44,915 bases of DNA from Candidatus Aenigmatarchaeota archaeon (GCA_021162085.1 JAGGZI010000034.1:1-44915); one strand, 5' to 3'. Numbered from the stretch's first letter, positions 1-44,915 are shown. The notes: generated from the sequence alone by a model not told the origin. A program made the numbers and translations.

Positions 1-3000
1 CATGAAGGAGAGAATTGGGACGAATCCAAGGCAAAGTGGTTCAAGTGGATGGTTGAAGATAATGAACCCACCGACACGTACAACACCATTCCTGTTCAGG
101 GACCGAACATTACGGAGAGTAATGTAAGAATAGACTACATAACAGGAAATGGTACAACACTCTACAGAAACCATGATACATCGAGGCTTGGTGTGAATGT
201 ATTTGATAACGAAAATCAGAGTTATCCATCTGGTGTTAATGTTTCTTATTGGGTAACCAACGACTCAATACATTACAGGCTTGAGATGATAAATGAAACA
301 AACGGACTTGGTAATGCATCCTATTACTTCAGTCCAAATTGTAGTCATCTCGTCGGACCACAATATTGGCCACAGTACTGGAAAGCCGGTGTGGAGGATA
401 AATGCTACATAGATAAGAACGTATCAAATAACTTCACCTACTGGCTTATTGGATGGCTTAATGGAACAATAGAGGGTATAAGAAATCAGACATTGGATAG
501 GAGAACTATATTCCTAAACGGAACAAACGTAACAATAAATGCAACCGTCCTAGATGAGTGCTCAGTTGGTGTAGAGTCCTCGTATGTAAACATAACTCTG
601 ATACATGAATCGAGTAAAGAGTATAGATGTTCGCCTGTAAACGACCTTGGAGGCGGTGAATATTCCTGCATATTCAATACATCAGAGAACCCAGATCCCA
701 TGCTTGCTCGTTGGTACAATATATCCGTACTAACCAACAAGACACCGTGGTATGTTTACAATTACTCCTTGAGATATATCCCAGAGACAGGAAGCGGGCC
801 AGGAGCCTTCTTCATAGAAACAAAACCAATACTGTCCAATCCTATGGTTAACACATCAGCGGAAGATGGAGATACTGGAAGTACAGGAGGTTATTCAGAA
901 ACATTTAACTTCAGTGTAAGAGTCACCGACAGAGATTCTGATATGGTTAGGGCATATCTGTACATCAGAAGGAACGGTGGTGGTTGGGAAAAACTAATAG
1001 GAACAAACAGCAGTGGTGGAGTTGGTGGCGTTAATTATGTTTCATGTACCAATTGCAATAATACCGTTCTCTGGATATCAAAGAATAACTTTGATTGCCC
1101 GGACATAGATAAATATGAGTTTAAATGGAACGCTACCGATACTGATGCAACTCCAGCAGGATATTCAGATGAAAGTCATATTTACACTGATGAAACCGAA
1201 CCGAAAAACTTCACCATAGAACCTGATGATGTGGAAGTCCTACATTACTATGGCAATAATCGATGGATATGGAGAAATGGTACACAATCCATTGTACTTT
1301 CTACATACGTTTATGATATAGATGCCGGTGTTAATCTAACAGTAGGTGAGGCAAGAGGAAAGATATGGATAACAAACGATAGTCAAACATTTAGAGAAGT
1401 TGCAACAATGGACCTCTCGGGAACTCCGGGTGAGACAGGATTTTTCAATTACACATTCCAACCAGACTGTGTTTATGGATATGGACCAGATCACTATGAT
1501 GTCGGTGTTCAAAAATGGATTGTTGGTACTGTAGAGAATCCAAGCGGAACATGCTACAAACTTGTTAATTCAACTGTGTTTAACGTAACACTGAAATCGT
1601 ACTTAAATGAAACTATTAGTCTTCCAAATGGAAAGTCATATGAAAAATACGAGGATAACGTTCCACTCAATTTCTTCGTGTTTGATGAATGCAACAATGG
1701 ACTTGAAAACATAACTCCAACAATAACTTTAATACATCCAACAAAGACATATACAATATATTCCTCAGACATAACAGATCTTCATAATGGAACTTACAAT
1801 ACAACATGGGATCCAGATACCAACTCTGCCAACCTTGGTGCATACAATGTCAGTATATACAGTAAATTTGATAATTGGTACAAGGATTACTATGTACCCG
1901 TAACCAAGCTTAAGCCATATGCATTCAGAATACAGACCAGGCCAAAATTATATGGAGAAAGTGTAGACTGTAGTGGAGATTGTAGTTGGGGAGAATTATG
2001 GGCCTTTGACGTGTATTGTAGTGACGAAGATTATGACAATCTGAACGTAACCTTGTGGAAGAAAAAAGATTCATCTTCGCCATGGGTTGCCGTAGATACG
2101 AAACCATGCCAATCCACAAGTGGCGAACTACTATCATTCTCAAGCCATTACTTTAATTGCTCTGATATAACGCCGCCAGGAGAAAACAGCAAGTGGAAAT
2201 TCAACACTACAGACCCATGGGGATTTAACGAAACTACATCCATCCACACCGACAATATACTGAAAGATGATGTGAGCATCATACCATACAGTGTCTCGAA
2301 AACACATGTGAATAGAGAGGGTAATGACAATGTAACCTTTGGAATGCTCATAAAAGATACAGATAGAAACCAGTATGTTGGTGAAAATGTTAGCACAGCA
2401 TTCTATGTCACAGAGAATTCTGAATGGGACACCGGACATTTCAACAATACAACATCATCGTCAATTTCGTACTTCACGTTCTTCCCGGACTGTAACTACA
2501 ATGCAAGCTGGCATTGGTGGAAGGGAGGTACATACAATGATGAATGTTATAAAGATGCCAATTTCACTCCTCAGAATTATGAGAGTCTATCGAAATTTGA
2601 AATACTTGGACAGTTAAAGCTAAACATTACGCATCCCAACGAAGGTCAGTACTTCATTGTATGGGATGTCATAAACTATACGCTCAATGTAACTGATGAA
2701 TGTAACTCTAACTGGGGTCCAATAGAAAATGCAAGCGTTGGGTTATGGCTACAGTCACCAAGTGGAGAATGGGAACATCATACACCAAATGAAATCAATG
2801 AAATTGGTAATGGATATTACAGCTACTTGTGGAATACAAGCTTCCACCAAGGTGGATGGTGGAATGTTAAATTTGAAGTCAATAAAACACACTACAACCC
2901 AAATACAACGACATGGATTAGCTACACATACCTGAACAACACCCCACCAGAAGTTTACAACTTCAGCGTTACTCCAAATAAGGAAGGTTGGGGAAGAACA

Positions 3001-6000
3001 TTCACGTACGAAGCATTCGTAAATGATACACAACTTGATAATGTAACTTGTAAATTGTATACGTCCACGAATAATAAGGATACGTGGGTATACCAAGGAG
3101 AAAAAACCATATACTATGGAGTCGGGAAATGTGAAATAAATGTATCCGACTTCACCTGTTCAGATAAAGGAACAGACAATTACTATAAATTCGAAATATA
3201 CGATGGCACAAATAGATTCAATACTTCAGATCAATACGGGCCGAACATAACAGAAGACGATGCATCTATTGAATACGTGCTTGGCAACGACACCACTGTC
3301 GATAGGTTTGGAGATAATACTACCCTATTGATAGTAAGAACTAAGGACTTAGATAGGAACAACATTTCTGTATCGGATGTAAATGTAACATTCTGGATAA
3401 CAAATGATGGAAGTAATTATCTTGCCCAACCGATACATCAAACAAATTCATCAGGATATTTAAACTATTATTTCAATCCTAACTGTGATCCACTATATGA
3501 TGTTGGAAAACAATATTGGAAAGCTGGAGTAACTGATGGGTGCTACGTTGATATAAACACATCAAGCAACTACACATTAACAATAAACGGTAGTCTCTCA
3601 AACAGCATAGTTGAGATAAACTATCTCGCACCACCAATAAATGTTACCAAAACTGAAGAGAACGTAACAGTGGAGGGAAAGGTACTGGACGATTGTTCTG
3701 TTGAACAGCCTGGAGCTAAAGTTAACATAAGTCTAATACATGAATCAGGAATAAGTTATCCATGTAAGCCTGTAAAAGATCTTGGGTCTGGATATTACCG
3801 TTGTGAGGCAAACACAAGCGATATGAAAGCAAAATGGTATAATGTCTCGATGAACTCATCAAAAGAGTATTTAGGAAAAACTATTCATGAAGAGGGTGAT
3901 GTGTTCTTCCTACAAACAAGACCTATTTTGACCAATTATATTCCTCTTAACAGTCCAGGAGGCTGGGGTGAAACGTTCTACTACAACGTTACAGTCACGG
4001 ATGAAGATGAGGACAACGTGACACTAGATTTATATGTGGAGAAACCAGGGACGGCTGTGTGGATATTTGAAGATGAGGTAAACTTAACATCACCCGTTAT
4101 AAATAAAACTGTAACACTCAGCGCGCCTGCAGGGACCTTTGAGTGCCCACAGCACCTTGGAAATGGAGAATTCAAATTCGAGGCAAGTGACTCAAGATTG
4201 CTGACAAGAAATGTGATAAATAACTTTACTGTTGAGAGGGACGACGTAAGATTTGAAGAAGGTTCAGGTGATGGAGAATTCGTCTGGAGAAATGGAACAG
4301 ATTCATTGCTGTTGAGTCTACTTGTAATTGATAATGATAGAAATCTTTCAACACCAGGAGGATTGAACTCAAAGTTCTGGGTAACACTTGATGGAAATAG
4401 TTGGGACAATGGAAAGAATGCTCAGACAAATGATAGTGGATACATAAACTATGACTTCATGAATGAATTACCAATTGGACAACAAAAATGTGATTACTCT
4501 CTCGGTGTTCAAAATTGGAGAGCATGGGTGAATGGAACGTGTTATAAGCCAACGTATTCCAAGAACTATACACTAACGATAAAATCTAATCTTATATTGA
4601 ACATAACCATACCTGACGGTGAGGGATATCTAAGAGGTGACCTTGTACCAATAAAGGGTAGAGTCGAAGATGATTGCTCCAAATATCCAAGCGGTGTTGA
4701 AGATGCCACTGTAACTTATGAATTATTCATAGGAGGCAATAAGTATACATGTTCAAAGACAAATAACGCCGGATGGAGCGAAGGTAATGGGTGGTATAAC
4801 TGTACGTGGGATTCATCTGCGAGAGCAAAGGGATATTATGACATAAGAATGAATGGTAGCAAAATATATTATGGACCAAACTCAACAAGAAAAGATGATG
4901 CATTCTTCTTAGGAGAGGCACCAACACTTTCAAATCCAGGAGTAGACCATAACGTAGGTGGTTGGGGGGAAGAATATGTGTTCTCTGTAATATACAGCGA
5001 TCCTGACTATCAGGACGACAACGTGAGTGTGTGGGGAAGCTATGACAACGTTACATGGAGTCTTATTGACTCAAAACTTGTAAAGGGTGTTGATAGAACA
5101 GTTAACTTCTATGATAGATTCACCTGCGAAAACATGAGCACCACACCATTGACGGGAATAAGGTACTTCAAATTCAGAGTAGTCGATCCATTTGGATACT
5201 CCGATGAAACAACTCCTCAAAACATATCTCTTGTGGAAGATAACGTCACAGTAAGTGTAACTTCAAATACAACATCAATCGTTAGAAGAATTGGAAATCA
5301 GGATGCACTCCTACAATTTAGGATATATGATAGCGACCTGGGTGTTTATCCAAATCAAACATCAGGAAGGATATGGGTAACACGAGACCACAACAACTAT
5401 GATGTCATATACTCATGTAACTCCAATAATGGCTATTGTGGTATAAATCACGATCCAAATTGCACAACATCGGTTGGTGTACAAAAGTGGATAGGTGGTG
5501 TTGTAGACTCATGCTATCAATCACTAAATACAAGCAAGACAGATCTAACTGTTATAGGACAACTTAATACATCCGTTTTAAATCCTGTGAATGGAATAAT
5601 AGTTAACCGTGACGAAAATGTTACACTCAACGCCACCGTAAGCAACGACTGTAATGAGTCAATAAATGATTCTCTCGTGAGCTGGTATAACGAGTCGTGG
5701 GACTTACTTGCACAGGGATACAACACAACATGGACAGTTCCATCTAGTTATGGACTTGGACCAAGAACAGTTTATGTAAATGCAACAAGACAATATTATG
5801 ACTTGGGTGCAAATCAATCTGACATCTACGTATATGGATGGAGTGAAGTTGATAACATAGTTCCATCAAATGGGAGTGACTACATAGCCGGCTTAAGTGT
5901 AAACGTCAGATGTCATGTTAGTGATGTTGACACATCAAACCCGATAGAAAATTACACAGTTAAATTCTATAAGAACGGTGCTCTTGTTAAAACTGAAATA

Positions 6001-9000
6001 GCCGACTCAGATGGCTGGGCAACTTGGTCATGGTCCACAGCAACCGAATCTCCTGGATGGTACAACATATCATGTAACATAAGCGATGATAGTGAGCTTT
6101 ACTACAACACAACAGTTTCAGAAAGAAGCACGTTAATTTTGATAAGGAGACCTTTGCTTATAGACTATATAAATGTTAATCCAAGTTCAATTTACAGGAA
6201 CGATTCTTACAATCCAAATGAAGCCAACATTTCTGTAAGAGTACAAGATGCTCTAACTGGACCCGCAGAAGGAGCAAATGTAACATTCTACAATTTAACT
6301 AGTTACCTAGATTCATGTCTGAGTGACTCTGATGGAAGATGCTGGGTAATGTACAATGCACCAGATAACACAACACCTGACATATACACCATTTATATAA
6401 ATGCAACAAAGAGTGGAACAGAGCCATCTGAAACGAATCAGACAACGGTTAAGGTAATGGGCGTATTGTATCTCAATATAACTTCTCCAGTGAATGGAAG
6501 TGATTGGGGTAAATCCGACATAATCAGTCTTTCTGCATCTTCCCATGATGAAAATGGTAACTCTTTGTATCCAAATGTTAAGTGGTACAATGAAACTTCC
6601 CAGGTAGCAGAAGGTGTCTCAACCACACTTGATCTAAGAACACAAGATACTGGATGGAGAAATATAACTGCAAATGCAACTGACAACTGCTATAGTTATC
6701 CGGGCATATCATGCTATGCTGTAGGTGAAGATAGTGTATTGATATTGGTGAAGAGTCTATCAAAAGCCGTATGGATAAGCCCGCCTGCCCATGGACCGCC
6801 CTATGAGGAATTGCCCGTATTAAAACCATTTGATGCGGTATGCCAGGTTAGAGATACTACAACTGAATCTGGAATTCAAAACTATCCAGTAAAGATGTGG
6901 TATACATGGTCTTCAGCATACATTTATATAGGCAAATTCTTTACCAACCAATCTGGATACGTTAGCTACGAATATACACCCCAACAAAAAGGCACACTGA
7001 AATTTAAATGCAATATAACGGACAACGTAACATTACAGTACACCGCTGACATCTCTGAGGCAGAGGCAACGTTCACCATAAAGGATACCATACCACCAAA
7101 AATATATTATCCATTAGTAGAACCAAACGAGAGTATCGAAGCAAACTTGAATTACACAAATATAAGTGCTGTAATAACCGATGAGATAGGAGTATCATCA
7201 GCATGGGCAAATATAGGAATGCCCAATGGAAGTTATGTAAACGTAACCATGAACAGGAACTCTGACGTAACTGTGTCAAAGCTCATAGAAAATGTCTCTG
7301 AATCAGCAAACTCAGGATTTAATTACACAGAGAATATAACAGAATTCGGAAAGATGGAATTCTTCAACATAACGATATTCAACATCAACGACACAACGAT
7401 TTACTTCAACTTAACAGTTAATGATGTATTAATAGCCTCAAATTATTCAGCACCAAACGGAACAAACACAACAATAGACGCCACTGTGAATATTTCAGAA
7501 TTTACCTTACCTGACATTCAAACAATAAACATTACAATAACAAACTCATCAGGACAAATTTCAGATGCAAAGTATGAGAGCTATCTTAAGTATAAAGTTA
7601 TATCAACGAAATATGTTGGTCAGTACATACCACCGATAGGAGGTTTATACAATGCAACTGTATATGCAATGGATCAACCACCAGAAAACAATGTAAACTC
7701 AAGCTTTGCTGGATATTTCTATGTGTGGGGTAAGACGAAAGGATTTGTTGAAAATGTACCGACGCAGACTGTTGCAAGTGGTATTTCACAGGTAGATAAC
7801 TATAAATTCAATCTAACAATCAACTTCACAAACAAAGGTCCTGCAACGGCTTGGTTGGTGAATTTGACCGTAAGTGATAACCCATCTGGGTATGTGCAAT
7901 ACAACGATACATACCATGAATGTGGAAACATCACAGTCAACAAAACATGTACATGGGGATTAGAAGTAACAGTATTAGAAAAGACCCCACCGATATTGAT
8001 AACCATATATGGAAATGCAACGTGGCGCAATCCAGACCTGACATACAACACAACAAGAAATTGGACAACTGTTATAGTTAGTGATAACCCCATAATAGAC
8101 ATAATAGAAAATACGATGGAAGGTGAAACACCGCACGGAATGACAACAGACGTTGGAAACATAACAACATGGTCAAAGGGCAATGTGCCTATAACAGATA
8201 TAAATATTAAGACCGTTGGCGGAAACTTGGGTGTAGATTGCCCAGAATGTGTTGTAAATATATTCCCGAATGTACAGGGCATATTAAGTGCTGGTGAAAA
8301 CTTCACTTCTGATATATCTCTGCAGGTTCCAGCAGGGCAGAGCCCAGGTTACTATTGGACAAAAATAAGGGCAAATTCAAGTAATGCCGGATATGACGAA
8401 GCACTTTTAAATGTAAGCGTCCCTTGGAATAGCTCCTGGACAAGGACTCCGGAAACCTTTGGAAATATACTCGCCCCGTTGAACACAGACAGAAATATAG
8501 GAAATATCACAATAGACAACATAGGTAATGTAAAACTTTCATTATCTTTGTACCCAACCGGAGACGCAGCACCATTTATTAGTATCAGCCCACCTGCATT
8601 TGACCTAGAGAAACAGGTTGAGAGGAATGCAAGTCTCTCATTCTCCATTCCGGGAGGTGCCACTCCAGGAAATTATTATGGAGAAGTTAAAATATACGCA
8701 GATGATGAGAATGGTAACGATGCCACACCACCAAACATGATAGTAAACTTCACACTTAATGTAACTGATGTTCCTCCAACAATAGAAAATGTAAGCATAA
8801 CGCCTGAAGTATTTGAAATTTACTACGGATACACAAACATATCTGCTGTAATAACTGACAATTTTGCTGTTGACAGCGCATGGATAAATGTGACAAGACC
8901 AGATGGTTCTACATTCGTTGATTTTATGAGCAAGAATGGATCGCTGTACACGACAAGTTATAACAGTACTATGGATGGAATTCACTCAATAAGGATTTGT

Positions 9001-12000
9001 GCAAACGACACGGCATCATTAATGTCCTGTACCTCTTCATTCAATGTAACGGCATCAGGAAATACAACAGTCATAGCATTATCAAGTCCAAGTATTGTAG
9101 AAATCTCGAATATTACAATATATCATGGCACTAACTTTACGATGAACATAACTGCTAACAACACGGGATATTCAAGAGCAAAGAATGTAAATGTAACCAT
9201 AACGACACCAAACAACATAAACTCAAGTAAGAAGTTAATTGAATTTGGCCTATTATTGAAGAATTCCTGGTCATCAAACATAACAAACATATCCGTAATG
9301 AAATCCACACCTCCTGGGGATTACTTGGTGAACTTTACAGCGAACTGGACAAATCTTGACAACTCAAGTGGATGGAGTATGTCCAATGCAACAATACGGG
9401 TGTTATCAAATCCTGTAATAGACATATTAAATGACACCATAAATATGACAGCACAAAGTGGCAACAGTGATGTAGAGAACATGACAATTATGTCAATCGG
9501 TAACGATGAAGTGGATGACATGACAATATCCTGTATATCAGGCGAAGTCTGCCAGAACTTCACAGTAGAGATAGAACCAAGCTACATATCATCTCTTCCA
9601 TCCGGAAACATGACGTCTGTAAGGATAAACGTGACTGTTCCAGACAATTATCCAACTGGAATTTATTCAGGAGTCGTGGAGGTAACTTCAGAGAACACGT
9701 CAGACATAGTTCCGATATATGTTAACGTTCCTTTAAATCTATCCTGGTCTCAATCACCAATCGAGATATCAAGAAGAGTTATAAAATCAAAGGAAGGGGT
9801 ATTCGGTGATGTAAATGTTAAGAACACAGGAAACTCTCCTTTAAGACTTGATATAATATGGTATGGAAACATCACCCCATATTTGACAAAGAATGCAACA
9901 GAGCTTAACCTGAATATAGGTGAAGAAAAAACCATAGAAATAAACTATTCATCACCAGACATATACGATGAAAAAACATACACAGGATACATAGTAAGTA
10001 GGAATACTACGGTTATACCAAGTGAGAAATCAACATCCTTAAACATGACCGTATATCCATACAGCGTTAACATTGTATCTCCAACGGAAACCAATCCTAC
10101 TACAAATATAACGTACAACTATACCATTGAAGCACATGTAAATGTAACGTATGGCTTAAGCTATGTGATAAGCGGGCTTGAATGGGAAGTTCATATACAA
10201 AATGAAACAAATAAGGTAAAGGCCAACATAACTAATATCCAATTCTCTTCGGTGGAGAAATTATGGCACATAAACTTCACAGCACCTGATCTGCAAGACA
10301 ACCATGCATATGATTTGAATATAACGGCCAACTACACGGATAAGAATCTGGTATTATCTGATGTGAAGCACAACTCGATTGTGTACGTTGACACAATACC
10401 ACCATATGTAACTCTCTATGTTCCTCAGAAAGTTGCATTAAACTACACAGTTGAAATATTTTCTAATGGGACCGATACCGGTGGAATAAGAAATATAACT
10501 GGAATTGTTAAATACCCAGACAATTCAACTGAGCAGTTCGTATTTGATTTCATAAAGCAAGTTGGAAATACTTACATGTATAAGCTTGACTTCTCAAACA
10601 CGTCACAGATGGGAGTATATGAAATAAATGTAACTGCATGCGACCTCTCAGGTAATTGTAATTCAACAAACACAACATTTGGAGTATATCCAATGATATA
10701 TTTCTCTGGTCACTCCGTAGACATAGAGAATCCCGACAAACCTTCTCTTGGCATTGAATTCAGCTTTTACGAGCCAGGAACATCAACACTGCTCTATAAC
10801 ATACAATCTGACTCCATCGGATATTATAATAAAACCATAGACGCAAGAAGTTATGACATGGATGTTGATGTATGGAACGACTCCTTGAAACTATATGATA
10901 GCCCTGTGCTCACCAATCTAAACGATCCTCTGTTGTTTGGATACATATCGCCAACTCTCATAGGCAAGGGTGCAGTGAGGGGAATGGCAATAGAAAATGT
11001 TCTTAACTTCAGTGTTGCAAAACTGACATTTGACTACTCAGGAGCAAACGACGTAACCGTGAGTAATCTTGGTATATATGCATGCGAGGACTGGGATAGA
11101 TATACCGGCTGCGATGGTAATTGGACTAGATTAAGTTCTGTCATCAGTACCAACACATCAACCATATCAACAACAATTCAGAACAAACTTGAAAGGGCAT
11201 ATGCACTTGCAGAGTATGTTTGTGGGAATGGAGTTTGTGAGTATGACTATGGAGAATCAAGTGCCGTTTGTCCTCAAGATTGTGTAGTTACCACAACAAC
11301 AATACCACCAATCACCGGTGGTGGGGGTGGGGGTGGAGCAGGTGGTGCAAAAATACCAGAAGAGTTCAAGCCGGTGCCATTGGAAATCAAAGCACCTGTC
11401 ATAGATGTTACGATATATCCAGGGGAGAGAAAGGTATTCAGTGTGGAGATAACCAACAACAAATTAAATACTGTACCAGTAAGTGTAAAGGCAGAAGGAC
11501 CTGTCTGGAGCTTACTACAATTCCAGAAAACAAACTTCGATGTGCTTGGAAAAACAACTGAGGTTGATGAAATTGCCGTTGCACCACCAAAAGATACTCA
11601 GCCTGGAGTGTATACCGGAGACATAGTTATAAATGCGGGTGGAATAATCCACAGGATACCTGCAACAGTTGCAGTTGAGGTTCTAGAAGAACCACTGTTG
11701 GATGTAAAAGTCAAGGTATTAACAGATACTGTGGAACCAGGTGAAGATCTAAAATATGAAGTAAACGTCATAAATATGGGACCGACAGCAAAGATTGAAG
11801 ATATAGTGCTGAATTATACTGTAAGGAACCTGGACACAAACAAAGTAATTCTCATAGACCATGAAACGGTTGCCGTTGAAAATATAAAAACTTTGAGAAG
11901 GTCTGTGAAGATACCTGAAGATGCACCACAGGGGAGCTATGTAATTGAGGTTAAAGCAAACTACTGGTATAACAGAAAGTTCGCAACGTCTTCAGCATCT

Positions 12001-13239
12001 TTCAAAGTTTACATAGAACCCGTACCACTAAAGGTCCTTAGAAAGATATTCACATATTGGGTAACGTGGGTTATAGTATTCATAGTTATTCCAATCCTGT
12101 ACTATGGACTGAAGTTCTACAGGAAATTCATAGTAGAAAGAAGGAAGAAGGCGAGATATATATTCCCAGTCTCATACAAGGAACTGCCACAACCAGGACC
12201 AAGAGCAATAGAGCTTGGACTAATTGCAGACACCAACAAGAAGGCATACTTCAACATGGATGACCTGACAACTCACGTGCTAACAGCAGGTGCAACCGGT
12301 TCTGGTAAGTCAGTCTCTGCTATGGTTATGGTAGAGGAAGTCATGAAGAAGAAGATACCTGTAATAGTCTTCGACCCAACTGCACAATGGACAGGATTCC
12401 TAAGGCCATGTAAAGATAAGAAAATGCTGTCGTTCTACAGTAAGTTCGGAATGAAAACGGAAGATGCCAGACCATTTAGAGGTATGATATTCGAGGTCAC
12501 AGATCCTAACGTGAAGATAGACATGAGAGATTGGTTAAAGCCAGGTGAGATAACAGTATTCACCCTAAATAAACTTACAACAGGACAGTTCGACAAAGCA
12601 GTGAGAAACATAATAGGATCCGTGTTCGCACAGACATGGGAAGAAAGTCCAGGACTACGTGTTGTTGTTGTATTCGACGAGGTACATAGACTACTTGAGA
12701 AATATGGTGGTAAGGGTGGTTACGTATCTCTAGAAAAGGCATGTAGAGAATTCAGAAAGTGGGGTATAGGGCTTATAATGATATCACAGGTGTTGTCCGA
12801 CTTCAAAGAGGCAGTTAAGGGTAACATATTAACAGAGGTTCAGATGCACACAAAAGGTGGAGAGGACATAGAGAGAATAACCAAGAAGTATGGCCCAGAA
12901 TACGCAAGGAGAATAGCTGGCGAGGAAGTTGGTGTTGGCCTAATACAGAACCCAGGATATAACAAGGGTAAGCCATGGTTCGTTAACTTCAGGCCATTGC
13001 TACACTCACCACATAAACTGTTTGAGGAAGAATTGGAGACTTACAAGAGACTTGGTAATGAAATATGGAGAATAAGAGAAATTGTGAAGAAGTTGAAGAA
13101 AAAGAAGGTCGACACGAGTGACATAGAATTTGACCTGAGACTTGCTGAGGATAAGCTGAAGGTTGGTTCGTTTAGGATGGTAGAAATTTACTTGGAGGGT
13201 CTAAGAAATATGGTGAAGAAATATGAAAAGAAGAAGTAA
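1..13239 (+). CDS. Giant cell-surface protein (5' end cut by window; at least 4,413 codons) with many Ig/CARDB-like repeats, a Cys-rich motif, Thr/Gly linker, one C-terminal TM helix and a cytoplasmic HerA/FtsK-type (DUF87-like) P-loop ATPase
   Basis: Frame 1 is open from nt 1 (HEGENWDESKAKWFKW precedes the Met at 49 with no stop), so the gene continues upstream. There are 15 N-x-S/T sequons in the first ~170 residues. Repeated modules are listed as separate features. The sequence CGNGVCEYDYGESSAVCPQDC is followed by TTTTIPPITGGGGGGGAGG, a hydrophobic helix (IFTYWVTWVIVFIVIPILYYGL), then Walker A GATGSGKS, Walker B VVVVFDEVH and a WGIGLIMISQVLSDF motif typical of HerA/DUF87 ATPases. Confidence 0.85.
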   Translation, partial: HEGENWDESKAKWFKWMVEDNEPTDTYNTIPVQGPNITESNVRIDYITGNGTTLYRNHDTSRLGVNVFDNENQSYPSGVNVSYWVTNDSIHYRLEMINETNGLGNASYYFSPNCSHLVGPQYWPQYWKAGVEDKCYIDKNVSNNFTYWLIGWLNGTIEGIRNQTLDRRTIFLNGTNVTINATVLDECSVGVESSYVNITLIHESSKEYRCSPVNDLGGGEYSCIFNTSENPDPMLARWYNISVLTNKTPWYVYNYSLRYIPETGSGPGAFFIETKPILSNPMVNTSAEDGDTGSTGGYSETFNFSVRVTDRDSDMVRAYLYIRRNGGGWEKLIGTNSSGGVGGVNYVSCTNCNNTVLWISKNNFDCPDIDKYEFKWNATDTDATPAGYSDESHIYTDETEPKNFTIEPDDVEVLHYYGNNRWIWRNGTQSIVLSTYVYDIDAGVNLTVGEARGKIWITNDSQTFREVATMDLSGTPGETGFFNYTFQPDCVYGYGPDHYDVGVQKWIVGTVENPSGTCYKLVNSTVFNVTLKSYLNETISLPNGKSYEKYEDNVPLNFFVFDECNNGLENITPTITLIHPTKTYTIYSSDITDLHNGTYNTTWDPDTNSANLGAYNVSIYSKFDNWYKDYYVPVTKLKPYAFRIQTRPKLYGESVDCSGDCSWGELWAFDVYCSDEDYDNLNVTLWKKKDSSSPWVAVDTKPCQSTSGELLSFSSHYFNCSDITPPGENSKWKFNTTDPWGFNETTSIHTDNILKDDVSIIPYSVSKTHVNREGNDNVTFGMLIKDTDRNQYVGENVSTAFYVTENSEWDTGHFNNTTSSSISYFTFFPDCNYNASWHWWKGGTYNDECYKDANFTPQNYESLSKFEILGQLKLNITHPNEGQYFIVWDVINYTLNVTDECNSNWGPIENASVGLWLQSPSGEWEHHTPNEINEIGNGYYSYLWNTSFHQGGWWNVKFEVNKTHYNPNTTTWISYTYLNNTPPEVYNFSVTPNKEGWGRTFTYEAFVNDTQLDNVTCKLYTSTNNKDTWVYQGEKTIYYGVGKCEINVSDFTCSDKGTDNYYKFEIYDGTNRFNTSDQYGPNITEDDASIEYVLGNDTTVDRFGDNTTLLIVRTKDLDRNNISVSDVNVTFWITNDGSNYLAQPIHQTNSSGYLNYYFNPNCDPLYDVGKQYWKAGVTDGCYVDINTSSNYTLTINGSLSNSIVEINYLAPPINVTKTEENVTVEGKVLDDCSVEQPGAKVNISLIHESGISYPCKPVKDLGSGYYRCEANTSDMKAKWYNVSMNSSKEYLGKTIHEEGDVFFLQTRPILTNYIPLNSPGGWGETFYYNVTVTDEDEDNVTLDLYVEKPGTAVWIFEDEVNLTSPVINKTVTLSAPAGTFECPQHLGNGEFKFEASDSRLLTRNVINNFTVERDDVRFEEGSGDGEFVWRNGTDSLLLSLLVIDNDRNLSTPGGLNSKFWVTLDGNSWDNGKNAQTNDSGYINYDFMNELPIGQQKCDYSLGVQNWRAWVNGTCYKPTYSKNYTLTIKSNLILNITIPDGEGYLRGDLVPIKGRVEDDCSKYPSGVEDATVTYELFIGGNKYTCSKTNNAGWSEGNGWYNCTWDSSARAKGYYDIRMNGSKIYYGPNSTRKDDAFFLGEAPTLSNPGVDHNVGGWGEEYVFSVIYSDPDYQDDNVSVWGSYDNVTWSLIDSKLVKGVDRTVNFYDRFTCENMSTTPLTGIRYFKFRVVDPFGYSDETTPQNISLVEDNVTVSVTSNTTSIVRRIGNQDALLQFRIYDSDLGVYPNQTSGRIWVTRDHNNYDVIYSCNSNNGYCGINHDPNCTTSVGVQKWIGGVVDSCYQSLNTSKTDLTVIGQLNTSVLNPVNGIIVNRDENVTLNATVSNDCNESINDSLVSWYNESWDLLAQGYNTTWTVPSSYGLGPRTVYVNATRQYYDLGANQSDIYVYGWSEVDNIVPSNGSDYIAGLSVNVRCHVSDVDTSNPIENYTVKFYKNGALVKTEIADSDGWATWSWSTATESPGWYNISCNISDDSELYYNTTVSERSTLILIRRPLLIDYINVNPSSIYRNDSYNPNEANISVRVQDALTGPAEGANVTFYNLTSYLDSCLSDSDGRCWVMYNAPDNTTPDIYTIYINATKSGTEPSETNQTTVKVMGVLYLNITSPVNGSDWGKSDIISLSASSHDENGNSLYPNVKWYNETSQVAEGVSTTLDLRTQDTGWRNITANATDNCYSYPGISCYAVGEDSVLILVKSLSKAVWISPPAHGPPYEELPVLKPFDAVCQVRDTTTESGIQNYPVKMWYTWSSAYIYIGKFFTNQSGYVSYEYTPQQKGTLKFKCNITDNVTLQYTADISEAEATFTIKDTIPPKIYYPLVEPNESIEANLNYTNISAVITDEIGVSSAWANIGMPNGSYVNVTMNRNSDVTVSKLIENVSESANSGFNYTENITEFGKMEFFNITIFNINDTTIYFNLTVNDVLIASNYSAPNGTNTTIDATVNISEFTLPDIQTINITITNSSGQISDAKYESYLKYKVISTKYVGQYIPPIGGLYNATVYAMDQPPENNVNSSFAGYFYVWGKTKGFVENVPTQTVASGISQVDNYKFNLTINFTNKGPATAWLVNLTVSDNPSGYVQYNDTYHECGNITVNKTCTWGLEVTVLEKTPPILITIYGNATWRNPDLTYNTTRNWTTVIVSDNPIIDIIENTMEGETPHGMTTDVGNITTWSKGNVPITDINIKTVGGNLGVDCPECVVNIFPNVQGILSAGENFTSDISLQVPAGQSPGYYWTKIRANSSNAGYDEALLNVSVPWNSSWTRTPETFGNILAPLNTDRNIGNITIDNIGNVKLSLSLYPTGDAAPFISISPPAFDLEKQVERNASLSFSIPGGATPGNYYGEVKIYADDENGNDATPPNMIVNFTLNVTDVPPTIENVSITPEVFEIYYGYTNISAVITDNFAVDSAWINVTRPDGSTFVDFMSKNGSLYTTSYNSTMDGIHSIRICANDTASLMSCTSSFNVTASGNTTVIALSSPSIVEISNITIYHGTNFTMNITANNTGYSRAKNVNVTITTPNNINSSKKLIEFGLLLKNSWSSNITNISVMKSTPPGDYLVNFTANWTNLDNSSGWSMSNATIRVLSNPVIDILNDTINMTAQSGNSDVENMTIMSIGNDEVDDMTISCISGEVCQNFTVEIEPSYISSLPSGNMTSVRINVTVPDNYPTGIYSGVVEVTSENTSDIVPIYVNVPLNLSWSQSPIEISRRVIKSKEGVFGDVNVKNTGNSPLRLDIIWYGNITPYLTKNATELNLNIGEEKTIEINYSSPDIYDEKTYTGYIVSRNTTVIPSEKSTSLNMTVYPYSVNIVSPTETNPTTNITYNYTIEAHVNVTYGLSYVISGLEWEVHIQNETNKVKANITNIQFSSVEKLWHINFTAPDLQDNHAYDLNITANYTDKNLVLSDVKHNSIVYVDTIPPYVTLYVPQKVALNYTVEIFSNGTDTGGIRNITGIVKYPDNSTEQFVFDFIKQVGNTYMYKLDFSNTSQMGVYEINVTACDLSGNCNSTNTTFGVYPMIYFSGHSVDIENPDKPSLGIEFSFYEPGTSTLLYNIQSDSIGYYNKTIDARSYDMDVDVWNDSLKLYDSPVLTNLNDPLLFGYISPTLIGKGAVRGMAIENVLNFSVAKLTFDYSGANDVTVSNLGIYACEDWDRYTGCDGNWTRLSSVISTNTSTISTTIQNKLERAYALAEYVCGNGVCEYDYGESSAVCPQDCVVTTTTIPPITGGGGGGGAGGAKIPEEFKPVPLEIKAPVIDVTIYPGERKVFSVEITNNKLNTVPVSVKAEGPVWSLLQFQKTNFDVLGKTTEVDEIAVAPPKDTQPGVYTGDIVINAGGIIHRIPATVAVEVLEEPLLDVKVKVLTDTVEPGEDLKYEVNVINMGPTAKIEDIVLNYTVRNLDTNKVILIDHETVAVENIKTLRRSVKIPEDAPQGSYVIEVKANYWYNRKFATSSASFKVYIEPVPLKVLRKIFTYWVTWVIVFIVIPILYYGLKFYRKFIVERRKKARYIFPVSYKELPQPGPRAIELGLIADTNKKAYFNMDDLTTHVLTAGATGSGKSVSAMVMVEEVMKKKIPVIVFDPTAQWTGFLRPCKDKKMLSFYSKFGMKTEDARPFRGMIFEVTDPNVKIDMRDWLKPGEITVFTLNKLTTGQFDKAVRNIIGSVFAQTWEESPGLRVVVVFDEVHRLLEKYGGKGGYVSLEKACREFRKWGIGLIMISQVLSDFKEAVKGNILTEVQMHTKGGEDIERITKKYGPEYARRIAGEEVGVGLIQNPGYNKGKPWFVNFRPLLHSPHKLFEEELETYKRLGNEIWRIREIVKKLKKKKVDTSDIEFDLRLAEDKLKVGSFRMVEIYLEGLRNMVKKYEKKK
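97..6200 (+). repeat. Six tandem ~1-kb (330-365 aa) protein super-repeats inside the giant CDS
   Basis: Unit starts are recognisable at nt 97 (GPNITESNVRIDY), 1198 (EPKNFTIEPDDVEV), 2245 (HTDNILKDDVSII), 3238 (GPNITEDDASIEY), 4219 (NNFTVERDDVRFEE) and 5215 (PQNISLVEDNVTVSV). Each unit repeats FW[VI]TNDG...NPNC...VG.Q.W.AGV...CY, then V.DDCS/DECS...Y.C..., then P.L.N...GGWGE.F.F.V.V.D.D.D.V. The end of the last unit is approximate. Confidence 0.75.
7084..10389 (+). repeat. Two ~550-aa higher-order modules (Ig-like PP-domain, CARDB-like domain, NP[IV]IDI domain); a partial third starts at 10390
   Basis: Module starts are DTIPPKIYYP (7084), TDVPPTIENV (~8767) and DTIPPYVTLY (10390). Internal matches include NISAVITDEIGVSSAWANIGMPNGS / NISAVITDNFAVDSAWINVTRPDGS, and SDNPIIDIIENT / LSNPVIDILNDT. 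Confidence 0.65.
12046..12111 (+). other. Predicted single transmembrane helix of the giant protein
   Basis: A 22-residue hydrophobic stretch (IFTYWVTWVIVFIVIPILYYGL) is followed by the basic cluster KFYRKFIVERRKKAR. By the positive-inside rule the downstream ATPase is cytoplasmic. Confidence 0.7.
12130..13236 (+). other. Cytoplasmic HerA/FtsK-class (DUF87-like) ATPase domain plus C-terminal coiled coil
   Basis: Walker A GATGSGKS lies at 12289-12312 and Walker B VVVVFDEVH at 12661-12687. The REFRKWGIGLIMISQVLSDFKEAVKGNILTEVQMHTKGGEDI block resembles the HerA/DUF87 sensor region. The K/E-rich tail is predicted helical. Confidence 0.7.
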
Positions 13240-13990
13240 TTTTTTGGTAGTTTTCATATTATCCATCTTTGTTTTAAGTAATTTTGCAAGTGCGGTGAGC
13301 ATTAACTATAAAAGTGCCATAATGGTGCTTCCATACTCGGAGAAAACTGTATATATTGAAATAACTGCTGACCAGATTGGAAATACGCTTCATGTTGATT
13401 GCGAATCTGACTTATCCATTGAATGCCCGGACAACATTACCATATCAAACGAAAGTGAAAAAATTCCAATTTACTTCAAAACTCAGGGAGCAGGTAATCA
13501 TAACATAACTGTGAAGATTGACGACAGCTTGGCAATTATAGATGTTAAGGTCACCAGCACCATAAAAACTTTGCTGGATATACTGAATAAATATAACAAA
13601 AGTATTTCATCAATGAAAGCAAGAGCTCCTAAGGAGTTTCTGCCAAGAATCAACAAGCTTGAGAGTGAAATAAATGAAGCTTACTCTTTGTATGAGAACG
13701 ATTCGTACAATGAAACAAATGAAAAAATAAGAGAAATCCAAGTTGATATAACCAAGTTATTGAATGATATAAAAGAGTCGGGAAAAAATAATGCGAATGC
13801 AGCACCCGTAGATGAAAAGGCATCGGGCTATCCCCTCTACATTATAGGTGGTGTTGTTGCCATGATTCTTTTGATTGGTGCCATGATTTTTGCATTCCGT
13901 CCAAAGAAAAAAAAGAAGATAGAATTCGGAAATGACTTGTCCACAATAAAACGTGGTATATCATCAAAAAAATCCAAGAAGAAGGAATAA
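13223..13990 (+). CDS. Signal-peptide protein with coiled-coil segment, C-terminal TM anchor and Lys-rich tail (function unknown)
   Basis: The ATG overlaps the giant gene stop by 17 nt, with GGTGA 9 nt upstream. The N-terminus is MKRRSNFLVVFILSIFVLSNFASA. The C-terminal helix YPLYIIGGVVAMILLIGAMIFAF is followed by RPKKKKK. Confidence 0.7.
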   Translation: MKRRSNFLVVFILSIFVLSNFASAVSINYKSAIMVLPYSEKTVYIEITADQIGNTLHVDCESDLSIECPDNITISNESEKIPIYFKTQGAGNHNITVKIDDSLAIIDVKVTSTIKTLLDILNKYNKSISSMKARAPKEFLPRINKLESEINEAYSLYENDSYNETNEKIREIQVDITKLLNDIKESGKNNANAAPVDEKASGYPLYIIGGVVAMILLIGAMIFAFRPKKKKKIEFGNDLSTIKRGISSKKSKKKE

Positions 13991-14031
13991 TCCTTGTTAA
14001 TTTTATAAACTAATATAGGTGTAAATTAAAT

Positions 14032-15444
14032 ATGCCAAAAGAAAAAACGATTGGCGAAGAACTTAAAGAAGAAGGCCTCATAGTTGAGCCAAAAAAAGAA
14101 GATGAAATAGAAATAACCAAAAAGTCGGAAGATCCTATCGTAAATTTAACAATGAGGGTTGACAGAATTGAAGGGAAACTCGAGGCCATAATGAGCAGAC
14201 TTGAAGCTTTTTCCCAGAGCATAACTGACGCCAACGACAAAATCGGTGACCTTAGAAGGCTTGTTATGGATAGAGAAAAAACGTCAACTGAACTAGAAGC
14301 AAACTTTGAAAAAGTAAAGATGATAGTGGAAGATTTGGATCCGGAAAGAATCACAAGAAGATTTGAAAAATTTGATGGTGAAATTCAAAAACAAGATGGA
14401 AAATTAGAAAAACTTGAAACTGAGATAAACAAATTTGGCGATAGACTTAAAAAAATAGAAGACAAATTCTCCAAGATAAAAAGCTTTGAAAATCTTGTAA
14501 ACATCACTGAAAACATAGAGAAAAAAATGAAAAGCATTAAGGAAAATAAAAGATATACTGATAAGTTAGCTGCAAAAGTTGAAGATATATTTTCTGAGAT
14601 TAAAAAGGAAGTTGCTAGAATTAAAAAGGATAGAGAAACCATAGCAAAAGTGGATGAACTAACAGAAAGGATGATAAAGGACCTTGATGCACTTAAGTTA
14701 AAGTTTGAGGAAGATACCCTTAGAAAAGATGACTTAGAATCCATAAAGAATGAAATAGAGGAAGAAGCAAAGGGCATAAATAGCGAAGACTTCCTCGCAC
14801 TCAAACGGAAGGTTGCACTACTTGAGCTCAGAACCATGACAAAGGAAGAGTTGATAGAAGAAAAGAAAAAGATATTGAGTCTTATGGATAGATTCAAGAA
14901 GGACTACGAGAATAATGAAATAAGTCCAGAGAGTTATGAGGAATTCAAAAAAGCGAGTGAAGAGAAGTTAAAGGAAATAAACTCAATATTCTATGAGAGA
15001 TGGGGAATTGAGGAACTTACAAATTTATTATCGTCAAAGGAAGAGAGTAAGAAAAAGAAGAGAAGAATTTTTAGGAGGAAGAAGAGAAAATCAAGTCCAG
15101 AAGAAACTGAAAAAATGTTGGAAAGGGCGCAAAGACTTCTTGGTAAAACGAAGATAGATGGTATAAAAAGTAAGGAAATTGAAAAATTAAAGGAGATGGG
15201 AATAATAACACTTGAAGATATAACCAGAGACAAGCTAAAGGAACTTAAAAAAATATTAAGTAAGAAATCGTTAAAGACAATTGTATTAAAGCTCATAGAA
15301 TCAAAAAATGTTGATATATTATCTGCCATGAATAAAAAAATACTCGAAGACTTGGATGAATCAAGAAAGAGTGGTTTAATATCTGATGAAATATATAATA
15401 AAAGTATTGAGAAGATAGCTGATGAGGTGGTAAAGCGTGTCTGA
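14032..15444 (+). CDS. 470-aa highly charged (K/E-rich) coiled-coil protein with possible helix-hairpin-helix segment and two SHOCT-like motifs
   Basis: AGGTG lies 11 nt upstream of the ATG. Heptad-like K/E/L composition runs throughout and no TM is present. Notable segments are a basic patch KKKKRRIFRRKKRK, an HhH-like stretch IDGIKSKEIEKLKEMGIITLEDI, and the motifs NNEISPESYEEFKK and SGLISDEIYNKSIEKI. Confidence 0.7.
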   Translation: MPKEKTIGEELKEEGLIVEPKKEDEIEITKKSEDPIVNLTMRVDRIEGKLEAIMSRLEAFSQSITDANDKIGDLRRLVMDREKTSTELEANFEKVKMIVEDLDPERITRRFEKFDGEIQKQDGKLEKLETEINKFGDRLKKIEDKFSKIKSFENLVNITENIEKKMKSIKENKRYTDKLAAKVEDIFSEIKKEVARIKKDRETIAKVDELTERMIKDLDALKLKFEEDTLRKDDLESIKNEIEEEAKGINSEDFLALKRKVALLELRTMTKEELIEEKKKILSLMDRFKKDYENNEISPESYEEFKKASEEKLKEINSIFYERWGIEELTNLLSSKEESKKKKRRIFRRKKRKSSPEETEKMLERAQRLLGKTKIDGIKSKEIEKLKEMGIITLEDITRDKLKELKKILSKKSLKTIVLKLIESKNVDILSAMNKKILEDLDESRKSGLISDEIYNKSIEKIADEVVKRV

Positions 15445-15820
15445 AGATGTTGTAAAGGATATTGTTGAAGATGTTGTTGAAGACCTCATTGTGGAAAACG
15501 TTAAGAAGGAATTTAATGATCTAAAGGATGAGTTCAACGAACTTAAGATAGAATTTAAAAAGATGAAAAATAGAGAAGATGAAATTGAGAAAACTATCGG
15601 AGAATTTAAGAAATCTCTAGATAAGCTAAAGAGGCTTATGGAAAGCCTAAGAGAGAAAACTATGAAGATTGAAAATGCCAGAGATGATTTATTGAGTATT
15701 GAGAATTCAAAAGATGAACTATTCATAAGAAGTGAAAATATTAAAAAGAGAATGAAAATAGTAGAAGAAAAACTATTTAAATTAGAAAAAATATTAAAAA
15801 AAGTAGGTGCAAGTAAATGA
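15437..15820 (+). CDS. 127-aa coiled-coil protein (GTG start)
   Basis: The GTG start overlaps the upstream stop (GTGTCTGA), with GAGGTGG 8 nt upstream. The sequence is helical and K/E-rich, and the next in-frame ATG is far downstream. Confidence 0.6.
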   Translation: MSEDVVKDIVEDVVEDLIVENVKKEFNDLKDEFNELKIEFKKMKNREDEIEKTIGEFKKSLDKLKRLMESLREKTMKIENARDDLLSIENSKDELFIRSENIKKRMKIVEEKLFKLEKILKKVGASK

Positions 15821-16152
15821 AGAAAGAAAACTTACAAAAAACCAAAGAGAGTATCTCAACAGATTCCGAAGCAGTTATAGAGGAAATTAAGAAAAGACTT
15901 AGAAAGTTGAAAGAGGAGAGACAAGAGCTTGAGGAGTCCTTACTCGGAAAAGAAGAAGATCTTAAGAACATGGAAGAGAAGCAGAAGGAACTTAGAAAAA
16001 AATTAGTGGAAATAGCAAAGGAAGAAGAGAGATTATCCAATGTAAAGAGCAAGATAAGAGATGCTATAAAGGAGATAGAGGAGAAGATAGAGAAGTTATC
16101 AGGGGTTTACTCAGAACTGGAAGACCTGTGGGGAGAAAAGGAAGAGGAATAA
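15817..16152 (+). CDS. 111-aa coiled-coil protein
   Basis: There is an ATGA start/stop overlap with the preceding gene and AGGTG ~9 nt upstream. The sequence is E/K-rich with heptad character. Confidence 0.6.
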   Translation: MKKENLQKTKESISTDSEAVIEEIKKRLRKLKEERQELEESLLGKEEDLKNMEEKQKELRKKLVEIAKEEERLSNVKSKIRDAIKEIEEKIEKLSGVYSELEDLWGEKEEE

Positions 16153-16156
16153 AACT

Positions 16157-19100
16157 TCACTCTTTCTCGTATTTCTTTTTTAATTCTTCATACGTTTTTC
16201 TGGATATCAATCCATCTTCGTATTGGCTCTTTATCATATCCAATATATCAGAGTGCTTGCTGACACCCATTTTCTCTTCCTCTTTCATCTTTTCTATGCT
16301 CTTAATCAGTTTCATCCTGTTCTGTATGTGAGATCTTCTAATTATAAGTATTGTGACTAATGACGTAGCAACTACAACAACTATAAATACGTAAACCCAC
16401 GTGGGAACTACAAATACTATCTTCGGTGCCTTTAAAGAGGATAGTTGATAGTTAACGTCTTCAAGTGTATTCCTTGCATCGTCCAAACTCTCTGTAGCCT
16501 CAAGAAGCTTCCCCTCGTTTAGATATTTCTCGCTAACATCAACCATATTTGTCGCCTTTTCCAAAAGTCTTAGAGGATTAGAAACGTCTATGCCTTCACT
16601 TCCAATCACACCTGCCTTTTCTTCAAGGTCTTTAATTAATTCCCTTGTTTTTTCAATTCTCGCTTTCAATAACTCTTTCTTTGACTCAAAAACCTCTATT
16701 TCATATTGTTGCTCCACTAGAGCCTCATCTGATATGATCTTCAAGTTGCTGAAGTAGACACCCCTCGTCATGTTTTCTGGAATTTCAAACTTGGTTATTA
16801 AATAACCAACTGATCCTGGATCAAGTGTTTGTATCTCTTTTATGGATTCAAACCATTCTGTTGATATATTCTCAAAATAAGATGTAATGTTATGCAATGG
16901 GGTGGTTCCCGTATTTTTAATCTCAATGATTATGTATCTTATTCCGCCCCTCTCTACCATCAGTTCATCGGGCATTATGTTCAGAATTGATAATATGCCC
17001 TTGGCAGTTACCTCCTTCTTCGGAGCAACTGTAGGAGCACCATGTGGTCCTGTTGGTGGTATTGTTGTTGTGGTTGTAACTGATTTAACTACCTTAAATG
17101 TCTTGTTCGTCTGAATTGATGACTGTAAATTGGAATATGTCATTTTTACATTAAGATAATAGTCTCCAAGTGGTTGATCAGAATATATTGGCAGACTTCT
17201 CTGAAAACTCTTGTTTGTTGCAGAATCGACATACACAGCTTCTCCAGTCACAGAAGCATAAGTCTGATTACCATCAGAAACCCAATAATCCAGTGTAACG
17301 TCCTGACCAACATCTCCCATATTCTCTATGAATATTGTGAAGTTTTGACTGCCACCCCTTGGAACCTCTGACTCATAATTAGATATCACTACATCATAAG
17401 GTCCGCCAGAAGATACTCTGAACGATTTTATGTGTTCTGTTTTTCTTGTTCCCTGCCATACTGAAATATCTGACAGATAATATCCATTTGCCGTTGTTGA
17501 TGGCATTGCGTAGTCATACATATACAATACACTTGTGTCAGTTCGATTCACTATTTCAAAATTAGATTTGTCTGCTTGAAGATATAAATTCTGAGCTGGG
17601 TCAAATACCTCTAAGGTAATATTGTCTGGCTCTTGAATTGTATTTGTTGTATACAAAAGTAAATAAAATTTCATTATATTATCAGGGTACCACACAACGC
17701 TTGTTTCAAACTCGCTAGAATATCTCTCATAAACATTAAAGTTATAATCACATGTATCGTTTATTAGTATATTGCCTATATCATCATAATAAGTTGTGAA
17801 AGAGCTCAATTTATACTGTCCCAACGGAGCATCAGATGGTACCTGAAAGGTTGGTATTAAATCAAGAGTACCATTGGAATTTGTCTGATAATTTTCCTCA
17901 AATCTTTTATTGTTTTGGGAATCATACATGGTTAATGTAATGTTTGCTGATAATGGCTCACCAACACCATCAGTTACATTGTAATAAATGGAACCTGACT
18001 CACCAACAAAATAATCTTCCCATCCCGTTTTAAGATTCGTGATAAGTTTAGGATATACGTAGAATGATGATGTGGAATTGCCCATCATATTCACACCATC
18101 CTCTGCATAAACTTCTACAGTGTATTGTCCTGGCAGGGTTGTGTTCCCCCATCCGTCTGGATACTGAATCCAATACTCATATATGTTTGAATAAATTCCA
18201 ACCAATGTCATTTCTTCACTGTACTTCCTTCCACTAGGGCTTGTCACATTTGCGGTTGCCCACGCTATTCCAGTACCAGACAAATCTGTAACATTGGCAT
18301 AGATATTCAAAGAACCAAACTCTTCGGTAACATTTGGCTGAAGTGATATGTTTATAGATGGATGAGCATAAGGCTCAAGATATATTTTTAGTTCTTGGGT
18401 TTGGGGTGATGCAACTTGCACAGCCTGAACAACATACGTAGAATTATAATATCCCTTCGGTGAACCTGTTACATTCCACCATACAGAGAATGTATAATTT
18501 CCTTGCTTCTCAATAGTAAAATTGGTTACATTGACGTAAGTATGATTTGCCTCAGATGGTGATATTGTGAAATTTATCTCACTGTTTCCTGTATTTTTTA
18601 TGATAACATCTGTAACCTTACCTTCATCTTGATATGTTGGCTGTACCTTGGACTTGGGATTCATTGTCCATGTTCTGCTGATGGGAACTGAAACATTTAG
18701 AGTTAAAGTATCCCATCCATCGTTATATGAAGAAACGTTCAATATTCCTGTGTAGTTACCTGGATCGTAACCCAACGGAACAGAAACATTCACATTAATT
18801 GTTTGGTTCTCTCCCGCAGACAAGATTGTTGGTGACGATATGAATTCAAATGAGAAATCAGAAAGATTGTAAACATTATATTCAATTCCTGTGACAACGT
18901 CATTTCCTATACTCCTTAATGTGAAATTACCCAATGTTGATTCTTTTCCGTGTTCTGCTGAGCCATAAATATAACTTTTGTCTATTGATATCATAGGATT
19001 GGACTCGACTGCCACATTAATACTTGTCTGATTTGAATTTGTCCCTATGCCTGGATTGAGCCACTCTGTTGTAGCGTTGAATTGATAATCCCCTGGTGTT

Positions 19101-21895
19101 GTTCTCTTAATTGAAATTAAAAATGGCTTTGAGCACGTATCGCCTGCGCTAACATTACCACAGAATACTTTGTTATTTGTGTAATTTGAAATCCAGTATT
19201 GTGGTAGGTTTAGAGTTACATTTACATCGAAGGCAGTTACATTACCTATATTTGTAGTATTTATAACTACCGTAAAATTCTGATAATCATACCATGTTAT
19301 ATTGTCGGCGATGAAGCTTTTTGGCTCTGATTCTATGCTCATATTGGTCTCTGGAACAATTATCTCCAATGTCAGGTTATCCCATCCGTCGTTGGATGTA
19401 GTAACGTTCAGATTCCCATAAAATATTCCTCTTGGATGGTTAGAGGGAACAAAAACTGATATCTGAACAGATCGGTTACTGTTCATCCCAAGAGACGATA
19501 TGTTCTCTGGTATGAAACTGAAGGACATGTCATTGAGTCCGGTCACATTGAACTTCACATTTGTTATATTATCGTTACCAATTGACATCACAGTGAAGTT
19601 ACCGACAACCTCAGTTTGTCCGGTAGGAACGAACTTTGAGAGAAAATCTTCTGGAATGTTAACCAATGGATTTGATGTCACGGTGACATTTAAACTTCCA
19701 TAACTTGTATTATATGTTTCACCAGGATTCTTCCACTTTACCGTGGCATTGATCACATAATTTCCAGGTGGTGTTGCCTTTGGTATAGTTATCATAAAAG
19801 GTTTTGAAGCAGAATCCCCTATGTATATATTTCCAAGGTTCTCAAACGTTGAGTTTGCAGACCACCGGGGGAGTAATGATAAAGTTACATTAGCGTCGTA
19901 AGCCGTGCCATTCCCTATATTCGTGGCATTAACAACGGCTTCAAATGATTGATTTTGATAAAGTGTTATGTTACCGGCTGTAAATCCGTTGACAGCGAAA
20001 GTAAAATTTACACTTATGTTCGTTTTAACATCCTCTGTGCTGAATATGTCGGTATCCCACCCATGACTTCCTGTTTTTTCTGCAGTGCAGTTCAAGACAA
20101 ATGTACCATAATAGGACGGTGCCGTAAAACTTAATGAATACGTACCATTACCATAATCTGTATAATTATCAACATAAGTGGAGTCCCAAGAACAATTCAA
20201 AGATGCATTGGCAATCCATTCATCCTGCCTGTAATTTTTAACCAATATAGTTGCATTGACTACTCTTCCAACAAGGCCAGACGGATTTAAGATTGTTGTA
20301 TTAACAAAGTATTCATCGGTCAAATTGAATGATGCACTGCTTGAATTAAGTAAATATCCCCCGCTGTCGTATGCCCTTGTAGTTACGTTCCACACCCCTG
20401 TTGTATACGATGATGTGAAGTTGAAATAATTTGAAAAAACCTTATCCCCTGCTACATCATCACCGTGTGATGGATTACCATCATCGTAAAGTATTATAGT
20501 TTCATCATCTCCTGTATTTGCAGTTCCCATGTTAAGTGTAGCATTTACATAACTAACCAAGTCACCGGGATCATATGTTACATTTACTGTCATTTTGGCC
20601 GACTCACCTCTATTGTAAGTATTGTGATCTGTGTTTGTTTTTGTTATTACACTCCACCTTTCCGGTGATTGTTGAGAAATGATGACAGGATTCAATAATC
20701 TATCCCTTAAATCCTTAACCTGAGTATCCGATGGTGTACCTCCTATGCTTGCTGGACTATTAAAATGAAGTACTGCCTTATCCCATATTGATTCATTGGG
20801 TTGTACAGTCGTTGAGTTAAGCTCTATTCCCATTCTCTCGTAAGTGCTGTTTCTATCGGCTGCCCAGAAAATTGAAGATGAATTCACATTTATCAAACCA
20901 ACATGAGAACTTGCAAATGTTGAAGCAAACCATTGCCACGAACCTGGTTCTGTTGAATTACCCGATGAAGTCCATGCCAATCCCGCCCTAACGACATCCA
21001 TGGCTAAGGCACCTGCTCCTGTAGAATTTCTTGTTATAGGATAATTTGCTTCATTAGTAAAATTCTGCTCCACAACTATCCATTGCTTTTTCCTGTAGAA
21101 TATGTACTTCTTTTCTATTCTTCCCTCGGTTATGTTTTCGGTATGGTTCCATATGGTTTCGTTTCCTACCTGCTCAACCACTATCCTTACAGGACCCACA
21201 TATTTGAAAATTGCGCTTCCATTCAAATCAAAAGAAAAATTATAGGTGCCGTTTGAGTATTGCATGTATTCTATTGTTCTTTCATTTGAGCCAGGTATTG
21301 AGAATATGTCATTGCCCTCGTAGTCAACAACCTCATACAAACCTGACGTGTCTTCCCCTCTTGATGTATCTACATACCAGCTCAAATATGTGTTGTTTAC
21401 ATTGAATTCTTTTCCATTCCAGAAATAGGAAAGGTTCGTTGGATACGATGCACCTTGCTTTTGTCTGTCTATGGTATCGAAATATATGTAATAATATCTC
21501 TTTGTATTACTGGGTGTCGTTCCGTTCATAAGGAAAACTACCTTGCCCACAGCATTGTTTGAAGCGTTAAAATTGTCTGCCTCATCAAATTGACTCGGAA
21601 CTTCATATAGGAGACTCCCTGATGAATTATACTCAAAAACCCTTGTAGAGTTTTCGTCAAAATCATCAGAAACGTTGAGATTCTCCAGTATTGACGTGAA
21701 GTTTATGTTATATTCTATTGGCCAGTCTTCTCTATCGTAACTGGTAGAATTAATCTCTATTGGAATTCTGTAGTACCATGTAGAATTCCACCACTCTGCC
21801 GCTAAGGCGTTGCTCTGTAAGTTCAAAAATACTAATAATCCTATAAAAATGGAGATACTAAAACCTATTAAATTTCTTCTTGTCATATCAATCAT
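16157..21895 (-). CDS. Giant (1,912 aa) secreted/anchored surface protein, paralogous to the central and C-terminal modules of the 13-kb gene; DUF2341-like N-terminus, CARDB-like repeats, Thr-rich linker, TM helix, SHOCT-like cytoplasmic tail
   Basis: The signal/anchor is MIDMTRRNLIGFSISIFIGLLVFLNLQSNALA, followed by WWNSTWYYRIPIEI (a DUF2341-type opening). It is rich in sequons. Repeated NIGNGTAYDANVTL / NIGNVTAFDVNVTL and SNPLVNI / SNPMISI modules match those of the first giant gene. The C-terminus has VTTTTTIPP, the TM IVFVVPTWVYVFIVVVVATSLVTILII (16340-16420) and the tail ...YEDGLISRKTYEELKKKY. Confidence 0.85.
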   Translation of the reverse strand: MIDMTRRNLIGFSISIFIGLLVFLNLQSNALAAEWWNSTWYYRIPIEINSTSYDREDWPIEYNINFTSILENLNVSDDFDENSTRVFEYNSSGSLLYEVPSQFDEADNFNASNNAVGKVVFLMNGTTPSNTKRYYYIYFDTIDRQKQGASYPTNLSYFWNGKEFNVNNTYLSWYVDTSRGEDTSGLYEVVDYEGNDIFSIPGSNERTIEYMQYSNGTYNFSFDLNGSAIFKYVGPVRIVVEQVGNETIWNHTENITEGRIEKKYIFYRKKQWIVVEQNFTNEANYPITRNSTGAGALAMDVVRAGLAWTSSGNSTEPGSWQWFASTFASSHVGLINVNSSSIFWAADRNSTYERMGIELNSTTVQPNESIWDKAVLHFNSPASIGGTPSDTQVKDLRDRLLNPVIISQQSPERWSVITKTNTDHNTYNRGESAKMTVNVTYDPGDLVSYVNATLNMGTANTGDDETIILYDDGNPSHGDDVAGDKVFSNYFNFTSSYTTGVWNVTTRAYDSGGYLLNSSSASFNLTDEYFVNTTILNPSGLVGRVVNATILVKNYRQDEWIANASLNCSWDSTYVDNYTDYGNGTYSLSFTAPSYYGTFVLNCTAEKTGSHGWDTDIFSTEDVKTNISVNFTFAVNGFTAGNITLYQNQSFEAVVNATNIGNGTAYDANVTLSLLPRWSANSTFENLGNIYIGDSASKPFMITIPKATPPGNYVINATVKWKNPGETYNTSYGSLNVTVTSNPLVNIPEDFLSKFVPTGQTEVVGNFTVMSIGNDNITNVKFNVTGLNDMSFSFIPENISSLGMNSNRSVQISVFVPSNHPRGIFYGNLNVTTSNDGWDNLTLEIIVPETNMSIESEPKSFIADNITWYDYQNFTVVINTTNIGNVTAFDVNVTLNLPQYWISNYTNNKVFCGNVSAGDTCSKPFLISIKRTTPGDYQFNATTEWLNPGIGTNSNQTSINVAVESNPMISIDKSYIYGSAEHGKESTLGNFTLRSIGNDVVTGIEYNVYNLSDFSFEFISSPTILSAGENQTINVNVSVPLGYDPGNYTGILNVSSYNDGWDTLTLNVSVPISRTWTMNPKSKVQPTYQDEGKVTDVIIKNTGNSEINFTISPSEANHTYVNVTNFTIEKQGNYTFSVWWNVTGSPKGYYNSTYVVQAVQVASPQTQELKIYLEPYAHPSINISLQPNVTEEFGSLNIYANVTDLSGTGIAWATANVTSPSGRKYSEEMTLVGIYSNIYEYWIQYPDGWGNTTLPGQYTVEVYAEDGVNMMGNSTSSFYVYPKLITNLKTGWEDYFVGESGSIYYNVTDGVGEPLSANITLTMYDSQNNKRFEENYQTNSNGTLDLIPTFQVPSDAPLGQYKLSSFTTYYDDIGNILINDTCDYNFNVYERYSSEFETSVVWYPDNIMKFYLLLYTTNTIQEPDNITLEVFDPAQNLYLQADKSNFEIVNRTDTSVLYMYDYAMPSTTANGYYLSDISVWQGTRKTEHIKSFRVSSGGPYDVVISNYESEVPRGGSQNFTIFIENMGDVGQDVTLDYWVSDGNQTYASVTGEAVYVDSATNKSFQRSLPIYSDQPLGDYYLNVKMTYSNLQSSIQTNKTFKVVKSVTTTTTIPPTGPHGAPTVAPKKEVTAKGILSILNIMPDELMVERGGIRYIIIEIKNTGTTPLHNITSYFENISTEWFESIKEIQTLDPGSVGYLITKFEIPENMTRGVYFSNLKIISDEALVEQQYEIEVFESKKELLKARIEKTRELIKDLEEKAGVIGSEGIDVSNPLRLLEKATNMVDVSEKYLNEGKLLEATESLDDARNTLEDVNYQLSSLKAPKIVFVVPTWVYVFIVVVVATSLVTILIIRRSHIQNRMKLIKSIEKMKEEEKMGVSKHSDILDMIKSQYEDGLISRKTYEELKKKYEKE

Positions 21896-21923
21896 TTGGG
21901 GGTGTTACTAAGTAAATGGTGTT

Positions 21924-21941
21924 AAAATAAATATATAAAAT
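21924..21941 (-). promoter_or_regulatory. Candidate TATA box for the 1,912-aa gene
   Basis: The minus strand reads TTTTATATATTTATTTT about 30-45 nt upstream of the ATG at 21895. No SD is present, which is compatible with a short or absent leader. Confidence 0.35.
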
Positions 21942-21970
21942 TTCCCTATAAGAAGGCTTTAAAAATAATT

Positions 21971-22537
21971 CTACGAAAGATTGGTGATTGAATTGCGTAT
22001 CAGCTCTTCAGTGCTTTTCTTTAATTCGCCCAAGGTACCCTCATTTATTATTATGAAATCTGCCATAGCTATTGGTCCTCCAGTATGTAAATTCTCTATC
22101 TGGCTGTAATCCCTATTCTCTGACTCAGTAAAACTCAGTGGTCTAACATTCCTTATTGAAAGTCTTGAATATCTTGTTTTAGGTGAGGCATAAACAGCAA
22201 CAACTCTGAATCTATCTCTATATTTTTTTCTTAAAATTTTGTACTCTCCCCAGGAATACATACTCTCGACTACGACATTACCCCTTTCTAAAAATTCCTC
22301 AATTTTTGGTATTGATAACTTTGCCATAATTCCCATACCACCCTCTTCTCTCATCTTCTCCCTTATGAGCCTCTCGTTTTTCTCATTAACTTCTAAACCC
22401 TCTTTCTTCAATCTATCGAATACCGGTTCGCCAAAATAAACCCGATAGAATCCTTGCTCTTCGAACACTCTCACAACTTCGCTCTTTCCAGAACCAGGCA
22501 TTCCTACAACTGCAACTACAATACCCATTACAATCAT
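21971..22537 (-). CDS. P-loop nucleotide/dephospho-CoA-kinase-like protein (UPF0200 family)
   Basis: The sequence MIVMGIVVAVVGMPGSGKSEVVRVFEEQGF... contains Walker A GMPGSGKS, and size and layout match archaeal UPF0200 proteins. I moved the start from 22564 to the Met at 22537 because 22545-22564 is the 3' end of tRNA-Leu. Confidence 0.7.
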   Translation of the reverse strand: MIVMGIVVAVVGMPGSGKSEVVRVFEEQGFYRVYFGEPVFDRLKKEGLEVNEKNERLIREKMREEGGMGIMAKLSIPKIEEFLERGNVVVESMYSWGEYKILRKKYRDRFRVVAVYASPKTRYSRLSIRNVRPLSFTESENRDYSQIENLHTGGPIAMADFIIINEGTLGELKKSTEELIRNSITNLS

Positions 22538-22544
22538 CTTAATA

Positions 22545-22869
22545 TGGTGCGGGGGGTGAGACATCCGACATAGGTTTCGAATTCATGAACCCATTTTCTT
22601 TTTTTCACTGCTTGAATTAAAGTTTATTTTGAACGTAAACGCCTTTTTTGTGAAAGAAAAGGGGTTTCTCACGAAGGACCTACGTCCACAGGATTTCTCA
22701 AAATTTCTTATTTCATAGTTCCATTGGAACTCAACACTTAAGTCAAAAACTTAAGTCCTGCCCCTTTGGCCATTCCCAGAACCTTTCCATTTTCACAAAT
22801 TGGACTGAAGTTTTCTTTCCTAAAGTCCCTTTCTTTTGTGAAAAGAAAGGCTTTCTTGGGTACCCCCGC
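22545..22869 (-). tRNA. tRNA-Leu(UAA) with apparently four introns, CCA encoded
   Basis: Exons (minus strand): 22869-22855, 22772-22750, 22694-22668, 22633-22628, 22561-22545. Introns: 82 nt (D-loop, AG|TGG), 55 nt (37/38), 34 nt (53/54) and 66 nt (59/60). The spliced product is 88 nt. Stems: acceptor GCGGGGG/CCCCCGC, anticodon stem CAGGA/TCCTG with loop CTTAAGA, long variable arm TGGACGTAGGTCCTTC, T arm GTGAG-TTCAAAT-CTCAC. Exact splice junctions are ambiguous by 1-2 nt. Confidence 0.8.
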
Positions 22870-22898
22870 ATATGATAATAATTAATGTCAAACAGAAA

Positions 22899-22907
22899 TT
22901 TATAAAG
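22899..22907 (-). promoter_or_regulatory. TATA box for tRNA-Leu
   Basis: CTTTATAAA on the minus strand lies 30-38 nt upstream of the tRNA 5' G (22869). Confidence 0.5.
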
Positions 22908-22913
22908 ATTGTG

Positions 22914-22958
22914 ATTAAAAAAAGAAAGAGAAAGAAAGAGACCATCCTAAAGGTCTCT
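22914..22958 (-). terminator. Stem-loop plus oligo-T tract downstream of the small histone-fold gene
   Basis: The AGAGACC...GGTCTCT hairpin spans the stop codon. It is followed on the minus strand by CTTTCTTTCTCTTTCTTTTTTT, an archaeal oligo-T type terminator. Confidence 0.4.
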
Positions 22959-23114
22959 TGCTTGAATGGTTTTTCTTCCATTTGCTTTTGCTCTTTCAGC
23001 TGCTTTTTTAACTAAAGCTCTTACTTCAGCATCCAAAGCATCATAGAAATCAGCACTTACGTTGTTTGATTTTTTTACTAGGTCCTTTACAGCATTCTTT
23101 ACTATCAATGCCAT
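22947..23114 (-). CDS. 55-aa histone-fold-like small protein (DUF1931-like); absent from the supplied ORF track
   Basis: My own translation is MALIVKNAVKDLVKKSNNVSADFYDALDAEVRALVKKAAERAKANGRKTIQARDL*. GGAGGTG lies 6 nt upstream of the ATG. The C-terminal A.ANGRKTI.ARDL resembles the histone-fold/DUF1931 signature (HAGRKTV..EDI). Confidence 0.6.
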   Translation of the reverse strand: MALIVKNAVKDLVKKSNNVSADFYDALDAEVRALVKKAAERAKANGRKTIQARDL

Positions 23115-23242
23115 CTTTCACACCTCCACTATTTTAGGCTTTTGGCCCTTTCTATGATAGTTATTAAAACTTCCAAATATAAAGGTTTCGGAGCCATTTA
23201 AATAGAAATTAGCTAATTCTGCTTTTCATAATAAAATAAAAA

Positions 23243-23595
23243 TGGTGCTCCCGCCGGGACTTTCACTAACCCGCAAGGAACCTACGGTTCCTTTCAGTTT
23301 TACGATATTCCTGATATCTTCCCTTCCTTTAAAAATATCAGGAAAACTTGGAGAGTTTTCCAAGTTTTTGGGAATACAAGACCTTTTTTGAAAAAGGGCT
23401 TGTTTTTGAACCCGGGTCTTCGGCTGTCTTCTATCACTGAACCAAAAGTTCTCAACCCTTTCGATTCTAATCGAAAGGCCGACATCCTTGGCCATTGCCC
23501 AAACCTTTCTTTTCTTTCGCCAACTTCAAGGAAGTTTTTCTTTTCCTGAAGGCTTTCTTTTTGTGAAAAAGAAAGGCTTCCTAGACTACGGGAGC
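23243..23595 (-). tRNA. tRNA-Glu(UUC) with three introns, CCA encoded
   Basis: Exons: 23595-23581, 23494-23472, 23425-23405, 23259-23243. Introns: 86 nt (D-loop, AG|TGG), 46 nt (37/38) and 145 nt (T-loop, 59/60). The spliced product is exactly 76 nt. Stems: acceptor GCTCCCG/CGGGAGC, anticodon stem TCGGC/GCCGA with loop CTTTCGA, T arm CCGGG-TTCAAAT-CCCGG. Confidence 0.85.
23256..23324 (-). repeat. Copy A of a 69-nt conserved element (3' part of the T-loop intron plus first 4 exon nt) in tRNA-Glu
   Basis: Plus strand reads gggactttcacTaacccgcaaggaacctacggttcctttcagttttacgatattcctgatatcttccct. It matches 26229-26297 at 68 of 69 positions. Confidence 0.9.
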
Positions 23596-23645
23596 GTATT
23601 TAAATTTCTTTTCGTACAACTCTTTTCTTTCTAAGAAAAGGTTGT

Positions 23646-23828
23646 TGGTGGGCCAGGGGAGATATATCCAGCAGGCTTCCGCCTTGCGTCCTTCGGACAT
23701 ACGCACACTTCGTGCGCGTCAGTAAATTGAACTCCCGACCTCTGCCTTGTAAGGGCAGCGTCATAGCCAATCCCCAAACCCTCTCTTTTCTTTTGTGAAA
23801 AGAAAGGGTCTCTCTAGACCACCGGCCC
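23646..23828 (-). tRNA. tRNA-Val(UAC) with two non-canonical introns, CCA encoded
   Basis: Exons: 23828-23814, 23769-23727, 23663-23646. Introns: 44 nt (D-loop, AG|TGG) and 63 nt (T-loop, 58/59 or 59/60). The spliced product is exactly 76 nt. Stems: acceptor GGGCCGG/CTGGCCC (one G-U), anticodon stem CTGCC/GGCAG with loop CTTACAA, T arm GGGAG-TTCAAAT-CTCCC. Confidence 0.85.
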
Positions 23829-23871
23829 ATGAATTAATTCTATATATGTATGTCGGTTGGTTTTATATTAA

Positions 23872-25125
23872 TTAAGTTCCCTCATTATATGAATTTAAAT
23901 ACTTCCTTTGCTCATCTGTTAAAGAGTCTATACTTATTCCCATACTCTTCAACTTTAAAGTGGCTACTAGCTGATCCTGCTCACTTGGCACTTCATATAC
24001 CTTTTTCTCAAGTTTTTTATGATTTTCTAGAATGTACTTGAGAGATAAAAACTGGTTTGCAAAGGACATATCCATGACCTCGCTTGGATGCCCCTCTGCA
24101 GCTGCAAGATTCACGAGTCTTCCCTTTGCTAGGAGATAAATTTTTCTTCCATCCCTTAGCTTGTACATCTCGTTATTAGGTCTTATTTCTCTCTTACTTG
24201 CTGAAATGTCCTCCAGATCCTGTATATTTATTTCACAATCGTAATGACCTGTGTTACAAACAACAGCGCCATTCTTCATTTTTTCAAAATGCCTCCTAAC
24301 TATGACATCTTTCATACCTGTAGCAGTGATGAATATATCACCTATTTTTGCTGCCTCATCCATGGTCATTACAGAGAATCCATCCATCCTTGCCTTAAGC
24401 GCCTTTATTGGGTCAACCTCAGTAACTATCACGTTTGCTCCCATTCCTCTTGCTCTGTTTGCCACTCCTTTTCCACAGTGACCGTATCCTGCTACAACGA
24501 AGTTCTTTCCTGCGAGGAGAATTGACGTGGCCCTCATTATGCCATCCAACGAGGATTGACCCGTTCCATATATGTTATCAAAATCCCATTTGGTTTCGGC
24601 ATCATTCACAGCTATCACAGGATACATGAGTTTTCCATCTCTTACCATGGACTTCAATCTGTGAACACCCGTGGTGGTTTCCTCTGTCCCACCCATAACA
24701 TTCTTTGCAAGTTCTGGATACTTGTTGTGGAGTGTGAATATGAGATCTGCGCCATCATCCAGGGTCAAATCTGGTTTTATTTCCAAAACTCTATCAATAC
24801 ACCAATAGAATTCTTTTCTGTTCATTCCATGCCAAGCAAATATGGAGATTCCTTCCTCTGCAAGCGCAGCCGCAACATCATCTTGAGTGCTCAATGGATT
24901 GCATCCACTCCATGCTACCTCCGCACCTGCCGCCACAAGGGTCTTTATCAAAACAGCAGTCTCCTTTGTCACATGAAGTGAACCACCTATCTTCACTCCC
25001 TTAAATGGCTTCTCTTTGGAATATTTCTCTCTAAGCATCATCAAAACAGGCATCCTTGATTCTGCCCATTCTATTTTTTTCCTTCCTTCCTCAGCAAGGC
25101 CGATATCCCTTACCTTGTATTTCAT
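23872..25125 (-). CDS. ahcY: S-adenosyl-L-homocysteine hydrolase
   Basis: 417 aa. Matching segments include MKYKVRDIGLAEEGRKKIEWAESRMPVLM, GTEETTTGVHRL, the NAD-binding AGYGHCGKGVA and CNTGHYDCEI. Family match is full length. Confidence 0.9.
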   Translation of the reverse strand: MKYKVRDIGLAEEGRKKIEWAESRMPVLMMLREKYSKEKPFKGVKIGGSLHVTKETAVLIKTLVAAGAEVAWSGCNPLSTQDDVAAALAEEGISIFAWHGMNRKEFYWCIDRVLEIKPDLTLDDGADLIFTLHNKYPELAKNVMGGTEETTTGVHRLKSMVRDGKLMYPVIAVNDAETKWDFDNIYGTGQSSLDGIMRATSILLAGKNFVVAGYGHCGKGVANRARGMGANVIVTEVDPIKALKARMDGFSVMTMDEAAKIGDIFITATGMKDVIVRRHFEKMKNGAVVCNTGHYDCEINIQDLEDISASKREIRPNNEMYKLRDGRKIYLLAKGRLVNLAAAEGHPSEVMDMSFANQFLSLKYILENHKKLEKKVYEVPSEQDQLVATLKLKSMGISIDSLTDEQRKYLNSYNEGT

Positions 25126-25134
25126 TTTTTCACC

Positions 25135-26169
25135 TCATACGTCCCAATAAAACCTGACTTTCTCTTTTATCTTGCTCACAATATTTTTTGTTTCATCAAG
25201 TCCCGAATACACGTCAGGTTTAAAAGAATCTTTGAATTCAGCATTTATATTTGTTAGTCCTGCCATTAAAGACATCCATGCATATGGTAGAACTTCATTT
25301 TTGTACCCGCTCACCATAAGGTCAATTACTTTTCCATTACACACCCTTTCTGAGACTTCTCTAACCTTTTCACCTATACTTCTAAATCCATCGAGTGTTA
25401 ATCCCAGGTCTGTTAATGGATCAGAGAAATGTGGATCTGAGCCACCATATCTTATTATTACATCTGGCTTGAACTTTAGCGCAAGTGGCTCGAAAATCTC
25501 GTTCAGAACATATTCGTATGCTTTATCAGAAGCTCCCGGCGGCATTGGAACATTAATTGTGTATCCCCATCCATTGGCAACTCCCATATCTTCTATAAAT
25601 CCCTTTCCGGGATAAAGCGTCCTCGGGTCCTGATGCAAATCTATGAAGAGAACTTTATTGTCAGAATAAAATATTTCAGATGTTCCATCTCCAGCATGGG
25701 CATCTGTATCAAGAATTAAAATTCTTTCCGCTCCTTTGTTAATCAAGTTTTTAGCGCATACTGCAACGTCATTGAATATACAAAAACCAGCTTCCCTTGA
25801 GCGCTTAGCGTGATGAAGTCCGCCACCTATTCCTATGACCTTCCTGTAATCTCCATTCCACACCAATTCTCCAGCAAGCTTTGATACACCAACTATCAGT
25901 CTTGCAGCATCATATAATTCTGGTCTCAATGGGGTGTCTAAATCTATGCCTTTGCCTTCTTTGACCCTGTTTATATATTCTTTTGTATGCACAAGCAACA
26001 AATCCTCTTCAGTCACAGGTTTTGGCTCTATTATATCAAAATACTTATCAAATCTATTTTCTTTAAAAACCTTCATGAATTCCAAAAATCTGCTACCCCT
26101 GAAGGGATGTCCGGGACCGAAATCATAATTCTTCAAATCCTTACTATAGACCAGTGCGTTCTCTCCCAT
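25135..26169 (-). CDS. Histone deacetylase-family enzyme (AcuC / acetylpolyamine amidohydrolase-like)
   Basis: GGLHHAKRSREAGFCIFNDVAV and DTDAHAGDGT are zinc/active-site motifs of the HDAC superfamily. The gene lies 9 nt upstream of ahcY on the same strand. Confidence 0.8.
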   Translation of the reverse strand: MGENALVYSKDLKNYDFGPGHPFRGSRFLEFMKVFKENRFDKYFDIIEPKPVTEEDLLLVHTKEYINRVKEGKGIDLDTPLRPELYDAARLIVGVSKLAGELVWNGDYRKVIGIGGGLHHAKRSREAGFCIFNDVAVCAKNLINKGAERILILDTDAHAGDGTSEIFYSDNKVLFIDLHQDPRTLYPGKGFIEDMGVANGWGYTINVPMPPGASDKAYEYVLNEIFEPLALKFKPDVIIRYGGSDPHFSDPLTDLGLTLDGFRSIGEKVREVSERVCNGKVIDLMVSGYKNEVLPYAWMSLMAGLTNINAEFKDSFKPDVYSGLDETKNIVSKIKEKVRFYWDV

Positions 26170-26215
26170 AATTATTATTTGACATGAAAGAAATAAAAAT
26201 ACGTGAACTGAAGCA

Positions 26216-26505
26216 TGGCGCTGGGGGAGGGACTTTCACGAACCCGCAAGGAACCTACGGTTCCTTTCAGTTTTACGATATTCCTGATATCTTCCCTAAA
26301 GATAATTGGCAAATGCAAAAGCATTTGCAAAACAATGGGAGGATATTCCCATAAGGAGGGAAATGTGTTCCCTCCGTAGGGTTTTGAACCCTCGAGGGGA
26401 CGTGCCCCACTAGCTTAGCAGGCTAGCGCCGTATTTGATCGTGTGCAGAAAATTGCAATCATTCACTCATGCACATCGACCTTTAAACCACTCGGCCACC
26501 CCAGC
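26216..26505 (-). tRNA. tRNA-Ser(GCU) with two non-canonical introns, CCA encoded
   Basis: Exons: 26505-26483, 26430-26383, 26232-26216. Introns: ~52 nt (D-loop after GAGTGGTTTAA; junction approximate) and 150 nt (T-loop, 59/60). The spliced product is 88 nt. Stems: acceptor GCTGGGG/CCCCAGC, uninterrupted anticodon arm CTAGC-CTGCTAA-GCTAG, long variable arm TGGGGCACGTCCCCTC, T arm GAGGG-TTCAAAT-CCCTC, discriminator G. Confidence 0.85.
26229..26297 (-). repeat. Copy B of the 69-nt conserved element, in the tRNA-Ser T-loop intron
   Basis: Identical to 23256-23324 except for one T/G difference. It contains the GGAACC-GTA-GGTTCC hairpin. Confidence 0.9.
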
Positions 26506-26532
26506 ATATATAAGCTTTAAATATTCTTAAGA

Positions 26533-26540
26533 TTTATAAA
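26533..26540 (-). promoter_or_regulatory. TATA box for tRNA-Ser (possibly bidirectional region shared with the PRC-barrel gene)
   Basis: TTTATAAA lies 28-35 nt upstream of the tRNA 5' end (26505). Confidence 0.45.
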
Positions 26541-26582
26541 TAATAAAGCTTTAATAAATAATGTTTGTCAGGGGGTAGAATT

Positions 26583-26873
26583 ATGCCAATTAATGTGAAG
26601 AATTTATCTGAAATGTTTGGAAAAGATGTTTTTACAACCAAGGGAGTTTATTGTGGAAAAGTAGGAGACGTAAAGGTGGATCTTACAAAATTCAGAGTAA
26701 GATCACTTGTTATAGAAGCTGCAAGAGGTTCATATTTGGCTGAAATAGTTGGCGGCAAGAGAGGAGTTATAATTCCGTATCAGATGGTTCAGTCAGTTGG
26801 TGATATAGTCATAGTTAAACACATAAATCCACCTGCAGTGAAAGAGTCGGAAGAAGAAACAGAAGAAAAATGA
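26583..26873 (+). CDS. PRC-barrel domain protein
   Basis: The sequence MPINVKNLSEMFGKDVFTTKGVYCGKVGDVKVDLTKFRVRSLVIE... has the size and pattern of archaeal PRC-barrel proteins. I prefer the ATG at 26583 (AGGGGGT SD 7 nt upstream) over the track's TTG at 26565. Confidence 0.65.
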   Translation: MPINVKNLSEMFGKDVFTTKGVYCGKVGDVKVDLTKFRVRSLVIEAARGSYLAEIVGGKRGVIIPYQMVQSVGDIVIVKHINPPAVKESEEETEEK

Positions 26874-27442
26874 AATATCTTGAAGACATACAAGAAAAAC
26901 TCTCAAGAAAACTAATTCTTGAAGATAAATTTGAAAATATAGATGTTATTGGTGGCGCTAGCTCTATTTCTTTTAAGAACATTGTAATCTCTGGTATTGT
27001 TGTTTGTTCATTTCCTGACATAAAAATTCTTGAGAGAGCGCATTCTGAAATCAAAACAAGCTTTCCCTACATTTCAGGATTCCTTACATTTAGGGAGGGT
27101 CCACCAATAATATCTGCCTACAAGAAGTTAAGAAAGAAACCTGATGTGCTAATTTTAAATTGTTCAGGTATTTGCCATCCAAGGCACTTAGGCATGGCAT
27201 CACATTTAGGCATTTTAATTAACGTACCGACAATAGGTGTAACTAAAAGGTTGCTGTGTGGTTATGTGAAAGATGATAAAATAATTTACATGGGAAAACA
27301 AGTTGGATGGAAACTAAAGAACATCTACATTTCTCCCGGACACATGGTTTCCCTAAAAACATCATTAGAGATTATAAAGAATTCCATGAGGAATCATAGA
27401 TTACCCGAGCCATTGTATCTTGCCAGAAAATATTTGAGATAA
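26870..27442 (+). CDS. nfi: Endonuclease V
   Basis: FPYISGFLTFREGPP, DVLILNCSGICHPRHLGMASHLGILINVPTIGVTKRLL match the EndoV core motifs. The start overlaps the PRC-barrel stop as ATGA. Confidence 0.8.
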   Translation: MKYLEDIQEKLSRKLILEDKFENIDVIGGASSISFKNIVISGIVVCSFPDIKILERAHSEIKTSFPYISGFLTFREGPPIISAYKKLRKKPDVLILNCSGICHPRHLGMASHLGILINVPTIGVTKRLLCGYVKDDKIIYMGKQVGWKLKNIYISPGHMVSLKTSLEIIKNSMRNHRLPEPLYLARKYLR

Positions 27443-29026
27443 TTAAAATTTCAGACTATCAAGCCACCAATAAATACTCATCGAAATTCCCATAAATAAT
27501 ATTGTTGTTAAAACAAATTGGAGGATTACAAACAAAATTATTTTCTTCCATTGCTTCTTCTTATGAAGCCTTAGTAAGTAATATCCCATGAGCCCCGCAC
27601 CGACCAAAGGAGCAACGAATACACCCACTATGGTGAGCGATATCCCCCATGAACCTGCTACGTATGCCCCTATTGAAATCAGTCCTTGTCTCAAGGAATC
27701 CTCATTATATTTCATCTTGAATATTCTTTTATTGAGCAAAAGGAATATTACAAACCATGAAATCAAAAAGAATGTCACAACAAAGAGCATGCTATTCTTT
27801 GATACATCAGAAGCAAGCTTTATTTGAGCTTTTTTGTTTTGCGCATCTAAAATCATTTTATTCTTCTCTTTCTCTGATGCCTTAGTGAATACCATCTGCA
27901 AATCAGATGAGGGTTTAGAATTCCTGTATCTCCATACGTAAGTCCACTGATCCATAGTCTCATTCGTTTGTGGCTTCGGATAAACACCATATACCTTGTA
28001 ATCATATGGAACAAATGCATAAACTCTTACATCATCCATTGGCTTTGCCCATGCCTCTCCCGTGCCAAGTGGATACCAGAATTCATACTTACCATCCTTG
28101 TATTCAAGAGGTACCTTGTAAGTTACAACAACTCCACTTTCTTCAGCCTCCTTCCTTTCTGCACCAGATTTTATTAAATCCTCTATTGACTTCTGTATTT
28201 CTACATAATCACAACTTGGTGTGATACTCTTACATTCGTCTATACATTCTTCAGTCCATTTATCCTTGTTGTAGTATCCATATTTTCTTTGTAATTGGGA
28301 AATGAATGACTTATAAGAGCTTGGACATATTTTCTCTAAGTAGCTCTTTGTCTCTTGACCTATCATTGACTTTGGCTCGAGTTCTATTACATAAAGATAG
28401 GTATCATCATACCTTCTAAATGCCTTTAAAACGCTCTCATCTAAACCAACATGTTGAACCAAGTTGCTTGCTCCCTTTTCAGAAAATATGCGGTAAACCA
28501 GAACTCTTGTTGAACCAAATTGTTGAACCTCAGATAGAACCCATCCTGGTGAGTTCGCCCGAAGTGCCTCCACACCGCCCTTCATAACAGCATATGGCAC
28601 TGGCGTATAAATTTCAAAGAACGGTGAGAAGAAAAAAATTGTAAGAAAATCGCTAAGAGAGTCTGAATACATATACTCTGCTCGCCTTGCTTTATTAATA
28701 TCTGAAATTAAATTCTCGGTGGAATTAACCTTGTATTTATTTTCAAAGTCTCCAAGTACTGTGTCTGTTGCATTCAATCCAAATGGCTTGTATTCAAATG
28801 GTATTGCCCATTTTATCTTTCTTGATTCTCCTGTGAGATCCTCCACTGATATGAAAAGGTGAATGGTTGCTATGTTCTCGTCTGGATTGAAATCAACAGT
28901 TGCTATCTGATGGTGCTGAACCATATTTTGCCAATGATAGTAGTCTGGAGGTATGTAAATCCCATCCGCTAGAACTGTTGGTATGAATAATAACAAAACA
29001 AGAATTAATAATAACATCTTTTTCAT
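27443..29026 (-). CDS. Membrane protein of unknown function (signal peptide, large extracytoplasmic domain, three or more C-terminal TM helices)
   Basis: The N-terminus is MKKMLLLILVLLLFIPTVLADG. C-terminal hydrophobic segments are MLFVVTFFLISWFVIFLLL, AYVAGSWGISLTIVGVFVAPLVGAGLMGYYLL and IILFVILQFVLTTILFMGISMSIYWWL. I recognise no family. Confidence 0.55.
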   Translation of the reverse strand: MKKMLLLILVLLLFIPTVLADGIYIPPDYYHWQNMVQHHQIATVDFNPDENIATIHLFISVEDLTGESRKIKWAIPFEYKPFGLNATDTVLGDFENKYKVNSTENLISDINKARRAEYMYSDSLSDFLTIFFFSPFFEIYTPVPYAVMKGGVEALRANSPGWVLSEVQQFGSTRVLVYRIFSEKGASNLVQHVGLDESVLKAFRRYDDTYLYVIELEPKSMIGQETKSYLEKICPSSYKSFISQLQRKYGYYNKDKWTEECIDECKSITPSCDYVEIQKSIEDLIKSGAERKEAEESGVVVTYKVPLEYKDGKYEFWYPLGTGEAWAKPMDDVRVYAFVPYDYKVYGVYPKPQTNETMDQWTYVWRYRNSKPSSDLQMVFTKASEKEKNKMILDAQNKKAQIKLASDVSKNSMLFVVTFFLISWFVIFLLLNKRIFKMKYNEDSLRQGLISIGAYVAGSWGISLTIVGVFVAPLVGAGLMGYYLLRLHKKKQWKKIILFVILQFVLTTILFMGISMSIYWWLDSLKF

Positions 29027-29122
29027 GCTTAAAATTAGTGAGTTTTTATTTAAAAAACTGATGTTTTTGTTCGGTAATACCCTAAATACAAGAATTTATC
29101 CTTTTTCTACTAATACCTAATT

Positions 29123-29974
29123 ATGTATTTGAAATGGAGCGATTACCCTGGAATAAGTAAATATGATGGGTATGAAGAAATTGTAATTCGTTCACCTGAC
29201 ATTGACACCTTAATTGAAAGTGTTGAGAATCTTGATGAAAACCAGATACTTGTGATAGAGACCCATGAAATATTGAACGATTCGAGAGAGTTTATGAAAA
29301 GAGGTCCAGAACTTAAAATACAAAATACTATAGGATCTCCATGGAAAGTATTTCCTCGATATTTTCGAAATTTAAAAATTAATAGACCAAAAAGAGGATA
29401 TAAATGGAAAAATAAAAGAACCGAGAGTTCTGTATTTGTCCCATTCTCAAGCATAATTGATGGTTTAAAAATATATGCAGCATACGACATAGACGTTAAA
29501 TTTTACAGAGGTAGAAAGTCACAGAAGATGATTTCAGCAAAGGTACCATCAAGAAGCATGGAATATAAATATTCTGTGTTCGAAAGTGTTTTACAAAGAG
29601 ATGGCGAGAACTTCTTCTCTGATTGGAACAATTACAATTGTAGTTGCGGCTGTGAAGGGCATTTGTACGATAGGTTCACATCATTCAAATACGTGAATCC
29701 TGAAAACTACGTGTGCCCCCATATTGTGGCTGCATATCATGCTGCAATGAAAAAATTACCAGAGAAAGGTGAAGATCCAATTTATCCGCTGTTTCCAGGC
29801 CCCACTAAAAAGCTTGCATCGTTTGATGAAAACCTTACCAAAACTTTCATAAAAAAGAGATATAAGAAAAGACTCACAATTGGAGAAAGGAATTTCATTA
29901 TATCATCGTATCTTGGATATCTGAACGAGAAGAGAATTGATGGTCTCTCGTTTTTCGATAACTCTCTTTTATAA
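29123..29974 (+). CDS. SWIM-type zinc-finger protein
   Basis: CSCGCEGHLYDRFTSFKYVNPENYVCPHIVAAYH fits the C-x-C-x(n)-C-x-H SWIM signature. The rest is unrecognised. Confidence 0.55.
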   Translation: MYLKWSDYPGISKYDGYEEIVIRSPDIDTLIESVENLDENQILVIETHEILNDSREFMKRGPELKIQNTIGSPWKVFPRYFRNLKINRPKRGYKWKNKRTESSVFVPFSSIIDGLKIYAAYDIDVKFYRGRKSQKMISAKVPSRSMEYKYSVFESVLQRDGENFFSDWNNYNCSCGCEGHLYDRFTSFKYVNPENYVCPHIVAAYHAAMKKLPEKGEDPIYPLFPGPTKKLASFDENLTKTFIKKRYKKRLTIGERNFIISSYLGYLNEKRIDGLSFFDNSLL

Positions 29975-30012
29975 CATATAATTTATTATATAAGGTGAAC
30001 TAATTTTATTTT

Positions 30013-30621
30013 ATGTTACCCTTTCAAGAAACTGAAAAACTAATTAAAAAGTACAGGATTCCAATTCCCAGACAAAAATTGGTTGAAAGCCTTGAGGAAG
30101 CAAAAAAATTTTCTGAAAAACTTTATCCTGTAGTCATGAAGGTTTATTCTTCAAAAATAATTCACAAGACAGACGTGGGTGGCATAATTGTTGACATAAG
30201 AAACGAAGAGGAACTCACAGAAGCGTTTAAAAAATTGATGAAGATAAAGAATGCCGAAGGTGTGATAATACAAAAGTATGTTAGAGGAATTGAAACTATA
30301 ATTGGTGGAATAACCGACGAACATTTTGGCCCGTGTGTAAGTTTTGGAACAGGTGGAATATTCACGGAGATACTTAACGACATTGAATTTAGAGTCTGTC
30401 CAATAACAAAAAAAGATGCAAGGAAGATGATAGAAGAATCGCGGATATACAGAATACTGAGTGGATATCGTGGTAAGAAGTATGACATAAACCCTATAGT
30501 TGACATACTCCTAAAGGTAGCCAAGATGATCGAGAAGGAACATATCAAAGCAATGGACATAAACCCAATTATAGTTGAAGAGAAAAAGGTATGGGCGGTT
30601 GATGTAAGGATAATAAAGTGA
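30013..30621 (+). CDS. acdB: ADP-forming acetyl-CoA synthetase beta-subunit-like ATP-grasp protein
   Basis: YPVVMKVYSSKIIHKTDVGGIIVDI, FGPCVSFGTGGIFTEILNDIEFRVCPITKKDARKMI and DINPIIV are collinear with archaeal ACS (NDP-forming) beta subunits. Confidence 0.75.
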   Translation: MLPFQETEKLIKKYRIPIPRQKLVESLEEAKKFSEKLYPVVMKVYSSKIIHKTDVGGIIVDIRNEEELTEAFKKLMKIKNAEGVIIQKYVRGIETIIGGITDEHFGPCVSFGTGGIFTEILNDIEFRVCPITKKDARKMIEESRIYRILSGYRGKKYDINPIVDILLKVAKMIEKEHIKAMDINPIIVEEKKVWAVDVRIIK

Positions 30622-30625
30622 TTTT

Positions 30626-31177
30626 ATGTATGAAATAAGACTTCACGGAAGAGGGGGGCAGGGAGTTAAGCTTGCCGCTCACATCCTTGGAAAGGCTGCA
30701 TTCTTATCCGGTTATCAGGTCCAAAGCTTTGCAATGTATGGGGCAGAAAGGAGGGGAGCTCCGGTTACATCGTTCGTAAGGATTGATAAGAAAGAAATAC
30801 TTGAGAGGGGCTACATATTCGAGCCTGATTTCGTTATACTTCTTGATGATACACTGGATTTTGACATGGCTGAGAACGGACTTAAAGAAGGTGGAATCAT
30901 GCTCATAAACACCAACAAATATCCTAGTCATTTCGTCGATAAGGAGACAAAATACAAGGTTTACACAATAGATGCCACGAGTATAGTTATGAAAGTTCTT
31001 GGCATCCCCATACCAAATACTGCAATGCTTGGAGCATTTGTAAAGATCTTCAATAAAATTCCTTTGGAAATTCTTAAAAAGTCCATTGAAAAAGAATTTG
31101 CAGAAGAAGGTAAAGAAAATCTGATAAAGAAAAACAAAGATGTTGTAGAAGTATGCTATAATGAGTTGGTTGTATGA
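30626..31177 (+). CDS. porG: Pyruvate/2-oxoacid:ferredoxin oxidoreductase gamma subunit
   Basis: The N-terminus is IRLHGRGGQGVKLAAHILGKAAFLSGYQVQSFAMYGAERRGAPVTSFVRI, and the protein is 183 aa. Confidence 0.85.
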   Translation: MYEIRLHGRGGQGVKLAAHILGKAAFLSGYQVQSFAMYGAERRGAPVTSFVRIDKKEILERGYIFEPDFVILLDDTLDFDMAENGLKEGGIMLINTNKYPSHFVDKETKYKVYTIDATSIVMKVLGIPIPNTAMLGAFVKIFNKIPLEILKKSIEKEFAEEGKENLIKKNKDVVEVCYNELVV

Positions 31178-31473
31178 TTGAGGATGAAAAAATAAAATAC
31201 CTTGACGAAAAGGGGATTCCTGCTCTTAAGGCAGAGGAGGCAAAAACAGAAAAAACTGGTAAATGGAGGGTGTTCAAACCAATTATAAATGAAGAGAAAT
31301 GTATAAAGTGCAAATTATGCTGGCTGTACTGTCCTGAAAATGTTATAACGATTGACAAGAATGGCCATCCCAAGATAAACTACGAAATATGTAAGGGATG
31401 TGGTGTGTGCGCTGATAATTGTCCTGTAAAGGCAATTAATATGAAAAGAGATTTCCATGAGGAGGAGAAATGA
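31174..31473 (+). CDS. porD: Pyruvate:ferredoxin oxidoreductase delta subunit (2x[4Fe-4S])
   Basis: Two Cys clusters are present: CIKCKLCWLYCP and CKGCGVCADNCP. The start overlaps the porG stop. Confidence 0.85.
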   Translation: MIEDEKIKYLDEKGIPALKAEEAKTEKTGKWRVFKPIINEEKCIKCKLCWLYCPENVITIDKNGHPKINYEICKGCGVCADNCPVKAINMKRDFHEEEK

Positions 31474-31474
31474 A

Positions 31475-32617
31475 ATGAAAAAAACTGTTATGGATGGGAA
31501 CATGGCAGCTGCATGGGGAGTGCGCTTATCAGATGTTAAAGTTGTTCCGAACTTTCCAATAACTCCACAGACCGAGCTAATAGAAACACTCGCCAGGTGG
31601 AAGGTTAATGGTGAATGGAATGGTGAATTTGTCAACCTTGAGGGAGAACATTCCGTGATGTCCGCAGCAATTGCAGCCGAGGCAACAGGAGTTAGAACGT
31701 TTACCGCATCGTCTTCTCAGGGAACACTTTATATGCATGAAGTAATGTATGTAGCATCAGGAATGAGATTGCCAATTGTGATGGTTAACGTCTCCAGGGG
31801 ACTTTCGGCACCGATAACACTGTGGACCGACCACAATGACATGCTGGCGATGAGAGACTCTGGTTGGTTGATGTTTTTCACGCACAACAATCAAGAGGTT
31901 CTTGATAGCATAATTCAGGCATACAAAATATCTGAAGACAAGAATGTTATGCTGCCAACACTGATAAACATGGAAGGATTTATTCAATCTTATACAAGGG
32001 AGCCCGTGTCCATACCAGACCAAAAGACTGTTAGAAAATTCCTACCAAAATATAAGCCTCATGTGGTACTGAATCCAGACGATCCAATGTGTCAGGGAAT
32101 AGGCGCAATGGGAAAGGACTACATGAAATTCAGGGCACAGCAACACAAAGCCCAACTAAATGCATTGAAAAAAATAAAAGATGTTGGAAAAGAATTTGGG
32201 AAGGTATTTGGAAGGTCATATGGTCTTGTGGAAAAATACAAAACCGATGATGCTGATTTTGTGTTTGTAAGTATGGGAGCATTGTCAACCACAATAAAGG
32301 AAACTGTGAACAGATTAAGGTCCGAAGGAAAGAAAGTTGGATTATTGCGGATAAGAACCTACCGCCCCTTCCCGGAAAAAGAAATTAAAAAAATTCTTAA
32401 GGATGTCAAGACAGTTGCAGTTATAGATAACAACGTAGCTCCTGGATATGGTGGAATACTATATCCAGAAATAAAATCCGCCCTTTACGGAACTGATACA
32501 ATAGTCTCTGATTTCATCGTTGGGTTGGGTGGAACACACACAGGAGTTAGCGAGTTTAACTCTATATACAAAAATGCACTCAAGAACAAAAAGTCAAAGA
32601 GATATTGGTTATTATGA
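31475..32617 (+). CDS. porA: Pyruvate:ferredoxin oxidoreductase alpha subunit
   Basis: The sequence MKKTVMDGNMAAAWGVRLSDVKVVPNFPITPQTELIE... matches the family. I prefer the ATG at 31475 (GAGGAGGAG SD, immediately after the porD stop) over 31457. Confidence 0.85.
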   Translation: MKKTVMDGNMAAAWGVRLSDVKVVPNFPITPQTELIETLARWKVNGEWNGEFVNLEGEHSVMSAAIAAEATGVRTFTASSSQGTLYMHEVMYVASGMRLPIVMVNVSRGLSAPITLWTDHNDMLAMRDSGWLMFFTHNNQEVLDSIIQAYKISEDKNVMLPTLINMEGFIQSYTREPVSIPDQKTVRKFLPKYKPHVVLNPDDPMCQGIGAMGKDYMKFRAQQHKAQLNALKKIKDVGKEFGKVFGRSYGLVEKYKTDDADFVFVSMGALSTTIKETVNRLRSEGKKVGLLRIRTYRPFPEKEIKKILKDVKTVAVIDNNVAPGYGGILYPEIKSALYGTDTIVSDFIVGLGGTHTGVSEFNSIYKNALKNKKSKRYWLL

Positions 32618-33459
32618 AAGTGATTAAGAAGACGGACTCGAAGAAGAAAAGTGTTAAAAAATTATACAGATTTGTAGATGAAGTTGTGGAAAGAATCTAC
32701 AAAAAGCCAAGAGTTAAGAATGTATTGTTCTTTTTCACCGAGGACCCAAAGAGGGCATTTTTGAACATAATAGATGCAGAGAACGTTCCACATGGCAGGC
32801 AATATGGAAAACTTGAGAAATGGCTTTCAGAAGACCTTTCATCTTTCTCAGTACAGAACAAGAAAATCGCTGTAATAATGATTAATCTAAATGATCCGGT
32901 TCTAAGAAATGATAAAGCAGCAAAGGCACTGATTGCACACGAATTCTCTCATACAATAGAGAAGTCATATGGAGTTGAACCAAAGATATCTAGAGTTGGT
33001 GGAAAACAGTGGCCGTTCATAATTAAAACCCTGCAGCGCATAAGGAAAGATTATGGAACTGTTTTAAATGACCTGATAAAACTAACCACATTCTTCATCC
33101 TATGCATGAAAGATATAATAGTGGACGAATTCCTCATAGAATCTGGATTCGAGGAAGAACTTGAAGAACTTCGCAAATATTACAAACCAAAGAGAATAAG
33201 AAAAATAAATAAGAATAACCTTGCCGATACCATAATATCCTATATAGGCTACAGAATTGAGTGGATTCCATTTGAAGTCAAACTAAATAGGAAGATCAGA
33301 TACAGAGAATTTGTACCAGAGATGGTTGAAAAGGAATGTAACAAGGTCGTAAAACAATTAAAGGACATAAGACCCGGAAAGTTAACTCAGAAAGATATAA
33401 AGGAAGTTGTTAGAACTGGACTCGATGCATACAGAAAACTTTACAAAAAAATGGATTGA
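32614..33459 (+). CDS. Hypothetical protein with HExxH motif (possible Zn-metallopeptidase)
   Basis: It contains ALIAHEFSHTIE. The ATG at 32614 overlaps the porA stop as ATGA. It occupies the position where porB is normally found but has no PorB-like TPP or Cys motifs. Confidence 0.4.
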   Translation: MKVIKKTDSKKKSVKKLYRFVDEVVERIYKKPRVKNVLFFFTEDPKRAFLNIIDAENVPHGRQYGKLEKWLSEDLSSFSVQNKKIAVIMINLNDPVLRNDKAAKALIAHEFSHTIEKSYGVEPKISRVGGKQWPFIIKTLQRIRKDYGTVLNDLIKLTTFFILCMKDIIVDEFLIESGFEEELEELRKYYKPKRIRKINKNNLADTIISYIGYRIEWIPFEVKLNRKIRYREFVPEMVEKECNKVVKQLKDIRPGKLTQKDIKEVVRTGLDAYRKLYKKMD

Positions 33460-33529
33460 GAGATATGTTTTTAAACTTATTCTTCTTAATATGGAAATCT
33501 ATTTAAAGATGAATGTGTGTTTTTGATAT

Positions 33530-34180
33530 ATGAAGATCGCTGATGGAATTTATCTATTGGATGGCGCCGAATTCGATTCAAACATGTTTTGCATAGACAA
33601 CGAGCTCTTGGTGGATTGTGGGAGTGGCTTCTTCATAGAAGAGACGTTGGCACAAATGGAAGAATATGGAATAGACCCTAAAAAGATAAAGATGATAGTT
33701 ATAACTCATGCTCATTTTGATCACTGTGGCGGCGCAAAGGAATGGAAAAAAATAACCGGCGCAAAAGTTTTCGTCCATGAGAATGACCTGAATGCACTTG
33801 AAACAGGGAATGGTGTAATGGCAGAAGAGTACGATGCAGAATATGAAGGCGTAAAAGCAGATGGAATTCTAAGAGAGGGAGAAGAAATAAAGACAAAAAA
33901 CTACACGTTCAATGTCATCCACACACCTGGTCATACTCCAGGTGGAATTTGTCTATGGGACGAGAAGAAAAGGGTTTTGATAAGCGATGATATATTGACC
34001 CCCGATGGTGTTGGTAGAAGTGATCACCCAGGAGCAAATGAAAAGGAACTTCTGAATTCCTTAAGAAAAATAAAAAAACTTGGTGACATACAGATTCTCT
34101 TACCTGGTCATGGTGCACCGGCATCCAGATACAATCCCTATGCAAAGGACGCCATAAAGAAGATATTAGAAAAGATTTAA
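33530..34180 (+). CDS. MBL-fold metallo-hydrolase
   Basis: ITHAHFDHCGGA (HxHxDH), HTPGHTPG and LLPGHG match the family. Confidence 0.8.
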   Translation: MKIADGIYLLDGAEFDSNMFCIDNELLVDCGSGFFIEETLAQMEEYGIDPKKIKMIVITHAHFDHCGGAKEWKKITGAKVFVHENDLNALETGNGVMAEEYDAEYEGVKADGILREGEEIKTKNYTFNVIHTPGHTPGGICLWDEKKRVLISDDILTPDGVGRSDHPGANEKELLNSLRKIKKLGDIQILLPGHGAPASRYNPYAKDAIKKILEKI

Positions 34181-34188
34181 TTCTATTT

Positions 34189-34401
34189 ATGAAATCAAAA
34201 ATTGTAGAATTCATAAACAAGATTCTATGGGAAGGAGAAATCTCCAATTACAACTTCATTATAATTCATAGGGGAGCACCGGGAGATGAAAAAAATATTC
34301 CTGGAGAGGATGTAACCGGCCTGAAAGATAGATTCTTAATTCTCAGAGACGGATCCAAAATACCCATTCACAGAATAAAGATAATTAGAAAAATTAAGTG
34401 A
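34189..34401 (+). CDS. DUF504 / UPF0248 (MJ1316-type RNA cyclic-end recognition domain)-like small protein
   Basis: 70 aa. FINKILWEGE...YNFIIIHRGAPGDEKNIP...KIPIHRIKIIRK matches the remembered pattern l..i.W....y.i.y.hRGa......IP.HRI..I of this archaeal family. Confidence 0.55.
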   Translation: MKSKIVEFINKILWEGEISNYNFIIIHRGAPGDEKNIPGEDVTGLKDRFLILRDGSKIPIHRIKIIRKIK

Positions 34402-34498
34402 AATCGTCAGGAATTGTGCCAAAAATTTTAAATATTTGTTTTATTAAAATATTTTTAGTGTTTATTTAAACTAAAATAATCATAAGGAGGTGGTGTAA

Positions 34499-34954
34499 AT
34501 GGCAAAAAAACCAATAAGGTTCTTCTGGGAAGACGATCCTTGGGACGATTTAAGCAGGATTCATGAGGACATCCATAGATTCATGAGAGATATGTGGAGC
34601 GTTCCTGATATAAGTGTAGGCTTTGGGTCAACATTCCCAGTGGACATAGCAGAGAAAAAGGATAAGATAGTAGTCACAGCAGATCTACCGGGAGTTGACA
34701 AGGAGAACGTCTCTGTTAGAATAGTTGACAATAAATTAATAATAGACGCTGAACAAAGTGAAGAAGAGAAAGAAGTTGATAAAAATTACCTAAGACAGGA
34801 GAGAAGATATGGTAAATTCCACAGAGAAATATTACTCCCTATAGAGGTTGAAGAAGACGAAGCGAAGGCAGAAATGAAAAATGGTGTTCTAAAGATAGAG
34901 ATACCAAAGAAGGAAAAGAGTAAGAGAAGAGGAAAGGAAATAAAGATCAATTAA
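34499..34954 (+). CDS. hsp20: Small heat-shock protein, Hsp20/alpha-crystallin family
   Basis: AGGAGGTGGTG SD precedes the ATG. Matching segments are VDIAEKKDKIVVTADLPGVDKENVSV, RYGKFHREILLP and AEMKNGVLKIEIPK. Confidence 0.85.
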   Translation: MAKKPIRFFWEDDPWDDLSRIHEDIHRFMRDMWSVPDISVGFGSTFPVDIAEKKDKIVVTADLPGVDKENVSVRIVDNKLIIDAEQSEEEKEVDKNYLRQERRYGKFHREILLPIEVEEDEAKAEMKNGVLKIEIPKKEKSKRRGKEIKIN

Positions 34955-34967
34955 CTCCCTTCCCTTT

Positions 34968-35975
34968 TTACATTTTTTTACATGATATTATATTTCCATT
35001 TACTTCAAATTTCACTGGAAGAAACTTCTCTGTAACCCACATATTTGTTTTGGCATGATTCGTGATCTCTGAAGCAGAAAATTCTCCACCACCAGCAAGG
35101 GCCATGTATGGTATTATTTGGTCTCCCATCCATCTATCAAGTGTTGCACCGCTATTCATTTCATCCTTTAATATTTTTGCGCACTCCATACCAACATCCT
35201 CTGCAGGCATTCCTGGACTACCTATGAAATCGGCACCAAGCTTTGTATTCTCGAAATGAGCATGTGCATGTATGCAGGATCCTGTAGATAACGTATCAGT
35301 ATAAAGACTATGTTCATGCTCGGTATAACTAAGAACCTTCTTAAATCCTTCTATCTGCCTCTCAGCAACCCTTCTTCCCTTCAAATCCTTTGAACACACG
35401 GACCATATATCAATTCTCTTAAACTTCCCCCTTTCAGTTATGCTTAACTTTTTCAGTCTTTGACCTGGAACTTCTCTAAATCTTACAACTCCACCTCCCC
35501 TCGGATAAAAGCCTCTTTTTTGAACATCTATCTTGACATAAACTCCCATTCTATCAAGGAAATTACAAAAGACATGCCTGAAGTAATCTATTGATGGACT
35601 CCACATAACATTAGTCCCACCCCTGATTTCTATTTCTATCTCCTTTTTTGTGTATATTGCAGGGGGTATTATAGTTTGTAATAGAAGTGTTATCGAACCT
35701 GCCGTTCCTATATCAACCGAGAATTTTCCACCTGTGATCTCTCCTGGATAGAACTCAATTGTTGTGGAGCCTATTTTATTCCCCTTTAACTTACCGTTAC
35801 AAAGTCTTGCAACTGTCTCTATTGCATTGAGATGCTGTGCTTTGAGACCAGGATTTGGCCTACCCTTCCTTATATTAAAAATCTTGCACGGTTGCCCAGT
35901 AACCGCAGATAGTGATACAGCTGTCCTGAGAATCTGCCCTCCGCCCTCAAGATAAGAACCATCTATCTCTATCAT
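34968..35975 (-). CDS. rtcA: RNA 3'-terminal phosphate cyclase
   Basis: MIEIDGSYLEGGGQILRTAVSLSAVTGQPCKIFNIRKGRPNPGLKAQHL is the characteristic RtcA N-terminus. The protein is 335 aa. Confidence 0.85.
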   Translation of the reverse strand: MIEIDGSYLEGGGQILRTAVSLSAVTGQPCKIFNIRKGRPNPGLKAQHLNAIETVARLCNGKLKGNKIGSTTIEFYPGEITGGKFSVDIGTAGSITLLLQTIIPPAIYTKKEIEIEIRGGTNVMWSPSIDYFRHVFCNFLDRMGVYVKIDVQKRGFYPRGGGVVRFREVPGQRLKKLSITERGKFKRIDIWSVCSKDLKGRRVAERQIEGFKKVLSYTEHEHSLYTDTLSTGSCIHAHAHFENTKLGADFIGSPGMPAEDVGMECAKILKDEMNSGATLDRWMGDQIIPYMALAGGGEFSASEITNHAKTNMWVTEKFLPVKFEVNGNIISCKKM

Positions 35976-36007
35976 AGAATTAAAATTAGGGTTTAGAATT
36001 TATAAGT

Positions 36008-37288
36008 TTATATTTCAACAACTTCTCCTATACTCGGTGCATACGCATCATATCCCATTTCCCTGAGCTCGCCAGCAAACTTTTCACACTCATCGCCATG
36101 CATGACAAGAATTTTTTCTGGGTCTATCATCCTAACGTATTTAAACAATTCATTACGTCCAGCATGAGCACTTAGATCTATGAACCTTATTTTGCACTTC
36201 ACCTTGAAGTTATCTGTTTCCGTTATGTATTTTCCTGTATCCAGGAGCGTCCTCCCCGCAGAACCTGGGACTTGAAATCCTGTAAGTATTAGGGAACATT
36301 TTTCATTCTGGTATAGCTTCTCCAGATAATGAACTATTGGACCACCATTCAACATTCCAGAAGTTGTCACCACAATGGATGGCTCATTGATTATTTTATC
36401 CCTTTGTCTATTGTTATGAACTTTAGTTATGGTCTTAAATATCTTCTCCAGTGCTTGTGGATTCCTTATAAGCTCCGGATACCTTAATATCACCTTCGTT
36501 GCATCAATTGACATCCCATCCAGATAAACTGGATACTTGTTGATCAATCCGAATTTTTCCAGAATCAAGAGAATCTCCTGAGCTCTCCCAACAGCGAATG
36601 AAGGAAGAAGTGCCACACCATTATTTTCCAAGGTGGCTTTTATATCCCCCACGAGTTCTCTTTCCTGCTTTTCTCTGTCTGGATGTTCTCTTTCGCCATA
36701 TGTTGACTCCATCATAAGGACATCTGTTCTTTCTCTTATGGGTTCCAGTCCCTTGAGAAGCTCAGTGTCCTTTAACTTTATATCACCAGAATAAACAATT
36801 GTCTTTTTACCTGTATCGAGATGAAAGGTAACAGAGCCTGGAATATGTCCCGCATCATAAACACCAATTCCCACCCTTCCTATGTAAAAATATTGTCCAT
36901 ATGTAACTCTGTACTCATTTTCTTCCATTATCTTGAGATCCTTGGAGAAAAAATGCTTTTCCTGATTCCTTAAGTTGGCCAACTTTATACTATCCTTCAG
37001 GAGAATTCTTGAGAGGTCGAATGTGGTTGCCGTTGAATAAGTGGGCCCCCTGTAGCCTCTGTGATAAAGGTTTGGAACGAATCCTGAATGATCAAGATGG
37101 GCATGAGACAAAAGCAAACCATCTAGGTTTAGATTAACCTTTAGCGGTATTTTCGGCTCTTGAAGTGGCCCCTCGGCTTGAGAAACTATCTTTATTCCAT
37201 AATCCATCAAAATCTTTTCTGTTCCAGTATCGAGAAGCACACCAGACCTTCCAACCTCTCGCGCTCCGCCAAGAAATTTCAAATTCAT
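36008..37288 (-). CDS. Beta-CASP/MBL ribonuclease (aCPSF2-like)
   Basis: MNLKFLGGAREVGRSGVLL, LLSHAHLDHSGFVP and a C-terminal SAHAGRNEL...MHGD are beta-CASP motifs. The 426-aa size fits aCPSF2. The gene lies 32 nt upstream of rtcA on the same strand. Confidence 0.75.
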   Translation of the reverse strand: MNLKFLGGAREVGRSGVLLDTGTEKILMDYGIKIVSQAEGPLQEPKIPLKVNLNLDGLLLSHAHLDHSGFVPNLYHRGYRGPTYSTATTFDLSRILLKDSIKLANLRNQEKHFFSKDLKIMEENEYRVTYGQYFYIGRVGIGVYDAGHIPGSVTFHLDTGKKTIVYSGDIKLKDTELLKGLEPIRERTDVLMMESTYGEREHPDREKQERELVGDIKATLENNGVALLPSFAVGRAQEILLILEKFGLINKYPVYLDGMSIDATKVILRYPELIRNPQALEKIFKTITKVHNNRQRDKIINEPSIVVTTSGMLNGGPIVHYLEKLYQNEKCSLILTGFQVPGSAGRTLLDTGKYITETDNFKVKCKIRFIDLSAHAGRNELFKYVRMIDPEKILVMHGDECEKFAGELREMGYDAYAPSIGEVVEI

Positions 37289-37338
37289 ATGAAATTATTG
37301 AAGAATTTATAATATAAATATGATTCAAAATTGGGAAA

Positions 37339-37346
37339 TTTAAATA
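37339..37346 (+). promoter_or_regulatory. TATA box for tyrS
   Basis: TTTAAATA is centred ~26 nt upstream of the ATG at 37368. Neither candidate ATG has an SD, which suggests a leaderless mRNA. Confidence 0.45.
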
Positions 37347-37367
37347 ATGAAAAAACAAACTATTTAT

Positions 37368-38438
37368 ATGAAAATTGAAGAAAGAGTAAAACTCATTAAG
37401 GAAGTGGGAGAAGAAATAATTACAGAGGAAGAACTCATTAAACTCTTGAAAGAAAAGAATCACCCAATAGCTTATGATGGATTTGAACCCTCTGGAAATG
37501 TTCATATCGCACAGGGTCTCTTAAGAGCCATAAACATAAACAAGATGATAAAAGCTGGATGTAAGTTTAAAATGCTTGTTGCAGATTGGCATGCATGGGC
37601 AAACAATAAACTCGGTGGAGACCTTGAAAAAATACAAACAGCCGGAAAATACTATATAGAAGTATGGAAAGCGTGTGGGCTAAAAACCAAAGACGTAGAA
37701 TTCATCTGGTCAAAAGATATTGTTGGTGATAAAAATTATTGGAAAATTGTTATGGACGTAGCAAGAGAAAACACTGTGAAAAGAATAATAAGATGCGCGC
37801 AGATAATGGGGAGACGGGAATCTGAGAACCTTTCTGCCTCGCAGATATTATATCCATGCATGCAGACAGCAGACATCTTTTATTTGAAGGCGGATATAGC
37901 ACAACTCGGCATGGATCAAAGAAAGGTAAATATGCTCGCAAGAGAAATTGGGGAAAAAATTGGGTTTTGGAAACCTGTTGTTGTATCTCATCATATGTTG
38001 ATGGGCTTAAACAAGCCCCCTAAAAGTGAAAATGCTGTAGAAAGAGCTATAGAAATGAAAATGTCAAAATCAAAGCCAGAAACAGCAATCTTCATGACTG
38101 ACTCTGAAGATGATATAAAAAGAAAAATAAGTAAGGCGTATTGTCCTAAAAAACAGGTTATAGATAATCCCATACTTGAATACTGCAAATACATAATATT
38201 TGAAAAATTTGATTCAATGAAAATAGAGAGACCTAAAAAATTTGGTGGGGATTTAGAAATCAAAACTTATAAAGAACTTGAAGAACTCTATAGAAAGGGA
38301 GAACTGCATCCACTAGATTTGAAAAAATCTGTCGCGTTTTATTTGAACGAATTATTGAAACCAATAAGAAAACACTTCAAAAATGGTGAAGCAAAAGAGC
38401 TGTACGAAGAAGTTAAAAAAATGAAAATAACAAGGTAA
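37368..38438 (+). CDS. tyrS: Tyrosyl-tRNA synthetase (archaeal type)
   Basis: YDGFEPSGNVHIAQG (HIGH-like) and KMSKSKP are present. ISKAYCP...NPILEYCKY, ERPKKFGGDL and ELHPLDLKKSVAFYLNELLKPIRK are collinear with M. jannaschii TyrRS as I remember it. The start is chosen at the second ATG; 37347 remains possible. Confidence 0.8.
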   Translation: MKIEERVKLIKEVGEEIITEEELIKLLKEKNHPIAYDGFEPSGNVHIAQGLLRAININKMIKAGCKFKMLVADWHAWANNKLGGDLEKIQTAGKYYIEVWKACGLKTKDVEFIWSKDIVGDKNYWKIVMDVARENTVKRIIRCAQIMGRRESENLSASQILYPCMQTADIFYLKADIAQLGMDQRKVNMLAREIGEKIGFWKPVVVSHHMLMGLNKPPKSENAVERAIEMKMSKSKPETAIFMTDSEDDIKRKISKAYCPKKQVIDNPILEYCKYIIFEKFDSMKIERPKKFGGDLEIKTYKELEELYRKGELHPLDLKKSVAFYLNELLKPIRKHFKNGEAKELYEEVKKMKITR

Positions 38439-38442
38439 TCTT

Positions 38443-39723
38443 ATGTTGGATATAAACCTAATCAGAGAAAATCCTGAGATGGTTAGAGAGAATCTTAAAA
38501 GAAGGGGCGACCCCGAATACATGAAATATCTTGATGAACTGATCGAAAAGGATAAAGAATGGAGGAAGCTGGTTACAAGAAATCAGGAACTCAGACATGA
38601 AAGAAATGTCCTTAGCAAAAAGATAGGAGAGATGAAGAGGAATAAAAAGGATGCAACTAATGAAATGAAGAAGGTTGAGTCCATAAAGGAAGAAATGAAG
38701 GAGAATGAAGGTATGATAAGGGAACTCGAGGAAAGGAAGAAAATACTGCTTTTCAAAATTCCAAATCTTTTACATGAGAGCGTTCCTGATGGAAAGGATG
38801 AAAACGATAACGTGGAAATAAGGAGGTGGGGCAAAGAGCCCAAGTTTAATTTTAAACCAAAAAACCATCTCGAAATAGGAAAGAACTTGATAGATTTTGA
38901 ATCAGGCGCCAAAGCATCTGGAAATGGATTTGTCTATCTAAAGAATGATATGGTGCTCCTGGATATGGCACTCCAGAGGTTTGCCATAGATTTTCTTGTT
39001 AAGAAAGGCTATACCCTTGTTGAGCCACCTTACATGATCAATAAAAGAACATATGAATCTATGATAGGCGACCCAACAGAATTTTCAGAGGCAAGTTACA
39101 AAATAGAAGAAGAATATCTTTACCTCATACCAACGGCGGAGTACCCTCTGGGCGGAATGTTTATAGACAAGGTCTTAAACAAAAAGGACCTGCCAATAAA
39201 GTTAGTTGGAATTTCACCTGCATTCAGAAGAGAAGTTGGAACTCATGGAAAATATGCAAAGGGATTATTCAGAATGCATCAATTCAACAAAGTAGAACAG
39301 TTAATAATCTCCCTGCCTGAAGAATCATGGAAATTCTTTGATGAACTTCAAAAAAATTCTGAAGAGCTTTACCAAAAACTTGGAATATGTTACAGAGTGG
39401 TGAATGTTTGTACTGGTGACATAGGCAAAAAACAGGCAAAGCAATATGACATAGAAGCGTGGATGGCGGATGGAAAATTCAGAGAAGTTGGGTCAAACTC
39501 TAACTGTACAGACTACCAGGCAAGGAGACTAAACCTTAAATATAGAGAAAAGGAGGGACAACCACCAAAGGGATTTGTCCACATACTGAACAACACGGCC
39601 ATAGCAACATCAAGAACCATGATTGCAATCTTAGAACAGTACCAACAAAAAGATGGGTCGGTTAAAATCCCCGAGGTTTTGCAGCCATATATGAACGGAA
39701 AGAAAGTTATTAAGTTTTATTAA
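38443..39723 (+). CDS. serS: Seryl-tRNA synthetase
   Basis: MLDINLIRENPEMVRENLKRRG opens an N-terminal coiled-coil arm. Class II motifs FRREVG and GSNSNCTDYQARRL are present. The protein is 426 aa. Confidence 0.9.
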   Translation: MLDINLIRENPEMVRENLKRRGDPEYMKYLDELIEKDKEWRKLVTRNQELRHERNVLSKKIGEMKRNKKDATNEMKKVESIKEEMKENEGMIRELEERKKILLFKIPNLLHESVPDGKDENDNVEIRRWGKEPKFNFKPKNHLEIGKNLIDFESGAKASGNGFVYLKNDMVLLDMALQRFAIDFLVKKGYTLVEPPYMINKRTYESMIGDPTEFSEASYKIEEEYLYLIPTAEYPLGGMFIDKVLNKKDLPIKLVGISPAFRREVGTHGKYAKGLFRMHQFNKVEQLIISLPEESWKFFDELQKNSEELYQKLGICYRVVNVCTGDIGKKQAKQYDIEAWMADGKFREVGSNSNCTDYQARRLNLKYREKEGQPPKGFVHILNNTAIATSRTMIAILEQYQQKDGSVKIPEVLQPYMNGKKVIKFY

Positions 39724-39745
39724 TTACAAAAAATAAGAATTCTTT

Positions 39746-40303
39746 ATGAAATTGTTTGAGGAAATCTTAAGGCAGTCCATGCCAGTCTTATTTTTATGCA
39801 TATTTGGAGAAATACTTGCAGGGCTCTTTTTAACCAACATACAGGAATATCTAAATGTTCTCCCAGGAATAATAATACTCGTTCCTGCCGTTATGGGAAC
39901 TCGGGGTAACATACTTGGTACTGTGTCAACAAGACTTACGTCTGGTCTCCACATAGGTACAATCTACCCGAGATTCAGGAAGAACCCAGTTTTATCGACA
40001 AACATAAAGGCAGGATTTCTGATGAGTATAATCATTTCTTTTATAACTGGCGTAGTGGCCCACTTTGCATGTGTATCGCTTGGATTTCAAAGCATGGGAA
40101 TAGTAAAATTTTCATTGATATCTCTAATGGCAGGATTTATGGCCGATGCCTCACTTATACTTCTATCTGTATTCATATGTTTCTTTTCATTCAAAAAAAA
40201 TATAGATCCGGATAACATAATAATTCCGACAATAACAACTATAAGTGACTTCATGTCCGTTTTGTTCCTACTTATATCGGTTCACATAGTACAAGCTATT
40301 TAA
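39746..40303 (+). CDS. MgtE-family divalent-cation transporter membrane domain protein
   Basis: PAVMGTRGNILGTVSTRLTSGLHIG and PDNIIIPTITTISDF resemble the MgtE TM domain. There are ~5 hydrophobic helices and no cytosolic N-domain. Confidence 0.65.
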   Translation: MKLFEEILRQSMPVLFLCIFGEILAGLFLTNIQEYLNVLPGIIILVPAVMGTRGNILGTVSTRLTSGLHIGTIYPRFRKNPVLSTNIKAGFLMSIIISFITGVVAHFACVSLGFQSMGIVKFSLISLMAGFMADASLILLSVFICFFSFKKNIDPDNIIIPTITTISDFMSVLFLLISVHIVQAI

Positions 40304-40362
40304 ATATTTGCATTAAAATTTTATTAATATAACATCATAAAATCTAATGTGTGTGAAAAAAT

Positions 40363-40932
40363 ATGGGGAAAAATGTAAAGGAACTCTTGGAAGAACTAAA
40401 AAATGTATCTGAACTAATGCTCGACTTAGCATATTCTGCAGTATTTTTTGAGAGCAAAGACATAGCAAGAGAGGTAATTCTTTTATCCGATAGTGTTAGT
40501 AAGCTGGAAGAAGATTTATATCTCCATTTGTTTGCAATATCTAAGAAAATGTCAAAGAGACTTATATCTGTCATAGAGCTTGTTGAGACATCCAAAAAAG
40601 TTGCTGCCGCTGCAAAGAATTTAGGAGAGCTTGTCCTTGAAGGTAAGGAACTTCACCCTGTAATAAAGGTTGCATTGAAGGAAACTGATGAATCAATAGT
40701 CAGGGTGAAGATATCAAAGAACTCCATAATGGCAAATAAGACACTTGGAGAATTGAAGTTCAGAAGTAATACTGGACTTGATGTAATTGCCATAAGGAGA
40801 AGAAAGAAGTGGATATTTGACCCTAAGAAAAATACAAGAATATATCCCGGAGATGTAATCATTGCCGTTGGTTCTCTAGAGAGTTGCAGAAGAGCAAAGG
40901 ATATTGCAAATGGAAAAATACAAGAATTATAG
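40363..40932 (+). CDS. Regulatory protein with C-terminal TrkA-C (RCK_C) domain
   Basis: VRVKISKNSIMANKTLGELKFRSNTGLDVIAIRRRKKWIFDPKKNTRIYPGDVIIAVG fits TrkA-C. The N-terminal half is helical and PhoU-like. The gene sits next to the MgtE-like gene. Confidence 0.6.
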   Translation: MGKNVKELLEELKNVSELMLDLAYSAVFFESKDIAREVILLSDSVSKLEEDLYLHLFAISKKMSKRLISVIELVETSKKVAAAAKNLGELVLEGKELHPVIKVALKETDESIVRVKISKNSIMANKTLGELKFRSNTGLDVIAIRRRKKWIFDPKKNTRIYPGDVIIAVGSLESCRRAKDIANGKIQEL

Positions 40933-40980
40933 AAAAATTTTAAATTAGTTAACAATCTTTTTCTATAGACAGTGAAATAA

Positions 40981-43029
40981 ATGACAACATTAATAATATC
41001 TGAGAAACCAAATGCTGCTGAAAGAATAGCTACTGCACTTTCTAATGGAAATGTAAAAAAGGAAAAAAATGGTAAGGCAGTATGGTTTGAGATAAATAGA
41101 AATGGAGAAAAAATCCTCGTTGTTCCTGCAGTCGGACATTTATTCACACTAAAACAAAAAGGAGATGACGGATGGATATACCCCGTATTTGAGACTGAAT
41201 GGGCACCCTCCTTTGAGGTGAACAAGAGTTCTGCATTCTCAAAGATATATTTCAACAACTTCAAGAGACTGAGCAAACTTGCAAATAAATTTGTAGTTGC
41301 CACTGATTATGACTATGAGGGATCTGTGATAGGATACAACATATTGAGGTTCATATGCGGAACTGAAGATGCAAAAAGAATGAAGTTCTCCACACTAACC
41401 CCGGATGAATTGAGAGAATCTTATGAAAATGTCATGGACTTGGACTTTCCACAAATAAATGTTGGTATAGCAAGACATAAGCTTGATTGGCTATACGGCA
41501 TAAATATCTCAAGAGCGCTAACACTTGCAATAAAAAAACATAAGAATTATTTCAAGGTCCTCAGTACAGGAAGAGTTCAGGGACCAACATTGAAAATAAT
41601 ATCGAAAAAAGAAGAAGAGATAGAAAAATTTGTACCAGAAAAATATTGGGAAATGGAAGCCCATTTGAAATTAGATGAAAGTGAAATTATTGCGCAACAT
41701 GAAGAAGGAAGATTCAAAAATAATCAGGATCCATTGAGTATAAAGAAGAAGTGTGAAAATTCAGATGCAATTGTCTTTAAAGTAACAAAAAGAAAGTACA
41801 AACAAAATCCACCATATCCATTTGACTTAACTACCCTTCAAACGGAAGCATATTCTGCATTTGGATTCTCACCAACGCAAACACTGAATTTGGCTCAAAG
41901 CCTTTACGAATCCGGACTGATATCATATCCAAGAACGTCAAGCCAGAAACTGCCTGAGAAAATAGGCTATAAAAACATAATTAAAAACCTTAGAAAACAA
42001 CGAGAATACAAGAGACTTGCCGACATGCTATTGGGCATGAGTAAATTAAAACCAAACGAAGGCAAAAAAACTGATTCTGCCCATCCAAGTATATTTCCAA
42101 CGGGAGAAAGACCAAAAGAATTAACTACTCAAGAAAAAAAGCTTTATGACCTTATTGTGAGAAGATTTCTTGCCGTGTTTGGCGGGCCCGCCATAAGAGA
42201 AGTTGTTGATGTGACATTTGACATAAATGGTGAAAAGTTTTTAGCAAAGGGTAAGAGAACTGTTGAAAAGAATTGGATTGAATTTTATGAGAAATATGTG
42301 AAGTATGATGAACAGGTTCTCCCTGAACTACAAAGGGGAGATGTTCTTAAGGTTTTAAAAATAGACATACTTGAAAAGGAAACTCAGCCGCCAAAGAGGT
42401 ATACGGAAGCATCCCTTGTGAGGAAGTTAGAAAAGCTTGGGTTAGGGACAAAGGCAACGCGTGCCACGATAATTAAGACTTTATTCGATAGGGGATACAT
42501 AAAGGATAAAAAAATAAGAATAACCTCTCTCGGAAAGAGTATTGTGAAAACTTTGGATAAATACTGTCCAGAGATTCTATCAGAAAGACTCACAAGAAAG
42601 TTTGAGGAAGATATGGAGGGAATTGAAAACGGTAGATATAAAAAAGAAGATGTCATAGAAAATGCCAAAAATGTACTTGAAAAAATACTTGAGGAATTTA
42701 AGAAAAACGAGGAGAAAATTGGTGAAGAGCTTTACGATGCCTTAATAGAAACAAAGAACAATTCTTATATAATTGGTAAATGTCCGGAGTGCGGAAGGAA
42801 TCTAAGAATCATAAGGTCAAAGAGAACAGGGAAAAGATTTGTTGGATGCGAAGGATACAAGGATGGGTGTAGAGTCTCATACCCATTGCCACAGGTTGGC
42901 AAAATAGAGCCTGCTGGAGTATGTAAGGTTTGTGGCGCTCCCATGATAAAACTCATAAGAAAGGGTAAGAGACCATGGGTGCTTTGCATAAATCCCAACT
43001 GCCCAAGTAAGAAAGATGATAAAAATTAG
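40981..43029 (+). CDS. topA: Type IA DNA topoisomerase
   Basis: Toprim motifs LIISEKPNAAERIA and TDYDYEGS are present, the active-site region is LISYPRTSS, and two C-terminal zinc ribbons are CPECG...C..C and CKVCG...CINPNC. There is no helicase module. Confidence 0.9.
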   Translation: MTTLIISEKPNAAERIATALSNGNVKKEKNGKAVWFEINRNGEKILVVPAVGHLFTLKQKGDDGWIYPVFETEWAPSFEVNKSSAFSKIYFNNFKRLSKLANKFVVATDYDYEGSVIGYNILRFICGTEDAKRMKFSTLTPDELRESYENVMDLDFPQINVGIARHKLDWLYGINISRALTLAIKKHKNYFKVLSTGRVQGPTLKIISKKEEEIEKFVPEKYWEMEAHLKLDESEIIAQHEEGRFKNNQDPLSIKKKCENSDAIVFKVTKRKYKQNPPYPFDLTTLQTEAYSAFGFSPTQTLNLAQSLYESGLISYPRTSSQKLPEKIGYKNIIKNLRKQREYKRLADMLLGMSKLKPNEGKKTDSAHPSIFPTGERPKELTTQEKKLYDLIVRRFLAVFGGPAIREVVDVTFDINGEKFLAKGKRTVEKNWIEFYEKYVKYDEQVLPELQRGDVLKVLKIDILEKETQPPKRYTEASLVRKLEKLGLGTKATRATIIKTLFDRGYIKDKKIRITSLGKSIVKTLDKYCPEILSERLTRKFEEDMEGIENGRYKKEDVIENAKNVLEKILEEFKKNEEKIGEELYDALIETKNNSYIIGKCPECGRNLRIIRSKRTGKRFVGCEGYKDGCRVSYPLPQVGKIEPAGVCKVCGAPMIKLIRKGKRPWVLCINPNCPSKKDDKN

Positions 43030-43107
43030 AACTCATTAAAAATATTGTCATCAAGATAATTTAAAACTAACTAATTATTTTTATATTTAAGTTGTCATAA
43101 ATAATAG

Positions 43108-43989
43108 TTGGGTTTTGTGGAACTCAAAGAAATTAAGATAACAAATGCTTCTGGTATTTATTCTTCAACATTCAATTCTTTAGAGGATTGGATCAATGCA
43201 GGTGTTGATGGCGTTATTCTAAAGACATCTACATACAGATCAAGAGAAGGTTATGTCTTTCCAAATGTGGCTATAGATGGTGAAAGAATTATTCAAGCAA
43301 TGGGTCTTCCAAATCCCGGATTCAAAAAGATGGGAGAAATCACAAAAAAACTAAAAGAAAAATATACTGAAATTTTTGTCATAGCATCCTTCACAAGTGG
43401 AGACAAAAAAGAATTGATTGAAATGGTTGAGTATCTTGGAGAATATGCAGATGCTCTGGAATACAATATATCATGTCCACATGCAAAGGGACTTGGAAGT
43501 GCAATAGGATACGATTTCGAATTACTCGAAGATATGTGTGATGTCATCTCCGAACACACGGAAAAGCCGTTCGGGCTTAAGATGCCATACTATCCTACGG
43601 ATGAACTTCTTAAAAAATGTATAGATTCATCAGAAAAAGCTGACTTCTACACAAATATAAATTCTGTTGGGAAAGCTATGTTGATAGGGAATGACTGGGG
43701 AATATCGAATAAATTGGGCGGTCTATCTGGTCCTGCTATAAAACCTTTGGCAATGGGACAAGTTTACAGAACAAGAAAACTGACAAACAAAAAAATATTT
43801 GGATGTGGCGGAGTAGTCACTAAGAAGGACGTCTCTGAGTTCCTGAAAGCAGGTGCCAACAGTATTCAATTGGGCTCTGGAATTATTCATTATAAAACAA
43901 AAAAGGATTTCGTGAAAGAGGCTAGAAAGGGATTTAATTACAAACCAAAGAACTACTTTGAAAATCAAGGTATTGAGGAATGGGAATAA
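43108..43989 (+). CDS. pyrD: Dihydroorotate dehydrogenase-like (class 1 PyrD/PreA family) flavoenzyme
   Basis: ITNASGIY, AMGLPNPG, YNISCPHAKG (catalytic Cys region) and FGCGGV are present. The start is TTG at 43108, or GTG at 43117. DHODH cannot be separated from the related dihydropyrimidine dehydrogenase by eye. Confidence 0.6.
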   Translation: MGFVELKEIKITNASGIYSSTFNSLEDWINAGVDGVILKTSTYRSREGYVFPNVAIDGERIIQAMGLPNPGFKKMGEITKKLKEKYTEIFVIASFTSGDKKELIEMVEYLGEYADALEYNISCPHAKGLGSAIGYDFELLEDMCDVISEHTEKPFGLKMPYYPTDELLKKCIDSSEKADFYTNINSVGKAMLIGNDWGISNKLGGLSGPAIKPLAMGQVYRTRKLTNKKIFGCGGVVTKKDVSEFLKAGANSIQLGSGIIHYKTKKDFVKEARKGFNYKPKNYFENQGIEEWE

Positions 43990-44730
43990 TTAGAACAAAC
44001 TGATCTTCTTTATGGGTTCAATCCCCTTTTGTGTTATCTGAAATGCAGCCTCTCTGCCCTCGGGTAGAGACCTATGCTTTCTAAGAACTGCCAATCTTTT
44101 TCCCTTGCCAATTTTTATCAATTCCACAAGGCATTTGGACCAATACTTGCTTATGTCTCTTGATACAAGTTCTATCTTGTTATTCTCTATGTCCGCATAA
44201 ACCTGATTGGTCACCAGTACTGGTATGTTCTTCTCTCTTGACATTTTTGAAAGGATTCTTAGTTGGTCAGCCAACCTCCTATTAACCTCCTGAAAATTAT
44301 CACCCTTTAACTCAAGTCGATATAAATTAACAAGAGAGTCGAGAACTATCAACCCAACGTCATTGGTGGTCATACTTTCCAAGTTCTTAATAACTTCTTC
44401 CTGCTCCTTAAATGTTTTCGGTTCTATGAGAATGATTTTTTTCGAAATTTTCTCAAAGTTCCTTGACATTTGTGAAAGCCTCTCTGCACTGAAACCACCC
44501 TCAGTATCTATGTATATGACCTTCTTACCGCTCTCCACACATGATATTGATGCAAGTATGGCTAAATTTGTTTTCCCAGACCCAGCAGGACCATAAACAT
44601 TCGTTAAAGACTTATATTCTATGCCACCGCCGAGCAAATCATCAATTGGCTTACAATTCAAAGGTAGTCTTTCATTCTTCAAAAACTCACCGTAATATAT
44701 AGTGTATAGTATCTTTAAGTAAATTACCAT
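43990..44730 (-). CDS. radB: RadB (RecA-superfamily recombination/repair ATPase)
   Basis: IDDLLGGGIEYKSLTNVYGPAGSGKTNLAI (Walker A), VIYIDTEGGFSAERL and GLIVLDS (Walker B) are present. The N-terminus is ~20 aa longer than typical RadB, so the real start may be an internal TTG. Confidence 0.8.
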   Translation of the reverse strand: MVIYLKILYTIYYGEFLKNERLPLNCKPIDDLLGGGIEYKSLTNVYGPAGSGKTNLAILASISCVESGKKVIYIDTEGGFSAERLSQMSRNFEKISKKIILIEPKTFKEQEEVIKNLESMTTNDVGLIVLDSLVNLYRLELKGDNFQEVNRRLADQLRILSKMSREKNIPVLVTNQVYADIENNKIELVSRDISKYWSKCLVELIKIGKGKRLAVLRKHRSLPEGREAAFQITQKGIEPIKKISLF

Positions 44731-44769
44731 AGAAATAAATTTATTTAAGGCTTAAACCAAAATTTAAAT

Positions 44770-44915
44770 ATGTTCTTTAAAAAGAAAGAAGAATTCAGTG
44801 AACTTGGAAAAGACATTAACCTAGAAAAGTTAGAGCCTGTAATAGACTTAGAAGACCTTGGGGAGAGTGAAATAAAGAACAAGAAGGAAATATACAAGGT
44901 ATTGCTCAGTATGAA
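44770..44915 (+). CDS. 5' fragment of an unidentified CDS running off the window
   Basis: An ATG at 44770 is followed by an open frame to the window edge (MFFKKKEEFSELGKDINLEKLEPVIDLEDLGESEIKNKKEIYKVLLS...). No family is recognised. Confidence 0.3.
   Translation, partial: MFFKKKEEFSELGKDINLEKLEPVIDLEDLGESEIKNKKEIYKVLLSM

Follow-up and report, generated by a model that had tools for sequence, protein, structure and literature searches.

The window analysed here, a stretch of DNA of 44,915 nt (45 kb), holds four tRNA genes on the minus strand between positions 22545 and 26505, namely tRNA-Ser(GCU), tRNA-Val(UAC), tRNA-Glu(UUC) and tRNA-Leu(UAA), which are very probably functional, colinear genes belonging to a DPANN archaeon that is probably Aenigmatarchaeota-like, with two to four protein-spliced bulge-helix-bulge (BHB) introns each. 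Standard tRNA finders overlook the genes because each is broken by two to four short introns: on the raw window ARAGORN reported no tRNA, and the Rfam scans, run at the gathering score and at E≤10, were likewise without a tRNA hit. Once the introns are removed, all four spliced products are canonical cloverleaf tRNAs for ARAGORN, which calls Ser(gct) with 88 nt, Val(tac) with 76 nt, Glu(ttc) with 76 nt and Leu(taa) with 88 nt. Spliced alignment assigns two insertions to Ser, two to Val, three to Glu and four to Leu, a density of 2.75 introns per gene, with lengths of 14–150 nt; introns make up 823 nt and exons 328 nt of the four genes (71.5% intron). Only Glu and Leu carry the canonical 37/38 intron, and a D-loop intron at 15/16 is common to Val, Glu and Leu. 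In a direct reading of the sequence, acceptor, anticodon and T stems are fully paired with the sole exception of one G-U in the Val acceptor stem, and the CCA end is encoded. An earlier note on this DNA had located the same four genes and described their spliced lengths, intron numbers and totals, canonical introns, stem pairing, encoded CCA, shared D-loop site and likely invisibility to scanners, and our analysis reproduces each of these points.

The genes were delimited by spliced alignment, which also gave the exons, and by ARAGORN on the spliced products. The Ser gene (26216–26505, 290 nt) consists of exons 26505–26483, 26430–26383 and 26232–26216, and has homologs in the related loci L085, L087, L089 and L145. 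The Val gene (23646–23828, 183 nt) is formed by exons 23828–23814, 23769–23727 and 23663–23646, and is 100% identical in L081, an independent assembly of the same organism. The Glu gene (23243–23595, 353 nt) comprises exons 23595–23581, 23494–23472, 23425–23405 and 23259–23243. The Leu gene (22545–22869, 325 nt) has five exons, 22869–22855, 22772–22750, 22694–22668, a 6-nt micro-exon TTCGAA at 22581–22576, and 22561–22545. The exons of each gene are colinear on a single strand within 183–353 nt.

The same genes are found in the same order in six related DPANN assemblies (two bear the label Aenigmarchaeota), with two to four introns per gene at positions that partly differ from those of the window. 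Across the seven genomes every gene is split (25/25; 2.7 introns per gene), and exon variation among these 25 genes is confined to 8–15 columns. Compensatory pairs connect different exons in Ser (5:80, G-C/A-U; T-stem 61:77 and 62:76), Glu (7:68) and Leu (10:26 and 47:56). On this comparative evidence, that is, conserved exons and compensatory stem changes that cross exon boundaries, the four loci are working genes and not pseudogenes. Intron positions vary from genome to genome, as expected for removable elements. The T-loop is interrupted in all four window genes (58/59 in Val, 59/60 in the other three); the T-loop intron, earlier described as universal, is so within the window but not in the clade, as L085 Val has none and L085 Leu carries only the 53/54 intron.

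The opposite reading, that these are dead tRNA pseudogenes broken by insertions of small mobile or repetitive elements that stay in the RNA, is extremely unlikely. It would accommodate the recurrence of intron segments between genes, in the manner of repeats, the fact that the polypyrimidine/polypurine hairpins are not confined to the genes but extend to the Val 3' trailer, and the failure of scanners to find a tRNA in the raw sequence. However, the exons are near-identical over seven genomes while the insertions diverge, move and vanish, and the insertions are flanked by splice-motif complementarity far above chance. Conservation extends to the CCA ends and to the TATTTAAA box upstream of the Ser gene, and neither the 45-kb window nor ~80 kb of related loci showed an uninterrupted copy of Ser, Val, Glu or Leu.

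The junctions were evaluated for a BHB, defined as a 4-bp central helix between two 3-nt bulges on opposite strands with the splice sites equally placed in the bulges; flanking helices are termed h (exon–exon) and h' (intron–intron), and the motif types hBHBh', hBH and HBh'. Displaced control sites served as the null for the central helix. The helix is perfect (4/4) in ten of the eleven window introns and 3/4 in the remaining one, as it is in 35 of 45 introns of four genomes and 48 of 68 introns of seven genomes, against 1.7% of displaced controls. Even under a generous 5% null the excess has a binomial P of ~1e-46, and two further low-scoring D-loop introns also reach 4/4 once their junctions are set manually at 21/22. 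The same 4-bp/3-nt-bulge register applies to canonical and non-canonical sites. These data sustain the earlier assignment of the insertions to BHB-type introns at mostly non-canonical positions.

An outer helix of h=4–6, provided by the anticodon or T stem, is present at the 37/38, 58/59 and 59/60 introns, and an inner helix of h'=3–12 at the 15/16 (Val, Glu), 22/23 and 53/54 introns. Ser intron 1 (26431–26482, minus strand as for all others, 52 nt) lies on the 3' side of the D-loop (~22/23) and is of the HBh' type (GUUU/AAAU, 4/4, h'=5), and Ser intron 2 (26233–26382, 150 nt) is an hBH intron in the T-loop at 59/60 that has the T stem as its outer helix (UUCA/UGAA, 4/4, h=5). In Val, intron 1 (23770–23813, 44 nt) at D-loop position 15/16 has the one imperfect helix (GUCU/GGGG, 3/4 with one G.G, h'=3), and intron 2 (23664–23726, 63 nt) at T-loop position 58/59 pairs GUUC/GGAU (4/4) with h=4 in a shifted register. 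Glu contains an HBh' intron in the D-loop at 15/16 (intron 1, 23495–23580, 86 nt; GUCU/GGGC, 4/4, h'=12), a canonical 37/38 intron whose outer helix is the anticodon stem (intron 2, 23426–23471, 46 nt; CUUU/GAAG, 4/4, h=5) and a T-loop intron at 59/60 (intron 3, 23260–23404, 145 nt; UUCA/UGAA, 4/4, h=5). Leu intron 1 (22773–22854, 82 nt) at D-loop position 15/16 pairs CCCA/UGGG (4/4), with a flanking helix that starts after one mismatch, and intron 2 (22695–22749, 55 nt) is canonical at 37/38 (CUUA/UGAG, 4/4, h=6). The 15/16 intron tracks its exon: UGGG accompanies CCCA in Leu, CGGG accompanies CCCG in L087 Leu, a co-variation of the central helix, and GGGC accompanies GUCU in Glu.

The last two Leu introns required a revision of the T-arm. 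The earlier junctions (a 34-nt intron 3, a TTCAAA micro-exon at 22633–22628 and a 66-nt intron) yield central helices of only 2/4 and 3/4, whereas the revised ones place intron 3 (22582–22667, 86 nt, HBh'; CGUG/CAUG, h'=5) at the T-stem/T-loop boundary, 53/54, and intron 4 (22562–22575, 14 nt; UUCG/CGGA) in the T-loop at 59/60, with 4/4 and 4/4, and leave the intron and exon totals unchanged. Because of this pairing and the agreement of the L085 and L147 homologs, the Leu T-loop is read as TTCGAAT, and the TTCAAAT reported for the T-loops does not hold for Leu. The homologous 53/54 introns of L085 and L147 Leu end in ...TTCACGAA; in L085, TTCGAATCTCAT follows contiguously right after this intron, and L147 displays the same two-intron layout, with a 13-nt 59/60 intron homologous to window Leu intron 4. 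The replaced parse also gives an 88-nt product, with the consensus TTCAAAT T-loop that does occur in L087 and L145 Leu, but in view of the pairing and the homologs it is very unlikely to be right.

In the primary transcripts, with two to four protein-spliced BHB introns each, the last four exon bases before the 5' splice site would pair with the last four intron bases before the 3' site. With this pairing both splice sites would fall within 3-nt bulges, the geometry that EndA, the splicing endonuclease of archaea, takes as its substrate, and the motif would be held either by an outer helix (anticodon or T stem; hBH) or by an inner intron hairpin (HBh'). EndA would cut both bulges and an RtcB-type ligase would join the exons, and the products would be normal cloverleaf tRNAs of 76 and 88 nt whose CCA is encoded. 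At least in the Leu T-arm a forced order is anticipated, since the outer helix of intron 4 is h=5 without intron 3 and h=0 in the primary transcript: the 53/54 intron would leave first, and only then would the motif of the 14-nt 59/60 intron form.

The folding of precursors and scoring of BHB motifs had been suggested earlier as a check. The central-helix pairing at the junctions agrees with BHB motifs, but the local minimum-free-energy (MFE) folds do not: a complete BHB forms in 0 of 45 introns and the central helix in only ~10. Because the canonical 37/38 introns also lack a BHB in these folds, the failure reflects on the energy model more than on the sites. The model penalises 4-bp helices between bulges, and an MFE-favoured motif is, therefore, not a strict defining feature. 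In the canonical introns, a stable alternative hairpin that joins the 5' part of the intron to the anticodon loop is a competitor of the BHB.

Functional genes in which some insertions are removed without EndA, by a lineage-specific nuclease, self-cleavage or trans-splicing of separate transcripts, would be an alternative mainly for insertions with weak flanking helices or competing hairpins. It draws on the thermodynamic preference for other structures, the G.G mismatch at Val 15/16, the lack of a flanking helix adjoining the bulges at Leu 15/16, and some introns of relatives with a central helix of just 2/4. Oligo-T tracts can terminate archaeal transcription, and the four T5 runs inside three window introns could split transcripts. 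Against this, a single register fits canonical and non-canonical sites, the low scorers are few and some are alignment errors that become 4/4 on re-parsing, the exons are close together on one strand, and according to published work broad-specificity EndA accepts relaxed motifs of the hBH and HBh' types (PMC4090602, PMC5829648). We therefore give removal without EndA a very small chance and favour EndA-type splicing. Group I and group II self-splicing introns were rejected: Rfam gave no match to either (window, gathering score and E≤10; L089, E≤1), and the introns of 14–150 nt contrast with the usual >200 nt and conserved ribozyme core of that class.

No gene for EndA (tRNA_int_endo) or RtcB was found among the window proteins or in the gene tables of the related loci. 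The earlier view, in which such introns require an (alpha-beta)2 or epsilon2 endonuclease, is no longer current, given the alpha4-type EndA with an 'L3' loop that is linked to more tRNA gene disruption in DPANN (Kaneta et al. 2018, PMC5829648). DPANN enzymes include epsilon2 in ARMAN-2/Micrarchaeota and alpha4 with the L3 loop in Woese-/Pacearchaeota (PMC3239211, PMC5829648), and undetected disrupted tRNA genes have been suspected in these archaea (PMC5829648).

Several introns are related in sequence. Glu intron 3 is a paralog of Ser intron 2, with 98.5% identity between the two 59/60 introns over 65 nt, the 3' 65 nt of the latter. The Val 58/59 intron of the window matches the 59/60 T-loop intron of L089 Leu (88% over 50 nt), and the 15/16 and 37/38 introns of L089 Leu share 31 nt with 100% identity. 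The 15/16 introns of Leu, Val and Glu cluster together, and a CCTTTCTTTTCACAAAAGAAA hairpin is common to those of Val and Leu. In the 45-kb window, perfect polypyrimidine/polypurine hairpins with a stem of at least 7 bp occur only in the three 15/16 introns and in the Val–Glu spacer (Val 3' trailer, 23600–23645, minus strand), where CTTTTCTTAGAAAGAAAAG has the style of the intron hairpins. Near-identical segments in different tRNAs and at different positions, the pattern of mobile introns of the Thermoproteales type, suggest that introns have spread, and we propose that those of this clade turn over quickly, being gained, lost and copied between tRNAs and positions.

The genes are an extreme case of a known phenomenon rather than a new mechanism, a very dense new example of the multi-intron tRNA genes already described from DPANN, Thermoproteales and some of the Asgard lineages. 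As in Thermoproteales (Pyrobaculum, Thermofilum, Caldivirga), BHB and relaxed hBH/HBh' introns occupy many non-canonical positions, several per gene, some nested or adjacent and needing ordered removal, and near-identical introns occur in different tRNAs, which was termed 'intron transposition' in that group (Fujishima 2010, as cited in PMC4090602). Unlike these hyperthermophilic crenarchaea, the host here is a DPANN archaeon with ~37% GC. Thermoproteales average 0.84 introns per gene, with a record genome of 71 introns in 46 genes, compared with 2.75 in the four genes and 2.7 in the 25 genes of seven genomes, and the four introns of Leu exceed the stated ceiling of three (PMC8450103). In the Asgard Atabeyarchaeia and Freyarchaeia, likewise, nearly all tRNA genes (92–95%) contain introns, over half of them several, many introns are non-canonical, and tRNAscan-SE under-counts them (PMC11291895). 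Those lineages belong to another phylum, their genes are still visible to tRNAscan-SE, and 228 introns over three genomes give an estimate of ~1.6 per gene against 2.75 here; in the Supplementary Data 4 rows of one genome the curated maximum is three per gene, one gene having four by tRNAscan-SE and three after curation (PMC11291895). The density, earlier called unusual, is indeed very high but less unprecedented than implied, given these Asgard genomes.

Disrupted tRNA genes of other DPANN share the superphylum and the non-canonical, multiple introns, but that work does not describe this clade, its intron load, 6-nt micro-exons or intron families (PMC3239211, PMC5829648). Nuclear tRNA genes of Cyanidioschyzon merolae also have BHB-type introns in the D-arm, at 37/38 and in the T-loop, up to three per gene, with ordered removal shown experimentally; this red alga is eukaryotic, has fewer introns per gene and includes permuted genes among its tRNA genes (PMC3728597). 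In split or permuted genes, as in Nanoarchaeum equitans, Caldivirga and Thermofilum, a tRNA is put together by BHB-like motifs and EndA from pieces that are encoded at separate loci or in permuted order, and EndA would act on such motifs here as well. They were rejected as an explanation since the exons of each gene are colinear, and neither trans-splicing nor permutation is thus needed. Elsewhere in the window, an RNA 3'-phosphate cyclase gene (RtcA) at 34968–35975 places a function in RNA-end metabolism nearby, which was counted for the splicing reading.

The minus strand of 22300–26800 was read directly, and the proposed insertions were removed before ARAGORN was run. With the insertions out at the junctions of the earlier note, ARAGORN calls tRNA-Ser(gct), Val(tac), Glu(ttc) and Leu; with junctions set by the splice-motif test described below, the products measure 88, 76, 76 and 88 nt (Ser, Val, Glu and Leu) and ARAGORN assigns the expected anticodon in all four. 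A spliced aligner places tRNA-Ser at 26505–26216 (two introns), tRNA-Val at 23828–23646 (two introns), tRNA-Glu at 23595–23243 (three introns) and tRNA-Leu at 22869–22545 (four introns), all on the minus strand. Over these spans the intron counts and lengths of the earlier note hold, as do its intron share of about 72% (823 nt of intron vs 328 nt of exon for the four genes together), its T-loop introns and its common D-loop site at 15/16, D-loop positions in Sprinzl numbering being approximate. Its forecast that scanners overlook the genes was borne out on the unspliced window, in which ARAGORN finds no tRNA and Rfam gives no tRNA match, neither at the gathering score nor at E ≤ 10. tRNA-Val is 100% identical in L081, a fragment of an independent ENA assembly, which excludes an assembly artefact as the source of the structure.

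The splice-motif test used the canonical archaeal geometry of the bulge-helix-bulge (BHB) motif: four exon bases (−6 to −3) form a helix with the four intron bases numbered likewise (−6 to −3), and each splice site falls in a 3-nt bulge, behind its second base. This register was checked on the canonical 37/38 introns of Glu and Leu, both of which pair 4/4, the anticodon stem serving as outer helix. The proposed junctions depended on BHB-like structures, and the central pairing for these is there: a perfect 4-bp central helix is present in 10 of the 11 window introns, and the Val 15/16 intron pairs 3/4. Among 920 trials on displaced control sites, with the 3' site shifted by 7–25 nt, 1.7% reach 4/4. 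The T-loop introns at 59/60 mimic the canonical layout, with the T stem as outer helix and T54–A57 paired with UGAA at the intron end, and those at 15/16, 22/23 and 53/54 belong to the relaxed HBh' type and contain long hairpins. The central helix tracks the exon sequence, with UGGG facing CCCA in Leu, CGGG facing CCCG in the Leu gene of the relative locus L087, and GGGC facing GUCU in Glu.

The earlier note had also advised folding the precursors and scoring the motif. Full central-helix complementarity stood at 10 of 11 window introns. Minimum-free-energy folding gave a complete BHB in 0 of 45 introns, canonical introns failing likewise. Minimum-free-energy and partition-function folding of single-intron precursors was rejected as a positive test, the BHB not being reproduced. 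The failure is treated here as a limit of the energy model; the result is evidence that could not be turned in favour of the BHB model. At a relaxed Rfam threshold only sub-threshold, unrelated matches appeared, none inside introns, and no C/D-box consensus was seen by eye in the large T-loop introns.

The junctions first proposed for the Leu T-arm, around a micro-exon TTCAAA, were not upheld, since their central helices pair only 2/4 and 3/4. The revised arrangement has an 86-nt intron at 53/54, a micro-exon TTCGAA (22581–22576) and a 14-nt intron at 59/60; it pairs 4/4 with five pairs in the inner intron-intron helix at 53/54, and 4/4 with five pairs in the outer exon-exon helix at 59/60. 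The outer helix of the 14-nt intron is available only after the 53/54 intron is gone and has no pairs in the primary transcript, which implies ordered splicing, in which the 53/54 intron would leave before the 59/60 intron. Ordered removal of this kind is on record for archaeal tRNAs with several introns (PMC8450103).

Syntenic loci in six other assemblies were reached via the AAA-kinase gene adjoining tRNA-Leu: L085/L086 (JGI and ENA), L087 (GCA_964640225.1), L089 (CP070662.1, an 833-kb contig), L145, L147 (GCA_042215785.1, labelled Aenigmatarchaeota) and L148 (GCA_021161725.1, labelled Aenigmarchaeota). ARAGORN detects no tRNA at these loci in any of the six assemblies. Exon-by-exon BLAST and spliced alignment recovered the Ser-Val-Glu...Leu genes, each split by two to four introns, which brings the seven genomes to 25 genes and 68 introns. 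Intron positions vary among these genomes and comprise 15/16, 16/17, 20a/21, 21/22, 22/23, 29/30, 30/31, 37/38, 53/54, 58/59 and 59/60. The L085 Ser gene carries a 37/38 intron in place of the D-loop intron, L085 Val is without the T-loop intron and L145 Leu without the D-loop intron; four introns occur in the Leu genes of the window, L087, L089 and L147 and in the Glu gene of L089. Central helices pair 4/4 in 48 of the 68 introns, and two more reach 4/4 once mis-aligned D-loop junctions are re-parsed by hand. Searched against metagenome contigs, the AAA-kinase protein gave 55 loci, all at most 56% identical and none with homologs of these tRNAs; several hold ordinary tRNAs that ARAGORN detects. 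A literature search by the accessions of related genomes and samples found nothing.

Across the seven genomes the mature tRNA sequences differ at only 8–15 columns, and the introns are largely unalignable. Compensatory double changes link bases of different exons, at Ser acceptor 5:80 (G-C/A-U), Ser T-stem 61:77 and 62:76, Glu acceptor 7:68, Leu D-stem 10:26 and Leu variable arm 47:56. The relatives also keep a TATTTAAA box upstream of the Ser gene. On these comparative sequence grounds, the loci are functional tRNA genes and not pseudogenes.

An all-against-all comparison of 45 introns from the first four genomes revealed paralogs. In the window, the 59/60 introns of Glu and Ser are 98.5% identical over their 3' 65 nt, and the element has just these two copies there. 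In L089 Leu, 31 identical bases are common to the 15/16 and 37/38 introns; the window Val 58/59 intron matches the L089 Leu T-loop intron at 88% identity over 50 nt, and a CCTTTCTTTTCACAAAAGAAAG hairpin is common to the 15/16 introns of Leu, Val and Glu. These paralogs fit the picture of 'intron transposition' proposed for Thermoproteales, as outlined in a passage of PMC4090602 that summarises Fujishima 2010.

One intron of a relative encodes a protein. The tRNA-Leu(UAA) gene of L148 is interrupted at about 30/31 by a 736-nt intron (700–1435, plus strand) with an ORF (705–1472, plus strand) for a 255-aa LAGLIDADG_3 protein (Pfam E = 1.3e-13). Its ends carry a 12-bp inverted repeat beside a 3/4 central helix (three pairs in the outer helix and 12 in the inner), and between it and the canonical 37/38 intron lies a micro-exon of 7 nt, ACTTAAG. 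The Leu gene of L145, which has no intron at this site, is the closest natural counterpart without one. A free-standing LAGLIDADG-like ORF of 211 aa (Pfam E = 3.7e-07) lies between tRNA-Val and tRNA-Glu in L089 (4259–4894, minus strand); the two ORFs have no detectable relation to each other. In archaea, BHB introns of rRNA genes are known to carry homing-endonuclease ORFs, and no mention of one in a tRNA intron was found in the literature. No gene for the splicing endonuclease EndA or the ligase RtcB occurs within the window or the relatives' loci examined.

It is conceivable, if on balance unlikely, that BHB introns are actively spreading in an Aenigmatarchaeota-like DPANN clade and have saturated its whole tRNA gene set (on average about 2.7 per gene and at most four, with exons down to 6 nt), that this spread occurs at the DNA level aided by LAGLIDADG homing endonucleases, and that EndA is neither of the crenarchaeal (alpha-beta)2 nor of the ARMAN epsilon2 type. 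Were this so, the clade would have the highest tRNA intron load known, and the L148 intron would be the first homing-endonuclease-bearing tRNA BHB intron found mentioned.

Multi-intron tRNA genes are an already known kind. The tRNAscan-SE 2.0 authors report up to three introns in archaeal tRNA genes, a record of 71 introns in 46 genes and a Thermoproteales average of 0.84 per gene (PMC8450103). In the Asgard Atabeyarchaeia and Freyarchaeia, 92–95% of tRNA genes have introns (PMC11291895); in the supplementary rows for one genome of that study, curated counts go up to three, and tRNAscan-SE predicts four in one gene. The load here (2.75 per gene, four in one gene, a 6-nt exon) is at or beyond this published extreme, for four tRNA species. 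Kaneta et al. 2018 associated increased disruption of tRNA genes with the L3-loop-bearing alpha4 EndA of DPANN archaea, and suspected undetected disrupted tRNA genes (PMC5829648). No paper describing the tRNA introns of this clade was found.

Gene callers put spurious ORFs on these genes, and ARAGORN and Rfam find none of them unspliced; therefore, low or incomplete DPANN tRNA counts may be detection failures rather than biology. Among such counts, some Aenigmarchaeota MAGs of >90% completeness are reported with 17–25 tRNAs (PMC8407114), and Nanobdellota with Trp/Val tRNAs 'missing' (bioRxiv 10.64898/2026.05.13.725050). The genes also probe the limits of the splicing system: one 88-nt tRNA is interrupted by four introns, one exon measures 6 nt, and there are motifs formed only once a neighbouring intron is out. 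With the same four genes in seven genomes, differing intron positions and recent copies, they constitute a compact natural data set on BHB intron gain, loss and movement.

The window is densely coding at about 37% GC and includes two giant ORFs (49–13239, plus strand, 4396 aa; 16157–21895, minus strand, 1912 aa), TyrRS, SerRS, pyruvate:ferredoxin oxidoreductase subunits, RtcA and a topoisomerase. Similar giant ORFs occupy syntenic positions in relatives, such as a 4271-aa ORF in L089. The closest named homologs of TyrRS are from Woesearchaeota, Nanoarchaeota and Aenigmarchaeota, and those of the AAA-kinase are labelled Aenigmarchaeota, which places the source among the DPANN archaea. RtcA, the RNA 3'-terminal phosphate cyclase (34968–35975, minus strand), adjoins a beta-CASP RNase gene (36008–37288); it is tied to RNA-end metabolism and is not the tRNA ligase, and the window has no RtcB.

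A gene for a 55-aa histone-fold/DUF1931-like protein (22947–23114, minus strand) lies between tRNA-Glu and tRNA-Leu, and all syntenic relatives have a 55-aa gene at the matching position. The genes for S-adenosylhomocysteine hydrolase (SAHH) and a histone-deacetylase-family protein (23872–26169, minus strand) stand between tRNA-Ser and tRNA-Val in this genome only, the Ser-Val gap being 57–73 nt in L085, L089 and L145. Against genome contigs, the best SAHH match is only 74% identical, in unrelated phyla, and gave no relative; the best match of its neighbour is 65% identical without synteny, the closest named homologs being from Chloroflexi and Bathyarchaeia. By sequence comparison, the pair appears to have been inserted into the tRNA cluster by horizontal transfer, in this genome alone. 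A mechanical 89-aa ORF (23226–23495, minus strand) overlies tRNA-Glu, and the longest AAA-kinase ORF (21971–22564, minus strand) begins within the 3' exon of tRNA-Leu, its true start likely being the ATG at 22537 (MIVMGIV...). Spurious calls also cover tRNA loci in relatives (L085 6824–7171 and 9627–9983). Two gaps considered as hidden tRNAs were rejected: 34180–34499 of the window holds a small ORF, and L089 5630–6590 reads as a protein-coding stretch that lacks annotation, not as an RNA gene.

Near their 5' end, the canonical introns repeat the anticodon loop in inverted orientation (23480–23456 in Glu and 22758–22735 in Leu, minus strand). In Glu the pairing is between CCTTTCGATT and AATCGAAAGG; in Leu, GACTTAAG stands opposite a second GACTTAAG, and because the core is the palindrome CTTAAG, the exon and intron copies can pair. 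The hairpin is stable, covers the anticodon and the 5' splice site, competes with the BHB, and recurs in the Glu and Leu genes of most relatives. Perfect polypyrimidine/polypurine hairpins of at least 7 bp, in the style of CTTTTCTT...AAGAAAAG, occur at four places only in the 45-kb window, all of them tRNA loci (minus strand): 22849, 23574 and 23805 in 15/16 introns, and 23640 in the Val 3' trailer. In relatives, similar hairpins come after the encoded CCA of tRNA genes. Such hairpins may connect introns with trailers, or may be a common protein-binding or termination element. Oligo-T tracts are archaeal termination signals; four T5 runs fall within three introns of the window (23580–23495, 23404–23260 and 22749–22695), and the L085 Leu 37/38 intron opens with a T8 run.
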